Source of the DNA: a virus
Lineage: Duplodnaviria; Heunggongvirae; Uroviricota; Caudoviricetes
Direction: 5' to 3' (one strand)
Virus record (IMG/VR): IMGVR_UViG_2718218309_000006
Length of the DNA: 46,234 nt
Program-made: the position numbers and the translations under genes
The notes under the pieces: generated by a model
The model's input: the letters and a program-made list of their open reading frames with translations, nothing else
What the model was told of the DNA's origin: nothing
The model's database searches: none
Part shown: positions 1 to 46,234 of the stretch, in pieces
Layout of the letters: the number at the start of each line of letters is the position of its first letter
How positions within the stretch are numbered: the stretch's first letter is position 1

Positions 1-963
1 GTGCAAAAGAATGGCGATACCTTGTCCGGTGGGCTTACTTTTGAAAACGACTCAATCCTTGCCTGGATTAGAAATACTGACTGGGCAAAGATTGGTTTTA
101 AAAATAATGCCGACAGCGACACTGATTCATACATGTGGTTTGAAACAGGCGACAACGGCAATGAATATTTCAAATGGAGAAGCCGCCAGAGCACCACAAC
201 AAAAGACCTGATGACTCTTAAATGGGATGCTTTGTCTGTCCTTGTTAAAGCCCTTTTCAGCAGTGAAGTAAAAATATCGACAGTCAATGCACTGAGGATA
301 TTTAATTCATCTTTTGGTGCTATTTTTCGTCGTTCTGAAGAATGCCTGCATATCATCCCTACACGAGAGAATGAGGGAGAAAATGGTGATATAGGGCCAC
401 TACGCCCCTTTACGCTTAATCTCAGAACTGGTCGGATAAGCATGGGGCATGGTCTTGATGTTACAGGGGATATATTTGCAAACCGTTTTGCAATTAACAG
501 TAGTACCGGCATGTGGATTCATATGCGTGACCAGAATGTTATTTTGGGACGCAATGCGGTATCCACCGATGGTGCGCAGGCATTACTTCGTCAGGACCAC
601 GCTGATCGCAAATTTATGATTGGTGGACTGGGGAATAAGCAATTTGGCATCTACATGATTAATAACTCAAGGACAGCCAATGGCACCGATGGTCAGGCGT
701 ACATGGACAACAATGGCAACTGGCTTTGCGGTGCGCAAGTTATTCCCGGCAATTATGGTAATTTTGACTCACGTTATGTGAGAGATGTCCGACTTGGTAC
801 ACGTGTTGTTCAGACTATGCAAAAAGGCGTGATGTATGAGAAATCAGGTCATGCAATTACGGGGCTTGGCATTATCGGTGCAGTTGATGGCGATGATCCG
901 GCAGTATTCAGACCAATACAAAAATACATCAATGGCACATGGTATAACGTCGTACAGGTGTAA
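1..963 (+). CDS. Side tail fibre C-terminal variable domain, alternative copy (stf'), 5'-truncated by window edge
   Basis: Ends ...INGTWYNVVQV like the minus-strand stf C-terminus (...INGTWYNAGSI); starts QKNGDTLSGG, similar to QKNQNGADIPG that follows the gix-like site in stf; followed by a tfa gene. Confidence 0.6.
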   Translation: MQKNGDTLSGGLTFENDSILAWIRNTDWAKIGFKNNADSDTDSYMWFETGDNGNEYFKWRSRQSTTTKDLMTLKWDALSVLVKALFSSEVKISTVNALRIFNSSFGAIFRRSEECLHIIPTRENEGENGDIGPLRPFTLNLRTGRISMGHGLDVTGDIFANRFAINSSTGMWIHMRDQNVILGRNAVSTDGAQALLRQDHADRKFMIGGLGNKQFGIYMINNSRTANGTDGQAYMDNNGNWLCGAQVIPGNYGNFDSRYVRDVRLGTRVVQTMQKGVMYEKSGHAITGLGIIGAVDGDDPAVFRPIQKYINGTWYNVVQV

Positions 964-966
964 TTT

Positions 967-1494
967 ATGCAGCATTTAAAAAATATTAAGTCTGGAAATC
1001 CAAAAACAAAAGAACAATATCAGCTAACAAAGAATTTTGATGTTATCTGGTTATGGTCCGAAGACGGAAAAAACTGGTATGAGGAAGTGAAAAACTTTCA
1101 GCCAGACACAATAAAGATTGTTTACGATGCAAATAATATTATTGTCGCCATCACCAAAGATGCCTCCACGCTTAACCCTGAAGGTTATAGCGTCGTTGAG
1201 GTTCCAGATATTACAGCCAACCGCTGCGCTGATGATTCCGGTAAGTGGATGTTTAGGGACGGAGCTGTGGTTAAACGGATTTATACGGCAGACGAGCAAC
1301 AACAACAGGCCGAATCACAAAAGGCCGCATTGCTTTCCGAAGCTGAATCAGTCATCCAACCGCTGGAACGCGCTGTCAGGCTGAATATGGCAACAGACGA
1401 GGAACGCACACGACTGGAAGCATGGGAACGCTACAGTGTTCTGGTCAGCCGTGTGGATACGGCAAATCCTGAATGGCCACAAAAACCAGAGTAA
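967..1494 (+). CDS. tfa: Tail fibre assembly protein, alternative copy (tfa')
   Basis: 175 aa; about 60 percent identical by eye to the minus-strand Tfa ([22 protein letters not shown]...). Confidence 0.8.
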
Positions 1495-1499
1495 AAATT

Positions 1500-1519
1500 A
1501 AGGCCCGATAGCGGGCCTT
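1500..1519. terminator. Hairpin between convergent tfa genes (AAGGCCCG-ATAG-CGGGCCTT)
   Basis: Perfect 8-bp stem, 4-nt loop, A/T-rich flanks; sits between two convergent ORFs. Confidence 0.5.
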
Positions 1520-1522
1520 CTC

Positions 1523-2056
1523 TCATTCTGGTTGTTCGGGAAACGTTACTGGCAGGCCGGAAGTGTCTGTAGATTCGACTTTCTGCGCATAGAGCATCCA
1601 CTCGGTTAATTTTTGTTTATTCTCGTCGGAAATGATGCCCAGCCGTAGCTGTGAGTCCCATAGCTGGGTTTTATCCCTGACAAGTTGCAACAGGCTTTGC
1701 TTTTCATTTTCCGCTTGTTGCCTCTGCTCTTCCTCGGTATAAGTTCGCTTTATCACTACGCCATCTTTGAACATCCATTTCCCCGAAATATCAGCCCGGC
1801 GATTTGCTGTAATATCAGGTAATTCAACGACGCTTGCACCCTCTGGATTAATTGCTGAAACATCCTTTTCAATACAAATAATAACGCCGTTATGGTCATA
1901 GACCATTTTCAAAGTGTCTGGCTGGAAATTCTTTTGTTCCTCATACCAGTTTTTTCCATCATCTGAATAAAGCCATTTGATGTTAAATTGCTTTGTTAGC
2001 TGGTATTGCTCTTTTGTTTTAGGGTTGCCAGCAGTAATGTTTTTTAAGTGCATCAT
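1523..2056 (-). CDS. tfa: Tail fibre assembly protein Tfa
   Basis: 177 aa, gp38/Tfa-like; immediately downstream of stf (stop TAA, 2 nt, ATG). Confidence 0.85.
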   Translation of the reverse strand: MMHLKNITAGNPKTKEQYQLTKQFNIKWLYSDDGKNWYEEQKNFQPDTLKMVYDHNGVIICIEKDVSAINPEGASVVELPDITANRRADISGKWMFKDGVVIKRTYTEEEQRQQAENEKQSLLQLVRDKTQLWDSQLRLGIISDENKQKLTEWMLYAQKVESTDTSGLPVTFPEQPE

Positions 2057-2058
2057 CG

Positions 2059-4896
2059 TTAAATACTCCCCGCGTTATACCACGTCCCATTAATGCAATA
2101 CTGAATTGGCCTTGCCTGAGTTGTATCAATTAATTCATCACGGTTTCCGTTAACTGAACCCGTAACGACATAACCTGACCTGTCAGACCAGCCGGGGCCT
2201 TTCCATGTCTGAACAGATGACAGACCGCCAAGGCGAATACCTGTAATAAACCTTGAGTTACATTCTGCCTGCGTATATGCACCAACATCCCCCGCAGAGG
2301 GTTTGCGTGTTGTGGTGTAAAACTCTGACCAGTTAGCTTCAAAGCCATAACCATCACGCGCTGAACGATAAAAAATACCGCCGTTCCTGTAATTCACGCG
2401 GAACTGTACAGCAGGGCAACTCCCCGCATTCATATTGAAGTGGAGGATTAATGTCGATGCACCACTGATATCTGCATCATAAACACCGCTATTCCAGTTC
2501 CAGCCAACAGCTTTATCATTTGCGACCCTGCGTCCTGTTTGCCCTAAAGCAAATGCAGGCTGCTGGTTTTTCGTGTTGTAGTCTCGTCGCCAGCCAGGAG
2601 CGTAAGCATCACCATGATTAATATAAGTGAATTGAGCGTTAGTAATTCCGCCACCGCTGGACGTGCTCGGCGTAGTAACGCGTATGGTCATTGCGCCGCG
2701 AGTGCCAATAACTTCCACCACAGCACCTGCAAGACAAATATTTCCGCAACCTGTATCTGTAATAACCTTATTATTTGCATAAGCCCATGAGCCTTTGCAC
2801 ATCCAGTAAGGATGGTTAAATGCCCCCTGACTCTCCAGCCACGAAATAAATTGCGCAGTTGTCCAGACCTGACTATCGCCACCAATATTCAGCCATGCGC
2901 TATATGCGCGGCAGGCACCAATGTTTTTGGTGAAGGTATCTTTTCCCGGAATATCTGCGCCGTTCTGGTTTTTCTGTAATGCGCCAGAAGCCTGATTTAC
3001 CGTTTCCTGTAAACCGAGGTATTCGATAACGGCAGCAACGGTCGATTTCGCAAGAATATCCCGCCCGACTTTTGTCAGGGTTGCCAGGCTGGCGACATCA
3101 TTCCCCGTAAAATACGGAAACCTGTCTGCCGCAGTAGCAAGCCCGGCCAGCGCCGTCAGGGTGGCATCTTTCGGTTGCTTACCCGCAAGCGCGTTAGTCA
3201 TGGTGGTCGCAAAATTCGGGTCGTTGCCCAGCGCCGCCGCTAACTCGTTCAGCGTATTCAGTGCGTCAGGCGACGAGTCTACAAGGGCGGCAATCGCGGC
3301 CATCACATAAGCCGTACTTGCGATCTGAGTATTATTAGTACCTTTTGGCGCAGTTGGCGTTGTTGGCGTTCCGGTCAGTGCAGGACTATTTAAGGGCGCT
3401 TTCTTGTTCGTTTCATCCATTACCGCCTTAACCGCTTTTGGTGTCGCAGCCAGCGTTTCAGACGGGCTGTTAGTGGCGCTACTGAGCTGAACCACACCTT
3501 TTTTCGTCGTACTCGCATCTTCCAGAGATACGGCATCAGCAATATCCTCTGCCCGTTTTGCCGCTGTTTCGGCACGCGTTGCCGCGGATTCAGCAGCAAC
3601 TTTGCTCTGAGATGCCGCCGTCGCACTGCCAGCAGCCTCTGTTGCCTTCGTGGATGCCGTCGTGGCGCTGCCCTTCGCTGCTGACGCTTGTCTGGTCGCC
3701 TCATCTTTTGAAGCAGACGCCGATGAGGCCGATGACGACGCCGAACTGGCTGACGATGCGGCAGCCGTTTTTGAGGATTCTGCGCTGGTTTCCGACGCTT
3801 TCGCGTTCGTTTCGGATGTCTTCGCTGCGGAAGCTGACCTCGCTGCTGCGCTGGCCTGCTCAGTGGCTTCGCCAGCCTTCGTTGTGGCTGTTGAAGCGGA
3901 TGATGCGGCGCTTTCTGCCGATTTTCCGGCGGCGGTGGCACTGGCTGAGGCCTGCCCGGCACTTGTTGACGCGGCGCTGGCAGACGACGCAGCCGCTGTT
4001 TTTGAGCCTGCCGCAGCCGAGGCGCTCTGTCCCGCTGCCGTTTCAGAAGACCTGGCGTTTGTCTCAGACGTCTTTGCCGCCTTCGCGGAATTGCCTGCCG
4101 CCGTTGCCGAGGAAGCGGCACTACTGGCGCTTGATGATGCGTTCGTTTCTGATGATTTCGCTGCCTCTTTTGAGGCCGCCGCATCCCGGGCTGAGGTGGC
4201 TGCTTCTGACGCCTTCGTGGTCGCGGCGGATGCAGAAGTGGCTGCTGATTGTTGTGACGCTGCCGCATTCGTTTCTGACGTTTTCGCCGCACCGGCACTG
4301 GTAGTTGCCGCGCTTTTTGAGGACTCTGCAGCAGCAGCACTTTTTGCTGCTTCACGGGCCTTTGTCGATGCCGTTCCTGCGCTGGAAGACGCTGACTGAG
4401 CCGACGACGCGGCCTGTCCGGCTGACGTGCTGGCTGCGCGTGCTGAGCCTGCAGCATCAGTCGCATGGGTTGCCGCCTCACGGGCTGATGTGCTGGCATC
4501 GCTGGCTGACTTCTTCGCGGCTGCCGTGTTCTGTGCCACCGCGGACGCGTTACGCGCCACCTCTTCCACCATCAGCTCAAAACGGCGCAGTGCCTCCGGA
4601 CGGGCATCATCCTCCGTCATGGCACCGAGAAAATCATTCAGCGTACCGGGCCGGGAATCTTCATACACGGTGATGGTCCCGGCATGTGACGGCGGGAATC
4701 CCTCCACCAACAGAATAACGCTGTACTGCCCGTACTCAACGTCCATGCTGTAACGCCCGGCTTCATCCGGATTTTCTGAGGCCAGCGTGTTCACCACCAC
4801 CGTGGTGCTGTTACGTTTTGCTTTCAGCTGGATTGTGCAGTTCTGTACCGGTTTTCCTGTGCCGTCTTTCAGTACACCTGAAATCTTTACTGCCAT
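2059..4896 (-). CDS. stf: Side tail fibre protein Stf (constant N-terminal part lambda Stf-like, long Ala/Ser/Thr-rich repeat, Mu/P1/e14-like variable C-terminal domain)
   Basis: N-terminus MAVKISGVLKDGTGKPVQNCTIQLKAKRNSTTVVV matches lambda Stf as recalled; ORF track starts at GTG 4902, ATG at 4896 more likely. Confidence 0.9.
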   Translation of the reverse strand: MAVKISGVLKDGTGKPVQNCTIQLKAKRNSTTVVVNTLASENPDEAGRYSMDVEYGQYSVILLVEGFPPSHAGTITVYEDSRPGTLNDFLGAMTEDDARPEALRRFELMVEEVARNASAVAQNTAAAKKSASDASTSAREAATHATDAAGSARAASTSAGQAASSAQSASSSAGTASTKAREAAKSAAAAESSKSAATTSAGAAKTSETNAAASQQSAATSASAATTKASEAATSARDAAASKEAAKSSETNASSSASSAASSATAAGNSAKAAKTSETNARSSETAAGQSASAAAGSKTAAASSASAASTSAGQASASATAAGKSAESAASSASTATTKAGEATEQASAAARSASAAKTSETNAKASETSAESSKTAAASSASSASSSASSASASKDEATRQASAAKGSATTASTKATEAAGSATAASQSKVAAESAATRAETAAKRAEDIADAVSLEDASTTKKGVVQLSSATNSPSETLAATPKAVKAVMDETNKKAPLNSPALTGTPTTPTAPKGTNNTQIASTAYVMAAIAALVDSSPDALNTLNELAAALGNDPNFATTMTNALAGKQPKDATLTALAGLATAADRFPYFTGNDVASLATLTKVGRDILAKSTVAAVIEYLGLQETVNQASGALQKNQNGADIPGKDTFTKNIGACRAYSAWLNIGGDSQVWTTAQFISWLESQGAFNHPYWMCKGSWAYANNKVITDTGCGNICLAGAVVEVIGTRGAMTIRVTTPSTSSGGGITNAQFTYINHGDAYAPGWRRDYNTKNQQPAFALGQTGRRVANDKAVGWNWNSGVYDADISGASTLILHFNMNAGSCPAVQFRVNYRNGGIFYRSARDGYGFEANWSEFYTTTRKPSAGDVGAYTQAECNSRFITGIRLGGLSSVQTWKGPGWSDRSGYVVTGSVNGNRDELIDTTQARPIQYCINGTWYNAGSI
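3005..3030. other. Candidate Gin/Hin/Pin-family 26-bp crossover site (gix/pix-like) inside stf
   Basis: TTCCTGTAAACCGAGGTATTCGATAA; recalled Mu gix is TTCCTGTAAACCGAGGTTTTGGATAA; encodes junction peptide EYLGLQE on the minus strand. Confidence 0.6.
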
Positions 4897-4906
4897 ATTC
4901 ACCCCA

Positions 4907-4934
4907 CAAAAAAGCCCGCCTGAACCGGCGGGCT
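4907..4934 (-). terminator. Rho-independent terminator after lom, directly upstream of stf
   Basis: Minus strand AGCCCGCC-GGTTCA-GGCGGGCT followed by TTTTTTGTGGGG. Confidence 0.5.
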
Positions 4935-4960
4935 GTCATAACACTGTGTTACCTGGCTAA

Positions 4961-5560
4961 TCAGAATTTATAACCGACACCCACGATGAAACCGTCAGTG
5001 CGCCAGTCACCACTGCCGGAGCCTTCATAAGCAATATCAATGGCCACGGATTCGGTCGGGTTAAACTGCACGCCAGCCCCCCACGCCAGAGACGTGTTGC
5101 TGTGGCGACCGTCATCACTTCCGGTCAGCACATCGTGCGTTTTCCCCTTGTTGTCAGTTACGCGAAGATAATCCCCGGAGAAAGTCGACACACGGCTGTA
5201 AGCTACACCCGCCATCGCATACGCGCTGAACCATTCATTCACGCGCACAGACGGCCCCGCCATTACGCTGAACCAGCGGTTACGAACGGAATCTTCATGC
5301 CAGCGGGTATCGCTGTAACGGGTCAGCTGGCGATTCTTGTCTCCTGCATAGCTGAATGACGTCACCAGCCCCAGTGTGTCCGTAAACTCATAACGGTATT
5401 TCACGTTAATCCCGTTCAGATCATCACTGCCGGGGACGTTCGTCGAGGCATGAAGATACCCCGCGCTCAGCGTGGACTGATGTTCAGACGCCCATGCAGG
5501 CGCACCGGATACGGCCAGACAAATGGCTGCGGACAAAATTGCTGCACAAACTTTACGCAT
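4961..5560 (-). CDS. lom: Outer membrane protein Lom (Ail/Lom family)
   Basis: 199 aa with signal peptide MRKVCAAILSAAICLAVSGAPAWA; matches lambda Lom as recalled. Confidence 0.9.
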   Translation of the reverse strand: MRKVCAAILSAAICLAVSGAPAWASEHQSTLSAGYLHASTNVPGSDDLNGINVKYRYEFTDTLGLVTSFSYAGDKNRQLTRYSDTRWHEDSVRNRWFSVMAGPSVRVNEWFSAYAMAGVAYSRVSTFSGDYLRVTDNKGKTHDVLTGSDDGRHSNTSLAWGAGVQFNPTESVAIDIAYEGSGSGDWRTDGFIVGVGYKF

Positions 5561-5581
5561 AATTACCTCTCGCTTTTCTGC

Positions 5582-5608
5582 AATAAAAAAGGCGTCATTC
5601 CTGACGCC
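5582..5608 (-). terminator. tJ-like rho-independent terminator between J and lom
   Basis: Minus strand GGCGTCA-GGAA-TGACGCC followed by TTTTTTATTG. Confidence 0.5.
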
Positions 5609-5630
5609 CTTTATTGGGGTTATAAATATT

Positions 5631-8600
5631 TCAACGAATACTGATGCCGGAAGCGGCTTTTTTGGTCACAATCACCGTACAGTCGGTGATATTGCCTGCC
5701 CCCTGATTGCCTTTCTGGAAAATCTTAAACTCCAGAGTGACGCTTCCCCTGCCACTCGGCATATCAATAACTGCACTGTAACTACCGGGAATGGCCCCTT
5801 TAGTTTCTCTGGATGCGATTAATACGCCGTTTTTGCGAACTTCAAAACCATAACCCGTGTATCGCGTGCCTCCTGGGTTATTTCCGCTCCCCGGATCGTC
5901 ATACGCTATACCGTTAAAAATAATGGGCGGAATAATAATCTGGCGGTCAAAGTTATGATCATCGCTGATGGTGACTGTAACCGTACCGTTTGGTGTTTCC
6001 GTGTTACCCCACGTACCGACTTTTTTCGGGAAGGCTTTTGATACAGCTTTAACGAAATCTCCTCTGACCTGGGTCGCCTCCAGCATGCCCTTAATCGTAC
6101 AGTTCTGGTTAATCGTGACATTGTTGAGCGTTCCTGAGTTCGCATTCACACTGCCACTGATATCCGCATTTTTCGCCGTCAGTCTCCCGTCTGATGTCAG
6201 GGAAAATGCCGGAGGATTACCGCCGCTGGTAATGGTGGGGGCCGTCAGGCGTTTCAGGAACACTTCATTCATGAATATCTGATCGCCCTGACCAACAAAC
6301 ATCGGCTTTGTGTTGCCATTCGCAGGATTAATCATCGCAATCCTGTCTGCTGCCAGCAGCACCTGACTCTGCATGCCGTCAGGGGTGTTCTCAATACCGG
6401 CACCGATACCCGCAATATAAAGGCGTCCGTCCTGCATCTGCTGCAGCTTCACTGCCCACATGCTGTTCAGGTTATTATTTGTATCAACCTGAACCTTCTG
6501 TATCTGCTGGATCGCTGCACTCTGGTCTTCCAGTTTCTTATTGACGGTCTGTGTTATTTCATTGCTGACATCCGTTATGGACGTCCTGATTTCAGTCAGG
6601 TCAGGCGCAAGCTGACCGTTATCAATCTGCGTCCACAGCTCCTGAGCCAGATGGGTTTTCCCTATCTCGCCTTTGAAAAAATCCAGATAGCCTGATGCAT
6701 CATCACTCGGCTGACCGACAGCCTCCACGAATGCCGATTTGCCAACGGTGTTCACACTGCGAACGTAAAAATAATAATCATGGCCCGGTTTGATATTGAT
6801 ACTGGCGGCTATCCAGTACAGTGCCGTACCAAGATAACGCGCGCTGGTTTCAACCTGCCTGATATCCGCAATCCGCTTTTCCGAGAACCAGAACTCAAAC
6901 TGTACCGTCGGATCATAAACCGCAAGATGCGGCGTGGCGGTTATCTGAAAATACCCCGGTGTCAGCTCAATCTGCGACGGCGCTGCCGGTGCGGCAATCC
7001 GGAACGATACCGATGCCGGATCGCCCTGCTGCCCCCACGCATTTACTGCCCGGACTGTCAGCCTGTAGTTCCCCAGCGCCAGTTGTGTGAAGCGGTATGT
7101 GGTTTCCGCCGTCCGGGCTGTGCTGACCAGCCGCTCACTGCCGTCATCCGCTGCCACGGTCAGGCGAAGCATAAAGCTCACCCCCTTCACCACCTTCGGC
7201 GTGTCCCAGCGGGCCAGTACCTGATATTCCCCGCTGTCTGCGGTGACTTCGGCAGTCAGGTGCTGCACCGCTGGCGGCGTGACACCATTCACCGTGCCGC
7301 TCTGGTCGCCGTCAAAGTGCGCCCCGTTATCCACGATGGCCTCTTTTTCCGGTACATGCTGCACGGCGGTGATGGCATACATACCGTCGTCGTTCTCACG
7401 GATACTCACGCAGCGGAACAGGCGCTGGCGCAGCGTCGGCAGCTTCAGCCCCCACACGCTGTATCCGGCAACGCCGTCAGGAACACGGCTCACTTTTACC
7501 TTCACGCCGTCGGTGACGGACTGGACCTCCACGCTGACCGGATTACCCTGACCGTCAACCAGGCTTATCAGCGTGGTACCGGAGGATGGCAGCGTGATTT
7601 CACGGTCGAGCGTCAGCGTCCGGGTCTGGCTGTTCACCGCCAGCACGCGCCCGCCGGTGCTGATACCCGCATAGTCATCATCGCAGATTTCAATGACATC
7701 CCCCGGTACATGGCGAAGCCCTTCCGCACCCACGCTGAAGTCCACGGTCTGCGTTTCCAGCAGTTCCGTTTTAATCAGCCACAGCCCGGCGCGGTGCGCC
7801 TGCCCCCGGCTGGTACAGCCAAAGGCATCCATCTTCGTGACGTTACGACCGTAACGGGCAATGGCCTGCGTATCTTCAACAAGCTCTGTCGCCGTCTCCC
7901 AGCCGTTATCCGGGTCAATCCAGTTCACCTCAACGGCATTATGGCGGTCTTTCAGGGCGCTGAAACTGTAGCGGAACGGCGCGCCATCATCCGGCATCAC
8001 CACATTACTGCGGTTATAGGCCCACACCTTATCCGACGGTCGGTCCTGCACGAACGTCAGCGTCTGCCCGTTCCATACCGGCATACAGCGCATCGCCGAG
8101 CAGAAATCACTGAGCACATCCCACGCCTTGCGCTGTGTGGTCAGGTACGCATTACAGGTGATGCGCGGCTCCGTGCCGCCAAAGCCGTCCGGCACTGACT
8201 GGTCGCAGTACTGGCCGATGACATACAGCGCCCATTTGTCCACATCCGCCGCACCAAGACGTTTTCCCATGCCGTAGCGCGGGTGGGTCAGCATATCCCA
8301 CAGACACCAGGCCATGTTGTTGCTGTATGCTGGTTTTAACGTTCCGTCCCAGATACCACTGTATTGCCGCGTCTGCGGGTTATAGTTCGACGGCACCTGC
8401 AGAATGCGCCCGCGAAGATGATAATTACGGCTCACCTGCTGGCTGCCGAACTGCTCCGAGTCCACCTGCACGCCGACCAGTGCCGTGTTCGGGTAGCCCT
8501 GTTTCACATCGATGATTTCGGTGTATGACGACCAGAGCGTTTTGTTCTGCAGCTGGTCTGTGGTGCTGTCCGGCGTCATCCTGCGCATCCGGATATTAAA

Positions 8601-9128
8601 CGGGCGCGGCGGCAGGTTATCCACCACCACCGAGGCCAGATACTGCGAGGTGGTTTTGCCCTTAATGGTGATGTCTTTTTCCGTCACCCAGCCACCATTA
8701 CGCTGTATCTGAACCAGCAGGCGGACTTCCGATGGATTCCTGTCCCCCTTTGAGGTGGTTTCCACCAGTGCCTGTACACCGAAGGTAAAGCGCAGACGGT
8801 CGATGTTTGCCGACGTGATGGTCCGGGTGATCGGCGTGTCATATTTCACTTCCGTACCCAGCACCGTCTCGGAGCCGGAGGATTCAAATCCCTCCGGCGG
8901 TGACTGCTCCTGCTCACCGGTCCGGAACACCACCGTGACGCCGGATATATTGGTATTCCCCTCACTGTCCAGCACCGGCGTACTGTTCAGCAGCACGCTT
9001 TTTAATCCGTCCACCGGACCTTCAACCGGCCCTTCGCTGATGGCATCGATCACACTCAGCAGCTGCGTGGACTTCAGGTTGTCCTTCGCTTCGCGCGGGG
9101 TATGCCCCTTACTGCTGCCTTTACCCAT
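5631..9128 (-). CDS. J: Tail tip host specificity protein J (central tail fibre)
   Basis: 1165 aa; N-terminus [45 protein letters not shown] matches lambda J as recalled; lambda J is 1132 aa. Confidence 0.95.
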
Positions 9129-9188
9129 TCCTCACGCTCCATAAACGACAAAACCGCCCGCAGGCGGTTTCACATAAAACATTTTGCA

Positions 9189-9860
9189 TCAGCGACCAAT
9201 CACCACAACCTGACCACCATCCCCTTCGTCTGCCGTGCTGATCTCCTGAGAAACCACGCGTGACCCCACGCGCATTTCACCGTACAGAACAGGCAGAACA
9301 TTGCCCTGGGCAACCATGTTATCCAGTGAGGAGAAATAGGTGTTCTGTTTGCCGTTATCCGTTGTCTGTGTACGGGGAGTTCTGGCTTTCGGTGCCAGCA
9401 TCTGCGCCACACCACCGAGCACCATACTGGCACCGAGAGAAAACAGGATGCCGGTCATACCACCGGCCCCAATGGCTGCCCCCCATGCTGCAAGGGTGGC
9501 TCCGGCGGTAAAGAATGATCCGGCAATGGCGGCTGCTCCCAGGACAATCTGGAATACGCCACCTGACTTGGCCCCGGCGACTCTGGGAACAATATGAATC
9601 ACAGCGCCATCAGGCAGAGTCTCATGTAACTGCGCCGTTAATCCGGACGTGCTGACATCCTGCCCGGCAATCCGTACCTGATACCAGCCGTCGCTCAGTT
9701 TCTGACGAAACGCCGGGAGCTGTGTGGCCAGTGCGCGGATGGCTTCAGCCCCCGTTTTCACACGAAGGTCGATGCGGCGGCCAAATCGTTGCAAATCCCC
9801 GTAAAGGCAGATGCGTGCCATTCCCGGTGACGCCAGAGGGAGTGTGTGCGTCGCTGCCAT
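9189..9860 (-). CDS. I: Tail tip assembly protein I
   Basis: 223 aa, same length as lambda I; overlaps the K 3' end by 103 nt as in lambda. Confidence 0.9.
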   Translation of the reverse strand: MAATHTLPLASPGMARICLYGDLQRFGRRIDLRVKTGAEAIRALATQLPAFRQKLSDGWYQVRIAGQDVSTSGLTAQLHETLPDGAVIHIVPRVAGAKSGGVFQIVLGAAAIAGSFFTAGATLAAWGAAIGAGGMTGILFSLGASMVLGGVAQMLAPKARTPRTQTTDNGKQNTYFSSLDNMVAQGNVLPVLYGEMRVGSRVVSQEISTADEGDGGQVVVIGR

Positions 9861-10502
9861 TTGTCGGTGTACCTCTCTCGTTTACTCAGTTGTTCAGGAA
9901 TATGGTGCAGCAGCTCACCGTCACCACAGTAAATGGCGGCATGATTCGGCACCGATGAACCAAAACAGCACAGCAGCACATCGCCCGGCTGCGCCGCTGA
10001 CAACGCCACCTGATACAGCCCTGTGGCCTCCAGATTATCCAGATAGAGATTCTGACCGTGACGCCACCAGTCATCCTCGCGATGAAAATCCGGCATCTCA
10101 ATCCCCGCCAGATGATAAGCATCCCGGAACAGTGTGTAACAGTCCGTCACACCGTGCTCAAAGCGCCGCCCGGTGAGATGCGGCACACAGCGGAACTTAT
10201 GAATCGTCCCCCGGCAGACCAGCCACCACGGCAAATCACTCCTGCACCTGCAGCCGCCGGTCGGCCTCACTCAGCCAGGGCAGACCACCGGGGTGGCTGT
10301 GGACCAGCGCCACAATCTCACCCTGCATTTCTGCCTGCAGCCAGTCTTCCGGCGACATACGGAAATACGCCTCCGGCTCACCGGAGATATTCACGCAGGG
10401 GAAATATCTTTCCCCCTCCGGCGTGCTTACCACGAAGCCGCACGACTCCGCTGGCGCACATCGCCGGGCGTGCGCCAGAATCGCTGATTCTGTCTGTGTC
10501 AT
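9758..10502 (-). pseudogene. K: Tail tip assembly protein K (JAMM/MPN + NlpC/P60) split by a +1 frameshift near 10239-10242
   Basis: N-terminal ORF 10236-10502 (JAMM motif HSHPGGLPWLSEAD) ends ...RRLQVQE-stop; C-terminal part continues in another frame from SDLPWWLVCRG; pieces sum to the 199 aa of lambda K with one extra nucleotide. Confidence 0.7.
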
Positions 10503-10507
10503 GGGAT

Positions 10508-11206
10508 TTACTGCGAAAGTTTGTTAATGGAAAGGAAGCCGCCAAAGTTGCCGACGTTATTGCGGAACTTACAACCGCTCAGGCATTTGCTGCATTTATC
10601 CTTCGTGATATCGGACGTTGGCTGGTCATATTCATCCGCGACAGCCGGACCGCTATAACCGCACTCGTCACCGCGATAGGTCCAGGTGCAGGTGTTGGCC
10701 AGCATGATACGTCCCGGAAAAACAGCGCCATCCGTTTCCGTCGGCGTGGACAGTACAAAGGAGGCACTCACCGCGCTCAGTTCGCTGCACTGCTCAATGC
10801 GCCAGCGGCTGATCACCTCCTGCTCCGGATCGGCGTAACTGTTTCCGTTGACGAAGTTCACCGCATCCAGAAAACGGGCGTAAACCTTACGCCGGACCAC
10901 CGTTCCGCCGACCAGACTCTGCATATCTTCCGCCATCCCGGTGACCATACCGTACAGGTTAGAAACCGTCAGCGTGGGGCGCGTACTGGTGCCTTTGCCA
11001 TTCAGTTCAAAACCGCTCCCCTGAATGGGATACGGCTGATACTGTCGCCCCTGCCAGGTGACCGGCTCACCTTTTTCGTTCTGCTCATTACAGAAAAAAT
11101 AACGTTCTCCACCGACCTCTGTCAGGTCGATTTCCCAGAGCACCACGCTGGCCGACTGCTCCGCACGGGTGCATTCATTCAGTGTTTCCTGCCGGATATC
11201 CTGCAT
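10508..11206 (-). CDS. L: Tail tip assembly protein L
   Basis: 232 aa, lambda L length and position. Confidence 0.9.
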   Translation of the reverse strand: MQDIRQETLNECTRAEQSASVVLWEIDLTEVGGERYFFCNEQNEKGEPVTWQGRQYQPYPIQGSGFELNGKGTSTRPTLTVSNLYGMVTGMAEDMQSLVGGTVVRRKVYARFLDAVNFVNGNSYADPEQEVISRWRIEQCSELSAVSASFVLSTPTETDGAVFPGRIMLANTCTWTYRGDECGYSGPAVADEYDQPTSDITKDKCSKCLSGCKFRNNVGNFGGFLSINKLSQ

Positions 11207-11535
11207 CAGTTCACCACCTGTTCAAACTCTGCGCTGAACTCAACACGCAACATACTGACCCGCGACGACCATTTTGCGCAGGTCACCTTTATCTGCCGCC
11301 ACTCATAAGGCGGCGTCCACAGAAAGGATTTCCAGCCCCCGTGCTCTTCCAGAAACGACTCCAGTACCGTGGCCTCCTCACGGGGGACAGAAAGCGTCAC
11401 GCTGTACGTTTTCAGGTTGGCATTCAGCCCGGCAGGCGCTCGCTGAGAATAGCCATCACCAAAGCGCACCTTTCTTACAGAAGGGACCGAAGCCACATCC
11501 ATACCGGGTTTCACTTTCCAGCGGAAGGTCTTCAT
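11206..11535 (-). CDS. M: Tail assembly protein M
   Basis: 109 aa, MKTFRWKVKPGMDVASVPSVRKVRFGDGYSQRAP... as lambda M. Confidence 0.9.
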   Translation of the reverse strand: MKTFRWKVKPGMDVASVPSVRKVRFGDGYSQRAPAGLNANLKTYSVTLSVPREEATVLESFLEEHGGWKSFLWTPPYEWRQIKVTCAKWSSRVSMLRVEFSAEFEQVVN

Positions 11536-14093
11536 CGTCCACCTCCGGAGAACAGGCCACCATCACGCATCTGTGTCTGAATTTCATCACGGGCACCCTT
11601 GCGGGCCATGTCATACACCGCCTTCAGAGCAGCCGGACCTATCTGCCCGTTCGTGCCGTCGTTGTTAATCACCACATGGTTATTCTGCTCAAACGTCCCG
11701 GACGCCTGCGACCGGCTGTCTGCCATGCTGCCCGGTGTACCGACATAACCGCCGGTGGCATAGCCGCGCATCAGCCGGTAAAGATTCCCCACGCCAATCC
11801 GGCTGGTTGCCTCCTTCGTGAAGACAAATTCACCACGGTGAACAATCCCCGCTGGCTCATATTTGCCGCCGGTTCCCGTAAATCCTCCGGTTGCAAAATG
11901 GAATTTCGCCGCAGCGGCCTGAATGGCTGTACCGCCTGACGCGGATGCGCCGCCACCAACAGCCCCGCCAATGGCGCTGCCGATACTCCCGACAATCCCC
12001 ACCATTGCCTGCTTAAGCAGAATTTCTGTCATCATGGACAGCACGGAACGGGTGAAGCTGCGCCAGTTCTGCTCACTGCCGGTCAGCATCGCCGCCATAT
12101 TCTGTGCAATACCATCAAAGGTCTGCGTGGCTGCACTTTTTACCTGCGACATACTGTCCGTGGCGCTCTCTTCCCACTCACTCCAGCCGGACTTCAGGCC
12201 TGCCATCCAGCTCCCGCGAAGCTGGTCTTCAGCCGCCCAGGTCTTTTTCTGCTCTGACATGACGTTATTCAGCGCCAGCGGATTATCGCCATACTGTTCC
12301 TTCAGGCGCTGTTCCGTGGCTTCCCGTTCTGCCTGCCGGTCAGTCAGCCCCCGGCTTTTCGCATCAATGGCGGCCCGTTTTGCCCGTTGCTGCTGTGCGA
12401 ATTTATCCGCCTGCTGCGCCAGCGCGTTCAGGCGCTCCTGATACGTAACCTTGTCGCCAAGTGCAGCCAGCTGGCGTTTGTACTCCAGCGTCTCATCTTT
12501 ATGCGCCAGCAGGGATTTCTCCTGTGCAGACAGCTGGCGACGTTGCGCCGCCTCCTCCAGTACCGCGAACTGACTCTCCGCCTTCCACAAATCCCGGCGC
12601 TGCTGGCTGATTTTCTCATTTGCTCCGGCATGCTTCTCCAGCGTCCGGAGTTCTGCCTGAAGCGTCAGCAGGGCAGCATGAGCACTGTCTTCCTGACGAT
12701 CGCCCGCAGACACCTTCACGCCGGACTGTTTCGGCTTTTTCAGCGTCGCTTCATAATCCTTTTTCGCCGCCGCCATCAGCGTGTTGTAATCCGCCTGCAG
12801 GATTTTCCCGTCTTTCAGTGCCTTGTTCAGTTCTTCCTGACGGGCGGTATATTTCTCCAGCGGCGTCTGCAGCCGTTCGTAAGCCTTCTGCGCCTCTTCG
12901 GTATATTTCAGCCGTGACGCTTCGGTATCGCTCTGCTGCTGCGCATTTTTGTCCTGTTGACTCTGCTGCTCAGCCTTCTTTCGGGCGACTTCAAGCGCAA
13001 GACGGGCCTTTTCACGATCATCCCAGTAACGCGCCCGCGCTTCATCGTTAACAAAATAATCATCCTTGCGCAGATTCCAGATATCGTCCGCTTTCTTAAA
13101 CGCGGCCTCTGCCTTAATCAGCATCTCCTGCGCGGTATCAGGACGACCAATATCCAGCACCGCATCCCACATGGATTTGAATGCCCGTGCTGTCCTGTCT
13201 GCCCAGGTTTCCAGCGTGCCCATGTTCTCTTTCAAGCGTCGGGTCTGGTCATCAAACCCTTTCGTTGCGGCCTCGTTCGCCGCCTGCAATGCCCCGGCTT
13301 CATCGCCGGAACGCTGCAACTGAGCAACATACGCAATCTGCTCCGCCGTCACGTTATGGAACTGGCGTGCCATCGCCGTCAGCCCCGACGTCGGGTCTGT
13401 GGTCAGCTTCCCGAAGGCTTCAGCGACCTTGTCCACCTCCACGCCGGATGCAGAGGAGAAACGCGCCACACTCTGGCTGATGGACGCAATCTGAGCCTCA
13501 CCGCTTACCCCCGCCTTAACCAGTGCGCTGAGTGACTCGCTGGTCTGGTTAAACGTCAGCCCTGCCGCCTGCCCGGCTCTGGACAGGACCAGCATACGAT
13601 CTGCCGTCAGTCCCGCCTGATTGCCGGAAAGGACCAGCGTTTTGTTGAAATCGGACAGGGTTGAGTTGCCCTGATACCAGGCATACGCCAGCGCTCCGGT
13701 CGCCACCGCCAGCGAGGTAGCCCCCACCATCGGCAGGGTGATCGCACCGGCAAGCCCCCGGAACATGGGGATCATCCCGCCGAAGGAGTCCTTCACCTGA
13801 CCCCCCTGTTGCAGCAGGATCAGCCACGGACTTTGCCCGCCTGCAAGCTGCGTGGCCACGTCAGTGAACTGCGCAGGCAGCATACGCATGGCGGCTTTAT
13901 ACTGCCCGACGGAAATTCCCGCTTTCTGTGCAGCCAGCGCCTGCCGGTTCATCGACTGTTCAACGACTGCCGCTGTTTTTTTCGCATCACTTTCCGTACC
14001 GGAAAAATGACGCCTGACTCTGGCCATCTGCTCGTCAAATCTGGCCGCATCCAGACTCAAATCAACGACCAGATCGCCTACCGGTTCAGCCAT
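11532..14093 (-). CDS. H: Tail tape measure protein H
   Basis: 853 aa, lambda H length; coiled-coil and Gly-rich C-terminal regions. Confidence 0.92.
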   Translation of the reverse strand: MAEPVGDLVVDLSLDAARFDEQMARVRRHFSGTESDAKKTAAVVEQSMNRQALAAQKAGISVGQYKAAMRMLPAQFTDVATQLAGGQSPWLILLQQGGQVKDSFGGMIPMFRGLAGAITLPMVGATSLAVATGALAYAWYQGNSTLSDFNKTLVLSGNQAGLTADRMLVLSRAGQAAGLTFNQTSESLSALVKAGVSGEAQIASISQSVARFSSASGVEVDKVAEAFGKLTTDPTSGLTAMARQFHNVTAEQIAYVAQLQRSGDEAGALQAANEAATKGFDDQTRRLKENMGTLETWADRTARAFKSMWDAVLDIGRPDTAQEMLIKAEAAFKKADDIWNLRKDDYFVNDEARARYWDDREKARLALEVARKKAEQQSQQDKNAQQQSDTEASRLKYTEEAQKAYERLQTPLEKYTARQEELNKALKDGKILQADYNTLMAAAKKDYEATLKKPKQSGVKVSAGDRQEDSAHAALLTLQAELRTLEKHAGANEKISQQRRDLWKAESQFAVLEEAAQRRQLSAQEKSLLAHKDETLEYKRQLAALGDKVTYQERLNALAQQADKFAQQQRAKRAAIDAKSRGLTDRQAEREATEQRLKEQYGDNPLALNNVMSEQKKTWAAEDQLRGSWMAGLKSGWSEWEESATDSMSQVKSAATQTFDGIAQNMAAMLTGSEQNWRSFTRSVLSMMTEILLKQAMVGIVGSIGSAIGGAVGGGASASGGTAIQAAAAKFHFATGGFTGTGGKYEPAGIVHRGEFVFTKEATSRIGVGNLYRLMRGYATGGYVGTPGSMADSRSQASGTFEQNNHVVINNDGTNGQIGPAALKAVYDMARKGARDEIQTQMRDGGLFSGGGR

Positions 14094-14520
14094 ACCGGAC
14101 TCCTCCTGCGATCCCTTCTGATACTGTCATCAGCATTACGTCATCCTCCGTCATGTCCGCCACATCCGGGGAAGCGGGGATAACTTCATTCCCGTCCGGG
14201 CCAAAGCGGACGCCTCCGGCAAGCCCTGCCGCTTTCTGCATCAGCACATCATCTTCAGGCTCTTCGTCAGCCTCGCGCCGGTTCAGCAGACTGAAATCCA
14301 GCGGATGCATATCCGGATCGCTGAAAAACAGGCTGAGTACGGTGTACGTCAGCCCGGAAAAGTGCATATCCAGCAGAACATCATGAAAATAATGGGTACT
14401 GTAAAAGCGGTGCCAGTCGGCATACTCCGTGGATGACATCCCGGCAAGCATGGCGCGCCAGTCGGGTCGCCCCATCTCACGCGCCAGTTTCAGGGCAAAA
14501 CTCAGCTCACCGTCGAACAC
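14086..14520 (-). CDS. T: Tail assembly chaperone T-frame, expressed as a G-T fusion by -1 frameshift
   Basis: 144-aa frame overlapping the G 3' end; slippery heptamer at its 5' end. Confidence 0.85.
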   Translation of the reverse strand: MFDGELSFALKLAREMGRPDWRAMLAGMSSTEYADWHRFYSTHYFHDVLLDMHFSGLTYTVLSLFFSDPDMHPLDFSLLNRREADEEPEDDVLMQKAAGLAGGVRFGPDGNEVIPASPDVADMTEDDVMLMTVSEGIAGGVRYG

Positions 14521-14924
14521 TTTCCCGCAGAAACAGGCTCTGCTGGCCCGGCGTCATCTGCCTGTTCAGGTGCATCATTCACAACAAACTCAGACATACC
14601 GGACAGACGCATTACCACATTTTCAGCCTGAGCAATTGCCTCTGTGGGCCAGGTGGTAAGCACTTCCTGCTCAATTTGTTTAACGGCTTCATTCATGGAC
14701 GGCATCTTTGTCTTCTGCGGATGGCTATGCCACAGGGACATCGCCACCAGAAAAGCACCGGTTCTGACGAGATCTTCCACGCTCACCTGTCGATTGAGAC
14801 TGGATCCCGCCTGTTCTGCCTGCCGTTTCATCAGGGCGAGATGCTCAATACGCTGCAGGGCTGACAGTTCAGAAAGCGTGACGGTCACACCGTTATGTTC
14901 AAATGATTCGGTTTTCAGGAACAT
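14502..14924 (-). CDS. G: Tail assembly chaperone G
   Basis: 140 aa, MFLKTESFEHNGVTVTLSELSALQRIEHLALMKRQAEQAG... as lambda G. Confidence 0.9.
   Translation of the reverse strand: MFLKTESFEHNGVTVTLSELSALQRIEHLALMKRQAEQAGSSLNRQVSVEDLVRTGAFLVAMSLWHSHPQKTKMPSMNEAVKQIEQEVLTTWPTEAIAQAENVVMRLSGMSEFVVNDAPEQADDAGPAEPVSAGKCSTVS
14520..14526 (-). promoter_or_regulatory. Programmed -1 ribosomal frameshift slippery site G GGA AAG (G to G-T)
   Basis: Minus-strand GGGAAAG near the end of G, in G frame as GCG GGA AAG. Confidence 0.8.
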
Positions 14925-14939
14925 CGCTGACTCTCCGGA

Positions 14940-15680
14940 TTAACTGGCGGTGACGTTGATTTCTGCAACCGCAGCAAGTTCACCATTACCGGATACGACC
15001 GGAATGTTGACCTTGCCTGCAGCAACACCTTTCACGGTGATGGTCATACCACTGACCGACACGGTGGCTTTTGTTTTATCCGCTGACACCGCACGGAAGC
15101 TCTTGTCGGTTGCGCCTTCCGGCTGGAATGCCACGGTCAGCGTGGTGCTCTGCCCTTTCACCACCGAGGTGCTGGCAGGCGTCACGGTCATGCCGGTTGC
15201 CGCTGTGACCGTGCTGTGATCTTCTGCCATCGACGGACGGCCCACATTGGTGACCTTCACCGTGCGGGTGATCACTTCCTTCGCCGTCACCGCCTTACCG
15301 ATACTGCTGACCCAGCCGCGGAACACATCGACCGTGCCATTCGGGAAGCGGATTTTATAGGCTCGGGTATCCCCTTCATTAAACCACGCCAGCAGCGCCT
15401 GCTGCCCCTGCTCTCCGGGCATCCACGCCAGCGTGAAGCTGGTATCTCCGGCAGATTTCTGCCCCTGCCCGGTCGCAGTCCAGTCCGCATCTTCATCATC
15501 GAGATAGCTGTCGTCATAGGACTCAGCGGTCAGTTCGCCGGGCGTCAGGTCTTTAACTTTAGCCAGACGCGACCAGTCAACGTCTGAAAGCGGGTTCGCA
15601 TAAGGGTCACCGTTCCCCTTATAAACCCACAGTGTGGTCCCGGCCCCTTTCACCGGCATTACTGGATTTGGTACAGGCAT
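14940..15680 (-). CDS. V: Major tail tube protein V with C-terminal Ig-like domain
   Basis: 246 aa from [22 protein letters not shown]; the ORF-track start at 15710 overlaps U, ATG at 15680 more likely. Confidence 0.9.
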
Positions 15681-15687
15681 AGCGTCC

Positions 15688-16083
15688 TCACATTTCATAG
15701 GTAATGACATAAGTCAGATCGGCTGAACTCCACAGGCCCGCATCATCGTCGCGCCGGTAGTCATAGCCGCTGGCCACCATACTGGTGATCAAATCTGACA
15801 GTGCCGGGATATCGCTCATCACCGGATAAATCCGGGACTCCATCCACGAATCCAGCTCTGAATCCGGCACCTGAGCAGGCAGGAAAACTTCAATATGCAG
15901 CTCCGCCTGCCAGGTATCGCTGTCCAGCTCTTCGCCCGTGTATTCAGCGCCGGTGAGATAAACGGCAATTGCCGGAAAATCCGCCTCATCAAAAACAGCG
16001 GGGCGACCATCAAAAAGCGTCGCCCCGGTGTCATGCTTCTCCAGTGCATCCAGTACGGCTGCACGGAGTTCAGTATGTTTCAT
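15688..16083 (-). CDS. U: Tail terminator protein U
   Basis: 131 aa, lambda U length and position. Confidence 0.9.
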
Positions 16084-16658
16084 CGCTTTATTACCATTCT
16101 CAGTTGATGCTGCAGCGCATAGCCCAGCTCTTTCGGAAGACGTTCACGCCGTATCCGTTCAATATTCTGTTTAAACGCCGTGGTAAGCGGCACCGCCATC
16201 GGGATTTTCACCACATCAATGGGGTAACGGTTTTTCCCGGCCACACGCTGCATGACATGCCACCGGCCATTTTTCAGTTGCTGAATAAACGCGCCGGGAA
16301 TACGACGGTTTCCCACCACAAGCACGCTGCCGCCACCTTTCAGGGATGAACGCTGCCCATTTTTACGACGTCTGCGGCGGGAAAGGACAACCCGCGCGTT
16401 ACCCAGCTTGATTACGGGCAAATCCCCCCGGTTAACCCTGATTCTGGCCTGCGGATTTTTGACCGTGGCCCTTTTCAGCCTGGCCCTTTCCTTTACCAGT
16501 TTCCGGCGTACCTTTGTCTCACGGGCAACCTGTGACGCAGACTGCGATATCGCGGATGACGCAACGCGGTTAATGGCCATTGCGGCGGCACCAGGCACCG
16601 CCGTTTTGCTGATACGGCTGAGGTTTTCAACGGCCTGCTCAAGACCTTTTATGGCCAT
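16080..16658 (-). CDS. Z: Tail completion protein Z
   Basis: 192 aa, lambda Z length and position. Confidence 0.9.
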   Translation of the reverse strand: MAIKGLEQAVENLSRISKTAVPGAAAMAINRVASSAISQSASQVARETKVRRKLVKERARLKRATVKNPQARIRVNRGDLPVIKLGNARVVLSRRRRRKNGQRSSLKGGGSVLVVGNRRIPGAFIQQLKNGRWHVMQRVAGKNRYPIDVVKIPMAVPLTTAFKQNIERIRRERLPKELGYALQHQLRMVIKR

Positions 16659-16669
16659 ACATCCCCCTT

Positions 16670-17023
16670 TCAGCGGCGACGGTTAACGGCAGGCGGCACG
16701 CCACGCCCAAGCCAGAGATGACAGCTTCCGCCATCATCCGGCGAAATCCGGTCCACCCAGAAGTTTTCCTCGCCGATGGTCAGTGTGTCTCCACGCCGCA
16801 GCTGCCGCACATCATCAGTCCGGACAAACAGGGACGGGCTGGAGCCTTCAACGCGCACCCCCTGTCCGGCATAGCTGATATTTTCAGGGTCATCAAAAAC
16901 ACCACGTATCACAGCACCGGACAGCTCACCGGATGTCATGGTGGCTGACGTTCCCATGTACCCGCGTATCGTTTCATCGGCGCGGGCAATGGCAGCATCG
17001 AACAGGTTATCGGAATCAGCCAC
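16670..17023 (-). CDS. FII: Head-tail connector protein FII
   Basis: 117 aa, lambda FII length and position. Confidence 0.9.
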   Translation of the reverse strand: MADSDNLFDAAIARADETIRGYMGTSATMTSGELSGAVIRGVFDDPENISYAGQGVRVEGSSPSLFVRTDDVRQLRRGDTLTIGEENFWVDRISPDDGGSCHLWLGRGVPPAVNRRR

Positions 17024-17034
17024 AGCGCCTCCCG

Positions 17035-17430
17035 TTATTGCATTCTGGCCAGGCCATGTTCTGTCATTTCGGCTGCCACACCGGCAGAGACACGAAACGC
17101 CGTTCCCGGCAGCACAAATGCCACAGGCTCATCCCGCGTGGCGTGAAGTGCATCAGTATGCAGCGTCACCAGTGCCACGACCGTGACCAGAGCAGCCGTA
17201 TCAATCACGGTATCCGGCTGCGCTGATACCACCTCATTTTCATGTCCGGTCAGCGCATTTTCCGGGCTGACAGATGTGTCCTGACCGGCAGCGTCATCCG
17301 TGTCATCAAGCTCCTCTTCCAGCTCTGCCACACGGAGCACCAGTTCTTCTTTCGTCCCCGTCAGGCTGACATCACGGTTCAGTTGCTCACCCAGCACCTG
17401 AAGACGGGCAATCAGTTCATCTTTCGTCAT
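17035..17430 (-). CDS. FI: DNA packaging protein FI
   Basis: Starts MTKDELIARLQVLGEQLNRDVSLTGTKEEL; ORF-track N-terminal extension is probably not translated. Confidence 0.85.
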   Translation of the reverse strand: MTKDELIARLQVLGEQLNRDVSLTGTKEELVLRVAELEEELDDTDDAAGQDTSVSPENALTGHENEVVSAQPDTVIDTAALVTVVALVTLHTDALHATRDEPVAFVLPGTAFRVSAGVAAEMTEHGLARMQ

Positions 17431-17471
17431 GGACTCCTCCACAGAGAGAAAATGGCCCCGAAGGGCCATGA

Positions 17472-18497
17472 TTACGCCAGTTGTACGGACACGAACGCAT
17501 CAGGATCAGCCAGCAGCATCAGCGGTGCTGACTGAATCATGGTGAACTCACGCGCCGGATCGCCGGTGGTCACCCAGTTTTTCGGGTAGCGGGCAGAGGC
17601 GTTAATACCTTCGCGCTGTGCGTCCGCATCCTGAATGCAGCCATAGGTGCGCAGACCGCGTGCCTGAGTGTTCCCCAGCACCATCGTGTTGTCCGGCAGG
17701 AAGTTCTTTTTGACGTCGTTTTCCACGTACTGTCCGGAATACACGACGATCGCCGTATCGCCATACATCCCCTTATAGGACACCGCTTCGCCCAGGTCTT
17801 TTACCGCTGTCTCCAGCTCGGAATTAGAGCCGCGACGGGTATCCAGCTTCTCCTTGACGGCTTTGAAGGAACGGAACAGCGCCCAGCCTTTCGGATCAAA
17901 CACGATGATATTCACCACGCCGCTGGCGTTCAGCGCATAGGCTTCGATATCGTCGGTCGGGTCATACGTGGACTTGTCACGCTTGCTCCACTCCGTACCA
18001 CCGGACTGTGTGATGTTGTTCGCCGCACTGCGGCCCATATCCACCTCAACCGGATCGAAGGCTTCACCGGTCATGGTGTATTTGCCCTTAAGCACAGCAG
18101 AAACTGCCTGCATCTCTTCGACCTGAGCAATGGCCAGCTCTTCGTCTCGCATGTTCTGCATGATGATGCGACGACGGCGGTAAGCCGGGTCCGCCAGATT
18201 CTGCGGATCTTCATCCGGCAGGCGACGCAGGGTCATCTGCGGATTCACCTCATGCTTGGGTTTGACATATCCCGGCGTAAATTCAGAGGTGGAGCCGCCA
18301 CGGGAACGGATAACCTCACCGGAAACAATCGGCGAAACGTACAGCGCCATGTTTACCAGTCCCGGAATTTGTGAGAGATAGACTTTCTCCGTGGTGAAGG
18401 GATAGCTCTCACGGAAAAAGAGACGCAGAAACAGCGGATCAAACTTAAATTTCTGCTCATTTGCCGCCAGCAGCTGGGCGGTTGTGTACATCGACAT
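17472..18497 (-). CDS. E: Major capsid protein E
   Basis: 341 aa from MSMYTTAQLLAANEQKFKFDPLFLRLFF, lambda E length. Confidence 0.93.
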   Translation of the reverse strand: MSMYTTAQLLAANEQKFKFDPLFLRLFFRESYPFTTEKVYLSQIPGLVNMALYVSPIVSGEVIRSRGGSTSEFTPGYVKPKHEVNPQMTLRRLPDEDPQNLADPAYRRRRIIMQNMRDEELAIAQVEEMQAVSAVLKGKYTMTGEAFDPVEVDMGRSAANNITQSGGTEWSKRDKSTYDPTDDIEAYALNASGVVNIIVFDPKGWALFRSFKAVKEKLDTRRGSNSELETAVKDLGEAVSYKGMYGDTAIVVYSGQYVENDVKKNFLPDNTMVLGNTQARGLRTYGCIQDADAQREGINASARYPKNWVTTGDPAREFTMIQSAPLMLLADPDAFVSVQLA

Positions 18498-18552
18498 AAA
18501 AAAATCCCGTAAAAAAAGCCGCACAGGCGGCCTTTAGTGATGAAGGGTAAAG

Positions 18553-18885
18553 TTAAACGATGCTGATTGCCGTTCCGGCAAACGCGGTCCGTTTTTTCGT
18601 CTCGTCGCTGGCAGCCTCCGGCCAGAGCACATCCTCATAACGGAACGTGCCGGACTTGTAGAACGTCAGCGTGGTGCTGGTCTGGTCAGCATCAACCGCC
18701 AGAATGCCAACGGCAGTACCGTCGGTGGTGCCATCCCACGCAACCAGCTTACGGGTGGAGGTGTCCAGCATCAGCGGGGTCATTGCAGGCGCTTTCGCAT
18801 TCAATCCGCCGGGCGCGGTTGCGGTATGAGCCGGGTCACTGTTGCCCAGCGGCTGGTAATGGGTAAAGGTTTCTTTGCTCGTCAT
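18553..18885 (-). CDS. D: Head decoration protein D
   Basis: 110 aa from [27 protein letters not shown]. Confidence 0.9.
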
Positions 18886-18894
18886 AAACATCCC

Positions 18895-20194
18895 TTACAC
18901 TGGTGTGTTCAGCAAATCGTTAACGGCATCAGATGCCGGGTTACCTGCAGCCAGCGGTGCCGGTGCCCCCTGCATCAGACGATCCAGCGCAGTGTCACTG
19001 CGCGCCTGTGCACTCTGTGGTGCAGCTGCCAGAATGCGGCGGGCCGTTTCCACGGTCATACCGGGGATTTCTGCCAGCACGCGGGCCTGTTCTTCGCGTC
19101 CGTGAGCCTCCTCACAGTTGAGGATCCCCATAATGCGGCTGTTTTCTGCCGCAACCGCAGCGGTGATCTGCGCGTTCACGTCCGGCTGCGCCGCGCTGGC
19201 GTTTTCGCCCTCCGTCGCTGGCACCACGTCAGTAACGTCAGCCTGCGAAGCAGTGGCTGAAACAGTTGTTGATTGAGTCTCTTTGGTCATTCGCCCTCCT
19301 GAGAGACGGGATTTACGTGCATCCAGTGCATCACGCATAACGGTGATCGCATCGGTGCTGTTGACAAGTTCATCAGCCAGTCCGGCATCAATGGCCTCCT
19401 GACCGCTGTACACTGCAGCCTCGGTATCCAGCACAGCCTGCACGGACAGGCCGGTATATGCCGACACCTTCTGTGCAAACATCCGGCGGGTTGCATCCAT
19501 CCGGGACTGCAATGTTTCCCGGACATCATCCGGTAGATGGCTGTAGGGGTTGCCATCCACCTTATGGCTGCCGCTGTAAATCAGCGTGATTTCCACGCCC
19601 TGTTTCTCCAGTGCAGCGCCGTAATTACTGTGAGCCATCATGACGCCGATGGAGCCTGTCCGGGCGGTCTGCGTGACCAGACGCCGGGAGGCGGCACTGG
19701 CAAGCAGCTGACCTGCGCTGCAGTTCATGTCATTGGCCAGCGCCCATACCGGCTTTATGTCACGCACACGGGCGATGATGTCAGCGCAGTCAAATGCCCC
19801 CGCCACCATCCCGCCGGGCGTGTCCATATCGAGCAGAATGCCGTCCACCATCGGATCGCTGGCAGCCTGTTGCAGACGGGCGATAATGCCGTTGTAACCG
19901 GTCATCCCCGAGTACGGCTGCAGCGCCCGCGTCCGGCTGACCAGCGTGCCGGACACCGGCAGCACGGCGATGCCGTTCATGACCTGATAACTGCGGGCCT
20001 GTCGTGGTCCGTCATCATCACCGGATAATGCCAGCGTCGCGAGTGCCTCCTGGGCAGTCAGGCTGTCGCCGGACACCGCATCCGTCAGGCGGCTGATCCC
20101 AAGCTGGCCTGCAAGCGCACAAAAGAAAACCCGCGCATAGGCGGGTTCAAGCATCAGCGGCTCATTAAAAGCCATGCTGGCAATATGCGGGAGA

Positions 20195-20214
<20 letters not shown>
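18895..20214 (-). CDS. C: Head scaffold/prohead protease C (Nu3 scaffold is in-frame internal)
   Basis: 439 aa counted from GTG (V)TAELRNLPHIASMAFNEPLMLEPAYARVF, preceded by AGGAGGAG; start codon assignment is tentative. Confidence 0.88.
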
Positions 20215-23895
<3,681 letters not shown>

Positions 23896-23921
<26 letters not shown>

Positions 23922-24441
23922 TCAGCAACCCCGGTATCAGTTCATCCAGCGCGGCTGCTTTGTTCATGGCTTTGATGATATCCCGTTTCAGGAAATCAAC
24001 ATGTCGGTTTTCCAGTTCCGGAAAACGCCGCTGCACCGACAGGGGGATCCCGTCGAGAATACTGGCAATTTCACCTGCGATCCGCGACAGCACGAAAGTA
24101 CAGAATGCGGTTTCCACCACTTCAGCGGAGTCTCTGGCATTTTTCAGCTCCTGTGCGTCGGCCTGCGCACGCGTAAGTCGATGGCGTTCGTACTCAATAG
24201 TCCCTGGCTGGAGATCTGTCTCGCTGGCCTGCCGCAGTTCTTCAACCTCCCGGCGCAGCTTTTCGTTCTCAATTTCAGCATCCCTTTCGGCATACCATTT
24301 TATGACGGCGGCAGAGTCATAAAGCACCTCATTACCCTTGCCACCGCCTCGCAGAACGGGCATTCCCTGTTCCTGCCAGTTCTGAATGGTACGGATACTC
24401 GCACCGAAAATGTCAGCCAGCTGCTTTTTGTTGACTTCCAT
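23896..24441 (-). CDS. Nu1: Terminase small subunit Nu1
   Basis: 181 aa, MEVNKKQLADIFGASIRTIQNWQEQGMPVLRGGGKGNEVLYD... as lambda Nu1. Confidence 0.93.
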
Positions 24442-24700
24442 TGTTCATTCCACGGCCAAAAACAGAGAAAGGAAACGACAGAGGCCAAAAAGCTCGCTTT
24501 CAGCACCTGTCGCTTCCTTTCTTTTCAGAGGGTATTTTAAATAAAAACATTAAGTTATGACGAAGAAGAACGGAAACGCCTTAAACCGGAAAATTTTCAT
24601 AAATAGCGAAAACCCGCGAGGTCGCCGCCCCGTAACCTGTCGGATCGCCGGAAAGGACCCGCAAAATGATAATAATTATCATCTGCATGTCACAACGTGC
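24442..24700. other. cos region (cosB, cosN, cosQ); 12-nt cohesive end GGGCGGCGACCT at 24619-24630 (plus strand reads aggtcgccgccc)
   Basis: Reverse complement matches the lambda left end GGGCGGCGACCTCGCGGGTTTTCGCTATTTATGAAAATTTTCCGG and the right end ...CCGGCGATCCGACAGGTTACG as recalled. Confidence 0.9.
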
Positions 24701-24829
24701 ATCTACGCCATCAAACCACGTCAAATAATCAATTATGACGCAGGTATCATATTAATTGATCTGCATCAACTTAACGTAAAAACAACTTCAGACAATACAA
24801 ATCAGCGACACTAAATACGGGACAACCTC

Positions 24830-25063
24830 ATGTCAACGAAGAACAGAACCCGCAGAACAACAATCCGCAACATCCGCTTTCCTAACCAAATGATTGAACA
24901 AATTAACATCGCTCTTGATCAAAAAGGGTCCGGGAATTTCTCAGCCTGGGTCATTGAAGCCTGCCGCCGGAGACTGTGCTCAGAAAAAAGAGTTTCTCCT
25001 GAAGCAAACAAAGAAAAGAGTGACATTACTGAATTGCTCAGAAAACAGATCAGACCAGATTGA
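24830..25063 (+). CDS. Small basic protein, ylcI-like (DLP12 right-end family)
   Basis: 77 aa, MSTKNRTRRTTIRNIRFPNQMIEQINIALDQKGSGNFSAWVIEACRRRL; resembles DLP12 ylcI-type proteins as recalled. Confidence 0.45.
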   Translation: MSTKNRTRRTTIRNIRFPNQMIEQINIALDQKGSGNFSAWVIEACRRRLCSEKRVSPEANKEKSDITELLRKQIRPD

Positions 25064-25119
25064 AGCAATTTAGATAATAGTGCAGACTACGCCCCTCATA
25101 TCACATGGAAGGTACTACA

Positions 25120-25530
25120 ATGGCTCAGGTTGCCATTTTTAAACAAATATTCGATAAAGTGCGAAATAATTTAAACTATCACTGGTTTTATTCTGAACTA
25201 AAACGTCACAATGTCTCACATTACATTTACTATTTAGCTACAGAGAATATTCATCTTGTTCTTGAAAACGATAATACGGTTTTAATAAAAGGACAGGGTA
25301 AGGTTGTAAATGTAAGATTTTCAAAAAATAAATGCCTTATAGAAGCCACCTTAAAAGGATTCAAATCAGGAGAGTTATCATTTTACGAATACAGGAAAAA
25401 TCTTGCTACAGCAGGGGTTTTCAGATGGATTACAAATATCCACGAAAACAAAAGGTATTACTATACCTTTGATAATTCATTACTCTTTACTGAGAACATT
25501 CAGAACACTACACAAATATTTCCGCACTAA
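25120..25530 (+). CDS. YbcV-like protein (DUF1398, putative envelope protein)
   Basis: Starts [58 protein letters not shown]; AT-rich gene; resembles DLP12 YbcV as recalled. Confidence 0.5.
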
Positions 25531-25879
25531 ATCATAACGTCCGGTTTCTTCCGTGCCAGAACCGGACTCGCTGGCATGATGAAATATGTGTACCCGGTAA
25601 CCCCGGTGTGCATCGTTTTTGATTATTCCCGCACACTCGCGCAGAAGGAGTTCCCCGTCGGGCTACGGTCTCTGTTAATACGGGAATACGGCGACGATAC
25701 AGCGCATGATGTGTCAGGCTTGAATGCCTTTATCCGTTAAAAGGGATATCAGTTAAGTTATCCCGTGCAGGGTATAAGCCATTATCAAGCCCACCCGTAG
25801 ATGGGCTTTGTAATGGATAGCCGTTGCTCAGTTCTAGTAATGCTTTGATTTTTTCGATAACGCAGTTTTGCGTTTGCCA

Positions 25880-26401
25880 TCAGCACGCGATATCGAGAGT
25901 CAACTGCAGTTGCTCGCGCCAGTACTCAACATTTGCTTCAATAACCGGCTTATCCCATCGCCAGCGAGCCATCTCTCTTGCCCCATTGCTGGCTTTTGAT
26001 TTCCGGTCATCGCGAATGCGACATGCTTGCTCATATTTCTGCTGCTCAGTCAGTTCACCGCGAAGCAGACTATCAATGTGCAGGTCGCACCACACAGCAA
26101 AACGAGCATCACACCAACGGGCAAATGCAACTGAAAGTTTTGGATGTAGCCACGTACCACCACCCCTGTCCTTTCGTGCCTTGCTGGTTTTTACATACCT
26201 CGATTGTGAGGGATGTAAAATTTGAGATTCTTTCCCGGTCAACGCTTCGTCTAAAGCACGAACGTATTCAAGCGTTTCTGCCAAACGCATCCAGTTATCA
26301 ATGCGTTTCCCAAATCTCTCAGCAACACCTGTGACGTTGATCCAACCATCAGTGTTGAAACTGACAATTTCACCTTTGTAATTAAGTGGCACGATATTCA
26401 T
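25880..26401 (-). CDS. KilA-N domain protein
   Basis: 173 aa; motif GGGTWLHPKLSVAFARWCDARFAVWCDLHIDSLL typical of KilA-N/APSES-like domains. Confidence 0.55.
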   Translation of the reverse strand: MNIVPLNYKGEIVSFNTDGWINVTGVAERFGKRIDNWMRLAETLEYVRALDEALTGKESQILHPSQSRYVKTSKARKDRGGGTWLHPKLSVAFARWCDARFAVWCDLHIDSLLRGELTEQQKYEQACRIRDDRKSKASNGAREMARWRWDKPVIEANVEYWREQLQLTLDIAC

Positions 26402-26606
26402 AACGTTTACCTACCATTTGAAATGAACCTTTGCCGCACAGGAAACCAGCCCACCGAGGCTCGCCAGCACTAACTGGTATCCTCAAAGGCCCATTCCAAA
26501 GGGGCAGGTTCGGTGTAAAAAAAAACATGCGTTGCGGTACGCATTTATTGCAAAAAAGCCCCGCATCGCGAGGCTCATTAAATGGACTTTGTGATTTGCA
26601 AAAAAA

Positions 26607-27044
26607 TTATTTCAGACATTGCGTCCTGATGTACTCCTGCAGGTAGTTAACCTGCGCGGTTATCCTGTCGATTCCACTTCGGAGACGGTAATAATTGAGT
26701 TCAGCATCTGCTGTAAGTCTTGGGCTTTCTCCATCGCCCATGCTGCTGGCTCCGGTCTTTGACTTTGCACAGGAGGCGGCGACTTGCAGCCGCTTACGCC
26801 CAGCAGAAACATCATCACGGAGACTTTCGATAGTCGCGTTAGCATCAGCAAGTTCCTTTGTATATCTGGCATCGAGTTCTGCTACGTCACGTTGACGCTT
26901 CTGCATGTCAGCGATGATGGATGTGGCTTTGTCGCGCTGTTCTTTGTAGGTCATGGCGTTATCACGGTAATGATTAACAGCCCATGACAGGCAGACGATG
27001 ATGCAGATAACCAGAGCGAAGATAATCGCAGTTACTCTGCTCAT
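26607..27044 (-). CDS. Rz: Spanin inner-membrane subunit Rz
   Basis: Starts [30 protein letters not shown] with N-terminal TM helix and coiled coil; start overlaps the R stop. Confidence 0.88.
26660..26845 (-). CDS. Rz1: Spanin outer-membrane lipoprotein Rz1, embedded in Rz in the +1 frame
   Basis: [20 protein letters not shown] lipobox followed by Pro-rich segment ([16 protein letters not shown]); start codon uncertain. Confidence 0.55.
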
Positions 27045-27538
27045 TGCTGCCCCCACAAACAGACTTCACGCTCAATCTCACGGCGAGTCATCAGCCCTTT
27101 CCATTGCTTACCGCCAGCATATGTCCAGCGACGTAGCTGATCACATGCGCCTTTGATATCGCCCTGGTTTATTTTGCGAAGAAGCGTCGATGTTCTGAAA
27201 TTGCCAGCACCCACGTTGTAAACGAATGAGTAAAGAGCGCCGCGCGTTGTTTCCGGTATATCGACTTCGATATACGGGTTAATTTGCCTGGCGACAGTGG
27301 CAAGGTCTTTATTCAGGAGGGCTTTGCACTCTGCTTCGGTATACGTTTTACCGAGCATGATGTCTTTTCCTGTATGCCCGTGACATACAGTCCATACACC
27401 AACAATATCTTTGTATGGTATGTAGCTGACACCTTCCAGACCATCGTTACCACTTGGGCCAGTGATTAACACTGATGCTGTAGCAATTGCTCCGCCACCA
27501 ATAGCAGCAGCAACGGCTTTTCGTAATGATGGAGGCAT
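27041..27538 (-). CDS. R: SAR endolysin R (T4-lysozyme fold, phage 21 type)
   Basis: 165 aa, [44 protein letters not shown]... like recalled P21 R with signal-anchor-release N-terminus. Confidence 0.9.
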
Positions 27539-27753
27539 TATTCACCTCTCGCAGCCTTGCGCTTATCTTCTTTAATCTTGAAATAAAGGTTTGTCAGGTA
27601 CGTCAGCAGGCCAAATACCAGGCTACCCAGCACACCTATTGCTGCCCACTGTGAGGGCGTGACTTTATCGAGCAGCTGTAAAAACCAGTAACCGGCACTA
27701 CCTGCTGAGGTGCCATAGGCGACACCCGTTGTTAACTTATCCATGGATTTCAT
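27538..27753 (-). CDS. S: Pinholin S (phage 21 S21-like) with dual-start motif MKSM
   Basis: 71 aa, [71 protein letters not shown]; SD GAGGTGGGG upstream. Confidence 0.88.
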
Positions 27754-28341
27754 AACCCCACCTCGCAGACAAAGCGGGTGTAAATTGAGGGAATACAACG
27801 TATCGCAAAAAAGCAGAAACGTAACAGACTCGGAGTCAGTGAATAACTCAGGTATTAAGTTATCAGCTAATATCGAGACTCAAAAAATGGAAAAACCAGC
27901 TCGACGGCGGGTTTAAGCTGTGTGACGAAGTAACCACTCTTAACAGCATAACCAATTTTTTACGTACGTAAACCACTGAATGATATTTATGAGAATGCTA
28001 CCGAGTGTTCAAAACACCACCACAAATACATAAGAAAACCTCAACAAATAACCAATAAATAATTTCAGAGGTTATTTTTAGTTGATTTAAATTAAACTGC
28101 CGAATTATAGAACCCCCATAAATAACAGCCATTAATATAAATTAGCTAATAGGTTTATTTTTGTTCAAATAAGAGCCATAAATAGGTTTCGATAGAAAAA
28201 GTTCAGATAAAAATAGAGATCTACTTCACAAATTAAATGAGAAACTAAAACTTACATCTTGAAATAATCACATTGATTAGATGAATATTTATCGCGCAGT
28301 GACATCATTTTTTAATAATAGTTCAAAAAAAAGGGCTCACG

Positions 28342-29424
28342 ATGAAAAAATTAACAGTGGCAATTTCTGCTGTAGCTGCATCAGTACTGATGGCGATGTC
28401 TGCTCAGGCAGCTGAAATTTATAATAAAGACAGTAACAAGCTGGATCTGTACGGGAAAGTTAATGCTAAGCACTACTTCTCCTCTAATGATGCAGATGAT
28501 GGTGATACTACTTATGCCCGTCTTGGCTTCAAAGGTGAAACCCAAATCAACGATCAACTGACTGGTTTCGGTCAGTGGGAATATGAATTCAAAGGCAACC
28601 GCGCTGAATCTCAAGGTTCCTCCAAAGACAAAACCCGTCTTGCATTTGCAGGCCTGAAATTCGGTGACTACGGCTCAATCGATTACGGCCGTAACTACGG
28701 TGTAGCATACGACATCGGTGCGTGGACTGACGTTCTGCCAGAATTCGGTGGCGATACCTGGACCCAAACAGATGTATTCATGACTGGTCGCACCACAGGT
28801 GTTGCAACTTATCGTAACAACGACTTCTTTGGTCTGGTTGATGGCCTGAACTTTGCAGCTCAGTATCAGGGCAAAAATGACCGAAATGAAGTAACTGAAG
28901 CTAATGGCGATGGTTTCGGTTTCTCAACTACTTATGAGTATGAAGGATTCGGCGTGGGTGCAACCTATGCTAAATCTGATCGCACTAATAATCAGGTTAT
29001 CTACGGTAACAACGGTCTGAATGCTTCTGGTCAAAATGCTGAAGTATGGGCAGCTGGTCTGAAATATGATGCGAACAACATCTATCTGGCCACCACCTAT
29101 TCTGAAACCCAGAACATGACTGTTTTTGGTAATAACCATATTGCCAACAAAGCACAAAACTTCGAAGCTGTTGCACAATATCAGTTCGACTTCGGCCTGC
29201 GTCCATCCGTTGCTTACCTGCATTCTAAAGGAAAAGACTTGGGTGTTTGGGGTGATCAGGACCTGGTTGAATATGTTGATGTAGGTGCAACCTATTACTT
29301 CAACAAAAATATGTCCACTTTTGTTGACTACAAAATCAACCTGATTGATAAGAGCGATTTCACGAAAGCATCTGGCGTTGCTACCGATGATATCGTTGCT
29401 GTAGGTATGGTTTACCAGTTCTAA
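28342..29424 (+). CDS. Outer membrane porin, OmpC/OmpF/PhoE family (Lc/NmpC-like phage-borne porin)
   Basis: 360 aa, signal peptide [23 protein letters not shown] then [17 protein letters not shown] and C-terminal ...VAVGMVYQF; opposite strand to the flanking Q and lysis genes. Confidence 0.92.
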
Positions 29425-29562
29425 TTTGATTACTAAAAGATATGTTGTGGGAGGCTTTGCCTCCCCAACATATAAGTGGCTCCCTCAAGCCACTTCCTTT
29501 AGAAGCACAACCTTGCTTCTAACTATACAAACCTTCTGTTATATATTACCCTTTATTTTTGG

Positions 29563-29590
29563 GGGCGTTTCAACGCCCCATTTTTAATAA
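29563..29590 (+). terminator. Rho-independent terminator downstream of the porin gene
   Basis: GGGGCGTT-TCA-ACGCCCC followed by ATTTTTAAT. Confidence 0.55.
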
Positions 29591-29612
29591 CTTTTAGTAA
29601 ATAATTGGCGTA

Positions 29613-29996
29613 TTAATTAGAGTTATTAACAACGATATCCATCTCTAACCGGATATCTAATGCCATTAACATCCCTTCAATTATGCCCTCAGCCTTCTGT
29701 AACCTTTTCCCGATATAACCATCAGAGCAGCAATGCTTACCTGCCAGTGACATGAATGTCATACCGACTACATAATAATCTACTAATAAATCGTGCAAAT
29801 CGCTGTTGTTCTTTTTCAGACGGGCCATGCACCCGCAAATGATCATCGCGTCATCGTCACAACATTGCGGGCGAGATTTTACTTTTGAAGTAATTAATCC
29901 CTTAAAACCGGCGGCAATGGACGACCAGGTCACATCTTCATGATTATTAGCCGCCCACGCTCCCCAACGCTCAAGAACCATCTGAATATCACGCAT
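29613..29996 (-). CDS. Q: Late antiterminator Q (phage 82 / DLP12 QuuD type)
   Basis: 127 aa from [50 protein letters not shown]; matches DLP12 QuuD as recalled. Confidence 0.88.
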
Positions 29997-30081
29997 CAAC
30001 TTACTCCACAAAAATCAGACCAGAACGCCAATTACAAGCAAAAATCAACGAAACAGTATTAGTTGATTGTTATCTCTGACT

Positions 30082-30204
30082 TCATACTCCTGCTCCTGTC
30101 AGGGTTTTGGCGTAATTCTTCAGTATTCGGTAATCGGTCAAAACAGAACCGGGGAAACGATATAAGCGCAGACGCCCCCAGCGGTGGCGAAGACGTTCTG
30201 CCAT
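30082..30204 (-). CDS. Small ORF in the ylcG position between rusA and Q
   Basis: 40 aa, MAERLRHRWGRLRLYRFPGSVLTDYRILKNYAKTLTGAGV; not in ORF track (under 60 aa). Confidence 0.3.
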   Translation of the reverse strand: MAERLRHRWGRLRLYRFPGSVLTDYRILKNYAKTLTGAGV

Positions 30205-30218
30205 ATAAAACTCAAACA

Positions 30219-30581
30219 TCATTCATTCCCCATTTCGGTGATGGTCAGTTCCAGCCTCCCACCTTTGGTAACAGGCATCTTCACAACGCGGTAATCAACG
30301 ACCTGAGCATCATCCAGCCAGAAACCTGCTTTAGTGAGTGCGTCAAAAGCGGCTTTTTGCAGATTATCCAGGTCACGGCGACGGCGATCCGGCATGTGGC
30401 ACTCAATGCGGATTTTCACAGGCATAGCCAGGCCGATATCCAGCATTGCGTTTTTAATGATTCGGGCGACGTTATCGCGGTATGCCTGCCCCTCTGCGCT
30501 GACGTGCGTGCGCCCGCGATTATGGCGGTAATAGCGATTATTGCTCGGAGGCCAGGGTAATGTGATGCTGTAGGTATTCAC
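30219..30581 (-). CDS. rusA: Holliday junction resolvase RusA
   Basis: 120 aa, [54 protein letters not shown]... Confidence 0.92.
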
Positions 30582-30868
30582 GCCTTAATAACCCCCTCTT
30601 TCAGCCAGATAACCTGTGTTCTCGCCATACCTTCCAGCGCGCATTCTTTTGCATATGCAGCATCGACAAAATGTGTGCGGCGGTCGATTTCGTCGTGGCA
30701 GGCAGAACATGCAATGGTGGCAATCAGGTCTGGCGGTTTGGTACCGGTGCCGCACAATCCAGTCAGCCGGATATGTGCCAGTACAGACGTTTCAGGGTTG
30801 CCATTACATACGCCAGGGATTCTTACCTGGCATTCCCGACTACGCGCTGCTTTTCTCAAATCAGCCAT
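30578..30868 (-). CDS. YbcO-like protein (DUF1364, Cys-rich putative nuclease)
   Basis: 96 aa from [42 protein letters not shown]; start overlaps the ninE end. Confidence 0.8.
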
Positions 30869-31031
30869 GATTCCTCCTTGCTGCCAGTCGCAACCATTTT
30901 TTATCAACCAGGCTGGCGGTATATCCGAGCAGTGTTGGTATTTCGGAAGGCTTCAGCTCCGGTTTACGCTTACGACGATCTGGTACTCTGTAGATGTGTC
31001 CGTTCATGACACGAATAAGCGGTGTAGCCAT
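30861..31031 (-). CDS. ninE: NinE
   Basis: 56 aa, [56 protein letters not shown]; not in ORF track (under 60 aa); TAATG overlap with the ybcN stop. Confidence 0.7.
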   Translation of the reverse strand: MATPLIRVMNGHIYRVPDRRKRKPELKPSEIPTLLGYTASLVDKKWLRLAARRNHG

Positions 31032-31486
31032 TACGCCTCCTGCTTGTCGCGGAGCAGCTGGAACTCGCAGCTCTGCGGAATAGTCAGGTGGCAGCCAATA
31101 TTCACCGCCCAGGCTTCAACCTTACACAGGAAGACATACATCTCTCCGGTATCAAGATCGGAGGTATGGCGTAACGACTGGATAGTGGTGATATCACCGG
31201 TTACGACATCAACCAGGTCTTTGGTTTCATAACCGAGATATGTGTGTTTGAGAGCATCTTTTACCCAAGCTGGAGTAGCGAACGTTTTACCCCTGCTGAT
31301 GAGGTATTCACTGATTTCGCTGTACCACATGTGGCTGAGTGCATTCTGGGAAAGACTGCGTTTCTCACGCCACGGTTTAAGCACCATGCGAAAGCATTTG
31401 CCCTCCTCCAGATAAGGCTGGATCTGCCGACCGATAGCGGTGAAGTTACCGCGATGTAATTTGATGCCATCTTGTGGGAGATTCAC
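31031..31486 (-). CDS. NinB-family recombination protein (YbcN-like)
   Basis: 151 aa, [58 protein letters not shown]; resembles DLP12 YbcN as recalled. Confidence 0.8.
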
Positions 31487-31680
31487 GCTTCACCTCCGCA
31501 GAGGTCAAACGCTGGATACAATATATCGCAGGTGCATTTCTGCATCTGTGAATGGAGAAGATAGGTTGGTTTGTATGTGCGCATAAACGTCCCCGTTTAG
31601 CGCAGAAGTCACCGGAGTTGTTCAGGCTCCAATGGCATGATTATGGCTGGTTGATTATTGGAAATCAAATGTGCTGAAAA

Positions 31681-32190
31681 TTAGTCTGCCAAGTCTTCCT
31701 CAGTCGCAACTGGGTAATTCCAAATATCAAAAAAAGCTATAGCCTCCTGCCATTTGCTCCATAAGTTATCAAGTACTTGTGTAGGTTCCGTACTTTTAAA
31801 AACAGAATCAGCCGCATCACCGTTATGAACTTCCTCGTACAGTTCCATTATTAGCAGATTAACAAAGTACTGTTTCAACATTAATGCCTGATTACCTTCT
31901 TTCTGCTGGCTATCCTGCTTGATGATCTCCATCGCCCGTACTAGGCACCTGATGATATCCGCTGCATCATTAACGCTCCATTCAGATCCGCGCTTATCTT
32001 TAGCTGATGAATTGGCTCTCTCAGCGCAAGCCTTTAAAGACTCATAAAGGTAAACTCTATTTTGTAGCTGCAGCGCTTTTTTTGACGTGTACCAACTTGC
32101 AAGCGCCGACCCCGCTGCGGCTAATGTGCCAAACGCAGAAATACCTGCTGCTATTGCACTTAAGTCGGCACTGTCAAAGTTCCACATCAT
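31681..32190 (-). CDS. Hypothetical protein, unknown function, with N-terminal hydrophobic segment
   Basis: 169 aa; DLSAIAAGISAFGTLAAAGSALASWY likely TM/signal anchor, acidic C-terminus; AT-rich flanks of about 190 and 150 bp; no family recognised. Confidence 0.5.
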   Translation of the reverse strand: MMWNFDSADLSAIAAGISAFGTLAAAGSALASWYTSKKALQLQNRVYLYESLKACAERANSSAKDKRGSEWSVNDAADIIRCLVRAMEIIKQDSQQKEGNQALMLKQYFVNLLIMELYEEVHNGDAADSVFKSTEPTQVLDNLWSKWQEAIAFFDIWNYPVATEEDLAD

Positions 32191-32508
32191 CGTTACACCT
32201 TATATAAATACCCCTCAGTAATATCCAATAAGGTATGTGCACAATCAATATAATTTTATCCGTATCGGCACATAGCGATTTGAAGGCTACTGGTAATGGT
32301 ATATTTTAGATTATATCGTCCAGTTTACAGCACCCGTATTTTATGAAATGGACTCGCATATTACCCAAAAAATGCCAGCACTTCCGTCATCGTAGAATGC
32401 TGGCAGTATTTCTAACTAGTGACTTTATTGGAACAGATTCTGACGGAAATATGGTAACACTCGACTCCACTTATCATCCAGCCACGGCTGGAATTTTACA
32501 TGTGCCGT

Positions 32509-32748
32509 TTATCTGGCGAGGATTGCTCGCGCTCTGTTGAGTATCTGGGGATATTCATGCTCGATAGAAGTAAAGCGGCCGGCTTCGCGGTGCTCCGCAA
32601 CCTGAAGTAGTGGAGTAACGTTCTGGCAGGCAGTTAACATCACATCACCTGCTCGCCATAACCAAGCACGTGCACAAAGTTTGTTATCAGTGAATTGTTT
32701 TGTGATTGGGTATTGTTGAACTGCTAGAACGAGAACGCCAGCATCCAT
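32509..32748 (-). CDS. Hypothetical small ORF, possibly a gene remnant
   Basis: 79 aa, no recognisable family; lies between the orphan ORF and the recombinase gene. Confidence 0.25.
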   Translation of the reverse strand: MDAGVLVLAVQQYPITKQFTDNKLCARAWLWRAGDVMLTACQNVTPLLQVAEHREAGRFTSIEHEYPQILNRARAILAR

Positions 32749-32859
32749 TGGCAGTCCCTATAGTAAAACCATAGCTCAGGACGCTTCGTTCAGGATAGAT
32801 AATTTTATTGTACTTACCTAACTTTCTTACTATAGCACGGTTGAAAAAGTGATTATTAC

Positions 32860-34386
32860 TCAAAAATAAACCTCACCATCAACCATATATTTGAGAGTAC
32901 TTATCGCCTGCTGGGCGGATATTGTTTTCATTAAAGGATAGTGTTTAAAAACAATGCCATTCATAAAATAGATATCACAGGTTTTATTATCTGTATTGAT
33001 TATGATTTTTTCGAATGTTTTATAGGCAAGTGTACGACATAGCTCTCGCCCATTTTTACTGGTTAAGTCAATAGCATGAAAATCACCAAGTGAACTCACC
33101 GCTTTACTCTTCAAAGTTTTTAATGATACAGAAGCCCTTCGTAATTCCTTATCTAATACTCTGATTTTTTCTGCTATAGCGGTAACTTCAGGCGCAACAG
33201 ATAATGCAGCAATTAAATTATTAATTTTCATCTGGAGCTCAATAATTTTCAACTCTAAAGTTTCATTAGCATCTTTCTTGTTTTCAACTGGTTGGATTTT
33301 ACTACAATTAAAAAGCAACTCATTAATGATATTATAATCAACCAAATCTCTCTTTATTGATGGCCTGTCACATCGATGCAGTCTTCTCATCGGACAAACA
33401 TAATAGCCATGCAAACTTCCAGATACCGCATGAACAATCATGGTATTACCACAAGCCTCGCACTTCATAACTGTTCGAAGTAGATTTATCAACATAGGAT
33501 TTTTGCTACTATTGCTAATACCAAAAGGTGCCAACCGAATTTCCTGCACAGCGTAAAACAAATCATCTGATATGACTCTGGGATAATAGCCAGCGATTTC
33601 ACTTATTCCTTTACCTCTTGCACGATATGAAGGTACGCATATACCTATCAGAGCTTTATTCGCTAATAATTTTTCAATTACAGAAGGTCCCCATGCACTT
33701 TCTTTTCCTGAGAAATTCTTTACAGCATGATCATTTAAATACTTGGCTATTGCATTCAATGAGCGCCTTTCCATCCTGAGTTTAAAAATTAGCTCAATAG
33801 TTTTCACCCTGTCGGGGTCTGGAACAAAAGCCGTTCTTTTGTCATCCAATGAGAGCCATCTCGGACAAGACGCCGTCATAATCGTGCCTGACTCCAGTGC
33901 ATCCTGCCGTTTTTTCTTCCATGATAATTTAACCCGACTTGACTTTATCTCGCTTTCTTCATTTGCCCTTTGTGCTATAAGTATGGCTTTTATTAATGAA
34001 TATGGCTCATTCAATGAGTCAATATTATAGACTGTATTATCGCAAAGAGTTATAACATCAATACCGTGATTCAAAATCAATTTCAGACGCTCAATCGCTT
34101 CACCGACTTTTTCTCTTGAAAGTCTGTCCAGACTTTCAACTAACAATGTAGTCCCTGGCAATATATAACCATGTTCTATAGCATCTAAAAATTCCGAAAA
34201 AGCTCCTGATTGTGCATGCTTTCCATTGAATGCGCTTAACCCCAAATCTTCATACGTTACGGTATCAAGGTAATAATCACTATTTACCTTTAGCCATTCA
34301 GTAATAAGCCTTCTCTGGCGGTTTAATGAATCACCAGACATCTGACCTGGTGATGAAAATCGCATATATGCTATGGCTTTTTTCAT
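32860..34386 (-). CDS. Large serine recombinase (YbcK-like)
   Basis: 508 aa; resolvase-type N-terminus AIAYMRFSSPGQ...LLVESLDRLSR, recombinase domain, Cys-rich zinc-ribbon (CEACGNTMIVH...YYVCPMRRLHRCDRP), coiled-coil C-terminus. Confidence 0.85.
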   Translation of the reverse strand: MKKAIAYMRFSSPGQMSGDSLNRQRRLITEWLKVNSDYYLDTVTYEDLGLSAFNGKHAQSGAFSEFLDAIEHGYILPGTTLLVESLDRLSREKVGEAIERLKLILNHGIDVITLCDNTVYNIDSLNEPYSLIKAILIAQRANEESEIKSSRVKLSWKKKRQDALESGTIMTASCPRWLSLDDKRTAFVPDPDRVKTIELIFKLRMERRSLNAIAKYLNDHAVKNFSGKESAWGPSVIEKLLANKALIGICVPSYRARGKGISEIAGYYPRVISDDLFYAVQEIRLAPFGISNSSKNPMLINLLRTVMKCEACGNTMIVHAVSGSLHGYYVCPMRRLHRCDRPSIKRDLVDYNIINELLFNCSKIQPVENKKDANETLELKIIELQMKINNLIAALSVAPEVTAIAEKIRVLDKELRRASVSLKTLKSKAVSSLGDFHAIDLTSKNGRELCRTLAYKTFEKIIINTDNKTCDIYFMNGIVFKHYPLMKTISAQQAISTLKYMVDGEVYF

Positions 34387-34641
34387 GGTGACACCTGCTA
34401 AAGTATGCTTTTATAAACCTTAGTGGTGAGATATGATTTTTGTTTAATTTTTATTTAAAAAGACAATTAAGGTCACATTATCTTAAATATACAACAATAA
34501 TCGTATTGCAATTTTCTTACACCATAATCCTGAAAGCACAAAAGAATGAATAAAAACTAAAGACATTAACAAAAAGCATAAAACGAGGCCCATATAAATA
34601 TACGAACCTCCATATTTTAGTCGTTTAAAAACAAATTATTT

Positions 34642-34974
34642 TTAATGTGGTGTGCTTCGTGACAATAAATTAATAACCAACACACCGGCACAAATCAACA
34701 TCATGCCTATAATGGCTGGCAGGTCCAACCGTTGGCCGAAAAATCCCCATGATAGTAAGCTAATCAGGACAATACCGACTCCTGACCAGATAGCATAAGC
34801 AATCCCTGTAGGAATATAAGCCAGCGTCTGAGCTAATAACCAGAATGATGCACAATAACAAATAATTGTACCAACAGATGGCCATAACCGTGTAAAACCT
34901 TCTGAAAACTTCATTAAGGTTGTACCAATGACCTCTGCAAGTATTGCACCACCAAGATAAATATAAGGATTCAT
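34642..34974 (-). CDS. emrE: Small multidrug resistance efflux transporter EmrE (SMR family)
   Basis: 110 aa from MNPYIYLGGAILAEVIGTTLMKFSEGFTRLWPSVGTIICYCASFWLLAQTLAYIPTGIAYAIWSGVGIV; four TM helices. Confidence 0.92.
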   Translation of the reverse strand: MNPYIYLGGAILAEVIGTTLMKFSEGFTRLWPSVGTIICYCASFWLLAQTLAYIPTGIAYAIWSGVGIVLISLLSWGFFGQRLDLPAIIGMMLICAGVLVINLLSRSTPH

Positions 34975-34989
34975 AGCATATTCTTTCCT

Positions 34990-35024
34990 GTTCAAACTGG
35001 AGAGAATTGTACTACAGTTTGAAC
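34990..35024. repeat. Perfect 10-bp inverted repeat (GTTCAAACTG / CAGTTTGAAC, 15-bp spacer) between ren and emrE
   Basis: Read directly from the sequence, just upstream of the emrE start. Confidence 0.6.
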
Positions 35025-35041
35025 TCAACTCACCTGTTTCA

Positions 35042-35344
35042 TCATTGTGTACCCATTGATGTTCTTTTATATACCCTCAATACCCGTTTCATCGCGGCAC
35101 TCTGGCGACACTCCTTAAAAATCAAATTCGTGCTCACCTTTCCTTCCCATTCTTCTCTGGTAGCGAACCGATAATACACCGTTCGCCAGACCTTACCATC
35201 AACGACCAGGATTCCTGCCCGCGCCATTTTAGCCGCAGCCTGATTTATGCTGGTTACCGTTGCGCCTGTTACCGCGGCAACGTCCTGCGCACAGAATTTC
35301 TTATGAGTCCCCAGGTAATGAATAATTGCCTCTTTGCCCGTCAT
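35042..35344 (-). CDS. ren: Ren protein
   Basis: 100 aa, MTGKEAIIHYLGTHKKFCAQDVAAVTGATVTSINQAAAKMARAGILVVDGKVWRTVYYRFATREE. Confidence 0.88.
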   Translation of the reverse strand: MTGKEAIIHYLGTHKKFCAQDVAAVTGATVTSINQAAAKMARAGILVVDGKVWRTVYYRFATREEWEGKVSTNLIFKECRQSAAMKRVLRVYKRTSMGTQ

Positions 35345-36042
35345 ACCCTTGCTCCTTTCAGCCCAAACTTAGCTTTGATTTCTGCGATCTTCGCCAGAGC
35401 CTGTGCACGATTTAGAGGTCTACCGCCCATAACAGGAAGTTGTTTTACTGGTTCAGGTATCGTCTCACCACGGTTAATTCGCGCTGTCATACAGGTCAGT
35501 TCATCGGCAGCCTTGCGCCGTAATTCCGCGTCAGTCAGCGCATTGGCCCGCATGTTCTGGTACAAGTTGGTAACCAACCAGTAATGCGCGTTCGATTTCC
35601 ACGGATAAGACTCTGCATCCGGATACAGGCCACGCTTCCGGCAATACTCGTAAACCATATCAACCAGCTCGCTGACGTTTGGCAGCCCGGCGTTAACAGA
35701 TGCTTCTTCCCGGCACCAGGCGACAAACTGCCCGGGTGATGGCAGGAATGGTCGATTCTGCCGACGGGCTACGCGCATTCCAGCGTTAACCTGTTCCATT
35801 GTGGTGATCCCGTTTTCCCGGAAAGCCAGAACCCACTGGCGGCGGATTTCGTTCAGTTCATTCTGGTCACGGTTAGCCAGGCTCGCCGGGAAAGTTGCCA
35901 GTAACTGGCTGAACACACCGTTGATGATCTGCGCTACCTGCTGTACCTGTGGCTTTTCGTCGTACTGTTCCGGCATGTTGTTGGCGATCCGGCGCATCTG
36001 CTCACAGTCAAAGTTAACCATCTGTGCGGCGATGTTTTTCAT
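35341..36042 (-). CDS. P: Replication protein P (DnaB helicase loader)
   Basis: 233 aa, MKNIAAQMVNFDCEQMRRIANNMPEQYDEKPQVQQVAQIINGVF... as lambda P. Confidence 0.93.
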   Translation of the reverse strand: MKNIAAQMVNFDCEQMRRIANNMPEQYDEKPQVQQVAQIINGVFSQLLATFPASLANRDQNELNEIRRQWVLAFRENGITTMEQVNAGMRVARRQNRPFLPSPGQFVAWCREEASVNAGLPNVSELVDMVYEYCRKRGLYPDAESYPWKSNAHYWLVTNLYQNMRANALTDAELRRKAADELTCMTARINRGETIPEPVKQLPVMGGRPLNRAQALAKIAEIKAKFGLKGARV

Positions 36043-36968
36043 AGCTCCACCCCGTAAATCCAGTCAGTGTTCGTCAGGTCGAGTTTTGGTTTGCCGGCTA
36101 TCACGCCAGCCTGTTGCTTGTTTCGGTTGATTTCGAGCTGGGTCCACTTGTCGCGGAGTTTGGCCGGACTTAGCACGTTACCGGACCAGAAGTTGTCCTG
36201 GCATGCCCAGCGGAACAGCACACACATGTCGCGGTGGTTACGTCCGTCACGTTCACGCATCAGGCGGATATCGTTAGCCCACCCTGCAAAATTCGGTTTT
36301 CTGGCTGATGGCGCGATGGTCTTCACCATGTCAAACATCCACTCTGCGGCGGTCAGGTCTTCTGCTGTCCCCCACTTGCTGCCGCTCTGAATTGCAGCAT
36401 CCGGTTTCACCACAGGAAGATCGTTTTCTGGTTGGTCAGAGGATTCGCCAGAATTCTCGGACGAAAAAGGTTTTATATTGTCTTTTGTTAGTTTGTCTTT
36501 TGTGTTTACCTGATTCGGGTAAACGCCTTTACCTGATGTGGGTAAACTTTTTTTACCTGATTCAGGTAAATTTACCTCTTTCAGGTAAACTTTATTTTTC
36601 TTACCTGATTCGGGTAATGTTGACCATTCACTGACCACATTATTAATGCCGGTATTCCGCCCGCTCTGAATAAAAATCCCACGCTTTACCAGAACACTTT
36701 TTGCAGCAGAACACTTGTGCGGCAATATCCCGGTTAATTCGGAAAGTTGCTCGTTGCTAACCCAATCCAGTTTTTTATTAAAGCCATATGTTTTGCGCAT
36801 GACAGCCAGAAAGACCAGAAGCTGGTGCTGTGTTAATCCGGCCAGCATCACAGCTTCCAGCAACTCATTTGCAATGCGCGTATAACCATCATCGAGATCT
36901 GCCACGCGCGGCTCCTTTTGTGCCGCATCCGGCACTGGAAAATTGAATATCTCAGCAGTGTTTGCCAT
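36039..36968 (-). CDS. O: Replication initiator O (lambda-like C-terminal domain, divergent N-terminal ori-binding domain)
   Basis: Preferred start MANTAEIFNF (SD GGGAGGA upstream) aligning with lambda MTNTAKILNF; C-terminal half ...SENSGESSDQPENDLPVVKPDAAIQSGSKWGTAEDLTAAEWMFDM matches lambda O as recalled; ORF track extends to 37058. Confidence 0.88.
   Translation of the reverse strand: MANTAEIFNFPVPDAAQKEPRVADLDDGYTRIANELLEAVMLAGLTQHQLLVFLAVMRKTYGFNKKLDWVSNEQLSELTGILPHKCSAAKSVLVKRGIFIQSGRNTGINNVVSEWSTLPESGKKNKVYLKEVNLPESGKKSLPTSGKGVYPNQVNTKDKLTKDNIKPFSSENSGESSDQPENDLPVVKPDAAIQSGSKWGTAEDLTAAEWMFDMVKTIAPSARKPNFAGWANDIRLMRERDGRNHRDMCVLFRWACQDNFWSGNVLSPAKLRDKWTQLEINRNKQQAGVIAGKPKLDLTNTDWIYGVEL
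36506..36617. repeat. Replication origin iterons: five 17-bp palindromic repeats TTACCTGAT-TC-GGGTAA inside O, with adjacent AT-rich tract (36461-36505)
   Basis: Repeats at 36506-36522, 36529-36545, 36553-36569, 36572-36588, 36601-36617; arrangement like lambda ori but different iteron sequence. Confidence 0.8.
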
Positions 36969-37054
36969 AATTCCTCCCGCAATGAGTGTGTTACGATTTG
37001 CACCTGAAAGTCGGTTCTGTTCCAGCAGACCGGCTTTCGCCATTTCTGAACCTG

Positions 37055-37594
37055 TCATATCGCCCCCAGCATGGTAGTAACCATCGCCATCAATGGACCA
37101 GCCAGATCTGGGTCCACACGAAACATCGACACAATACCTTCACTAATTTCCTTCAGTTTCTGGTGGCGTGGTGCGTTGAGAATGACAGCCTGTTTTGCCT
37201 CACTGAGTTCCTTTTCCATTTCAGCCAACCTAGCCATGAAGCTATCCTGCTCAACCAGGTAACCGCGATATTCCAGCGGTAGTACCGCCAGAATTGCCGG
37301 GGTCAGTTCACGCACGTTATTTCGGTATTTTTCAGAATCGAATTTGTTATCGAGGAAGCGGAACAGCTTCTGGCGTGCACGGCTGACATCATCAGGGAAA
37401 TCGATGGTGCCGCCGCCCTGCTCCCGATACTCATTCACAATGAGTGTGGCAACGACATCCTGATTATCTACAGCCGACCAGGCGCGGACGGCATCACGGA
37501 TTTTTTCGTGGCCTGGCACCTGTTTTGTTTGAGAACGATTTATCACCGCAGTCGGGCTAAATCCGCTAGTCTGTTGGTATGTAAGTGGTTGCAT
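37055..37594 (-). CDS. YdaT-like protein in the cII position
   Basis: 179 aa; ...NEYREQGGGTIDFPDD...LTPAILAVLPLEYRGYL... resembles Rac YdaT as recalled; SD AAGGAG upstream. Confidence 0.6.
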   Translation of the reverse strand: MQPLTYQQTSGFSPTAVINRSQTKQVPGHEKIRDAVRAWSAVDNQDVVATLIVNEYREQGGGTIDFPDDVSRARQKLFRFLDNKFDSEKYRNNVRELTPAILAVLPLEYRGYLVEQDSFMARLAEMEKELSEAKQAVILNAPRHQKLKEISEGIVSMFRVDPDLAGPLMAMVTTMLGAI

Positions 37595-37663
37595 AATTGA
37601 CTCCTTTAGTTTGAATTGACTGTTAAGTTGATTGCTTATTGTTAAAGAGCGTGAAATGGAAAT

Positions 37664-37894
37664 TTAAGCTGCGTTCTTTTCGGTGTGTGGAAACAACTTC
37701 GGAAGATCCGGGCGAATCTGGTATGCCTTCACTACTCCACCAGTAGCCGTAACAATGCTGCCGACATGTTCAGGGGATACCTTTGCTTTGTTGTGAAGCC
37801 ACTTATAGACGGCCTGCTGTGAAACTTCGCAAGCAGCGCCCAGTTTCTTTTGTGAACCAACGATATTGATCGCTGTTTTGATAGCTGGGTTCAT
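37664..37894 (-). CDS. Cro-like repressor (YdaS/Cro HTH family)
   Basis: 76 aa, HTH around GSQKKLGAACEVSQQAVYKW; divergent from the cI-like gene; SD GGAGG. Confidence 0.75.
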   Translation of the reverse strand: MNPAIKTAINIVGSQKKLGAACEVSQQAVYKWLHNKAKVSPEHVGSIVTATGGVVKAYQIRPDLPKLFPHTEKNAA

Positions 37895-37998
37895 AACAAC
37901 CTCCGTGGTTAATTTGAATCAAGATTAAAACTATGGTTGTTTTTAGTCAACAACCATTTTCGTTTGATGGGATAAAACCTTGGTTGTACATTTGGACT
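37895..37998. promoter_or_regulatory. Divergent promoter/operator region between cro-like and cI-like genes
   Basis: Palindrome ATGGTTGTT-tttagtc-AACAACCAT at 37933-37957 and related half-site CCTTGGTTGTACA at 37976-37990. Confidence 0.6.
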
Positions 37999-38688
37999 AT
38001 GAAAACAACACTCTCAGAAAGACTTAAAGAAGCCAGATTAGCGCGAGGCCTTACACAAAAGGCGCTTGGGGATTTGGTCGGGGTTAGCCAGGCTGCTATT
38101 CAGAAAATCGAAACAGGGAAAGCTAATCAAACAACTAAAATCGTGGAGATCGCGAACGCTTTGGGTGTGCGCGCAGAATGGTTATCTTCTGGCGTTGGAA
38201 ATATGTCAGACAGTACAGTGCAACCAATACAATCAACTGTCAGCCATTCCAAATACTTCAAGATTGACGTTCTTGATATAGAAGTCAGTGCTGGGCCGGG
38301 AGTCATCAACCGTGAGTTTGTAGAAGTTCTACGCTCGGTTGAGTACTCGTTTGACGATGCTCGTCACATGTTCGATGGTAGGAAGGCGGAAAATATCCGC
38401 ATCATTAACGTGCGTGGTGACAGCATGTCAGGAACGATCGAACCAGGTGATCTGCTGTTCGTTGATATCACAGTTAAATCTTTCGACGGTGATGGTATCT
38501 ATGCGTTTCTGTACGACGACACAGCCCATGTAAAGCGCCTGCAAATGATGAAGGATAAGCTGCTGGTCATCTCTGATAACAAAAGCTACTCACCGTGGGA
38601 CCCGATCGAGAAAGACGAGATGAACCGGGTGTTCATCTTCGGTAAGGTTATTGGGAGCATGCCGCAGACATATAGGAAGCATGGGTAG
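37999..38688 (+). CDS. cI-like repressor (N-terminal HTH, C-terminal S24 LexA-like autopeptidase)
   Basis: Starts MKTTLSERLKEARLARGLTQKALGDLVGVSQAAIQKIETGK; C-terminal GDSM...K autocleavage-type domain. Confidence 0.85.
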   Translation: MKTTLSERLKEARLARGLTQKALGDLVGVSQAAIQKIETGKANQTTKIVEIANALGVRAEWLSSGVGNMSDSTVQPIQSTVSHSKYFKIDVLDIEVSAGPGVINREFVEVLRSVEYSFDDARHMFDGRKAENIRIINVRGDSMSGTIEPGDLLFVDITVKSFDGDGIYAFLYDDTAHVKRLQMMKDKLLVISDNKSYSPWDPIEKDEMNRVFIFGKVIGSMPQTYRKHG

Positions 38689-38809
38689 TACCAATTAAAA
38701 ATTATCAACTGGGCATTGTGCTCATTCAGTAAAGAACTAATTCCTATCTTTGCTCTAGGTAGTAATATTAAGCCACCGCAATAATATCTTTACCTAACGG
38801 CGTAAGAAT

Positions 38810-38836
38810 CCCGGTCACCGTGCCGGGTTTTCTTTT
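38810..38836 (+). terminator. Candidate terminator downstream of the cI-like gene
   Basis: CCCGG-tcaccgtg-CCGGG followed by TTTTCTTTT; short stem. Confidence 0.35.
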
Positions 38837-38929
38837 GCCCTCCCCTCATCACACACACACCGTTAAAAAAACCACCATAACCTCGCTTCAGTTATCGCTA
38901 TGCGATTCAAGTCACAAAATAAATCCATC

Positions 38930-39010
38930 CTAAATACAACCAGTTATATCTAAAACAACCAATAAAACAACTTTTGTTGTTGACGATAAAACAACTATAG
39001 TTTTAAATAA
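38930..39010 (+). promoter_or_regulatory. Candidate leftward early promoter/operator (PL/OL equivalent)
   Basis: Clustered ACAACCA/AACAAC motifs related to the 37933-37957 operator; TTGACG at 38980-38985 with a possible weak -10 17 nt downstream. Confidence 0.4.
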
Positions 39011-39201
39011 GTTCATCGCAACAACACAACGATACGGCAACTACCTGATTCACCGTTGCGATGACCGCTTAGATCCGCAGTTTGAATTTCAGCAGGCTTC
39101 GGGGAGTGCGAGGGGTGAAACGGACGCGTGAACGTCGGTGTGACCAGCTGAAATTAACTCAACATTTCATACCTTAGTCGCTTCAACGAGGCGGCTTAGT
39201 T

Positions 39202-39492
39202 ATGACAACCGGCGGCCATCCACCGCCTGAATACGCGCAGAAGTCTCTATATGTTCAGCAGCCCAGCTTACGGGCAGGAGTTTTTATGGTTCATCAACAT
39301 TATGGAACGCAGACCGTTAATCGAGGTGCGGTCATGCCAGGAATGCTGGTCAAACACAAAGATGGTACCTGGACTGCATCAGCTAATTTACGCGGACGGC
39401 TTTATCTGCATCGCGGCATCGAGCGCACTTATACCCGTGATTTGCTCGTGGAAGTTTTTCTCGACGGACGCGGTAACGGCCTGAATCACTAA
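39202..39492 (+). CDS. Hypothetical protein in the kil position upstream of gam
   Basis: 96-aa ORF ending at the CAC TAA where lambda kil is recalled to end; no recognised similarity; start uncertain; overlapping 77-aa alternative frame at 39251-39484. Confidence 0.3.
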
Positions 39493-39567
39493 TCCCCTTT
39501 CCTGTTTTCCTAATCAGCCTGGCATTTCGCGGGCGATATTTTCACAGCCATTTTCAGGAGGTCAGCC

Positions 39568-39864
39568 ATGAACGCTTATTACATTCAGGATCGTCTTGAG
39601 GCTCAGAGCTGGGCGCGTCACTACCAGCAGATCGCCCGTGAAGAGAAAGAGGCAGAACTGGCAGACGACATGGAAAAAGGCCTGCCCCAGCACCTGTTTG
39701 AATCGCTATGCATCGATCATTTGCAACGCCACGGGGCCAGCAAAAAAGCCATTACCCGTGCGTTTGATGACGATGTTGAGTTTCAGGAGCGCATGGCAGA
39801 ACACATCCAGTACATGGTTGAAACCATTGCTCACCACCAGGTTGATATTGATTCAGAGGTATAA
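39568..39864 (+). CDS. gam: Gam, host RecBCD inhibitor (short GamS form)
   Basis: 98 aa, [60 protein letters not shown]... Confidence 0.92.
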
Positions 39865-39869
39865 AACGG

Positions 39870-40655
39870 ATGAGTACAGCACTCGCAACGCTGGCAGGGA
39901 AGCTGGCTGAACGTGTCGGCATGGATTCTGTCGACCCACAGGAACTGATCACCACTCTTCGCCAGACGGCATTTAAAGGTGATGCCAGCGATGCGCAGTT
40001 CATCGCATTGTTGATCGTCGCCAACCAGTACGGCCTTAATCCGTGGACGAAAGAAATTTACGCCTTCCCTGATAAGCAGAACGGCATCGTTCCGGTGGTG
40101 GGCGTTGATGGCTGGTCCCGCATCATCAATGAAAACCAGCAGTTTGATGGCATGGACTTTGAGCAGGACAATGAATCCTGTACATGCCGGATTTACCGCA
40201 AGGACCGTAATCATCCGATCTGCGTTACCGAATGGATGGATGAATGCCGCCGCGAACCATTCAAAACTCGCGAAGGCAGAGAAATCACGGGGCCGTGGCA
40301 GTCGCATCCCAAACGGATGTTACGGCATAAAGCCATGATTCAGTGTGCCCGTCTGGCCTTCGGATTTGCTGGTATCTATGACAAGGATGAAGCCGAGCGC
40401 ATTGTCGAAAATACCGCATACACTGCAGAACGTCAGCCAGAACGCGACATCACTCCGGTTAACGATGAAACCATGCAGGAGATTAACACTCTGCTGATCG
40501 CCCTGGATAAAACATGGGATGACGACTTATTGCCGCTCTGTTCCCAGATATTTCGCCGCGACATTCGCGCATCGTCAGAACTGACACAGGCCGAAGCAGT
40601 GAAAGCTCTTGGATTCCTGAAACAGAAAGCCACTGAGCAGAAGGTGGCAGCATGA
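39870..40655 (+). CDS. bet: Bet (Red-beta) single-strand annealing recombinase
   Basis: 261 aa, [72 protein letters not shown]. Confidence 0.95.
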
Positions 40656-41332
40656 CACCGGACATTATCCTGCAGCGTACCGGGATCGACGTGAGAGCTG
40701 TCGAACAGGGGGATGATGCATGGCACAAATTACGGCTCGGCGTCATCACCGCTTCAGAAGTTCACAACGTGATAGCAAAGCCCCGCTCAGGAAAGAAGTG
40801 GCCTGACATGAAAATGTCCTACTTCCACACCCTGCTGGCTGAGGTTTGCACCGGTGTGGCTCCGGAAGTTAATGCTAAGGCGCTGGCCTGGGGAAAACAG
40901 TACGAGAACGACGCCAGAACCCTGTTTGAATTCACTTCCGGCGTGAATGTTACTGAATCCCCGATCATCTATCGCGACGAAAGTATGCGCACCGCCTGCT
41001 CTCCCGATGGTTTATGCAGTGACGGCAACGGCCTTGAACTGAAATGCCCGTTTACCTCCCGGGATTTCATGAAGTTCCGGCTCGGTGGTTTCGAGGCCAT
41101 AAAATCGGCTTACATGGCCCAGGTGCAGTACAGCATGTGGGTGACGCGAAAAGATGCCTGGTACTTTGCCAACTATGACCCGCGTATGAAGCGTGAAGGC
41201 CTGCATTATGTCGTGATTGAGCGGAATGAAAAGTACATGGCGAATTTTGACGAGATGGTGCCGGAGTTCATCGAAAAAATGGACGTGGCACTGGCTGAAA
41301 TTGGTTTTGTATTTGGGGAGCAATGGCGATGA
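40652..41332 (+). CDS. exo: Exo (lambda 5'-3' exonuclease, Red-alpha)
   Basis: 226 aa, [65 protein letters not shown]. Confidence 0.95.
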
Positions 41333-41511
41333 AGCATCCTCACGATAATATCCGGGTAGGCACGATCACTTTCGTCTACTCCGTTACGAAGCGAGGCTGG
41401 GTATTTCCCGGCCTTTCTGTTATCCGAAATCCCCTGAAAGCACAGCGGCTGGCTGAGGAGATAAATAATAAACGGGGAGCTGTATGCACAAAGCATCTCC
41501 CGTTGAGTTAA
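41323..41511 (+). CDS. Lambda orf60a-like small protein
   Basis: 62 aa, [52 protein letters not shown]. Confidence 0.6.
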
Positions 41512-41675
41512 GAACGAGTATCGAGATGGCACATAGCCTCGCTCAAAATGGAGTCAGGTTTGTGCCAATACCAGTAGAAACAGACGAAGAATTTCATACG
41601 TTAGCCGCATCCCTTTCACAAAAGCTGGAAATGATGGTGGCGAAAGCAGAAGCAGATGAGAGAGACCAGGTATGA
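41484..41675 (+). CDS. Lambda orf63-like small protein
   Basis: 63 aa, [63 protein letters not shown]. Confidence 0.65.
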   Translation: MHKASPVELRTSIEMAHSLAQNGVRFVPIPVETDEEFHTLAASLSQKLEMMVAKAEADERDQV

Positions 41676-41751
41676 CAACCACGGAATGCATTTTTCTGGC
41701 AGCGGGCTTCATATTCTGTGTGCTTATGCTTGCCGACATGGGACTTGTTCA

Positions 41752-41967
41752 ATGACACCTCAGCAGGAAAACGCCCTTCGCAGCATTGCCCGTCAGGCTA
41801 ATTCTGAAATCAAAAAAGCCAGACAGCAGTTTCCGGATAAAAACGTCGATGACATTTGCCGTAGCGTACTGAAGAAGCACCGCGAAACGGTAACGCTGAT
41901 GGGATTCACACCGACTCATTTAAGCCTGGCAATCGGCATGTTAAACGGCGTCTTTAAGGAACGATGA
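41752..41967 (+). CDS. Lambda orf61-like small protein
   Basis: Starts MTPQQENALRSIARQANSEIKKARQQFPDKNVDDICRSVLKKH; ORF-track extension upstream is probably untranslated. Confidence 0.6.
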   Translation: MTPQQENALRSIARQANSEIKKARQQFPDKNVDDICRSVLKKHRETVTLMGFTPTHLSLAIGMLNGVFKER

Positions 41968-42065
41968 ACATGAAAAGCAAAATCATCAGGGAGCTACAGG
42001 CTCCTTTTTTATTATTCGCATTCACCCTCAAGCGTATTAACCAACAATTCAGGGATTAATGGAAG

Positions 42066-42287
42066 ATGGCAGACATCATTGATTCAGCATCAGAAATTGA
42101 AGAATTACAGCGCAACACAGCAATAAAAATGCGCCGCCTGAACCACCAGGCTATATCTGCCACTCATTGTTGTGAGTGTGGCGATCCGATAGATGAACGA
42201 AGACGCCTGGTCGTTCAGGGTTGTCGGACTTGTGCAAGTTGCCAGGAGGATCTGGAGCTTATCAGTAAACAGAGAGGTTCGAAGTGA
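42066..42287 (+). CDS. TraR/DksA-family C4 zinc-finger protein (lambda orf73-like)
   Basis: 73 aa, C-x2-C...C-x2-C motif (CCECGDPIDERRRLVVQGCRTCASCQ). Confidence 0.8.
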   Translation: MADIIDSASEIEELQRNTAIKMRRLNHQAISATHCCECGDPIDERRRLVVQGCRTCASCQEDLELISKQRGSK

Positions 42288-42439
42288 GCGAAATTAACTA
42301 GAAGCCAAAGATAAAATCATCGCTGAGCAGGAGAAAATCGCTAACGGAGAAAAGACAGTAAGTCAGTATATGAAAACCGCATGATATCATCAGATAAAAA
42401 TCGGTCGTAAAGCGAAATATTAATACCAGAACAAACGAG

Positions 42440-42463
42440 TCGAGGTAAATTATATTACCTCGA
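42440..42463. terminator. Hairpin between convergent orf73 and the membrane-protein gene (TCGAGGTAA-attata-TTACCTCGA)
   Basis: 9-bp perfect stem with A/T-rich flanks. Confidence 0.4.
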
Positions 42464-42497
42464 TAAATTAACTAAAACTTGCCCGCTATATACTATA

Positions 42498-43100
42498 TCA
42501 TTCAGTATCATCACGCGCGGTCTGTGCATATGTCACTACCGCACCTAATATATTAATTTTCTTTTCAACATAGATAATATTATCGTACTCATAATTGCCA
42601 TACGGATAGCAAATGCGAATATTCTCATGTAGTTCGGGGTCATCCACCTCAGCTCCAGAACAACTTTTTGAACTACCGGAAGTATACCGATACGGTGCAA
42701 CATAAGACGATGTCTCTCCAGGCAAAAAATAAGTTAGTGTCGTAAGGGGTATAATCAGAAAAAATCCAGCAAATATGCACATCCCTGCATAAACCTTAAG
42801 GTATGCTGACAGACTCTTCCAGCCTCTTTGTTTTACTATCCCCTTCTTAACCCAAAACAGAGATAACAGAAAAGCTATTCCCATGCTAAACAGAATGTAA
42901 TAGTGGGATATACTCTGATTAAGAAACGTGACCCTGTAGATATCTGCCCGCCACCAGAAGAAAAGGAAAATAAAGATCAGCCCTGAAACTGTCATGCAAA
43001 TCAAATAAGGATACGAATCTTTTTTCATGTTTAGCGCCCATAAAATTTTTCCTGACCCGGACAAATTTACCATCCATTTTTTGCGCAGAAAATAGCTCAT
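42498..43100 (-). CDS. Hypothetical polytopic membrane protein (about 3 TM helices plus Cys-containing C-terminal domain); AT-rich moron
   Basis: 200 aa; hydrophobic segments YPYLICMTVSGLIFIFLFFWW, YYILFSMGIAFLLSLFWV, VYAGMCIFAGFFLIIPLTTLTYFL; opposite orientation to flanking genes; start codon uncertain. Confidence 0.55.
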   Translation of the reverse strand: MSYFLRKKWMVNLSGSGKILWALNMKKDSYPYLICMTVSGLIFIFLFFWWRADIYRVTFLNQSISHYYILFSMGIAFLLSLFWVKKGIVKQRGWKSLSAYLKVYAGMCIFAGFFLIIPLTTLTYFLPGETSSYVAPYRYTSGSSKSCSGAEVDDPELHENIRICYPYGNYEYDNIIYVEKKINILGAVVTYAQTARDDTE

Positions 43101-43549
43101 TACTTACTGCACAATAATACACAAAATTGCGTAAATTTTTTGCATGGATTTTAGCTCTTTCAGCCGAAATTTAAGGGGTAAATAGCATTTCCTAAAAGCA
43201 ACTGCACCAACCCAACAGAATGGGCTACCGCTTACGTTGAGAGCAAAAAAGTGTATAGCAGCAATGAACAGCATCCTCGCACTGACGAGGATTTCTTTTA
43301 TCTGAACTCGCTACGGCGGGTTTTGTTTTATGGAGATGATAAATGCACTTCCGAGTCACAGGTGAATGGAATGGAGAACCATTCAACAGAGTTATCGAAG
43401 CCGAGAACATCAGCGACTGCTATGACCACTGGATGCTGTGGGCGCAGATAGCACATGCAGACGTAACCAATATTCGAATTGAAGAACTGAAAGAACACCA
43501 AGCCGCCTGATGGCGGTTTTTTCTTGCGTGTAATTGCGGAGACTTTGCG

Positions 43550-43768
43550 ATGTACTTGACACTTCAGGAGTGGAACGCACGCCAGCGACGCCCAAGAAGC
43601 CTTGAAACAGTTCGTCGATGGGTACGCGAGTGCAGGATATTCCCTCCTCCGGTTAAGGATGGAAGAGAGTATCTGTTCCACGAATCAGCGGTAAAGGTTG
43701 ACTTAAATCGACCAGTAACAGGTAGCCTTTTGAAGAGGATCAGAAATGGGAAGAAGGCGAAGTCATGA
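43550..43768 (+). CDS. xis: Excisionase Xis
   Basis: 72 aa, MYLTLQEWNARQRRPRSLETVRRWVRECRIFPPPVKDGREYLFHESAVKVDLNRP... Confidence 0.95.
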   Translation: MYLTLQEWNARQRRPRSLETVRRWVRECRIFPPPVKDGREYLFHESAVKVDLNRPVTGSLLKRIRNGKKAKS

Positions 43769-44816
43769 GCGCCGGGATTTACCCCCTAACCTTTATATAA
43801 GAAACAATGGATATTACTGCTACAGGGACCCAAGGACGGGTAAAGAGTTTGGATTAGGCAGAGACAGGCGAATCGCAATCACTGAAGCCATACAGGCCAA
43901 CATTGAGTTATTTTCAGGACACAAACACAAGCCTCTGACAGCGAGAATCAACAGTGATAATTCCGTTACGTTACATTCATGGCTTGATCGCTACGAAAAA
44001 ATCCTGGCCAGCAGAGGAATCAAGCAGAAGACACTCATAAATTACATGAGCAAAATTAAAGCAATAAGGAGGGGTCTGCCTGATGCTCCACTTGAAGACA
44101 TCACCACAAAAGAAATTGCGGCAATGCTCAATGGATACATAGACGAGGGCAAGGCGGCGTCAGCCAAGTTAATCAGATCAACACTGAGCGATGCATTCCG
44201 AGAGGCAATAGCTGAAGGCCATATAACAACAAACCCTGTCGCTGCCACTCGCGCAGCAAAATCAGAGGTAAGGAGATCAAGACTTACGGCTGACGAATAC
44301 CTGAAAATTTATCAAGCAGCAGAATCATCACCATGTTGGCTCAGACTTGCAATGGAACTGGCTGTTGTTACCGGGCAACGAGTTGGTGATTTATGCGAAA
44401 TGAAGTGGTCTGATATCGTAGATGGATATCTTTATGTCGAGCAAAGCAAAACAGGCGTAAAAATTGCCATCCCAACAGCATTGCATGTTGATGCTCTCGG
44501 AATATCAATGAAGGAAACACTTGATAAATGCAAAGAGATTCTTGGCGGAGAAACCATAATTGCATCTACTCGTCGCGAACCGCTTTCATCCGGCACAGTA
44601 TCAAGGTATTTTATGCGCGCACGAAAAGCATCAGGTCTTTCCTTCGAAGGGGATCCGCCTACCTTTCACGAGTTGCGCAGTTTGTCTGCAAGACTCTATG
44701 AGAAGCAGATAAGCGATAAGTTTGCTCAACATCTTCTCGGGCATAAGTCGGACACCATGGCATCACAGTATCGTGATGACAGAGGCAGGGAGTGGGACAA
44801 AATTGAAATCAAATAA
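43746..44816 (+). CDS. int: Integrase Int (tyrosine recombinase, lambda type)
   Basis: 356 aa, MGRRRSHERRDLPPNLYIRNNGYYCYRDPRTGKEFGLGRDRRIAITEAIQANIELFSGHK... Confidence 0.95.
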   Translation: MGRRRSHERRDLPPNLYIRNNGYYCYRDPRTGKEFGLGRDRRIAITEAIQANIELFSGHKHKPLTARINSDNSVTLHSWLDRYEKILASRGIKQKTLINYMSKIKAIRRGLPDAPLEDITTKEIAAMLNGYIDEGKAASAKLIRSTLSDAFREAIAEGHITTNPVAATRAAKSEVRRSRLTADEYLKIYQAAESSPCWLRLAMELAVVTGQRVGDLCEMKWSDIVDGYLYVEQSKTGVKIAIPTALHVDALGISMKETLDKCKEILGGETIIASTRREPLSSGTVSRYFMRARKASGLSFEGDPPTFHELRSLSARLYEKQISDKFAQHLLGHKSDTMASQYRDDRGREWDKIEIK

Positions 44817-44904
44817 TGATTTTATTTTGACTGATAGTGACCTGTTCGTTGCAACAAATTGATAAGCAATGCTTTTTTATAATGCCAACTTAGTATAAAA
44901 AAGC
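44817..44904. other. attL: P' arm plus 15-bp core (GCTTTTTTATACTAA, present as ttagtataaaaaagc at 44890-44904)
   Basis: Reverse complement reads GCTTTTTTATACTAAGTTGGCATTATAAAAAAGCATTGCTTATCAATTTGTTGCAACGAACAGGTCACTATCAGTCAAAATAAAATCA as in lambda attP P' arm; host attB-like sequence on the far side. Confidence 0.88.
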
Positions 44905-44950
44905 AGGCTTCAACGGATTCATTTTTCTATTTCATAGCCCGGAGCAACCT

Positions 44951-46234
44951 GTGAACACATTTTCAGTTTCCCGTCTGGCGCTGGCATTGGCTTTTGGCGT
45001 GACGCTGACCGCCTGTAGCTCAACCCCGCCCGATCAACGTCCTTCTGATCAAACCGCGCCTGGTACCTCTTCTCGCCCGATTCTGTCGGCAAAAGAAGCG
45101 CAGAATTTCGATGCTCAACACTATTTTGCATCCCTGACACCAGGTGCTGCAGCGTGGAATCCTTCCCCGATTACCCTGCCTGCGCAACCTGACTTTGTTG
45201 TCGGCCCGGCGGGCACTCAAGGTGTAACGCATACCACGATTCAGGCGGCGGTAGATGCGGCAATTATCAAGCGTACCAACAAGCGCCAGTATATTGCCGT
45301 GATGCCTGGTGAGTATCAGGGAACGGTATATGTCCCTGCCGCTCCGGGTGGAATTACTCTGTACGGTACAGGTGAAAAACCGATTGATGTGAAGATTGGG
45401 CTTTCCCTTGATGGTGGCATGAGCCCTGCCGACTGGCGTCACGACGTCAACCCGCGCGGCAAATATATGCCAGGTAAACCAGCGTGGTATATGTACGATA
45501 GCTGCCAGAGCAAACGCAGCGACAGTATCGGTGTTCTCTGCTCTGCGGTCTTCTGGTCACAAAACAATGGCCTGCAACTGCAAAATCTGACCATCGAAAA
45601 CACGCTGGGCGATAGCGTAGATGCAGGTAACCATCCGGCGGTGGCACTGCGTACTGATGGTGACCAGGTACAGATTAACAACGTTAACATTCTCGGTCGT
45701 CAGAACACCTTCTTTGTCACCAACAGCGGTGTGCAGAACCGTCTGGAAACCAACCGTCAGCCGCGTACGCTGGTGACCAACAGCTACATTGAAGGGGATG
45801 TGGATATCGTTTCTGGTCGCGGCGCAGTGGTGTTCGATAACACCGAATTCCGCGTGGTGAACTCACGTACTCAGCAAGAAGCGTATGTGTTTGCACCGGC
45901 TACGCTGTCCAACATTTACTACGGTTTCCTCGCCGTAAACAGCCGTTTCAATGCTTTCGGTGATGGTGTGGCGCAACTGGGCCGCTCGCTGGATGTTGAT
46001 GCCAATACCAACGGTCAGGTGGTGATCCGTGATAGCGCCATCAACGAAGGTTTTAACACGGCGAAACCGTGGGCCGATGCGGTGATCTCTAATCGTCCGT
46101 TTGCGGGTAATACCGGCAGCGTAGATGATAACGACGAAATACAGCGCAATCTGAATGACACTAACTACAACCGCATGTGGGAATACAATAACCGCGGCGT
46201 GGGTAGTAAAGTGGTTGCAGAGGCGAAGAAGTAA
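44951..46234 (+). CDS. ybhC: Host gene ybhC (lipoprotein, pectinesterase-like acyl-CoA thioesterase)
   Basis: 427 aa, lipoprotein signal MNTFSVSRLALALAFGVTLTAC; ybhC flanks the lambda attachment site on the gal side in E. coli as recalled. Confidence 0.85.
   Translation: MNTFSVSRLALALAFGVTLTACSSTPPDQRPSDQTAPGTSSRPILSAKEAQNFDAQHYFASLTPGAAAWNPSPITLPAQPDFVVGPAGTQGVTHTTIQAAVDAAIIKRTNKRQYIAVMPGEYQGTVYVPAAPGGITLYGTGEKPIDVKIGLSLDGGMSPADWRHDVNPRGKYMPGKPAWYMYDSCQSKRSDSIGVLCSAVFWSQNNGLQLQNLTIENTLGDSVDAGNHPAVALRTDGDQVQINNVNILGRQNTFFVTNSGVQNRLETNRQPRTLVTNSYIEGDVDIVSGRGAVVFDNTEFRVVNSRTQQEAYVFAPATLSNIYYGFLAVNSRFNAFGDGVAQLGRSLDVDANTNGQVVIRDSAINEGFNTAKPWADAVISNRPFAGNTGSVDDNDEIQRNLNDTNYNRMWEYNNRGVGSKVVAEAKK

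Follow-up and report, generated by a model that had tools for sequence, protein, structure and literature searches.

The window, the whole 46,234-nucleotide stretch analyzed here, carries genes for terminase, portal, capsid, tape measure, J, endolysin, O, P, CI, and Int and, on this gene content, is apparently a complete lambda-like E. coli prophage at att-lambda. The order J, lom, stf, tfa at its bio-proximal end is that of a lambda-type side tail fibre locus. ORF calling confirmed the four genes originally proposed here (stf′, tfa′, tfa, and stf), at the claimed coordinates and strands. The features of this end are as follows.

1-963, plus strand: stf′, an ORF for the silent alternative tail-fibre tip, equivalent to the variable part of Mu S
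967-1494, plus strand: tfa′, silent chaperone of 175 aa (Pfam Caudo_TAP, E 7e-38), equivalent to Mu U
1500-1519, no strand: hairpin AAGGCCCGCTATCGGGCCTT in the 28 nt that separate the two convergent tfa genes, the segment centre
1523-2056, minus strand: tfa, expressed chaperone of 177 aa (Pfam Caudo_TAP, E 2e-36), equivalent to Mu U′
2059-3003, minus strand: variable C-terminal tip of Stf, now expressed, equivalent to the variable part of Mu S′
3004-3029, no strand: gix-type 26-bp crossover site within stf, core dinucleotide GA at 3016-3017
3030-4896, minus strand: constant N-terminal part of Stf, a lambda-type side tail fibre (Pfam phage_tail_N, E 1e-71)
2059-4896, minus strand: whole stf, ATG at 4896, alternative GTG at 4902

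In the window's orientation the variable tip of stf is in frame and contiguous with the constant part, giving a Stf of 945 aa in which the phage_tail_N domain is followed by a long Ala/Ser-rich region. Each variable tip has its own tail-fibre assembly chaperone behind it, and the two cassettes converge on the central hairpin; the chaperones, both of the Caudo_TAP family, are 57% identical to each other. The hairpin, which had been predicted between the tfa genes, is indeed present. It is GC-rich and terminator-like, with six GC pairs in its 8-bp stem and, on the minus strand, a T-run, and it probably functions as a terminator for whichever cassette is read.

The N-terminal part is absent from stf′, and the first ~8 codons of this variable domain, together with a crossover site, lie just outside the window. 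In relatives the stf′ frame is closed by a TAA in the outer half of that partner site, three codons before ..LGLQETVN.., which, with the missing N-terminal domain, rules out stf′ as a separate complete gene. In-silico inversion reveals that the GTG with which the window opens (position 1) specifies a Val within the fused ORF; the AGGA found 6 nt upstream of this GTG is probably due to chance.

Crossover sites and the flank in relatives

The 26-mer TTCCTGTAAACCGAGGTATTCGATAA occurs once in the window, and none is expected on the basis of 100 shuffles. The original prediction was correct as to its existence but placed it at 3005-3030, one base off its actual position of 3004-3029. Read on the minus strand the site encodes ..VIEYLGLQETVN.. 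inside stf, at the constant/variable junction as proposed, and its half-sites TTCCTGTAAACC and TTATCGAATACC flank the GA core. Only two of 26 positions differ from Mu gixL/gixR (TTATCCAAAACCTCGGTTTACAGGAA), and the suggested membership of the gix/hix/pix family is borne out; the centres of the Mu sites are the annotated G-segment boundaries in the Mu record. The outer half-site in stf has ATACC beside the core, as against AAACC in Mu gix.

The DNA upstream of the window was read only from relatives that are 99.2-100% identical, and the window's own flank is presumed from these sequences to be like theirs. The best match to positions 1-25000, by megablast against complete E. coli genomes, is 99.2% identical over 25 kb, and 101EVA is the best whole-window match. 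In the reference relative locus, L001, window position 1 corresponds to 6001. The flank of the relatives possesses the following features, numbered from that point.

-50 to -25 (L001 5951-5976), no strand: partner gix-type site
about -105 to -340, minus strand: gin-like invertase stub
-333 to -431: 3′ fragment of a lambda-type tfa

The inverted partner site expected just upstream was found 25-50 bp beyond window position 1 in all close relatives examined, from which it appears that the window's left edge falls 25 bp short of it. This partner, TTATCTAAAACCTCGGTTTACAGGAA, shows two mismatches to the window site and one to Mu gix, and has the same GA core dinucleotide. The two site copies share a 25-nt perfect repeat within an imperfect repeat of ~37 nt.

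An invertase of 180-200 aa had also been expected just upstream, and here the prediction was not supported. The relatives carry a gin-like stub of 79 codons, with a TGA at codon 65, which is fused in frame to the end of a lambda-type tfa; of that original gene no more than the 3′ ~30-33 codons survive. No intact adjacent small serine invertase (~185-195 aa) is present in the relatives, codons 1-79 being what remains. The stub::tfa fusion occurs in every relative examined with the same stf and prophage context (STEC309, 101EVA, and 14 further loci), and 90 genomes match a diagnostic query spanning the GGDEF gene, stub, and site. Within the 46-kb window, tblastn with Gin, PinE, PinR, and the P2-like invertase revealed no Gin/Pin-type invertase. 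The stub is 93% identical to the 5′ end of Mu gin, rising to ~97% over nt 1-190, including 115 nt of perfect identity. It contains one simple Fis-like motif, GAAGATAAATTAAGC, the only one found. A secondary statement (PMC3378877) locates Fis sites in the coding sequence of gin, ~550 bp upstream from where mom starts, a position which would place them inside the part of gin that the stub retains. The Fis-dependent enhancer, which normally lies toward the 5′ end of an invertase gene, has probably been kept.

The flanks of the locus in relatives comprise the GGDEF gene, ybhB, and bioA. A locus of ancestral type possesses the GGDEF gene, a full-length tfa, and stf, with no cassette. The stub-bearing module is found in at least three prophage contexts (att-lambda, a Rac-like prophage next to pinR, and one other), which suggests stable maintenance, not decay, of the form without an invertase.

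Relationship to Mu and other invertible segments

The proposal of an invertible tail-fibre switch of the Mu G, P1 C, and e14 P type is borne out by site, layout, homology, and natural isomers. Sequence comparison identifies the segment as homologous to the G segment of phage Mu, the two being colinear at 87.5% nucleotide identity over 3114 nt. At the protein level the expressed stf tip is 96.5% identical to S′ and Tfa 97.2% to U′, while the silent products show 69.8% (stf′ against S, variable part) and 93.7% (tfa′ against U) identity. As in Mu, the gene order is S-U / U′-S′ with chaperones of 175 and 177 aa, the central spacer is 28 nt (the length found between Mu U and U′), the 26-bp sites show one or two differences, and the 5′ end of the invertase gene is 93-97% identical. 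By comparison, the carrier is a lambda-like siphovirus prophage with a side tail fibre of 945 aa, whereas Mu S has 505; the stretch of shaft leading up to the site does not resemble that of Mu except for a patch of 76.7% identity; gin is reduced to a dead 79-codon stub; and the S-type tip is only 70% identical.

The same cassette is found at 89-94% nucleotide identity in Mu, D108, SfMu, P1, P7, D6, and P88; in P1 and P7 it is the C segment, with Cin, and P88 is P2-like. A P2-like prophage of the O111:H8 strain 8E carries it at 97% over the junction query and 90.9% over the whole segment. The P1/P7 and P2-like carriers differ from the present one in possessing a full-length invertase (195 aa), in being myoviruses, and in having another fibre N-terminus. 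Homology to the tail-fibre gene of the P2-like prophage extends into the shaft, with 92.4% nucleotide identity over L001 8991-9502 (window 2991-3502), where it ends; because it shares 92% over ~470 nt of shaft beside the site, this prophage represents the best candidate donor type.

Among other switches, the e14 P segment of E. coli K-12 (PinE) is also located in a lambdoid, though defective, prophage, with a convergent stf/tfa pair and a site of the same family, and is flipped as well by PinQ and PinR, the recombinases of other prophages (PMC12529663; PMC4272514). It retains its own PinE, spans 1.8 kb, has unrelated tips, and produces no virions, whereas the present prophage looks complete yet is without an invertase. 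The lambdoid phage LLS has two opposed tail-fibre genes and a DNA invertase, and switching of its side-tail-fibre tip is predicted (PMC12315714). By that description it resembles the present lambda-like prophage, but its invertase gene is present and its fibres, as reported, are not related to the fibres of known phages (PMC12315714). In Salmonella, the Hin/H segment is likewise a target of Fin from prophage Fels-2 (PMC12529663, PMC3798978). It resembles the present case as a Fis/enhancer-dependent small serine invertase system on which a second, prophage-borne invertase acts in trans; it differs in controlling a flagellin promoter rather than swapping tail-fibre coding sequence, and in having kept its own invertase.

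Both orientations in nature

In-silico inversion yields an in-frame Stf of 959 aa, the ORF for which is intact in all eight of the natural inverted isomers inspected, and complete genomes contain the predicted inverted junction, 100% identical throughout 1100 nt. For instance, PEC1003 corresponds to STEC309 inverted in silico, apart from 5 mismatches over ~4.1 kb; it lies at the same bio-side locus and carries the same stub. The exchange point in natural isomers falls in the 25-nt identical stretch containing the core. That both orientations of the ~3-kb segment would be found had been anticipated, and among complete genomes 63 have it as in the window and 27 the opposite way, all with the same stub and flank (the query spanned the stub, the tfa fragment, and the GGDEF gene). 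In IMG/VR, where scanning with a 51-mer recovered 56 loci, the orientations number about 25 versus 23; in the GTDB species representatives there was no match to the first 50 nt of the window or to a degenerate 34-mer of gix plus flank.

When 12 loci are compared at 22 SNP sites, at least three haplotypes prove to be present in both orientations. L070, in the parental orientation, and the inverted L002 agree at every one of the 22 sites; the other pairings are L068 with L076/L077, and L071 with L072. These comparisons point to at least three independent flips among the 12 sampled loci in the absence of a cis invertase, although strain-to-strain differences record past flips and not current activity. 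We infer that the segment is still being flipped, by invertases provided in trans.

PGAP calls the flipped isomers pseudogenes despite the intact 959-aa ORF, and host-range prediction from a single assembly captures one of two states only.

Source of the inversion

We consider it highly probable that this is a Mu G-type invertible segment in the stf of a lambda-like prophage, that the cassette was acquired as a block with no more than a stub of the invertase gene, and that the segment is flipped in trans. Positions 1-3029 of the window would then represent the body and one end of a segment of ~3.05 kb embedded in stf. A serine invertase of the Gin/Cin/Pin/Hin family would break the two 26-bp sites at their GA core and, after strand rotation, reseal them, thereby exchanging the variable tip, with its matching chaperone, that is attached to the constant shaft of Stf and expressed from the late transcript. 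The tips would be S′/U′-like now and S/U-like after a flip, with transcription presumably ended by the central hairpin in either state. The source of the cassette was probably a Mu/P2-like phage, from which a ~3.8-kb block comprising the last ~160 shaft codons (3030-3502), the segment, and the first ~79 invertase codons would have taken the place of the stf 3′ end and, in the resident tfa, of the 5′ two-thirds. Since such a block held only those ~79 codons, the prophage would have the sites, and probably the enhancer, but no invertase.

With its own invertase gene a dead stub, flipping probably needs other prophages in the cell. Co-resident elements that may act in trans include P2-like or Mu-like prophages, e14 PinE, and Rac/Qin PinR/PinQ. 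An intact 195-aa invertase adjoins the near-identical cassette in the P2-like prophage, and pinR/Q lies directly beside the same module in Rac-like prophages. Over the whole collection of 5426 genomes, a Gin/Pin-type sequence is found in 3754 and pinR/Q in 2750. PinQ, PinR, and PinE invert the e14 P segment, PinE inverts Mu G, and Fin acts on the Hin segment (PMC12529663).

A further reading, to which we incline with moderate confidence, is that of an "orphan" host-range switch in which cassette, sites, and probably enhancer have been kept, the invertase is gone, and the virion tip is set by the invertases of unrelated co-resident prophages (P2-like, Mu-like, e14, Rac/Qin). This reading takes in the apparent viability of the prophage and the stable maintenance of the stub module in its three or more contexts. 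The identity of the trans invertase and the consequences for the receptor are surmised.

The usual layout, seen in Mu, e14, and the P2-like prophage with the near-identical cassette, has the invertase next to the segment, and the flank considered here is that of relatives rather than the window's own DNA. A complete, functional Gin/Pin gene immediately upstream, making the switch self-contained, is nevertheless improbable given the stub::tfa fusion in STEC309, 101EVA, and the 14 further loci and the 90 genomes that match the query. Somewhat less improbable, though still unlikely, is a frozen relic in which no inversion takes place in this host and the orientations of strains reflect old events or inter-prophage recombination. 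The lack of a cis invertase accords with it, and a comparison of strains cannot reveal ongoing switching; against it stand the three near-identical haplotypes in both orientations (one pair at 22/22 sites), the intact ORFs of both cassettes and both chaperones, the same core retained by the sites, and the commonness of Gin/Pin and PinR/Q genes in E. coli.

RecA-dependent homologous recombination between the short inverted repeats, in place of a site-specific invertase, could draw on the 25-nt perfect repeat within the ~37-nt imperfect one. A perfect repeat of 25 nt is about as short as RecA-dependent exchange allows. The repeat is thus at the very lower limit, yet at least three independent events are seen in 12 loci; moreover, it is a near-perfect gix site with matching core, and trans inversion by Pin-family enzymes is documented (PMC12529663), so that this route seems very improbable. 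Least credible of all is flipping by the only serine recombinase in the window, the 508-aa YbcK (32860-34386). Although Pfam finds a Resolvase catalytic domain in it (E 9e-19) and it weakly matches a PHROG "DNA invertase", its Recombinase plus Zn-ribbon architecture, on which we dismiss it, is that of large serine integrases and not of small Gin-type invertases. Searches by tblastn show no resemblance to Gin, PinE, or PinR at E<=1e-3, and the gene is the conserved DLP12-type ybcK next to emrE in 1401 genomes.

The mechanism of a Mu G-type invertible segment is a textbook one, and the find itself is therefore ordinary. What differs is the setting, the Mu/P1/P2 invertible tip cassette having been transferred in one block to a side tail fibre of lambda type. 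The orphan state adds modest value; if it is confirmed, the receptor choice of this prophage hangs on the recombinases of other prophages in the same cell.

Tail-fibre genes and crossover sites

The window looks like a complete lambda-like prophage, whose further genes include those for tape measure, capsid, portal, terminase, endolysin, P, O, a CI-type repressor and an integrase of 356 aa. The original prediction of stf and its chaperone gene tfa facing a convergent tfa′, a truncated stf′ and a hairpin is borne out by the ORF list and the sequence. The beginning of stf encodes a prophage tail-fibre N-terminal domain (Pfam).

Features of the window (stf, tfa, tfa′ and stf′ from the ORF list)
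1-963, plus strand: stf′, 5′-truncated, silent alternative tip
967-1494, plus strand: tfa′, convergent with tfa; Pfam Caudo_TAP
1500-1519: GC-rich hairpin inside the 28-nt gap between tfa and tfa′
1523-2056, minus strand: tfa; Pfam Caudo_TAP
2059-4896, minus strand: stf; alternative upstream start GTG at 4902
4961-5560: lom, downstream of stf
5631-9128: J, downstream of stf
32860-34386, minus strand: ybcK (RefSeq name), large serine recombinase of 508 aa (Resolvase, Recombinase and Zn-ribbon)
34642-35028, minus strand: SMR transporter, EmrE-like, adjoining ybcK
43746-44816: tyrosine integrase

The middle of stf (3400-4500) consists of Ala/Ser/Thr-rich repeats and gives rise to long spurious ORFs in other frames, e.g. 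3420-4499 and 3650-4399. This repetitive shaft diverges among otherwise near-identical prophages, 99.9% identity giving way to many mismatches beyond position 7200 of L002, a relative with the segment inverted. The last ORF (427 aa; 44951-46234) follows the integrase, ends exactly at the window end and, judged from its size and position, probably represents ybhC, a host gene on the far side of attL. The window ends seem to coincide with gene boundaries, which would account for its opening on a GTG internal to stf′, immediately beyond the crossover site.

The 26-bp site described within stf exists, although it lies one base to the left of the proposed 3005-3030, at 3004-3029, where it codes for ..VIEYLGLQETVN..; it occurs once in the window, with no copies expected from shuffled sequences. 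The two sites of phage Mu, gixL and gixR, share the sequence TTATCCAAAACCTCGGTTTACAGGAA, and each is centered on a G-segment boundary as annotated for Mu. The window site differs from this sequence at two positions and its inverted partner, TTATCTAAAACCTCGGTTTACAGGAA, at one, the GA core being common to both. As anticipated, the partner is located just upstream, 25-50 bp from the window start, in the relatives STEC309 (L001) and 101EVA (L004). Exact matches to the initial 50 nt of the window or to the degenerate 34-mer TTATCNAANACCTCGGTTTACAGGAAACGGTAAA were absent from all GTDB species-representative genomes; despite this, the cassette is common in complete E. coli genomes and phages.

The interval between the sites is colinear with the Mu G segment (87.5% nucleotide identity over 3114 nt), and the window corresponds to the G(-) state.

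Amino acid identity to Mu counterparts
Expressed stf tip, Mu S′ variable part: 96.5%
Expressed tfa, Mu U′: 97.2%
Silent stf′, Mu S variable part: 69.8%
Silent tfa′, Mu U: 93.7%

The same cassette, at 89-94% nucleotide identity, is carried by D108, SfMu, P1, P7, D6 and the P2-like phage P88.

Upstream flank and invertase remnant

Many complete E. coli chromosomes match positions 1-3200 at 99.97-100% identity, and strain 101EVA is the best match over 25 kb (99.2%). The upstream flank was read in STEC309 and 101EVA. In both, the order leftward is the partner site, a minus-strand “recombinase family protein” ORF, a 3′ fragment of tfa, a GGDEF diguanylate cyclase gene, ybhB and bioA, which places the prophage at att-lambda in lambda's orientation. 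In all att-lambda relatives the GGDEF gene (4165-5496 in the STEC309 locus) separates ybhB from what is left of tfa; it is found at the same position in strains whose prophage has no invertible cassette, and it may be prophage-borne cargo.

A Gin/Pin-type invertase gene had been expected here, and none is present within the window. Every relative examined has only a stub comprising codons 1-79, which includes the catalytic-serine motif VRVSTNDQ and continues in frame into the final ~30 codons of tfa (..EAWKKYRVLLNRV..). Its codon 65 is a stop, TGA, except in the haplotype described below. In the STEC309 locus, where position 6001 equals window position 1, stub and tfa fragment occupy 5570-5920, which puts them about 80-430 bp to the left of the window. 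Compared with the 5′ end of gin the stub shows 93% identity; over its first ~190 nt the figure is about 97%, with 115 nt matching perfectly, so that the presumed enhancer region appears to have been kept. Beyond nt ~195 it is Pin-like (MRHLVVLV) rather than Gin-like. In one haplotype (L071 and L072) codon 65 is TGG, which would permit a chimera of ~110 aa possessing the catalytic serine but neither the dimer helix nor the DNA-binding domain.

The tfa fragment and its GGDEF-side DNA are 99.2% identical to strains possessing the GGDEF gene, a full-length 194-aa tfa and stf, and no invertible segment. Within the stf shaft, homology to the fibre gene of a P2-like prophage continues for ~470 nt past the site and ends there. 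We surmise that the locus acquired a block of ~3.8 kb made up of the shaft end, the segment and ~240 nt from the start of an invertase gene; in exchange, stf would have lost its 3′ end and the resident tfa its 5′ two-thirds. At its right-hand junction the block shows a few bases of microhomology. The cassette adjoins an intact 195-aa invertase gene in an O111:H8 strain, where it is part of a P2-like prophage.

Orientation of the segment among strains

When the STEC309 locus is inverted in silico at both cores, the stf shaft reads through the site into stf′ to give a protein of 959 aa. Several complete genomes contain a 1100-nt stretch spanning the predicted junction at 100% identity. Throughout, the PEC1003 region matches the sequence inverted in silico apart from five mismatches in ~4.1 kb; it has the same chromosomal location and the same stub. 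The 959-aa ORF, ending YINGTWYNVVQV, is intact in all eight inverted isomers examined. Queries of 1001 nt, each requiring the GGDEF gene end, tfa fragment, stub, site and first 324 nt of the segment, found the window's orientation in 63 complete genomes and the opposite in 27; both orientations, as originally predicted, exist, in this case between strains. On inversion the outer half-sites remain with their flanks while the inner flanks swap, placing the exchange within the 25-nt stretch of identity ACCTCGGTTTACAGGAAACGGTAAA, core included.

Comparison of 12 loci in a common orientation over 4031 nt revealed 22 variable sites, and three of the haplotypes were each found in both orientations; parental L070 and inverted L002 are identical at 22 of 22 sites. 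At least three independent inversions have thus occurred after the stub was formed, and took place without a cis-encoded invertase. The Mu G homology, the gix sites and the two isomers agree with the proposed class of switch, and the locus is a classical Din-type invertible tail-fibre system in all tested respects but one, namely that its invertase gene is not intact. Lambdoid examples of tail-fibre switches were already noted in e14 (PMC4272514) and phage LLS (PMC12315714), and trans action of invertases is documented (PMC12529663). Novelty is limited to a Mu G homologue within a lambda-type Stf at att-lambda, persisting with no invertase, in several prophage contexts and switching on an evolutionary timescale.

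In the inverted isomers (L002, L003 and L072-L077) PGAP/RefSeq describes stf as “incomplete, missing C-terminus,” as a pseudogene or as split in two; these calls are an annotation artefact of invertible coding segments. Silent tips are annotated as truncated “phage tail protein” or “hypothetical protein.”

Possible sources of the recombinase

Gin-family invertases bind two sites as dimers and, activated by enhancer-bound Fis, cleave via a serine at the 2-bp core and turn the strands through 180 degrees (PMC3575834, PMC3798978). For Gin, the Fis sites are situated in the coding sequence of gin itself, ~550 bp upstream of where mom starts (PMC3378877). Members of the family can stand in for one another: the e14 P segment is inverted by PinQ and PinR as well as by PinE, Mu G is likewise inverted by PinE, and the Hin segment is acted on by Fin (PMC12529663). 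Of 5426 complete genomes, 3754 contain Gin/Pin-type sequence, 1122 of them with at least 80% of the length of the gene, and 2750 contain pinR/Q. In the window's host the segment would be flipped, if at all, by a trans-acting enzyme of the Gin/Pin/PinR/Q type, and by analogy with Mu the flip would alter the LPS receptor specificity of the side tail fibres.

That the window's own genome retains an intact invertase gene upstream is very improbable, being contradicted by all relatives examined. It is possible that the segment is a frozen relic which no longer inverts in this particular host; for the lineage, the haplotypes found in both orientations and the intactness of all four ORFs argue otherwise. 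RecA-mediated exchange between the 25-nt repeats could also reverse the segment, a reading rendered implausible by the repeated inversion events and the near-perfect gix sites. The serine recombinase encoded inside the window, ybcK, is not a credible invertase for these sites, possessing an integrase-type architecture and being a conserved DLP12-type gene adjoining emrE. A recombinase supplied in trans is the reading we prefer.

Together with the EmrE-like gene ybcK lies in the nin region (32860-35028), arranged as in K-12 prophage DLP12, and the prophage carries it besides its tyrosine integrase; the ybcK region (32700-34500) was found in 1401 complete E. coli genomes.

The same stub-bearing module occurs, in both orientations, beside intact pinR in Rac-like prophages of some strains. 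It comprises the stf shaft, site, segment, site and gin stub fused to the tfa 3′ end, and directly adjoins a convergently oriented intact pinR in four Rac-like loci (L066, L067, L069 and L075) and a methyltransferase gene in another context (L074). The puzzling order stfR-tfaR-pinR in K-12 Rac may, as this suggests, have some connection with a module of this kind.

Follow-up and report, generated by a model that had tools for sequence, protein, structure and literature searches.

The tail gene K of bacteriophage lambda encodes a protein (gpK or TAPK) that combines a JAB/MPN domain and an NlpC/P60 domain. Lambda needs this protein to assemble its tails, and no K is detected in virions (PMC12617516, PMC3224144, PMC10721106). 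Its JAB and NlpC/P60 peptidases have been proposed to process the ubiquitin-like protein I (Iyer et al., PMC1779556). Several frameshifts are described in lambda and its relatives. In the same tail cluster as K, the lambda G-T -1 frameshift joins two overlapping frames at a defined site, a slippery heptamer that is conserved across phages. In laboratory lambda, a single-base frameshift splits the tail gene stf into two ORFs (orf401/orf314; PMC10721106, PMC12617516); stf is dispensable for plaques and the mutation is fixed in the laboratory lineage. Moreover, frameshifts in the morphogenetic genes of lambdoid prophages are common: defective prophages that are otherwise complete (e.g. the Sp prophages of Sakai) carry point frameshifts in such genes, which can be complemented by co-resident prophages (PMC2669165).

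The window that we analysed is a stretch of DNA of 46,234 nt that contains a lambda-type E. coli prophage, integrated at the lambda attachment site beside ybhC. The 15-bp att core GCTTTTTTATACTAA is located at 44890-44904, between int (43746-44816) and ybhC (44951 onward). The late operon lies on the minus strand in the order H-M-L-K-I-J-lom-stf-tfa, and K has the same position between L and I/J as lambda gpK. Over the K region, the window shares 97.4-97.6% nucleotide identity with lambda, with the same L-K-I-J order, the same Pfam domains and the same JAMM motif. Whereas lambda K is continuous at the junction considered here, the window copy has an extra G after codon 87 and encodes no single 247-aa polypeptide. 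The features of this part of the tail cluster are the following:

11532-14093, minus strand: gene H (from the ORF list).
11206-11535, minus strand: gene M (from the ORF list).
10508-11206, minus strand: gene L, 232 aa, intact, with its stop 5 nt upstream of the K ATG.
10236-10502, minus strand: K ORF1, 88 aa, from the ATG at 10502, ending ...SEADRRLQVQE-TGA (from the ORF list and translation).
10241-10242, minus strand: site of the extra base, GG against a single G in all relatives (alignment column 319; the pairwise indel lists against 101EVA and the homologous records L012, L014 and L017 all put the gap at 10241).
10239-10243, minus strand: AGGAG, a Shine-Dalgarno-like sequence that exists only through the inserted G (assessed by anti-SD duplex energy).
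10236-10238, minus strand: premature TGA created by the frameshift, ending ORF1 after Glu88 (Ser88 in intact K).
10232-10234, minus strand: in-frame TTG (Leu90 of K), a candidate restart codon, located 4 nt downstream of AGGAG and 1 nt downstream of the new TGA.
9758-10240, minus strand, +1 frame: rest of K, from Ser88 to Val247 plus the stop at 9760-9758, beginning SDLPWWLVCRG (from translation; not joined to ORF1).
9189-9860, minus strand: gene I, 223 aa in the classical model, intact, overlapping the end of K by 103 nt.
5631-9128, minus strand: gene J, 1165 aa, intact; the exact protein is found in 211 blocks of public assemblies.

An earlier note on this DNA had described the K region as two ORFs in different frames, separated by a one-nucleotide insertion (CAGGAG where lambda has CAGAG). 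The two frames were indeed recovered, with ORF1 (10502-10236) ending SEADRRLQVQE-TGA and SDLPWWLVCRG following in the +1 frame, and the proposed insertion proved right to the base. We aligned positions 9700-10560 of the window (minus strand) with lambda NC_001416, the re-sequenced lambda PV340536, PhiR11_1 and 2G7b. Exactly one position has a window base that is absent from all four other sequences (GTGCAGGAGTGA in the window vs. GTGCAGAGTGA). On the minus strand, the window reads CAGGAG at 10239-10244 where lambda and all relatives examined read CAGAG, the extra G being one of the two at 10242/10241 (C10241/C10242 on the plus strand). One extra G was also seen against 101EVA and against the homologous records L012 to L018. 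The same two-frame arrangement was looked for in lambda K itself and was not found, all lambda records being continuous at the junction.

The insertion turns Ser88 into Glu followed by a stop; the frame shifts after codon 87, leaving the remaining codons of K in +1. When one G is removed, K becomes a 744-nt ORF of 247 aa, to which the two pieces contribute 87 and 160 aa. K in the window follows the pattern of a frameshift pseudogene, in which a premature stop is due to a single indel relative to intact orthologues and the whole frame reopens once this indel is undone. Seven other E. coli assemblies, among them 101EVA, GCA_022180125.1 and GCA_016925095.1, have a K gene that matches the repaired one at every nucleotide (100% identity). 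In addition, over the 9.1 kb between 2996 and 12129, the window and GCA_022180125.1 (L012) differ by the K base alone, with 0 substitutions. Because of these two identities, the putative insertion event is to be regarded as very recent, with no secondary decay.

We then located the break relative to the domains of K. In the intact protein, Pfam places Prok-JAB at residues 3-104 and NlpC/P60 at residues 111-224, and K aligns up to residue 105 with the solved stand-alone JAB protein PDB 2kks. ORF1 matches Prok-JAB (7.6e-14), its residues 3-84 corresponding to positions 3-89 of the 114 of the profile, while the downstream frame matches NLPC_P60 over the full profile (3.6e-13; 1-105 of 105). The whole JAMM motif, as read from the translation, is retained in ORF1, with Glu19 (10448-10446) and His68-x-His70-x7-Ser78-xx-Asp81 (10301-10260). 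Through the stop after residue 87, the JAB fold loses about 17 residues at its end; the downstream frame (10240-9758) covers the end of this fold, the linker and the complete NlpC/P60 domain. In the window, the two domains are therefore not carried by one polypeptide of ~247 aa, ORF1 being closed by TGA at 10238-10236 and what remains of K lying in +1. The earlier note had presented the break as a split between a JAMM/MPN part and an NlpC/P60 part. From the profile and structure alignments, it is instead placed inside the JAB/MPN domain and not between the two domains.

The note had also stated that lambda K (199 aa) is continuous across the junction and that the two pieces add up to this length with one extra nucleotide. 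The continuity and the extra nucleotide stand, but the pieces correspond to 247 aa and not to 199. These errors in the length of K and in the domain boundary leave the conclusion of the note unchanged. The figure of 199 aa comes from J02459/NC_001416, where K is annotated from 14276 and not, as a 247-aa protein, from 14133, which leaves a gap of 148 nt after L. These records have no G between 14266 and 14267 (GGAGGC-TATTTCC; 492/493 of the NC_001416 alignment record), and this G is also missing in OR474059 and OR974322. It is present in PV340536, LC730321, PhiR11_1, 2G7b and the window (equivalent position 10368, minus strand). Without this G, codons 1 to 48 of K fall into another frame, so that the ORF is called from the internal Met49 and has 199 aa. 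Intact K has 247 aa in the re-sequenced lambda PV340536 and in 101EVA. Judging from the comparison of these records, the lambda reference is probably in error at the missing G (a 1982 sequencing error, as opposed to a real polymorphism of a viable stock). A literature search found no published correction or discussion of the lambda K gene model. Like K of the window, the 199-aa K of J02459/NC_001416 is shortened by a 1-nt difference inside the JAB-coding part, but this discrepancy is a deletion located 126 nt upstream of the insertion of the window. The textbook 199-aa lambda K would then reflect a one-base discrepancy in the 1982 reference, the protein having instead 247 aa with a complete JAB domain, which matters for work on the biochemical role of K and on the proposed processing of the ubiquitin-like protein I.

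To estimate how rare the insertion is, we screened several collections. With an 861-nt query, 13,991 K-like places were found in 4,374 of the 5,426 complete E. coli genomes, and none of them has the insertion, the best matches being 860/861 with one gap. It was likewise absent from the complete E. coli genomes with a 121-nt query, and from 253 phage records. Exact 41-mer and 21-mer scans of GTDB species representatives, IMG/VR and JGI metagenomes gave no genuine match to the insertion allele; one 21-mer match in a Methanosarcinales MAG has unrelated flanks and is due to chance. Moreover, a look-up among 153 billion gene positions returned neither the 88-aa nor the 170-aa product as an exact match. 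K has 247 aa at all 17 other places inspected, 10 of which were anchored on the portal protein (widespread, with 10,358 blocks on record) and 7 on J; the exact J protein of the window has a 247-aa K as neighbour in 7 of the 7 places shown. Across these collections, the insertion allele is a singleton, apparently private to the window sequence.

The quality of the surrounding sequence was assessed against the closest genomes, since the complete RefSeq genomes of E. coli do not include the window itself. Positions 1-24000 of the window share 99.2% identity with 101EVA, and the K indel is the only one that changes a frame; a compensating pair of indels (14797/14806) lies within a divergent patch. 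Positions 24001-46234 share 99.94% identity with E. coli 55989, with a single indel at 30495, and this right half is also close to NCCP15648 (99.9%, as for 55989). The K insertion is thus the only frame-breaking indel of the window across 46 kb relative to these genomes. The earlier note had judged all the other head and tail genes to look intact, and this was borne out: all these ORFs have the same length as in the annotation of the intact prophage of strain 101EVA, and the heptamer GGGAAAG of the G-T programmed -1 frameshift is in place and intact at 14520-14526. Unlike the defective lambdoid prophages mentioned above, the window has only one of its head and tail genes damaged, and K shows no decay beyond the extra base.

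The explanation that we prefer is a strain-private and very recent duplication of one G in K, which would leave the prophage on its own tail-defective; we give it an even chance of being right as a whole. Translation from the K start would yield an 88-aa fragment with all the JAMM metal-binding residues and without the last strands of the JAB fold, and the NlpC/P60 half would be left without a proper start of its own. Since lambda does not assemble tails in the absence of K, the prophage alone would be expected to produce DNA-filled heads and no functional tails. The missing function could be provided in trans by the K protein of a second lambdoid prophage in the same cell. With translation ending about 480 nt ahead of the regular stop, the expression of I and J may also be lowered by polarity. 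We infer both the tail-less phenotype and the presence of the base in the DNA of the cell. The case resembles stf of laboratory lambda in that a single base splits a tail gene in two ORFs, but K is essential for tail assembly where stf is dispensable for plaques, and the window allele is a singleton where the stf mutation is fixed. If the base is real, an otherwise complete prophage would need a co-resident K to make tails, which bears on predictions of inducibility and transmissibility.

The earlier note had proposed either an inactivating mutation or a sequencing/assembly indel, and these are the two explanations that survive our tests. According to the second, the strain has an unbroken K with CAGAG, and the deposited consensus is wrong in showing one more G. 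This is a serious competitor, to which we give somewhat less than an even chance, a real mutation being slightly favoured over an artefact. None of the collections searched yielded a second copy of the allele, and no other assembly has it, so that there is no sign of its inheritance; one base with 0 substitutions over 9.1 kb relative to several independent assemblies has the look of an isolated base-calling error. A 46-kb contig that crosses a lambdoid prophage uninterrupted points to long reads, since assemblies from short reads usually break up at such prophages (among E. coli genomes with any K-like sequence, the median is 3 such places). Long-read insertion errors typically repeat the adjacent base, as in a change from G to GG. 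However, the usual sites of systematic long-read errors are long homopolymers and the Dam (GATC) and Dcm (CCWGG) motifs, and the context of the insertion includes no long homopolymer, no GATC and no CCWGG. The K indel being the only frame-breaking one in 46 kb also argues against an error-riddled assembly, although one isolated error per 46 kb fits a polished long-read assembly too. Furthermore, real frameshifts are common in prophage genes (PMC2669165). If the base is an error, the deposited record needs correction. In both cases, the feature is of a known kind, an ordinary private frameshift or a base-calling error in a well-known gene of an equally well-known type of phage, with no new mechanism, and its significance beyond annotation is small.

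We also considered two explanations in which the interrupted K would remain functional. Ribosomes ending at the new UGA might re-initiate at the UUG that follows, so that Leu90-Val247 would be made separately and the function of K wholly or partly kept. When start codons were enumerated in the frame of the downstream ORF, TTG 10234-10232 was the only plausible restart codon that keeps NlpC/P60 whole. The anti-SD duplex ahead of it is computed at -6.9 kcal/mol in the window and at -4.1 after repair, the former being comparable to the native L (-7.2) and J (-6.8) starts; the stop and restart codons are adjacent, and both catalytic motifs are still encoded. Versions of K with NlpC/P60 only exist in some prophages, but Iyer et al. 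regard them as probably degenerate (PMC1779556). UUG is moreover a weak start codon, the spacing of 4 nt is short, the break cuts through the JAB fold, and the arrangement occurs in no other genome, with no sign of selection. Such a restart behind the new AGGAG is conceivable but unsupported, and we consider a tolerated split of K improbable. The more specific combination, in which the insertion is real, AGGAG-UGA-U-UUG yields a truncated JAB and a free NlpC/P60 and the prophage stays tail-proficient, appears slightly less probable still. If it were true, the covalent JAB-NlpC/P60 fusion and an intact JAB fold would be dispensable for lambda tail assembly. Dispensability would follow equally if the missing G of J02459/NC_001416, OR474059 and OR974322 were real in a plaque-forming stock, which would in turn count in favour of a tolerated split. 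The other explanation, a programmed (+1) ribosomal frameshift or another recoding event joining the two frames of K, is effectively refuted. The same tail cluster does contain a genuine -1 frameshift (G-T), and AGGAG directly upstream of UGA superficially resembles the prfB +1 site. However, prfB has a spacer of 3 nt between the Shine-Dalgarno-like element and the shift codon, while here the element overlaps the codon. At the junction CAG GAG UGA U, the P-site GAG cannot re-pair at AGU (+1), and there is no X XXY YYZ heptamer. Unlike the G-T site, the K break is thus neither at a slippery heptamer nor conserved, the two-frame K being absent from the 13,991 homologous places and from all phage records, and removing one base gives exact identity with intact genes. 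A second GGGAAAG within K (10408-10414) was discarded as irrelevant, being out of the X XXY YYZ register and present as the same sequence in lambda.

Some observations concern the neighbourhood of K. The K start codon (10502, minus strand) has no Shine-Dalgarno-like sequence (anti-SD duplex of +0.7 kcal/mol) and lies 5 nt past the stop of L, which suggests that the translation of K is coupled to that of L. A 416-aa ORF on the plus strand (10058-11308), antisense to K and L, was rejected as a purely mechanical ORF without support. As the earlier note had said, the 103-nt overlap between K and I (9758-9860) is kept, under the classical model in which gene I has 223 aa. The start of gene I is ambiguous on the minus strand, with either the ATG at 9860 (223 aa and the 103-nt overlap) or the GTG at 9761 (190 aa, PGAP-style); in other gene calls, gene I has 210 aa. 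The ATG is preceded by GAGAGG (anti-SD duplex of -9.3 kcal/mol), and the GTG has no Shine-Dalgarno-like sequence (+0.4 kcal/mol).

Finally, other features of the prophage were recorded. Positions 1-3025 belong to an invertible tail-fibre segment, with a crossover site at about 2998-3025 (minus strand). Within stf, this Gin/Cin/Pin-type site reads TTATCGAATACCTCGGTTTACAGGAAAC; upstream of it, a second tfa (967-1494) and a promoterless alternative C-terminal part of stf (1-963) are found in the opposite orientation. In the records L012 and L013, the DNA is identical with the segment flipped, the N-terminal part of stf running on into the sequence that starts at window position 1. Neither the second crossover site nor the invertase gene falls within the window. 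In the right half, rusA (30219-30581) is intact in the window, and its 55989 counterpart, annotated as frameshifted, has lost 1 nt at the position corresponding to 30495. Together with K, this makes two cases of a private 1-nt frameshift in the prophage lineage. A DLP12-like cargo (28342-34386), flanked by the replication and lysis regions, includes an OmpC-type porin (28342-29424), an EmrE-type SMR transporter and a YbcK-type serine recombinase (32860-34386). The annotation of 55989 also lists, beside this cargo, a pseudogene fragment (P22AR C-terminal domain) that contains an internal stop.

Follow-up and report, generated by a model that had tools for sequence, protein, structure and literature searches.

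The window, i.e., the whole stretch of 46,234 nucleotides of viral DNA analyzed here (IMG/VR record IMGVR_UViG_2718218309_000006), is a lambdoid prophage in which the late genes are carried by the minus strand. A porin gene having the opposite orientation lies between the gene encoding the antiterminator Q and that encoding the holin S:

27538-27753, minus strand: holin S (EssD homologue, P21-type), which opens the late lysis cassette, with its ATG at 27753 and an ORF open to 27798 (Pfam Phage_holin_2_1, E 3.5e-35)
28342-29424, plus strand: porin gene of the NmpC/Lc/OmpD type, 360 aa (ORF and Pfam Porin_1)
29613-29996 (or to 30011), minus strand: antiterminator Q (QuuD type), 127 aa (Pfam PF06530, E 4e-53)

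The O104:H4 sequence identical to that of the holin S gene is labeled essD in RefSeq (216 bp), and the lysozyme and Rz genes identified in a Pfam profile search are also carried by the minus strand. Q shows 78% amino acid identity with the Q of VT2-Sakai, a 933W-type phage, and a distant match with the Q21 structures; its gene matches 360 phage records. The original prediction, according to which an OmpC-family porin is located between two minus-strand genes, Q and S, was borne out by the ORF at 28342-29424 (+) and by the Pfam matches. The same prediction placed nmpC of DLP12 in the same antisense position, and the order observed in K-12, quuD(+)-nmpC(-)-essD(+), does indeed correspond to the relative layout of the window. 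The Q(-)/porin(+)/S(-) layout is also present in the sequenced phages ev099 and Kati.

The Pfam profile Porin_1 (PF00267, E 3.6e-152) spans residues 29-360 of the porin, which correspond to profile positions 1-337, and porins in the PDB are matched at E values of about 1e-135. The score obtained with the NCBIfam OmpC subfamily amounts to 515 bits (cut-off 484), and the scores obtained with the PhoE and OmpF equivalogs are below the cut-offs. The signal peptide (23 aa) is exactly that annotated in PA-2; the mature protein begins with AEIYNK and ends with YQF, i.e., with an aromatic residue. Judging from these sequence features, the protein is a general diffusion porin belonging to the NmpC/Lc subgroup rather than OmpC, OmpF, or PhoE. 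It shows 90% identity with the Lc protein of PA-2, from which it differs in two surface-loop regions where the mismatches are gathered, including a 5-residue difference in length. The earlier designation of the gene as a lysogenic-conversion porin agrees with this identity and with the NmpC/Lc type of the gene, which is to be classified as a moron with a predicted promoter and a predicted terminator of its own.

The 1814-bp segment comprising the porin gene shows 100% identity with prophages carried by O104:H4 and by further strains of E. coli, and 99.6% identity with phage ev099. It is an ordinary segment, present in nearly half of the complete E. coli genomes (2465 of 5426, presence being defined as at least 80% of the segment covered at a single place). 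The PA-2 lc record (GenBank J02580; Blasband et al., 1986) shows 91% DNA identity across the whole 1.8 kb and resembles the window in the position and orientation of the porin gene between Q and the lysis genes; the two do not differ in the promoter core, in either of the annotated CRP sites, or in the PR'-like block described below. In K-12, nmpC is broken by IS5, whereas the copy present in the window is intact. Chromosomal orthologues were found in E. albertii, Salmonella arizonae, Citrobacter, Enterobacter, Lelliottia, Huaxiibacter, and Klebsiella. That of E. albertii shows 90% protein identity with the porin and the others show 73-80%, as in the case of the ompD-type porins of Salmonella, Citrobacter, and Enterobacter. 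These chromosomal ompD-type genes share the promoter core of the window (the TCACA half-site, GAAACTTA, and TTGAA), but differ from it in their 5'UTR and in the distal upstream sequence.

On the other side of the porin gene, the 188 bp extending from the porin stop to the Q stop show 95% identity with the quuD-nmpC spacer of K-12, which is the IpeX region of DLP12, and include the following features:

29425-29585, plus strand: porin 3'UTR, homologue of the DLP12 IpeX sRNA region (179/189 identity with the K-12 quuD-nmpC spacer)
29562-29585, plus strand: intrinsic terminator of the porin gene, GGGGCGTTTCAACGCCCC-ATTTTT, the last of four hairpins (terminator scan)

The porin 3'UTR folds into four hairpins, with a fold z-score of -7.7. 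IpeX has been described in reviews as a 167-nt DLP12 RNA which originates from the porin promoter, is processed out of the porin transcript, and represses ompC and ompF. The region at 29425-29585 fits this description and may have the function of IpeX in this prophage as well. A search of positions 26500-31000 against Rfam with a permissive threshold gave zero matches; thus neither IpeX nor a 6S-like late leader is represented there by a curated family.

The strand opposite to the porin gene might be transcribed during the lytic cycle if the early rightward transcript initiated at PR and antiterminated by N were to extend through Q; this antisense transcription would silence the porin and IpeX, and would not be needed for lysis. 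The porin gene is located directly downstream of Q on the strand of the early transcript, and the only signals present between the two genes are of the hairpin type, which N-modified polymerase is expected to ignore. On the other hand, the strong minus-strand hairpin at 29470-29443, which is followed by AUAUCUUUU, could halt unmodified polymerase. We regard transcription of this kind as possible, albeit rather doubtful.

In the reading preferred here, in which the porin gene is a moron transcribed from its own promoter, the elements controlling its expression would be located in the 543 bp upstream of the gene (27799-28341). The GC content is 31.9% in this region and 27.8% between 28000 and 28341, as compared with 50.8% in the whole window, so that the AT-rich upstream region of roughly 540 bp announced in the original prediction was confirmed. 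The elements identified there are as follows:

28213-28233, minus strand: CRP site annotated in the PA-2 record (feature 1363-1383), identical sequence, mapped by alignment
28251-28270, plus strand: OmpR-like 20-bp box CTTACATCTTGAAATAATCA, overlapping the -35 hexamer TTGAAA (28259-28264), the best matrix match in the upstream region
28259-28296, plus strand: porin core promoter consisting of the -35 TTGAAA (28259-28264), an 18-nt spacer, and the -10 GAATAT (28283-28288) (promoter scan)

When the upstream region was aligned with those of PA-2 and K-12 nmpC, it was found to be nearly invariant from about 130 nt before the ATG onward, and this was also the case with a copy showing only about 80% identity overall. 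The OmpR box, CRP site, -35 and -10 hexamers, and 5'UTR of DLP12 nmpC are those of the window, save one nucleotide in an A-run. Among 14 orthologous promoters, the most conserved bases are AAACTTA (28248-28254) and the TTGAA of the -35 hexamer, and the chromosomal orthologues have also kept the TCACA half of the CRP site.

The porin transcript is likely to begin at the G located at about 28296 (or 28294), which would give a 46-nt 5'UTR. This position was deduced from the "distance to TSS 43" given for nmpC in a ChIP-exo study, the spacing of the CRP site, and the G at which nmpC transcription starts in K-12, as confirmed by RACE (2024 study of K-12). If transcription starts at G 28296, the center of the ChIP-exo peak will be 43 nt upstream, which equals the value in the published table in magnitude, the sign used in the table being ambiguous. 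The CRP site at 28213-28233 would then be centered about 72-73 nt upstream of the start, i.e., in a class I position. In K-12, PnmpC has been reported to possess two operators through which CRP activates it, and to be subject to repression by OmpR, IHF, and MprA (2024 study, PMC11677980).

The motif originally compared with the OmpR-binding sites of ompC and ompF is the 15-mer CTTACATCTTGAAAT. It does occur upstream of the porin gene, at positions 28251-28265, i.e., 2 nt away from the previously announced location (about 28253-28267). Searching for TTTACATTTTGAAAC with up to 3 mismatches yielded 4 matches in the window, as compared with 1.66 expected. With a position weight matrix based on the F1-F3 sites of ompF and the C1-C3 sites of ompC, the 20-bp box was the top-scoring site of the upstream region and ranked 14th among the 92430 positions in the window, and its score was attained in 562 of 1000 shuffles of the 543-bp region. 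The mismatch search and the ompC/ompF matrix therefore both fail to set the motif apart from random sequence. The box is identical to the C1 site of ompC at 14 of its 20 positions, and shows the 10-bp periodicity of GAAAC/TTACA-like elements. The arrangement differs between the two types of promoters: ompC and ompF carry three tandem boxes between -100 and -40, whereas the window carries a single box over the -35 hexamer. The resemblance previously noted does not rise above chance when the sequence is considered alone.

The data available on K-12 are more informative in this respect. The 20-mer is identical in K-12 (positions 5897-5916 of locus L003), and nmpC was listed as a confirmed target, repressed by OmpR, in a genome-wide ChIP-exo study. 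The peak detected at nmpC (576106-576166 in older K-12 sequence coordinates, signal-to-noise ratio 2.26) was converted into current coordinates using an offset of 777, which was calibrated on the peak and promoter sequence of ompF. It maps to positions 28223-28283 of the window, with its center at 28253, and the identical 20-mer lies within it. In an ompR knockout of K-12, the expression of nmpC increased from 19.0 to 46.5 FPKM (a 2.4-fold rise). Since the K-12 20-mer is inside a published ChIP-exo peak and nmpC expression rises in the ompR knockout, OmpR control of this promoter can be said to have been known already. It is well supported, in the form of repression exerted at a single box over the -35 hexamer, and by analogy OmpR would act in the same way in the present prophage. 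Host OmpR control, as postulated in the original prediction, is therefore upheld with a change of sign: the porin promoter would be repressed by OmpR, the annotated activator being CRP, unlike promoters of the ompC type, which OmpR activates.

Alternatively, the box might be merely the -35 region of an AT-rich promoter to which OmpR does not bind specifically, its likeness to ompC C1 being coincidental. This would be in line with the fact that 56% of the shuffled regions reach its score, with the excess of mismatch-tolerant matches over the number expected, with the variability of the C of TTACAT in the chromosomal orthologues, and with the weakness of the ChIP-exo signal at nmpC. We nevertheless consider this explanation unlikely, given that the K-12 peak is centered on the identical sequence and that nmpC is derepressed by the ompR knockout; in addition, no element of the promoter is better conserved across genera than AAACTTA, which is similar to a half-site of the GAAAC type, and the A-C/A-T dinucleotides at 28244/45, 28254/55, and 28264/65 recur every 10 bp.

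Between the porin gene and S, the minus strand carries a block which is homologous to the PR'-qut-terminator module of phages of the 933W/H-19B type:

27972-27891, minus strand: whole homologous block, 82 nt
27972-27967 and 27950-27945, minus strand: -35 TTTACG and -10 TATGCT of the block, separated by a 16-nt spacer (homology)
about 27916-27880, minus strand: hairpin and T-tract following GTTAAGAGTGGTTAC (homology)

In the VT2-Sakai record, a late promoter (TTTACG-N16-TATCAT), a Q-utilization site, and a terminator hairpin are annotated at the 3' end of Q; the block is identical to this annotated sequence at 62 of its 82 positions and to that of an O157 prophage at 69 of 82, and the similarity drops to background on either flank. 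The PR' start of the Sakai Stx phages has been mapped by dRNA-seq and Term-seq at a distance of 258 nt from tR', in agreement with the interval that separates the annotated promoter from the second of the terminators annotated for VT2-Sakai. The block was detected in 362 phage records, most of which are those of Stx phages, where it is located at the 3' end of Q; this count is similar to that of the records matching this type of Q (360). The 13-mer TAAGAGTGGTTAC has a single occurrence in the window, just after the -10 hexamer, at 27930-27942(-). It also occurs once in each of the porin loci that extend over this region (PA-2, O104:H4, K-12, Kati, and ev099), and is likewise found in VT2-Sakai and in the Sakai loci. 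The spacing of the hexamers (16 nt) and the presence of this 13-mer after the -10 are the same in the window and in the Stx module. No similarity was found between the Q-proximal spacer and the Stx PR' module.

Since the homologous block is located between the porin gene and S, and the Q of the window is 78% identical to that of VT2-Sakai, the late transcript most likely starts near 27938(-), at a point downstream of the porin gene and about 185 nt ahead of S. The porin cassette would then most likely have been inserted between Q and the promoter targeted by Q. The original prediction held that late transcription antiterminated by Q must read about 1.6 kb of the porin region in antisense before reaching S. 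This claim found no support, as the PR'-like block is situated between the porin gene and S, and late transcription probably need not cross the porin gene at all. The porin promoter and the predicted PR' are divergent, and their -35 hexamers are about 290 bp apart.

The locus can be compared in this respect with the StxS locus of Stx phages of the 933W/H-19B type, with which it shares the homologous Q and the elements of the 82-nt block (the -35 and -10 hexamers, the start region TAAGAGTGGTTAC, and the first hairpin). The 3' end of Q and the block overlap in Stx phages, where the cargo (tRNAs and stx) is located after tR', inside the late transcript. In the window, unlike what occurs in the Stx phages, a divergently transcribed porin cassette measuring 1.64 kb comes between Q and the block. 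A counterpart of the tR' terminator present at +258 in the Stx phages was not found in the window, and the 185-nt leader preceding S contains no other clear terminator. In K-12, 16 bp of the leader upstream of essD are missing in comparison with the window, and the PR'-like block is followed by an intact CCCGC/GCGGG hairpin with a T-tract after it. In the window, a G-to-T change (CTGG, as in PA-2, in place of the CGGG of K-12) swaps this stem for a weaker alternative (about -9.5 kcal/mol, as compared with -16.4 kcal/mol in K-12), so that the hairpin is only a putative terminator here.

The consensus promoter score was 7.6 in the case of the PR'-like block and 9.3 in that of a Q-proximal sequence, TTGAAA-19-TAATAT. 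As the sigma-70 scans, whether performed with the consensus or with a matrix, did not tell these two candidate locations apart, the placement of the late promoter is based on homology. A minus-strand start at about 28292 in the porin 5'UTR, read from the "-121 to +650" and the primers given in a previous study (PMC7918800), was also considered and rejected; these figures agree with -650 to +121 counted from the essD ATG and therefore locate no start site.

The origin of the Q-proximal spacer can be traced using a prophage remnant present at the yedK locus. This remnant has kept the porin cassette together with the Q-proximal spacer (28013-29711), and the PR' block and the lysis genes are gone. 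Based on this content, the Q-proximal spacer travels with the porin gene, and the PR' block travels with the late genes. The idea that the porin gene at yedK might be an ancestral chromosomal gene was rejected, since the 3' end of Q is still present over about 100 nt and the DLP12 genes ybcM, ybcL, and emrE flank it. The remaining alternative, a late promoter placed directly after Q in the 188-bp spacer, with about 1.6 kb of antisense reading and interference between porin expression and lysis timing, recalls the position of PR' next to Q in lambda and the Stx phages and could make use of TTGAAA-19-TAATAT and of the strong minus-strand hairpins of the spacer, one of which has a U-rich tail; in Lambda_2E9, moreover, Q may be directly followed by a terminator and then by a lipocalin gene in antisense orientation. 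This alternative is nevertheless very improbable because the homology with the 933W-type PR' block is at 27972-27891 and not in the spacer, because the spacer corresponds to the porin 3'UTR/IpeX region and has remained with the porin gene in the yedK remnant, from which Q, PR', and the lysis genes have been lost, because the candidate has a 19-nt spacer and a -35 sitting in the loop of the porin terminator, and because the consensus scan gave no minus-strand promoter in the spacer. A point against the placement near 27938 is that the 6.4-kb locus examined in Lambda_2E9, the Q of which is 88% identical, does not contain the PR' 13-mer.

We return to the divergent arrangement, in which the segment is a classical lambdoid moron of the NmpC/Lc type, with a promoter run by CRP and OmpR, an IpeX 3'UTR, and a PR' block located beyond the porin gene and facing the other way. 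This reading, which we hold to be highly probable, draws on the gene and sequence identities observed, on the homology and boundaries of the block, and on the mapping of the K-12 data onto the window. The porin gene would be transcribed from a sigma-70 promoter activated by CRP from the annotated site, about 72 nt ahead of the start, and OmpR bound over the -35 hexamer would be consistent with the repression reported. The transcript would consist of the 46-nt leader, the porin ORF, and the structured 3'UTR (IpeX), and would end at the intrinsic terminator. The IpeX produced from it would lower the levels of OmpC and OmpF in the host, in keeping with the literature. Q-modified polymerase would begin transcription about 185 nt before S and move away from the porin gene.

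The porin gene itself, its position, its control by CRP and OmpR, and the sRNA in its 3'UTR are already known, having been described from the 1980s to the 2000s. The present data bear rather on how the locus should be annotated: the porin cassette would not be cargo inside the late transcript, in contrast to stx, and since it was probably inserted between Q and the promoter targeted by Q, it should not be modelled as such. Given their divergent promoters, the porin gene and the lysis genes controlled by Q would be expected to be transcribed independently of each other.

One further feature concerns the start region of the predicted PR' transcript:

27918-27938, plus strand: second "CRP site" of the PA-2 record (feature 1067-1087), mapped by alignment and coinciding with +1 to +21 of the predicted PR' transcript

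A broader scheme can be imagined, in which N-antiterminated antisense transcription shuts off the porin and its sRNA at induction, the weakened hairpin after PR' makes basal lysis leakier than in DLP12, and the divergent promoters, along with the CRP-like site on the PR' start, couple porin expression and lysis to the physiology of the host; taken as a whole, this combination seems to us distinctly improbable.

The PR'-like block (27891-27972, minus strand), which is homologous to the late promoter, qut and terminator region of 933W-type phages, overlaps and is followed by a hairpin, and a second structured element lies directly upstream of the holin gene S:

27890-27916, minus strand: hairpin 3' of the PR'-like block (counterpart in the DLP12 prophage of E. 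coli K-12 at about 6250-6275 of locus L003)
27754-27790, minus strand: stem CACCCGCUUUGUCUGCGAGGUGGGG, directly upstream of the S start codon

Sequence comparison showed that the hairpin sequence, CCCGCCGTCGAGCTGG, is the same in the window and in phage PA-2, whereas the K-12 version reads ...GCGGG. A single G-to-T change disrupts in the window the CCCGC/GCGGG stem of the K-12 hairpin and gives rise to a weaker alternative stem, CAGCTT/GAGCTG, the T-tract after the stem being unchanged. The folded segment has an energy of about -9.5 kcal/mol in the window, versus -16.4 kcal/mol in K-12. No further clear terminator was found between the inferred PR' start and S. The stem CACCCGCUUUGUCUGCGAGGUGGGG overlaps the likely ribosome-binding site of S; possibly it regulates translation, as such structures are known to do in lambdoid S genes.

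The 1986 record of PA-2 marks a distal "CRP site" that maps to 27918-27938 of the window and covers +1 to +21 of the predicted PR' transcript. The same region is annotated as Q-utilization in the 933W-type Stx phage VT2-Sakai.

Cargo genes after Q were also observed in other phages. In a prophage of E. coli O157:H7 strain 7409 (L008), a gene encoding a CPBP-family intramembrane protease, on the same strand, separates Q from the PR'-like block (3001-3082 of that locus), so the porin phages are not alone in having cargo between Q and the promoter on which it acts. In phage Lambda_2E9 (L010; 2302-2826, downstream of Q), the Q of which is 88% identical to that of the window, a lipocalin gene (blc) lies directly 3' of Q on the opposite strand and is followed by two more cargo genes and then S. 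A hairpin between Q and blc resembles the Stx-phage late terminator tR' (GCCAGCCTCCCC...), and the conserved PR' 13-mer of the window (27930-27942, minus strand) was not found in the 6.4-kb Lambda_2E9 locus.

Some E. coli strains carry an extra porin cassette between yedK and fliE, beside ybcM, ybcL, and emrE (L006, NZ_CP148382.1). This counterpart of window 28013-29711 shows about 91% overall identity in the ORF and 3' region and about 80% in the upstream region. Of Q, only some 100 nt at the 3' end are left, and the PR' block and the lysis genes are missing. The locus has the appearance of a decayed DLP12-like prophage that has kept the porin along with other cargo.

An intact ORF has the replication genes on one side and the ybcN-Q block of genes on the other:

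32860-34386, minus strand: ORF of 508 aa, beginning MKKAIAYMRFSSPGQMSGDSLNRQ

Judged by eye, its product resembles large serine recombinases. For the matching stretch of the O104:H4 prophage, the annotation shows nothing but fragments and pseudogenes.

Follow-up and report, generated by a model that had tools for sequence, protein, structure and literature searches.

Does the intact large serine recombinase gene in the AT-rich interval of a lambda-like prophage mark a module that the recombinase moves, or does it occupy a slot whose contents are exchanged by other means? The interval, positions 31487-35041 of a 46,234-nt viral window (the whole stretch of DNA analysed, a 100% match to E. coli 55989, NC_011748.1), is placed by RefSeq annotation and the list of open reading frames (ORFs) in a lambdoid prophage, between ren and ylcH-ybcN (ninB). 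A first-pass annotation, made from the sequence alone, described it as a single, independently acquired low-GC island with emrE, a recombinase gene and two orphan ORFs, possibly mobilised by the recombinase and possibly carrying defence functions. We judge it probable that the interval is a swappable moron/defence hotspot of a lambda-like prophage, filled by three cassettes with separate histories and exchanged by means other than the recombinase YbcK.

Composition and gene content of the interval

All annotated genes of the slot and of its ren and ybcN flanks lie on the minus strand (RefSeq annotation, ORF list), and the coordinates first assigned to emrE, the 508-aa recombinase and the 169-aa ORF between ren and ninB agree with RefSeq and the ORF list (Table 1). 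The tyrosine integrase noted in the prophage is likewise present, at the prophage end beside ybhC (~43746-44816 of the window; RefSeq annotation). A windowed GC calculation, proposed in the first-pass annotation, gives 38.8% for 31487-35041 and 50.8% for the whole window, supporting the conclusion that this DNA is compositionally foreign. The dip is carried by emrE and ybcK (32736-35077, 36.1% GC), a segment that ranks second from the bottom among 878 windows of 2342 bp, the lowest of which starts at 32751. The remainder is closer to the average, with 43.0% GC at 31657-32735 and 48.2% at 31487-31656. The AT-richness of the proposed island thus holds, but its extent does not, only 32736-35077 being strongly AT-rich.

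Table 1. Features of the slot and its flanks (window coordinates)
Feature	Position	Strand	Basis
ybcN (NinB/Orf family; left flank)	31031-31486	-	RefSeq, ORF list, Pfam, phrog
ylcH-like 33-aa ORF, overlapping ybcN start	31483-31584	-	RefSeq
Left slot boundary upstream of ylcH-ybcN	31608-31668	-	putative sigma-70 promoter TTGATT-17-CATAAT
orf169, 169 aa	31681-32190	-	phrog_1779 E 1e-102
rha' pseudogene, C-terminal ~100 codons of Rha/antirepressor gene	32425-32748	-	RefSeq pseudogene; P22_AR_C E 2e-12
ybcK-unit tail	32736-32859	-	breakpoint and sequence comparisons
ybcK, intact large serine recombinase (by sequence), 508 aa	32860-34386	-	Pfam Resolvase/Recombinase/Zn_ribbon_recom; phrog_95 integrase E 3e-120
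AT-rich spacer and ybcK leader, 26.7% GC	34387-34641	-	
ylcJ-like pseudogene inside ybcK leader region	34486-34593	-	
Hairpin with T run, intrinsic-terminator-like, 3' of emrE	34585-34610	-	
AT-rich 21-bp imperfect palindrome over emrE stop codon	34625-34645	.	
emrE, SMR multidrug/quaternary-cation efflux pump, 110 aa	34642-34974	-	Pfam PF00893 E 2e-35, phrog_1395
35-bp palindrome in emrE leader: two 10-nt perfectly complementary arms, 15-nt spacer	34990-35024	.	unique in window, 0 expected by chance
ren (right flank)	35042-35344	-	phrog_142 Ren-like, RefSeq, ORF list

The sequence of EmrE fits that of an SMR transporter (~110 aa, four transmembrane helices, Multi_Drug_Res domain, membrane-embedded Glu14). 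Specifically, Multi_Drug_Res (PF00893) covers residues 3-94, and E14 is present in MNPYIYLGGAILAEV. The protein shows one non-synonymous difference from K-12 EmrE, and emrE has a dN/dS of 0.01-0.1. The cassette proper spans ~34634-35051 and stands alone in L007 at 34634-35051; at its ybcK side, 34625-34645 is the junction at which the ybcK unit, ybcL or a hydrolase gene starts after emrE. The palindrome in the leader, which matched no Rfam family, is altered at only one of its 35 nt in DA33137, though emrE there has a dS of ~0.4, and is probably a regulatory element of emrE. DA33137 is the one locus examined of a ybcK-less emrE allele class (90-95% identity) found in 2284 genomes. This textbook transporter is carried as a phage cassette, its alleles fall into two old classes, and the leader palindrome is conserved. 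emrE has been listed among the morons of phage Perceval and reported as induced in DMEM (PMC9928086). It has its own terminator-like hairpin as well as the leader palindrome, and we take it for a lysogen-expressed moron that benefits the host.

YbcK can be assigned to the large serine recombinases by its predicted catalytic (PF00239, residues 4-161, E 9e-19), recombinase (PF07508, 191-284, E 2e-14) and zinc-ribbon (PF13408, 302-357, E 8e-8) domains. The motif YxRxSxxxQ corresponds to Y7-R9-S11-Q15, and R9, S11, Q15, D87, R88, R91, C309, C312, C331 and C339 are invariant in an alignment of 17 YbcK homologues; a phmmer search of YbcK against PDB sequences gave no match at E <= 0.001. The gene is intact and, with a dN/dS of 0.06-0.08 at a dS of ~0.17, under strong purifying selection. 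A truncated recombinase, named in the first-pass annotation as an observation that would count against its proposal, is not what we find: the catalytic residues are invariant and dN/dS is ~0.07. Beyond the stop codon, the unit continues into a tail (32736-32859) that is common to Turner, Perceval and, in part, O157, is absent from K-12 and the rha-bearing phages, and contains a 9-bp inverted repeat (32758-32766/32827-32835). In the homologous K-12 region, a Rho/NusG-dependent terminator, t_ybcK, lies upstream of ybcK (PMC4150792).

The two ORFs called orphans both have relatives. The 79-aa ORF (32509-32748) is the front part of rha', ending at an internal stop at 32509-32511, and its P22_AR_C match identifies it as a remnant of a rha/antirepressor pseudogene. 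Alignment with the complete Rha proteins, which have 203 aa in PhiR26_1 and 249 aa in PhiR5_1 (RefSeq coordinates), shows that rha' lacks the 5' ~100 codons. A full-length Rha/antirepressor (Phage_pRha plus P22_AR_C) was rejected, as only P22_AR_C is present, an internal stop interrupts the frame and RefSeq lists a pseudogene. The 169-aa ORF belongs to phrog_1779 (Table 1). It has a hydrophobic N-terminal segment, probably a membrane segment, followed by an all-helical domain (AF2 pLDDT 69.5). Its family is small (15 clusters; 35 representatives among 1.84 billion proteins) and has 28 invariant alignment columns; orf169 is present in 180 of 5426 genomes. The position of the family is fixed just upstream of ninB/DUF1367, also in distant lambdoid phages.

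The slot is filled differently in close relatives

More than 12 different fillings were found between P/ren and ylcH-ybcN, within flanks of 93-98% identity. In a spread sample of 60 E. coli records, used for filling frequencies, the slot holds ybcL-ybcM, an alpha/beta hydrolase, nothing, a TagO-like gene, HEPN, a YajG lipoprotein, SIR2, DUF4041/SNIPE or PRTase plus NADAR, and in some records ren abuts the NinB-Dam nin block; in CT265, ren lies directly against ninB. Among the alternative cargo, the profile matches to PD-Lambda-1 (E 2e-198) and SIR2 (Aga_SIR2/PDC-S65, E 5e-63) are strong, and those to PRTase_III-A (2e-8), PDC-M28A (2e-7) and PDC-M42C (5e-8) are weaker. With conserved flanks, hypervariable content and anti-phage genes among its fillings, the slot is a prophage accessory/defence hotspot. 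The variability beside the recombinase that had been suspected is therefore borne out across K-12, free phages and E. coli prophages, which do not share identical content. The comparison with K-12 DLP12 also stands: in the alignment, homology covers 35652-32851 and 31656-29386 at 96-98% nucleotide identity, with ybcL-ybcM between the two blocks in K-12.

The same comparisons divide the 3.5 kb into separately exchanged cassettes and do not bear out one independently acquired module. In PhiR26_1 and PhiR5_1, rha-orf169 is kept and emrE-ybcK is absent, with PD-lambda-1/SNIPE and a full-length rha in PhiR26_1 where emrE-ybcK would be. In K-12, Perceval and O157, emrE-ybcK is kept and rha'-orf169 is absent; elsewhere, the place of rha'-orf169 is taken by ybcL-ybcM, an alpha/beta hydrolase or nothing. 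DA33137 and F467 carry emrE without ybcK.

Exchange junctions cluster at the outer edges and are staggered beside ybcK

Breakpoints were mapped by detailed alignment of ~15 variant loci. At the left edge, all variants rejoin at 31644-31669, where a putative promoter has its -35 element at 31668-31663 and its -10 element at 31645-31640. The adjacent repeat 31608-31636 is a "possible regulator-binding site" in the phage 82 record X92588, and the left boundary thus coincides with a promoter/operator annotated in that phage. At the right edge, breakpoints fall at 35069-35099, within the last ~10 codons of ren, and Ren C-termini diverge between variants; variants without ren have theirs at the P stop (35316-35341). 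Outer-edge breakpoints thus gather at gene ends or at the promoter. Those beside ybcK are scattered, at 32851, 32794, 32735/32736 (from the rha side), 32642 and 32443. Staggered breakpoints on the ybcK side together with clustered outer ones form a pattern of nested replacement, not that of a single recombination site. PhiR26_1 and strain 02E060, which have stacked cassettes, carry the ylcH region (31507-31624) in duplicate, as a linker from one cassette to the next.

The slot lies in the rightward early operon, with O-P-ren on one side and the ylcH-ybcN(ninB)-ninE-ybcO-rusA-Q block on the other. Ordinary recombination, both homologous and illegitimate, would swap cassettes among lambdoid phages at a few conserved junctions: the 3' end of ren or P, a point ~12 nt past the stop codon of emrE, and the ylcH promoter/operator. 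The third cassette would be a wrecked rha-orf169 pair in which orf169 stays intact; the joining of the ybcK unit may have cost rha its 5' half, with the stop codon arising later. According to the literature, the Rho-dependent terminator in its leader keeps ybcK silent in the lysogen. YbcK would then probably be made only under N-antiterminated early read-through, in which case the selected function would serve the phage, not the host. As a counterpoint, an intact, strongly constrained recombinase needs some function.

Possible defence by orf169 and the origin of ybcK

A rival reading, which we regard as unlikely though not negligible, is that orf169, possibly with YbcK, shields either the lysogen or an infecting phage from competitors. 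The same slot in other strains holds PD-lambda-1/SNIPE, SIR2 and HEPN/PRTase-type genes, and in 02E060 a HEPN gene pair sits downstream of rha, at the position of orf169 here. In addition, orf169 shares a hydrophobic N-terminal segment with several exclusion proteins and SNIPE (PMC13190303). PADLOC at E <= 0.1, however, returned no match for YbcK, orf169, rha' or EmrE. The proposed defence cargo is thus supported by PD-Lambda-1 and SIR2 in the slot of other strains but not by the four products here; since none of them matches a defence model, orf169 might at most have such a role.

Homologues of YbcK with 40-60% identity lie at or near prophage ends, in Atlantibacter by ssrA and in Yersinia with a prophage on either side, and others follow tail-fibre genes in Ewingella and Pantoea. 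These positions, the phrog_95 "integrase" match and the truncated rha that the ybcK unit abuts are consistent with ybcK being the leftover integrase of an element or phage once inserted in an ancestral lambdoid rha, its remainder deleted and the gene kept as a second integrase (alternative attachment sites) or by linkage. We find this improbable. Linkage alone does not yield a dN/dS of ~0.07 over a dS of ~0.17; no prophage permuted at ybcK was seen, and those examined integrate at argU or by ybhC with a tyrosine integrase; and no 5' half of rha was found beyond the far end of the ybcK unit. Moreover, Atlantibacter lambdoids also carry homologues of 60% identity in their nin region, which makes this location an old and recurring one and not a one-off accident, and the gene at prophage ends may itself be cargo of a tail-fibre-distal moron site.

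Evidence on movement by YbcK

ybcK is present in 1423 of 5426 genomes, 1397 of them with near-complete copies (roughly one in four complete E. coli genomes), and at least 1370 of these 1397 (>=98%) lie in the same ren...ybcN context; movement is therefore not seen. No direct or inverted repeats of >=14 nt were found at the ends of 31487-35077 or 32736-35077. The interval has no such repeats, its breakpoints beside ybcK are staggered and >=98% of ybcK copies share a single context, which does not fit mobilisation by the recombinase as first proposed. Of the att-like palindromes suggested alongside, short AT-rich ones are present (34625-34645; the 9-bp repeat within 32758-32835), but no motif is conserved in the upstream or downstream flanks of 18 ybcK family members.

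The arrangement in phage Perceval speaks for movement. Its 2073-bp ybcK unit lies between perfect 15-bp direct repeats CATTAAAAATAATTT that run from the final codon of emrE through its stop to 9 nt beyond, and F467 equals Perceval minus exactly this unit. Flanking direct repeats of ~15 bp are also found at SCC elements, which are moved by Ccr serine recombinases. Furthermore, DA33137 and F467 lack ybcK in independent arrangements, and their junctions in the 34625-34645 palindrome are no more than ~3 nt apart. The Perceval repeat and F467 could also reflect a palindromic site at which DNA is inserted or excised site-specifically, and YbcK might accordingly be thought to insert or excise its unit, with or without emrE, at the AT-rich palindrome after the emrE stop. 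That YbcK is intact and constrained is in line with such activity, as is a ybcK-type gene that is all that two different prophage positions share in Atlantibacter (83% aa identity; DNA homology only from -68 to 75 nt short of the stop).

Nevertheless, we consider this very unlikely. The repeat exists only in the Perceval arrangement; within 2 mismatches, it is single-copy in the window, K-12, Turner and O157. Because part of rha' is included in the Perceval unit, the distal end of that unit is not a fixed end of an element, and distal junctions vary between variants. Neither the flanks of the 18 family members, with no common motif, nor the single context of >=98% of E. coli copies favours it, and the repeat is equally explained if a hydrolase cassette once joined to emrE took along a few of its last bases. 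A broader version, to which we give little credence, would make YbcK-type recombinases an Enterobacterales family of solitary enzymes that recur in temperate-phage hotspots (the E. coli/Atlantibacter lambdoid nin region, tail-fibre-distal prophage ends, plasmids), act on short AT-rich palindromes beside their own gene, such as the one over the emrE stop, and drive cassette turnover. If true, the recombinase would insert and excise itself and adjacent DNA, as a driver rather than a passenger. An SCC-like or Tn4451-like mobilised island was rejected, as no element ends bracket it and the ybcK-side junctions are staggered, as was one element at different targets with precise empty sites, the alternatives being replacements with F467 versus Perceval the sole exception.

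Relation to known systems

The slot is a known kind of prophage moron/defence hotspot and, on our reading, part of ordinary phage mosaicism. Lambdoid phages have mosaic module boundaries, and the lambda nin region (ren-ninA-ninB...) is dispensable, being removed by the nin5 deletion. The slot lies in the same neighbourhood, with non-essential genes exchanged at gene-end boundaries; to our knowledge, lambda has no emrE, ybcK, rha or orf169 at this position. Large serine recombinases that move DNA include the phiC31 and Bxb1 integrases, Ccr of SCCmec and TnpX of Tn4451. YbcK resembles them in its three-domain architecture, catalytic serine and arginines, and a gene by a resistance-type gene; unlike them, it comes with no att sites, element ends or variable targets that we could find, and its gene lies away from the prophage end.

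The P2/P4-type hotspots (PMC9122126; Vassallo et al. 2022, PMC9519451) likewise have conserved phage genes flanking a hypervariable slot of known and candidate anti-phage genes, with turnover among close relatives. They belong to another phage family, whereas the present slot lies in an early operon between replication and nin genes, and its copy here is without a recognisable defence system. No description of the lambdoid P/ren-ninB slot was found in PMC9122126 or PMC9519451. Our main reading is routine: it adds a further example of how such phage slots are filled and corrects two "orphan" calls. The hotspot from P/ren to ylcH-ninB has sharp junctions and could be mined for new anti-phage genes, as was done for P2 and P4. 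For YbcK of E. coli K-12, strongly constrained and intact, present in viable phages and silent in the lysogen, the question of its substrate is well posed, and candidate sequences are named above.

Among functional lambdoid phages, Perceval, 4A7, Lambda_4C10, 1W/3W, Turner and PhiR68_2 have the same slot with emrE-ybcK (flanks 95-97% identity), PhiR26_1 and PhiR5_1 have the same slot and flanks without it, and the filling beside ybcK differs from phage to phage. The carriers of emrE-ybcK form plaques or can be induced, so the cassette does not preclude a working phage. K-12 DLP12 has the same order (ren/emrE/ybcK/cargo/ylcH-ybcN-ninE-ybcO-rusA-ylcG-quuD), and its YbcK is also 508 aa. Its cargo after emrE-ylcJ-ybcK is ybcL-ybcM (1858 bp), in contrast to rha'-orf169 (1194 bp) here. 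DLP12 lies at argU and its ren is interrupted by IS3, whereas the present prophage lies beside ybhC, has an uninterrupted ren and still contains most of the lambda-like genes for early, head and tail functions.

Gene content and base composition of the ren-ybcN slot

The window is an identical match to E. coli 55989 (NC_011748.1), in which RefSeq annotates a lambda-like prophage integrated beside ybhC, with a tyrosine integrase and an excisionase at the prophage end and the right-early operon on the window's minus strand. O, P, ren and every gene of the slot share one orientation. Two ORFs of the slot had been called orphans in a first-pass annotation, and neither is one: the 79-aa ORF (32509-32748) carries P22_AR_C as its sole domain in a family scan and lies within the P22AR-C pseudogene (hereafter rha'), while the 169-aa ORF (orf169) belongs to a known phage protein family.

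Coordinates of the early-operon genes and of the repeats discussed in the text (window positions unless a locus is named)
Feature	Position	Strand	Source and remarks
O	36039-37058	-	RefSeq
P	35341-36042	-	RefSeq
ren	35042-35344	-	RefSeq
emrE	34642-34974	-	RefSeq; SMR protein by family scan
ybcK	32860-34386	-	RefSeq; Resolvase, Recombinase and Zn_ribbon_recom domains; matches phrog_95 'integrase'
rha' (P22AR-C pseudogene)	32425-32748	-	RefSeq
orf169 (169-aa hypothetical)	31681-32190	-	RefSeq; full-length phrog_1779 match, E 1e-102
ylcH-like 33-aa ORF	31483-31584	-	RefSeq
ybcN/ninB	31031-31486	-	RefSeq; followed by ninE, ybcO, rusA, ylcG, quuD
CATTAAAAATAATTT, window	34633-34647		
CATTAAAAATAATTT, Perceval (L003)	3528-3542 and 5601-5615		
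Corresponding stretch of F467 (L109)	4608-4642 region		
DUF1367 5'-end copies, Atlantibacter prophage (L016)	7652-7851 and 10633-10831		

The foreign character ascribed to the interval 31487-35041 is borne out by its GC content, 38.8% versus 50.8% for the window. The contrast is carried by 32736-35077 (36.1% GC), which, ranking second lowest of 878 segments, is for practical purposes the 2.3-kb segment with the lowest GC content in the window; emrE is 40.5%, ybcK 36.5% and the spacer between them 26.7% GC. With 43.0% GC at 31657-32735 and 48.2% at 31487-31656, the reported 3.5 kb of AT-rich DNA comes down to a 2.3-kb core, the other 1.1 kb being just mildly AT-rich.

Low-GC DNA at 27700-28500 (about 30-33% GC), the other strongly AT-rich part of the prophage, precedes an intact ompC/nmpC-type porin gene at about 28343-29425 (+), between Q and the lysis genes. 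This is another accessory-gene (moron) site of the prophage; in K-12 the homologous porin gene, nmpC, is interrupted by IS5. The terminase large-subunit gene (window about 21998-23922; 10999-12923 of the RefSeq stretch, L001) is annotated by RefSeq as frameshifted. Although it has a nearly complete gene set, the prophage may therefore be defective.

The slot is assembled from separable cassettes

We aligned the window to fourteen related loci. In K-12 DLP12 and phage PhiR68_2, homology runs from 35652/36900 to 32851 and resumes from 31656 leftwards, with ybcL-ybcM filling the gap. Homology extends down to 32642 in phage Perceval, followed by an alpha/beta hydrolase gene, down to 32443 in phage Turner, followed by other small ORFs, and down to 32794 in O157:H7, where the slot is almost empty. 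Phages PhiR26_1 and PhiR5_1 share 29500-32735 (orf169 and the 3' part of rha) and again the sequence from 35078/35069 rightwards, without emrE-ybcK, the place of which is taken in PhiR26_1 by PD-lambda-1 (SNIPE), a small ORF and a full-length Rha of 203 aa. ybcK is also missing from strain DA33137, where ybcL-ybcM directly follows emrE in a remnant beside fliE, and from strain F467, in which emrE is followed by the hydrolase gene. It follows from these arrangements that emrE, the ybcK unit (ybcK with its leader and tail) and the rha/orf169 pair have been inherited separately.

The comparison confirms that the slot beside the recombinase is variable, its contents ranging from ybcL-ybcM to almost nothing. 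It speaks against a single island mobilised by the recombinase: the three parts are separable, and we found nothing that YbcK moves. The first-pass observation is real but over-lumped, and the locus adds one more arrangement to a known type of prophage accessory/defence hotspot and is made of genes already annotated.

Three of the joints between cassettes recur. The ybcN-side joint lies at 31644-31669 in all thirteen variants that have the ylcH-ybcN block, and coincides with a putative sigma-70-like promoter (TTGATT-17-CATAAT) and with a 'possible regulator-binding site' that the record of phage 82 places upstream of orf33/orf151. The ren-side joints lie at 35069-35099, within the last ten codons of ren, giving each variant a different Ren C-terminus; in variants lacking ren the joints are at 35316-35341, the P stop. 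The third joint is located ~12 nt past the emrE stop, in a 21-bp AT-rich imperfect palindrome (34625-34645). The ybcK-side joints, in contrast, are staggered (32851, 32794, 32735/32736, 32642 and 32443), and this nesting is most simply read as successive replacements that would have eroded an older emrE-ybcK-rha'-orf169 arrangement, of which the 55989 version retains more than any other. In addition, the ylcH region (window 31507-31624) is present in two copies in PhiR26_1 (L004 3960-4039) and strain 02E060 (L011 5630-5747), phages with two stacked cassettes, the extra copy lying between the ren-proximal cargo and rha. This duplication shows that the ylcH region acts as a linker at which recombination stacks cassettes.

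ybcK is intact, and its site-specific mobilisation is unlikely

The recombinase is intact. ybcK is 508 codons long in all six copies compared and has a dN/dS of 0.06-0.08 at a dS of about 0.17. The catalytic residues R9, S11, Q15, D87, R88 and R91 and the four zinc-ribbon cysteines are invariant in 17 homologues down to 41% identity. The gene occurs in 1423 of 5426 complete genomes (near-complete in 1397), and its carriers include plaque-forming or inducible phages. Taken together, intact length, purifying selection, invariant catalytic residues, prevalence and carriage by viable phages indicate, at the sequence level, that ybcK is a working gene.

At least 1370 of the 1397 near-complete copies sit in one context, ren...ybcN. 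Direct and inverted repeat scans of 30900-35500, with fine scans of three intergenic regions, returned only chance-length matches as candidate terminal repeats or att sites. When the 400-bp flanks on either side of 18 YbcK-family genes were compared all against all by blastn, similarity appeared solely between near-identical loci, and no flank motif was conserved. A search of PDB sequences with YbcK gave no hits at E <= 0.001, and no characterisation of ybcK as a recombinase was found in the literature searched, mostly at title/abstract level. Replacement of ybcK alleles at the level of the gene was rejected, as mismatch density along 32851-36000 is patchy without sharp edges at the gene.

One observation, made in Perceval, favours site-specific insertion or excision of the ybcK unit: perfect 15-bp direct repeats stand on both sides of the unit (2073 bp). 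The repeat, CATTAAAAATAATTT, corresponds to the final codon of emrE, the stop codon and the next 9 nt. F467 has the Perceval sequence without the unit (junction sequence CATTAAAAATAATTTCTTTTG), either as an exact repeat-to-repeat deletion or as an empty form. However, the window, K-12, Turner and O157 have no second copy; the repeat, present only in Perceval among the arrangements checked, was rejected as a general element end. The Perceval 'unit' also contains a piece of rha', and we consider site-specific movement improbable. For the same two reasons, we read the repeat as the likely relic of an earlier direct joining of a hydrolase cassette to emrE. The K-12 and DA33137 junctions share just an AATAAT-type 6-nt match.

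YbcK homologues occupy accessory sites in other Enterobacterales

YbcK homologues at 40-61% identity are found across Enterobacterales, again at accessory sites. In the nin region of Atlantibacter lambdoid prophages (L016 and L021), a homologue (60% identity) accompanies KGG and DinI genes, and the block is flanked by direct 200-bp copies, 85% identical, of a DUF1367 gene's 5' end; the same phage has a 646-aa SIR2 gene next to P. This nin region is a parallel hotspot in another genus. Other homologues lie at tail-fibre-distal prophage ends (in Atlantibacter, next to ssrA; in Yersinia, beside an autotransporter and a P2-like prophage; and in Ewingella and Pantoea), on plasmids and in an ICE-like region. 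Specifically, in another Atlantibacter prophage, L014, the recombinase (8001-9530) follows a tail-fibre assembly gene, 540 bp from the ssrA 3' end (tmRNA 10070-10432), and may be either that prophage's integrase or part of its cargo. Two Atlantibacter copies at different positions, including this one, are 83% identical in protein; their DNA homology is confined to a stretch that begins 68 nt upstream of the start and ends 75 nt short of the stop. Because homology stops near the gene ends, the shared module is the gene alone.

Expression of ybcK and emrE

In K-12, ybcK is preceded by an untranslated region with a Rho/NusG-dependent terminator, and the mRNA of the gene is increased in rho and nusG mutants (PMC4150792). 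The homologous spacer in the window is 96% identical to that of K-12 and lies downstream of an intrinsic-terminator-like hairpin closing the emrE unit. From the terminator homology, the hairpin and the orientation shared with O-P-ren, we infer that ybcK would be made chiefly on read-through of N-antiterminated early transcription, which fits a phage-level function.

PMC9928086 lists emrE as one of the morons of Perceval that are induced in DMEM medium. An emrE allele class at 90-95% identity is present in 2284 of 5426 genomes, and the single locus of this class examined, DA33137, lacks ybcK; the DA33137 and prophage-borne emrE differ by a dS of about 0.4, with a dN/dS of 0.01-0.02. Induction in DMEM and retention without ybcK fit host-level selection. 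The DA33137 locus (L007; NZ_CP029579.1 around 456.8-458.8 kb), lying between yedF/IS200 and fliE, is what remains of an old prophage and consists of emrE-ybcL-ybcM.

In the emrE leader, 16-50 nt before the start codon, there is a 35-bp palindrome (34990-35024; 10-nt perfect arms, 15-nt spacer). It has no further copy within the window and no match in Rfam, and 1 of its 35 nt is changed in an allele whose synonymous sites are ~40% diverged. It is possibly an unrecognised regulatory element of emrE.

orf169 is a conserved nin-region gene

At its N-terminal end the orf169 product has a hydrophobic segment; the body of the protein is all-helical. It belongs to a small family, with 15 clusters at 90% identity and 35 representatives in a set of 1.84 billion proteins. 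The gene directly precedes ninB or DUF1367 in every case, in E. coli phages as in three distant lambdoid contigs, and has the orientation of the early operon; its upstream neighbours vary (Rha, DUF551 or small ORFs). orf169 is a genuine and conserved gene of the lambdoid nin region. Searches against domains, defence models and folds gave no domain, no defence model and no informative fold match; our best guess, with low confidence, is an early function acting on the membrane or a role in exclusion.

Other fillings of the slot include defence genes

We queried complete E. coli genomes with the joined flanks of the ybcK-to-ylcH cargo slot (Q-ybcN plus ybcK-emrE-ren-P); further fillings come from a spread sample of the hits and from loci fetched from that sample. 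They comprise Rha with HEPN and a partner gene; SIR2 with rha'; a phosphoribosyltransferase-like gene with NADAR; a TagO-like gene with two hypotheticals; a YajG-family lipoprotein; an acyltransferase with a lipoprotein (PhiR30_1); and a classical nin block (strain CT265: ren, 73 bp, ninB, Dam methylase gene, ninE, ninX). None of the window's four encoded products matches a defence model. Several of the alternative fillings match anti-phage models, PD-Lambda-1 (E 2e-198) and SIR2 (E 5e-63), with weaker hits to PRTase_III-A and PDC candidates, in line with the general nature first proposed for the slot. PD-lambda-1 was later characterised as a membrane nuclease, SNIPE, which cuts the DNA of incoming phages (PMC13190303). 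No description of the lambdoid hotspot was found in the literature searched.

In E. coli OkiPb01694 (L100 3552-5185), the slot holds the phosphoribosyltransferase-like gene, NADAR, a HolE-like fragment and a 160-aa ORF, and in strain GDAR2-2 (L101 3480-5363) it holds the TagO-like gene and hypotheticals of 108 and 181 aa. Both fillings gave weak matches or none with PADLOC and are candidates for new defence or counter-defence genes.

Follow-up and report, generated by a model that had tools for sequence, protein, structure and literature searches.

What is the 169-residue protein encoded beside the recombinase genes of a DLP12-like lambdoid prophage, and at which stage of the phage life cycle would it act? 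The initial annotation of this locus had proposed a lysogen-expressed moron and a candidate superinfection-exclusion or abortive-infection factor. We examined the reading frame, its relatives, its neighbourhood and its signals in the window (the whole 46,234-nucleotide stretch) and in related phages and prophages. A role in conflict between phages is the best explanation that we can offer, at low confidence.

A conserved gene family in variable early-region slots

The frame begins with ATG and lies on the minus strand, a detail absent from the initial annotation. The features at and around it are:

31681..32190, minus strand: coding sequence, with its stop codon, of the 169-residue protein, which belongs to phrog_1779 (open reading frame list, RefSeq and phrog_1779 match)
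32196..32201, minus strand: Shine-Dalgarno sequence AAGGTG, 5 nt before the ATG, read from the sequence
32425..32748, minus strand: remains of a Rha/Roi-type gene (P22AR C-terminal domain), annotated in RefSeq as a pseudogene with an internal stop
31487..31680, minus strand: conserved structured leader of ybcN/ninB, outside the cassette (backbone homology and hairpins)
31483-31584: annotated 33-residue ylcH-like open reading frame, overlapping the leader

A 901-bp test stretch around the frame is 100% identical to E. coli 55989/O104:H4 genomes, and the RefSeq counterpart in E. coli 55989 is WP_000990013.1, a ‘hypothetical protein’. Since PhiR5_1 carries ATA in place of the first ATG, the second ATG, giving 168 residues, may be the conserved start. 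The dN/dS ratio was 0.09–0.16 (calculated between alleles with unsaturated synonymous divergence, dS being near-saturated in the allele comparisons behind it). This ratio and the retention of a full-length family across genera take the frame beyond chance, and on these comparisons it is a real gene under purifying selection. The bare ‘hypothetical’ label, and a host prophage that is defective and holds several pseudogenes, would suit a spurious or decaying frame without function. Selection against amino acid change with near-saturated dS, the preservation of length and motifs across genera and in active phages and the confidently predicted core of an AlphaFold2 model all speak against such a frame, and we set this reading aside on the selection and conservation data, with a negligible probability.

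The gene is modestly lower in GC content (0.439) than the window (0.508) and ybcN (0.504). AT-rich DNA had been described on both sides; this is true of the upstream spacer (GC 0.37) but not of the downstream 194 bp (GC 0.46), which are the ybcN/ninB leader. In both E. coli alleles, homology of the phage backbone begins again ∼20 nt past the stop codon. The leader can be folded into four hairpins, with compensatory changes at 19 of 42 pairs among seven sequences. Rfam gave no family for the locus or the whole window, and a tRNA scan gave no tRNA.

The protein is not an orphan, as had been claimed. It matched phrog_1779 (‘unknown function’) from end to end, residues 1–169 on a 169-position profile, with E = 1.2 × 10−102, and all 28 relatives tested belong to the same family. 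The query does not differ from this family, which is catalogued with no functional annotation, so that membership says nothing on mechanism. A word-indexed search of 5.8 billion proteins returned 15 clusters and an exhaustive profile search of 1.84 billion representative proteins returned 35 (∼35 at 50% identity), nearly all of 150–180 residues, with full-length homologues in several genera. The earlier statement that no similarity could be recognized stands for Pfam, NCBIfam and PADLOC, none of which matched the query, and falls for PHROGs. Among 38 relatives, PADLOC-DB 2.0 gave scattered matches to differing models, each in one or two members and with E ≥ 0.0018, none of them consistent, and the weak Pfam matches were likewise scattered and non-recurring. 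Sequence and profile searches of the PDB gave no match below E = 0.17. The profile search proposed with the initial annotation has thus found a family, though one that carries no functional annotation. WP_000990013, phrog_1779 and the PhiR phages were mentioned in no paper that we found; the PhiR phages plausibly stem from the work of Brenes and Laub (2025), which may also include relevant screens.

Every family context examined is an enterobacterial lambdoid phage or prophage. Of 5426 complete E. coli genomes, ∼180 have the gene, in every case chromosomally and in most with ≥99% identity, and a further 26 have a divergent allele. Three of 50,697 phage records, those of the cultured phages PhiR26_1, PhiR5_1 and Erwinia phage vB_EhrS_49, hold a member. 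Divergent alleles (∼43–45% identity) share the same slot, and distant members have 18–30% identity. The family is thus rare, patchily distributed, catalogued and unstudied.

The order of genes in the window is emrE, ybcK (large serine recombinase), the P22AR-C (Rha/Roi-type) pseudogene, the 169-residue gene, the ylcH-like frame and ybcN (ninB), followed by ninE, ybcO, rusA (frameshifted), ylcG and quuD. As the initial annotation had noted, the same slot (ybcK - X - ylcH - ybcN) is held by ybcL/ybcM in DLP12 of K-12, while in lambda the 73 nt from ren to ninB contain tR2 alone. In the E. coli loci (48 from IMG/VR, three from GTDB and the annotated phages) the gene lies directly upstream of the ylcH/ybcN leader, on the strand of P, ren, ninB and Q. 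Rha or its remnant is the constant upstream neighbour in E. coli, intact in PhiR26_1, PhiR5_1 and ∼26 of the 48 IMG/VR loci and otherwise truncated by the emrE-ybcK insertion; for the divergent alleles, the upstream neighbours are an Ead/Ea22-like protein with a hypothetical protein, or various unannotated proteins. The frame was intact in all 18 prophage loci of the ybcK type, in each of which rha is truncated and in two of which rusA is split, and it is also intact in the 55989 prophage, which has frameshifts in rusA and in the terminase large subunit.

In the pR arm, the gene occurs in E. coli, Enterobacter, Scandinavium and Phytobacter, and in two distant members at the replication-to-nin junction (loci L065 and L068). 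In the pL arm, distant members lie between the repressor, N or recombination genes and xis-int, namely in Pantoea (L056/57), in L062 and L067, and as gp34 of Erwinia phage vB_EhrS_49. In all ∼12 independent contexts the gene is co-oriented with its early operon. An all-against-all comparison of the upstream and downstream neighbours of distant members gave no conserved partner gene. The one neighbour that recurs is a Pol III theta (HOT-like) gene, which immediately precedes the family gene in L056/L057 and, independently, in L059-L061. The Pantoea gene start overlaps this theta-like gene by 4 nt. By eye, L067 has a probable remnant of a theta gene. Because the slots vary, the orientation is constant and no partner is conserved, the sequence comparisons identify the phrog_1779 gene as an accessory cassette of one gene, placed in a hypervariable slot of lambdoid early regions.

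Predicted membrane helix and cytoplasmic domain

Three segments can be distinguished in the protein:

32092..32163, minus strand, codons 10-33: predicted N-out/C-in transmembrane helix, rich in Ala, Gly and Ser, with a conserved small-residue face (charge pattern and conservation)
31705..32091, minus strand, codons 34-162: predicted cytoplasmic all-alpha domain, with a juxtamembrane stalk continuous with the transmembrane helix and a helical bundle
31684..31704, minus strand, codons 163-169: acidic C-terminal motif [DE]-x-D-L-x-D (TEEDLAD), from the family alignment

The N-terminal hydrophobic helix described previously was recovered in the window allele as an uncharged stretch of residues 10–36, with a best 19-residue Kyte–Doolittle mean of 1.59 and net charges of −2 and +2 on its N- and C-flanks. 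All 41 family members have an uncharged stretch of 18–30 residues (19-residue means of 1.5–2.5), flanked by net negative charge on the N-terminal side in 39 and by net positive charge on the C-terminal side in 37. Given this stretch and the flank charges in nearly all members, the protein is predicted to cross the membrane once, in an N-out/C-in orientation. The protein is thus a predicted bitopic inner-membrane protein, the expected pattern (at least 18 uncharged residues, a negative N-flank and a positive C-flank) being present in the window allele. The helix of this allele is marginally hydrophobic, with a summed Hessa ΔG of +2.7 kcal/mol and the lowest Kyte–Doolittle value among close alleles, and the prediction of membrane anchoring for the window protein comes mainly from the family-wide conservation of the helix. 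‘Membrane-anchored’, the earlier description, is kept here as a prediction with that qualification. A cleavable signal peptide was rejected because of the acidic n-region and the Lys-Lys that comes after the helix. One relative of 288 residues (P0042) has, by eye, three extra hydrophobic segments N-terminal to the family domain.

The helix is more conserved than the remaining protein, with a column entropy of 1.81 bits versus 2.23 bits. S32 is invariant, A29 is conserved at 97% and A26 at 89%, and small residues occupy positions 18, 21, 22, 24, 25, 26, 28, 29 and 32 in ≥92% of members, while bulky residues of the helix are confined to positions 20, 23, 27 and 30. Because of this conservation relative to the soluble domain, the invariant Ser and the stripe of small residues, the helix looks atypical of a passive anchor, and the conserved face is, on the alignment, a signature of tight helix–helix packing.

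A holin-like or lysis-timing protein, whose helix would form or modulate membrane lesions in the phage's own control of lysis, was also considered. The Ala/Gly/Ser-rich composition and the packing face resemble those of pinholin and SAR-type helices, and the weak hydrophobicity of the window allele is compatible with a helix that leaves the bilayer. We regard a lysis function as very improbable: the gene is never found in a lysis cassette and lysis genes, namely essD, rrrD and that of a spanin, are already present in the prophage, the flank charges (N negative, C positive) are opposite to those of SAR signal anchors, and the operons that carry the gene are early rather than late. Assignment to the SAR/pinholin class itself failed in the same way, the composition fitting but the predicted N-out/C-in topology (the reverse of the N-in/C-out orientation of that class) and the early-operon location not.

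The helical soluble domain and acidic tail of the initial annotation were both confirmed, the former at the level of a structure prediction. The AlphaFold2 model is all-helical, with a pLDDT of 81 overall and >90 in the core. The last 20 residues have a net charge of −5, and the pI of the protein is 4.6 (family median 5.1). The [DE]-x-D-L-x-D tail is present in 25 of 38 members and a ‘-DL-’ variant in three more, and the remaining members terminate shortly past an FF motif. The family alignment shows conserved polar residues at Q43, E50, N60 and K106, but no conserved catalytic motif and no conserved His. A Foldseek search with the model gave no significant fold match (E ≥ 0.48, TM ≤ 0.33); thus the structure-based search suggested earlier yielded a confident helical core and no detected structural relative, and the soluble domain is, as modelled, novel-looking. 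HEPN-type toxins, which appeared among the weak Foldseek neighbours, were rejected on these same scores and because no His or R-x(4-6)-H is conserved. Since neither a catalytic motif nor a fold match was found, the protein probably acts by binding.

Phage DNA replication or recombination was considered as a further possible role: like phi29 p16.7, the protein might be a membrane tether whose cytoplasmic domain recruits replication or recombination proteins or DNA. The p16.7 gene is an early gene that adjoins replication genes, and its product has an N-terminal transmembrane anchor and a cytoplasmic helical domain. The phrog_1779 gene is always placed among DNA-metabolism genes, after O/P or a DnaT/DnaB-loader gene and before NinB/NinG/RusA, or between Exo/Erf and methylases, and the two contexts directly behind a theta-like gene would also fit. 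The acidic C-terminal tail loosely recalls the acidic tips of SSB-type proteins. We consider the tether unlikely, however. The resemblance to p16.7 is one of description, p16.7 being basic and binding DNA, whereas the acidity of the cytoplasmic domain in the window protein would disfavour such binding; fold and profile searches detected no nucleic-acid-binding fold; and the theta association is missing from most contexts. The DNA-metabolism neighbourhood itself carries little weight, because these regions hold most early genes anyway.

Transcription signals around the gene

Three elements were located between the Rha remnant and the start codon:

32367..32405, minus strand: intrinsic terminator with a 10-bp G+C-rich stem and U6, just past the stop of the Rha remnant (RNA fold)
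32220..32248, minus strand: sub-threshold sigma-70-like motif TTGATT-17 nt-GATATT, 8/12 matches, a putative element
32208..32236, minus strand: inverted repeat or hairpin ATACCTT...GGGGTAT around a conserved TGGATATTA (‘type A’), which travels with the gene

The terminator lies ∼175 nt upstream of the ATG and is predicted to fold as UGCCAGCAUU...AGUGCUGGCA UUUUUU, the whole 91-nt folded segment having a minimum free energy of −20.7 kcal/mol. It is conserved in PhiR26_1 and PhiR5_1, and its position is analogous to that of lambda tR2. In a consensus scan with a threshold of 9/12 matches, no promoter was reported ahead of the gene on its own strand. The 8/12 motif is embedded in the type-A inverted repeat, just upstream of the Shine-Dalgarno sequence, and TTG together with the core GGATATTA is invariant in five upstream regions that are otherwise 71% identical. 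At L005, L006 and L055, where the alleles are divergent, the hairpin ahead of the gene is of another kind (‘type B’, TATAAT-CCCCTC-N8-GAGGGG); here a perfect TATAAT abuts the hairpin in all three alleles, and in two of the three the hairpin runs into TTTTT-ATG. These conserved upstream elements may act as a promoter, either weak or regulated. The inverted repeat was also considered as a LexA box and rejected on its spacing.

On the other side of the gene, no strong intrinsic terminator is present in the window between the stop codon and ybcN, nor is there one before quuD. A strong lysogenic promoter would therefore read into ybcN...quuD, toward Q. Homologues in L047-L052, L056, L062 and L067 do have strong terminators behind them, but these may belong to the backbone and be of the tR2 or tL type. 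No N-like frame of at least 40 residues was found between the repressor and kil in this prophage.

In lambda, antitermination of early transcription is what allows the expression of co-oriented genes that lie behind a terminator like tR2. Given the upstream terminator, the sub-threshold promoter motif and the lack of a terminator after the gene, delayed-early expression is at least as likely as expression as a lysogenic ‘moron’. On the arrangement of these signals, the gene is most probably transcribed as a delayed-early gene upon read-through of the terminator behind the rha remnant, and a weak promoter of its own is possible. The lysogen-expressed exclusion genes that we examined in early operons, sieB of lambda and P22 and PD-lambda-1/SNIPE, are all anti-oriented; sieB runs against the pL operon from its own mapped promoter, whereas phrog_1779 genes are always co-oriented. 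The earlier proposal of a lysogen-expressed moron is thus partly contradicted, by co-orientation in ∼12 contexts and by the signals on both sides.

The moron character of the insertion itself is in part retained. The gene is an extra one between genes that are adjacent in relatives, the insertion hallmark described by Hendrix and Juhala, as seen from the 73-nt ren-ninB interval of lambda and from ybcL/ybcM in the K-12 slot. Its composition differs, modestly, in the expected direction (0.44 versus 0.51, with 0.37 in the spacer). A downstream terminator of its own is absent in the window, and for a promoter of its own there are a negative scan, the 8/12 motif with its invariant core and the perfect TATAAT of the three type-B alleles. 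HK97 gp15, reportedly described by Cumby and colleagues in 2012 as an inner-membrane superinfection-exclusion protein, is likewise an extra gene between genes adjacent in relatives and is annotated as a ‘moron product’, but it has 62 residues, lies in the late tail operon and has a terminator right behind it, while the window gene has neither a downstream terminator nor a scan-level promoter.

These signals lend themselves to a different reading, in which the protein is a delayed-early accessory of the lytic cycle with no role in the lysogen, made only from antiterminated early transcripts of an infecting or induced phage. Its target would be a component of the host inner membrane, so that a membrane-embedded defence is inhibited, a transporter or protease is altered, or physiology is adjusted. 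The orientation with the early operon in both the pR and pL arms, the overlapping start in Pantoea, the presence of a terminator upstream in the window, the lack of one on the way to the nin genes and Q and the opposite orientation of sieB and SNIPE all suit such an accessory. So does the acidity of the protein, as many early anti-host proteins are acidic, and so does its carriage by the plaque-forming PhiR26_1 and PhiR5_1. It is less easily reconciled with a gene that is rare and dispensable, most relatives with the same backbone being without it, with a promoter-like core kept directly upstream in diverged alleles, with frames that stay intact in defective prophages, or with searches that gave no likeness to known anti-defence proteins. 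We hold this reading to be possible but doubtful, and, because of the orientation and operon structure, nearly as likely as a conflict between phages.

A putative role in conflict between phages

A role in conflict between phages, by exclusion or abortive infection, is nevertheless the reading that we prefer, with a probability of roughly one in three. It is weighted by the rarity of the gene, the diversity of alleles in one slot, the neighbouring defence cargo, the retention in defective prophages and the analogy to AbiP and a staphylococcal Abi protein. The counts of ∼180 E. coli genomes and three phage records, and the alleles of ∼43–45% identity at a single position, have been given above. 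PD-lambda-1/SNIPE lies ∼1.6 kb upstream of the gene in PhiR26_1 and 13 IMG/VR loci, and at other loci the neighbour is an anti-oriented Pyocin_S gene or an AAA_15 ATPase gene. The intact frames in decayed prophages and the greater conservation of the helix than of the soluble domain point the same way.

Functional analogues of the same architecture exist. In AbiP an N-terminal transmembrane helix and an extramembrane domain are both needed for the phenotype (PMC13064643), and in S. aureus a membrane-anchored prophage protein causes abortive infection (PMC10127798). The likeness to AbiP, a lactococcal protein of the AbiC/P group, is one of architecture alone: AbiP binds nucleic acids, whereas the domain of the window protein is acidic, and the window gene lies in a lambdoid early operon. 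SNIPE/PD-lambda-1 is an N-terminally membrane-anchored, single-gene, prophage-borne defence against lambda (PMC13190303). It differs from the window protein in its 500 residues, its DUF4041 and nuclease domains and its anti-orientation, the query having 169 residues and no PADLOC match.

Several observations pull against a role in conflict. SieA of P22, SieB of P22 and lambda and RexB of lambda are also small, prophage-encoded membrane proteins from in or near early regions, and they act against other phages; however, hhalign comparison with lambda SieB and RexB and P22 SieA and SieB gave probabilities of 0.07–0.29%, that is, no relationship, and no homology to known exclusion or defence proteins was found. 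Thus the proposal of an exclusion or abortive-infection candidate agrees with the architecture, but hhalign (<1%) and PADLOC, with no consistent match, do not support it. The constant co-orientation and the Pantoea overlap of 4 nt fit a lytic-cycle accessory gene equally well, the window has no scan-level promoter and no downstream terminator, the helix of the window allele is marginally hydrophobic, and the depositors of PhiR26_1, who labelled PD-lambda-1, left the counterpart of the 169-residue gene as ‘hypothetical’.

If the protein does act in conflict, exclusion or abortive infection through oligomerization of the helix is our best guess, held with low confidence. In such a mechanism a short acidic N-terminus would lie outside the cell, followed by one Ala/Gly/Ser-rich transmembrane helix, a cytoplasmic helical domain of ∼130 residues and the D-E-D-L-x-D tail. 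The small-residue face of the helix would allow tight helix–helix packing, either in self-oligomerization or in docking on a host membrane protein, while the cytoplasmic domain and tail would bind a partner. The protein would then interfere with another phage at the inner membrane, and the outcome could be either that genome entry is blocked (superinfection exclusion) or that membrane permeabilization is triggered (abortive infection). More speculatively, the members of phrog_1779 might be unrecognized single-component membrane effectors, in which a cytoplasmic sensor controls the oligomerization of the helix into a lesion or plug, in exclusion or abortive infection or, conversely, as an inhibitor of host defence; we think this somewhat improbable.

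On the evidence so far the gene is not exceptional: it encodes a catalogued hypothetical phage protein and is a variable-slot accessory gene of lambdoid phages. It would gain interest only if a new mechanism of exclusion or counter-defence at the membrane were shown. As a lytic accessory gene, it would be one more nonessential early gene. If the role in conflict is true, phrog_1779 would be a small system of one gene that acts at the membrane and belongs to the replication-to-nin hotspot of lambdoid prophages, in a slot that also carries SNIPE, and with 169 residues, a conserved packing face and two active phages, PhiR26_1 and PhiR5_1, it would be a tractable model.

Predicted structures upstream of ybcN and the family gene

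The leader of ybcN/ninB (window 31487-31640, - strand) was predicted to form four hairpins.

31635-31610, - strand: leader hairpin 1, loop CCUGAACAA
31603-31579, - strand: leader hairpin 2, loop GGGA
31551-31526, - strand: leader hairpin 3
31512-31487, - strand: leader hairpin 4, with the GGAGG Shine-Dalgarno of ybcN sequestered in the fold

Compensatory changes were found at 19 of the 42 predicted pairs in an alignment of seven loci, taken from E. coli, Enterobacter, Scandinavium, Phytobacter and metagenomic viral contigs. Scanning of the locus and of the whole window against Rfam gave no match. The leader may be a cis-regulatory RNA. It overlaps the annotated 33-aa ylcH-like ORF (31483-31584) and, if the leader does act in this way, 'ylcH' may be no protein gene.

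Upstream of the family gene (phrog_1779, represented in the window by the 169-aa ORF) there are two unrelated conserved hairpins (inverted repeats), one for each allele type, and each travels with its type.

Window 32208-32236, - strand: type A hairpin, with an invariant loop, TGGATATTA
Just 5' of the homologues in the divergent alleles L005, L006 and L055: type B hairpin, CCCCTC-N8-GAGGGG, with TATAAT abutting it on the 5' side

In L005 and L055 the type B hairpin runs into TTTTT-ATG, thus the likely ribosome-binding site lies inside a terminator-like hairpin. Both the type A and the type B hairpins may be regarded as candidate operators, attenuators or promoters.

Elsewhere, several active Escherichia phages, including PhiR34_1, Turner and 4A7, share a 513-bp ORF-free stretch (window 38689-39201) at 84-99% conservation. 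No N-like ORF of 40 aa or more was found in this stretch, which separates the S24-type repressor gene from kil, and an antitermination mechanism is not evident for this phage group.

Neighbours and extension of other family members

In two separate genomic contexts, the gene immediately 5' of distant family members encodes a DNA Pol III theta (HOT-like) protein.

L056/L057 (Pantoea), 7762-8004: theta-like gene, context 1, its sequence and the start of the family gene sharing a 4-nt overlap
L059-L061 (e.g. L059 6160-6309): theta-like gene, context 2
L067, upstream of 8001: probable remnant of a theta-like gene

Other genes also accompany the family. At the same replication-to-nin junction, a short way downstream of distant members, anti-oriented cargo has been inserted: in L065 (8673-11389) it consists of an 815-aa Pyocin_S protein and a neighbouring 90-aa ORF, and in L068 (6900-8804) of an AAA_15 ATPase. 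The homologue in L050, a metagenomic viral contig, is immediately preceded by three genes in its own orientation (3599-5929; 267, 213 and 282 aa) that may form a defence or accessory module.

One family member, the 288-aa P0042, has an N-terminal extension of ∼135 residues that places three further hydrophobic segments ahead of the family helix. These predicted segments support a membrane localization of the family.

Cargo at the replication-to-nin junction

The prophage is defective, since in RefSeq rusA (window about 30219-30581) and the terminase large subunit gene (L001, the 55989 prophage, 2499-4423) are frameshifted and rha is a pseudogene; the 169-aa ORF is still intact.

In PhiR26_1-type phages, the ren-to-rha interval holds the anti-oriented defence gene PD-lambda-1/SNIPE (L002 2842-4344 and 13 IMG/VR loci, e.g. 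L028-L036), whereas in the window the same interval (32860-35028) carries emrE and the ybcK recombinase gene instead, and rha is truncated. Thus, the replication-to-nin junction is a cargo-exchange hotspot.

Follow-up and report, generated by a model that had tools for sequence, protein, structure and literature searches.

A mobile cassette for a predicted three-helix inner-membrane protein in the exo-xis region of lambda-like prophages: a candidate phage-exclusion gene

What is an AT-rich gene for a membrane protein doing in the exo-xis region of a lambda-like prophage, where it is oriented against its neighbours? The question is raised by a 46,234-nt viral sequence (IMG/VR record IMGVR_UViG_2718218309_000006), the whole of which is called the window below. 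The ORF listing of the window includes an ATG-started frame of 200 aa on the minus strand (42498..43100). It adjoins a 73-aa ORF for a TraR/DksA zinc-finger protein (42066-42287, plus strand; Pfam zf-dskA_traR, E 1.6e-8) and, according to the annotations of related records, its other side is occupied by ORF55 (43343-43510) and xis (43550-43768), followed by int (43746-44816), all on the plus strand, and then by the host gene ybhC. An earlier note, made from the sequence alone, had placed the frame between the TraR-like gene and xis, both on the plus strand, which is what is seen here with ORF55 as an additional gene before xis; it had proposed a horizontally acquired gene, expressed independently of the early operon, that could act in phage exclusion or abortive infection. 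The low GC content that it had remarked upon is borne out by measurement: GC is 0.39 in the ORF against 0.508 in the whole window, and in sliding windows it is 0.35-0.40 over 42350-43249 with both flanks at 0.46-0.54, a trough that also covers the region which the note had taken to lie upstream of the gene.

Gene model, promoter region and limits of the cassette

The ORF is a real gene under purifying selection, more than a chance frame, with dN/dS of 0.12 and 0.10 relative to two P2-borne copies (Nei-Gojobori). Its length is another matter, and already the annotated start differs among records of the same gene (188 aa in phage 434, 200 aa by PGAP). In an alignment of 20 members, all those from outside the lambda-like lineage begin at the methionine that corresponds to M25 of the 200-aa model (MKKxSYPxL), and at nine loci an in-frame stop lies 2-19 codons 5' of that ATG with no other start between them. 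The alignment of the copies also points to a predicted extended -10 element, TGgTAAATT, on the minus strand at 43072..43064 (TG at 43072-43071, hexamer at 43069..43064), that is, downstream of the ATG at 43100 and overlapping another ATG at 43073. Its consensus, TG(G/A)TAA(A/T/G)TT, is kept upstream of the gene in lambda-like and P2-like copies and in the chromosomal copy of Cedecea; a strict two-hexamer scan for consensus promoters found none upstream of the gene and missed this extended -10. Transcription would then start near 43057, and since a transcript from about this position can use only the ATG at 43028, the coding sequence is most likely 42498..43028 (minus strand, stop included), which encodes a 176-aa predicted inner-membrane protein (MKKDSYPYL...ARDDTE), a model for which the homologue starts, the upstream stops and dN/dS all argue. 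The true start is thus probably the ATG at 43028 and not that at 43100, and the 5' extension of the 200-aa ORF (43029..43100), which has stops in the P2-borne copies and contains the -10, is probably an untranslated leader with the core promoter. The open frame of 200 aa in the earlier note does exist with its ATG, but it is probably over-extended; likewise, part of the AT-rich stretch 43101-43250 proposed as the upstream region, together with the first 72 nt of the 200-aa ORF, would be promoter and leader.

The choice of start has consequences for annotation. One P2-borne copy, in E. coli ST69 (L118), is flagged by PGAP as a 'frameshifted' pseudogene, but comparison with an intact copy reveals neither insertion nor deletion in its DNA; the 176-aa ORF can be read throughout, and stops occur only in the N-terminal extension. 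The frameshift is therefore an artefact of an overly long 200-aa model, which leads PGAP to mark at least one intact P2-borne copy as a pseudogene. Such flags on some P2-borne copies, and the frequency of truncated 112-128-aa calls in databases, could suggest that the locus is non-functional, whether as a gene in decay or as an ORF that arose by chance in AT-rich filler DNA. Nevertheless, dN/dS is about 0.1, homologues of 37-79% identity occur in six genera, an intact copy is present in about 961 complete E. coli genomes and the supposed frameshift of L118 has an intact 176-aa ORF behind it; conservation and the selection signal effectively refute this possibility. A 56-aa ORF on the same strand (43104..43274), annotated as a membrane protein in phage 434, is probably no gene: it overlaps the promoter region, has no family match in Pfam or PHROGs, and only its 3' third is taken in by the conserved cassette described below. 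No RNA family of Rfam was found in 42000-43800.

Further upstream, three direct repeats with a 10-bp period (TTACGCA, TTGTGTA and TTGTGCA; 43134..43108, minus strand) have their centres some 54 to 74 nt upstream of the inferred start. The P2-borne copies have sharper repeats (ATTGTGCA three times in L005), and the repeat heptamer shows no enrichment across the window. These repeats may be an activator site. One candidate for the activator is cII. If the TTGT-N6-TTGT repeats were a cII-type site, the gene would be expressed transiently, in the establishment phase, along with int and cI, and the repeats do have a geometry like that of pRE and pI. The window matches TTGY-N6-TTGY at 43111-43124, and the repeat site carries a cII consensus annotation in the record of phage 434 (OL657226). 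Yet, by our calculation, 46 kb should contain about 5-6 such matches by chance alone, and the distance from the site to the best -10 exceeds that of a cII-type promoter by 3 nt. Moreover, P2-like prophages retain the repeats, in sharper form, and P2-like phages are not known to have cII. The prophage of E. coli 55989, with which the window is 99% colinear over 3425-46234, has an S24 repressor, a cro-like regulator and a YdaT-domain module, and no annotated lambda cII. The persistence of the repeats in P2-like prophages and the regulators of the 55989 prophage make a cII site very unlikely, and for these same reasons a host activator is at least as likely as cII.

The gene also has its own exit. 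A terminator scan detected an intrinsic terminator on the minus strand at 42463..42440, made up of a hairpin with a 9-bp stem and a T-rich tail. This terminator lies inside a segment shared with a copy from an E. coli P2-like prophage (L013), which is 76.5% identical to the window over 761 nt (43165..42408, blastn); the mobile cassette defined in this way (42408..43165, minus strand) runs from the promoter region through the ORF to the terminator. Beyond its 3' end lies a remnant of an ead/Ea22-like gene (42298..42341, plus strand), identified by its match to an annotated ead/Ea22-like pseudogene that adjoins the P2-borne copy. Since 44 nt of this pseudogene match the window at 42298-42341, the P2 copy carries a scrap of lambda-like exo-xis DNA; the remnant also agrees with the earlier placement of the gene in the slot of lambda ea22/ea8.5. 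On the other side, between the cassette and ORF55, stand two tandem plus-strand terminators, at 43273-43292 (tL4 of phage 434, annotated in M60848) and at 43304-43323.

The conserved predicted promoter element, the terminator and the recurrence of the cassette at 76% nucleotide identity in P2-like prophages uphold the idea of a horizontally acquired, independent transcription unit. A moron, by the Hendrix/Juhala definition, is an independent cargo transcription unit within a phage genome. The present gene has its own terminator on its own strand inside the shared cassette, an odd base composition (GC 0.39 against 0.51) and a patchy presence among related phages. The gene with its flanking signals is probably such a moron, inserted as a self-contained cassette into the exo-xis region of a lambda-like prophage and directed antisense to the pL operon.

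Occurrence in lambda-like and P2-like prophages and on chromosomes

A region of 1051 bp that includes the gene has exact counterparts (100% identity) in many strains, among them E. coli 55989 and O104:H4, and is 98.6%, 99.6% and 98.7% identical in phages 434, mEp332 and 2B8, respectively. Phage 434 has the gene as CPT_434_36 ('putative membrane protein', OL657226), 55989 as WP_000120064.1 and O157:H7 Sakai as ECs_0804 of prophage Sp3, always in this slot and with 98-100% identity. The genome paper of phage 434 assigns it no function. Among 50,697 phage records the gene is confined to 434, mEp332 and 2B8, and the flanking ORF55 segment is present in more than 200. It is common in the hosts, with 961-980 of the 5426 complete E. 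coli genomes (~18%) carrying it, about 961 of them in intact form. In the three genomes that were inspected (55989, O55:H7 CB9615 and Sakai), the slot lies beside xis and int at the lambda attachment site by ybhC.

The family as a whole is small, with 61 clusters at 50% identity among 1.84 billion proteins. Its members are spread over six genera, the homologues from Salmonella, Klebsiella, Enterobacter, Citrobacter and Cedecea being 37-79% identical. P2-like prophages of E. coli, Salmonella and Klebsiella carry copies of 51-79% identity between the portal gene gpQ and the replication gene gpA, and the Klebsiella copy shares this interval with a gene for a 790-aa AAA_16 protein. Of 80 IMG/VR loci, 64 are lambda-like, 14 are P2-like and in the gpQ-gpA interval, and two are at contig ends, one of the latter being at the edge of a prophage, beside genes for an integrase and an HNH protein. 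The window copy belongs to the exo-xis region of a lambda-like prophage and not to the gpQ-gpA interval.

The gpQ-gpA interval is the anti-phage hotspot of P2, also known as the old/tin locus (Rousset et al. 2022, PMC9122126). Among its contents, System #4 was reported with 470 occurrences, no Pfam domain and the description '3 TM', which makes it the fourth most frequent there (PMC9122126, Table S5B). Its representative is a homologue of the window protein (51% identity over 168 aa, BLASTP E 7e-56), and it is absent from the tables of tested systems, S2A and S2B, of that study. According to the available part of a 2026 follow-up, many unknown genes of such hotspots are defensive; that part makes no mention of this gene.

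The homologues of 37-45% identity are chromosomal. In several Enterobacter species they share a common gene order, with a GGDEF/HAMP protein and an AI-2E transporter as neighbours, and Klebsiella and Cedecea also have chromosomal copies. Judging from this gene order, the syntenic Enterobacter homologues suggest an ancestral cellular role, so a non-defence function in the envelope is possible. The prophage gene could then serve lysogenic conversion, keeping the envelope function of its chromosomal relatives and raising the fitness of the lysogen, for instance by binding or modulating a periplasmic or inner-membrane host factor, by stress tolerance or by immunity to a bacteriocin or effector. 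Besides the syntenic Enterobacter genes and the chromosomal copies of Klebsiella and Cedecea, the strong conservation of the periplasmic domain described below speaks for this explanation, as it suggests a conserved host ligand. The window prophage encodes other conversion genes, a Lom-family protein and a porin, and the P2 hotspots, too, contain genes unrelated to defence, such as those for partition systems and the cdt toxin (PMC9122126). Yet the phage-borne copies sit precisely in defence-enriched cargo slots, and searches of Pfam, NCBIfam and PDB profiles gave no match to a known envelope, immunity or virulence family. Finally, a chromosomal homologue is compatible with a role in exclusion, since Cumby et al. 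reportedly described a chromosomal relative, YebO, of the HK97 protein gp15. A non-defence role is a serious alternative, but a doubtful one, to the exclusion of superinfecting phages that is proposed below.

Predicted architecture, conservation and searches for relatives

Hydropathy reveals three hydrophobic segments (30-50, 66-84 and 102-126 in the numbering of the 200-aa frame), and the AlphaFold2 model, built from an alignment of 19 sequences (pLDDT 84.2), has three long helices followed by a five-stranded beta domain, an arrangement present in models with pLDDT of 84 and 89. Both methods thus agree with the three or so transmembrane helices anticipated in the earlier note. In the 176-aa protein, TM1 corresponds to residues 6-26 (42951..43013, minus strand, as are the following; AF2 helix 5-33). 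TM2 (residues 42-60; 42849..42905) is preceded by a conserved short periplasmic loop, IYRxTFLN, and is supported by hydropathy, AF2 and the alignment, while TM3 (residues 78-102; 42723..42797; hydropathy and AF2) is preceded by a basic loop, KKGIVKQRGWK, that is predicted to be cytoplasmic. The remaining ~74 aa (42501..42722) form a predicted periplasmic domain with the shape of a five-stranded small beta-barrel. The soluble, cysteine-containing C-terminal domain that had been noticed earlier would thus be a beta domain, and two cysteines in it, C123 and C140, are invariant across the family and accompanied by the motifs CSGA and ICYPxGxY. The five K/R of the TM2-TM3 loop, read by the positive-inside rule, together with the acidic C-terminal domain (12 D/E against 6 K/R, net -6) and the two invariant cysteines, lead to a predicted N-in, C-out topology, in which the C-terminal domain would be periplasmic. 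It seems likely that the invariant cysteines form a disulphide.

Conservation is unevenly distributed along this architecture. The C-terminal domain has the highest mean majority frequency (0.75), the N-terminus, TM1 and the first periplasmic loop rank second, and TM2, the cytoplasmic loop and TM3 have the lowest values (0.47-0.52). Similarly, dN/dS is 0.07-0.08 in the C-terminal domain against 0.11-0.15 in the transmembrane part. Two other types of protein were considered and rejected. The N-terminus is not that of a lipoprotein, as YLIC does not fit a lipobox and its cysteine is not conserved. The gene is located outside the lysis cassette and, in our interpretation, the 74-aa periplasmic domain is unlike class I holins, which speaks against a holin.

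The statement that no family could be recognised held true in profile searches. Pfam gave nothing above the gathering threshold, the only hit being DUF6057 at E 0.18, far under the cut-off; NCBIfam had no match, and no PADLOC-DB v2 family was detected at E <= 1. PHROG 1416, a group of unknown function, matches with E 1.2e-50, only over residues 113-200 and with a profile of 90 positions that seems to have been built from truncated gene calls. Truncated calls of this family, 112-128 aa in length, are frequent in databases. A profile match to a repetitive protein of 3074 aa (E 6e-8) was discarded as spurious, as it offered no informative domains. The structural searches that the note had recommended gave a similar result: PDB sequence searches with full-length and C-domain profiles returned chance-level matches only, Foldseek found nothing at E <0.01 in BFVD, and the full structure model had generic helical matches and no confident fold relative. 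A search of the literature by accession and locus tags found no functional study of any member. The family is known only from entries labelled hypothetical or '3 TM'.

The architecture bears on the second suggestion of the earlier note, that of a membrane-acting abortive-infection effector. Such a protein would combine sensor and effector in a single gene, perceive the phage at the envelope and permeabilise or depolarise the inner membrane, thereby killing or arresting the cell. Transmembrane proteins are common as defence effectors (PMC9122126), the three-helix bundle could oligomerise into a pore and the gene occurs as a single unit in defence hotspots. Nevertheless, we found no specific support for this mechanism: the protein has no cytoplasmic sensing domain, its cytoplasmic loop being short and among the least conserved parts, the transmembrane helices show lower conservation than the periplasmic domain, no partner gene recurs beside it and no PADLOC effector model matches. 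Abortive infection is thus distinctly unlikely, and the exclusion of superinfecting phages at the envelope is preferred in what follows.

Proposed role and comparison with known systems

Our tentative proposal, to which we give somewhat less than an even chance, is that the gene encodes an inner-membrane protein expressed in the lysogen, whose periplasmic beta-barrel blocks an envelope or genome-entry step of superinfection. In the lysogen, where pL is repressed, the cassette's own extended -10 promoter would drive the gene, and the upstream repeats with their 10-bp period may bring in a host activator. During lytic growth, N-antiterminated transcription from pL would run antisense across the gene and silence it. 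The product, a 176-aa protein with three transmembrane helices, its N-terminus inside and its C-terminus outside, would display the conserved loop and the disulphide-stabilised barrel on the periplasmic face. This periplasmic module would bind a conserved component of the envelope or the DNA-delivery apparatus of the incoming phage at the inner membrane, and such binding would block the genome entry of superinfecting phages.

Exclusion is favoured because the gene makes up an independent antisense cassette that occupies slots for cargo in two unrelated kinds of temperate phage, one of these slots being an experimentally established defence hotspot, and because the size and the number of transmembrane helices match P22 SieA and the constraint is concentrated on the periplasmic module. 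The gene is, in that sense, a candidate for phage exclusion only by guilt by association, through the hotspot location of its homologues. The conservation of the periplasmic domain, on the contrary, is unlike what would be predicted for an arms race with fast-evolving phage proteins, and it counts against exclusion, as do the syntenic chromosomal homologues, the non-defence genes among the contents of the P2 hotspots and the lack of similarity to any PADLOC model, to SieA or to HK97 gp15. A more elaborate scenario, which we regard as rather improbable, is that of a hitherto unrecognised immunity module made of a single protein, in which a periplasmic, disulphide-locked, OB-like barrel would recognise, at the inner membrane, the DNA-delivery machinery of the phage or a conserved host factor that it needs; the module would derive from a domesticated chromosomal gene of Enterobacter, would be traded between lambda-like and P2-like phages as a cassette of promoter, ORF and terminator, and might be tuned by the host through the 10-bp repeats.

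The gene is carried by a classical laboratory phage, 434, and by the outbreak lineages O157:H7 and O104:H4, and a homologue ranks fourth in frequency among the cargo of the P2 defence hotspot. Should the gene prove to be an exclusion factor, it would represent a new and structurally distinct family among the small number of inner-membrane barriers to phage genome entry that are known, contribute to an explanation of phage host range in pathogenic E. coli, and document direct traffic of a cassette between lambda-like and P2-like phages. If the immunity-module scenario were true, the gene could confer broad, cross-family exclusion on about one fifth of E. coli strains, O157:H7 and O104:H4 among them. 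Exclusion would be easy to test, as phage 434 and E. coli K-12 are all that is needed.

The closest of the known systems is System #4 (Rousset et al. 2022), which resembles the window protein in its length, its three transmembrane helices, the CSGA and ICYPxGxY motifs and its status as a single-gene unit in a prophage cargo slot. Their locations differ: System #4 lies between gpQ and gpA of P2-like myoviruses, whereas the window copy lies between the TraR-like gene and ORF55/xis of a lambda-like siphovirus. The C-terminal domain, as modelled, shares its five-stranded small-barrel topology with OB/cold-shock-like barrels such as the Bacillus DUF1093 protein 3npp and YhhM/DUF2500 (3q6c), the latter described in its PDB entry as a probable receptor.

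HK97 gp15 resembles the window gene product in being a small membrane protein from a cargo gene that possesses a terminator of its own; its gene is a moron, and PMC10883804 cites it as blocking genome entry. It differs from the window protein in having 62 aa and in being encoded in the tail gene cluster, and no homology between the two was detected (hhalign probability 1.2%). The SieA protein of P22 has 162-164 aa and three predicted transmembrane helices, resides in the inner membrane and blocks DNA injection (PMC10883804). It is the model for the block of DNA delivery at the inner membrane that is proposed here, and its gene is a prophage moron with its own promoter, to which the extended -10 predicted for the window gene would correspond. 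SieA types A-C have no detectable homology to the window protein (hhalign probability 0.2%), a tblastn search over all phage records found nothing in P22-like phages, and the sieA gene sits at a different genome position. We also know of no SieA with a ~74-aa periplasmic beta-barrel that bears two invariant cysteines. Yet the two genes have much in common: both are prophage cargo genes that are oriented opposite to their neighbours and encode proteins of ~160-176 aa with three transmembrane helices in the inner membrane, as predicted for the window protein by hydropathy and AF2. Should the window protein act as proposed, its role would be analogous to those of P22 SieA, HK97 gp15 and T4 Imm/Sp, played by an unrelated protein family.

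An Ea22-like remnant beside the cassette

In both the lambda-like prophage and the P2 hotspot (the gpQ-gpA interval of P2-like prophages), the cassette is adjoined by the remnant of an Ea22-like gene. This remnant lies on the plus strand at 42298-42341 of the window, and at 3526-3896 and 3272-3643 of two loci with P2-borne copies (L024 and L118, respectively). Its presence in both contexts indicates that a lambda-like exo-xis fragment was transferred into P2-like phages.

In the Klebsiella P2-like prophage (L017-L019, 2281-5623), a 790-aa AAA_16 protein and a 279-aa protein devoid of any Pfam domain share the P2 hotspot with the homologue, and these two proteins may form a two-gene defence system. 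The window prophage carries a DLP12-like cargo made up of an OmpC-like porin gene, emrE, a ybcK-type serine recombinase and a Lom-family gene, the positions of which (about 28342-29424 and 34600-35000) were inferred via the annotation of the 55989 prophage (L026). While 55989 has a frameshifted large terminase gene, the ORF at 21996-23921 of the window (641 aa) is open.

The region upstream of the gene

The lambda-like and P2-like copies (window 43108-43134, minus strand; about 5940-5975 in L005 and about 5935-5970 in L013, both P2-borne) share (A)TTGTGCA direct repeats that recur every 10 bp, some 40-65 nt 5' of the conserved -10. The phage 434 record labels these repeats as a cII site. A YdaT-type module is found in the near-identical 55989 prophage, the annotation of which shows no cII. 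The repeats may be a host activator site.

The same region includes a 56-aa ORF (43104-43274, minus strand), which is recorded for phage 434 as CPT_434_35, "putative membrane protein", but lacks a PGAP annotation. It is probably not a gene, as it has no match in Pfam or PHROG and the conserved cassette covers only its 3' third. Two tandem intrinsic terminators on the plus strand, tL4 of 434 (43273-43292) and a second one (43304-43323), are directly 5' of ORF55. The interval 42250-43560 is enriched in terminator-like sites, with 7 found against 0.9 expected.

Truncated and frameshifted calls of the P2-type copy

At least 1000 contigs bear a 112-aa call of the P2-type copy that is truncated at its N-terminus (clusters P0131 and P0133), which makes it far commoner in this subtype than the intact form of 176 aa. 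The truncated call begins at an internal Val and retains TM3 and the predicted periplasmic domain. It may represent a genuine disruption of the 5' end, an isoform with a single membrane pass or an effect of gene calling.

The P2-borne copy of E. coli ST69 (L118 2594-3169, NZ_CP102488.1) was classified by PGAP as a "frameshifted" pseudogene. Stops occur solely in a non-conserved N-terminal extension, leaving the 176-aa ORF intact; the label looks like an annotation artefact caused by a reference model with an over-long N-terminal extension, a situation paralleled by that of the 200-aa lambda-type protein.
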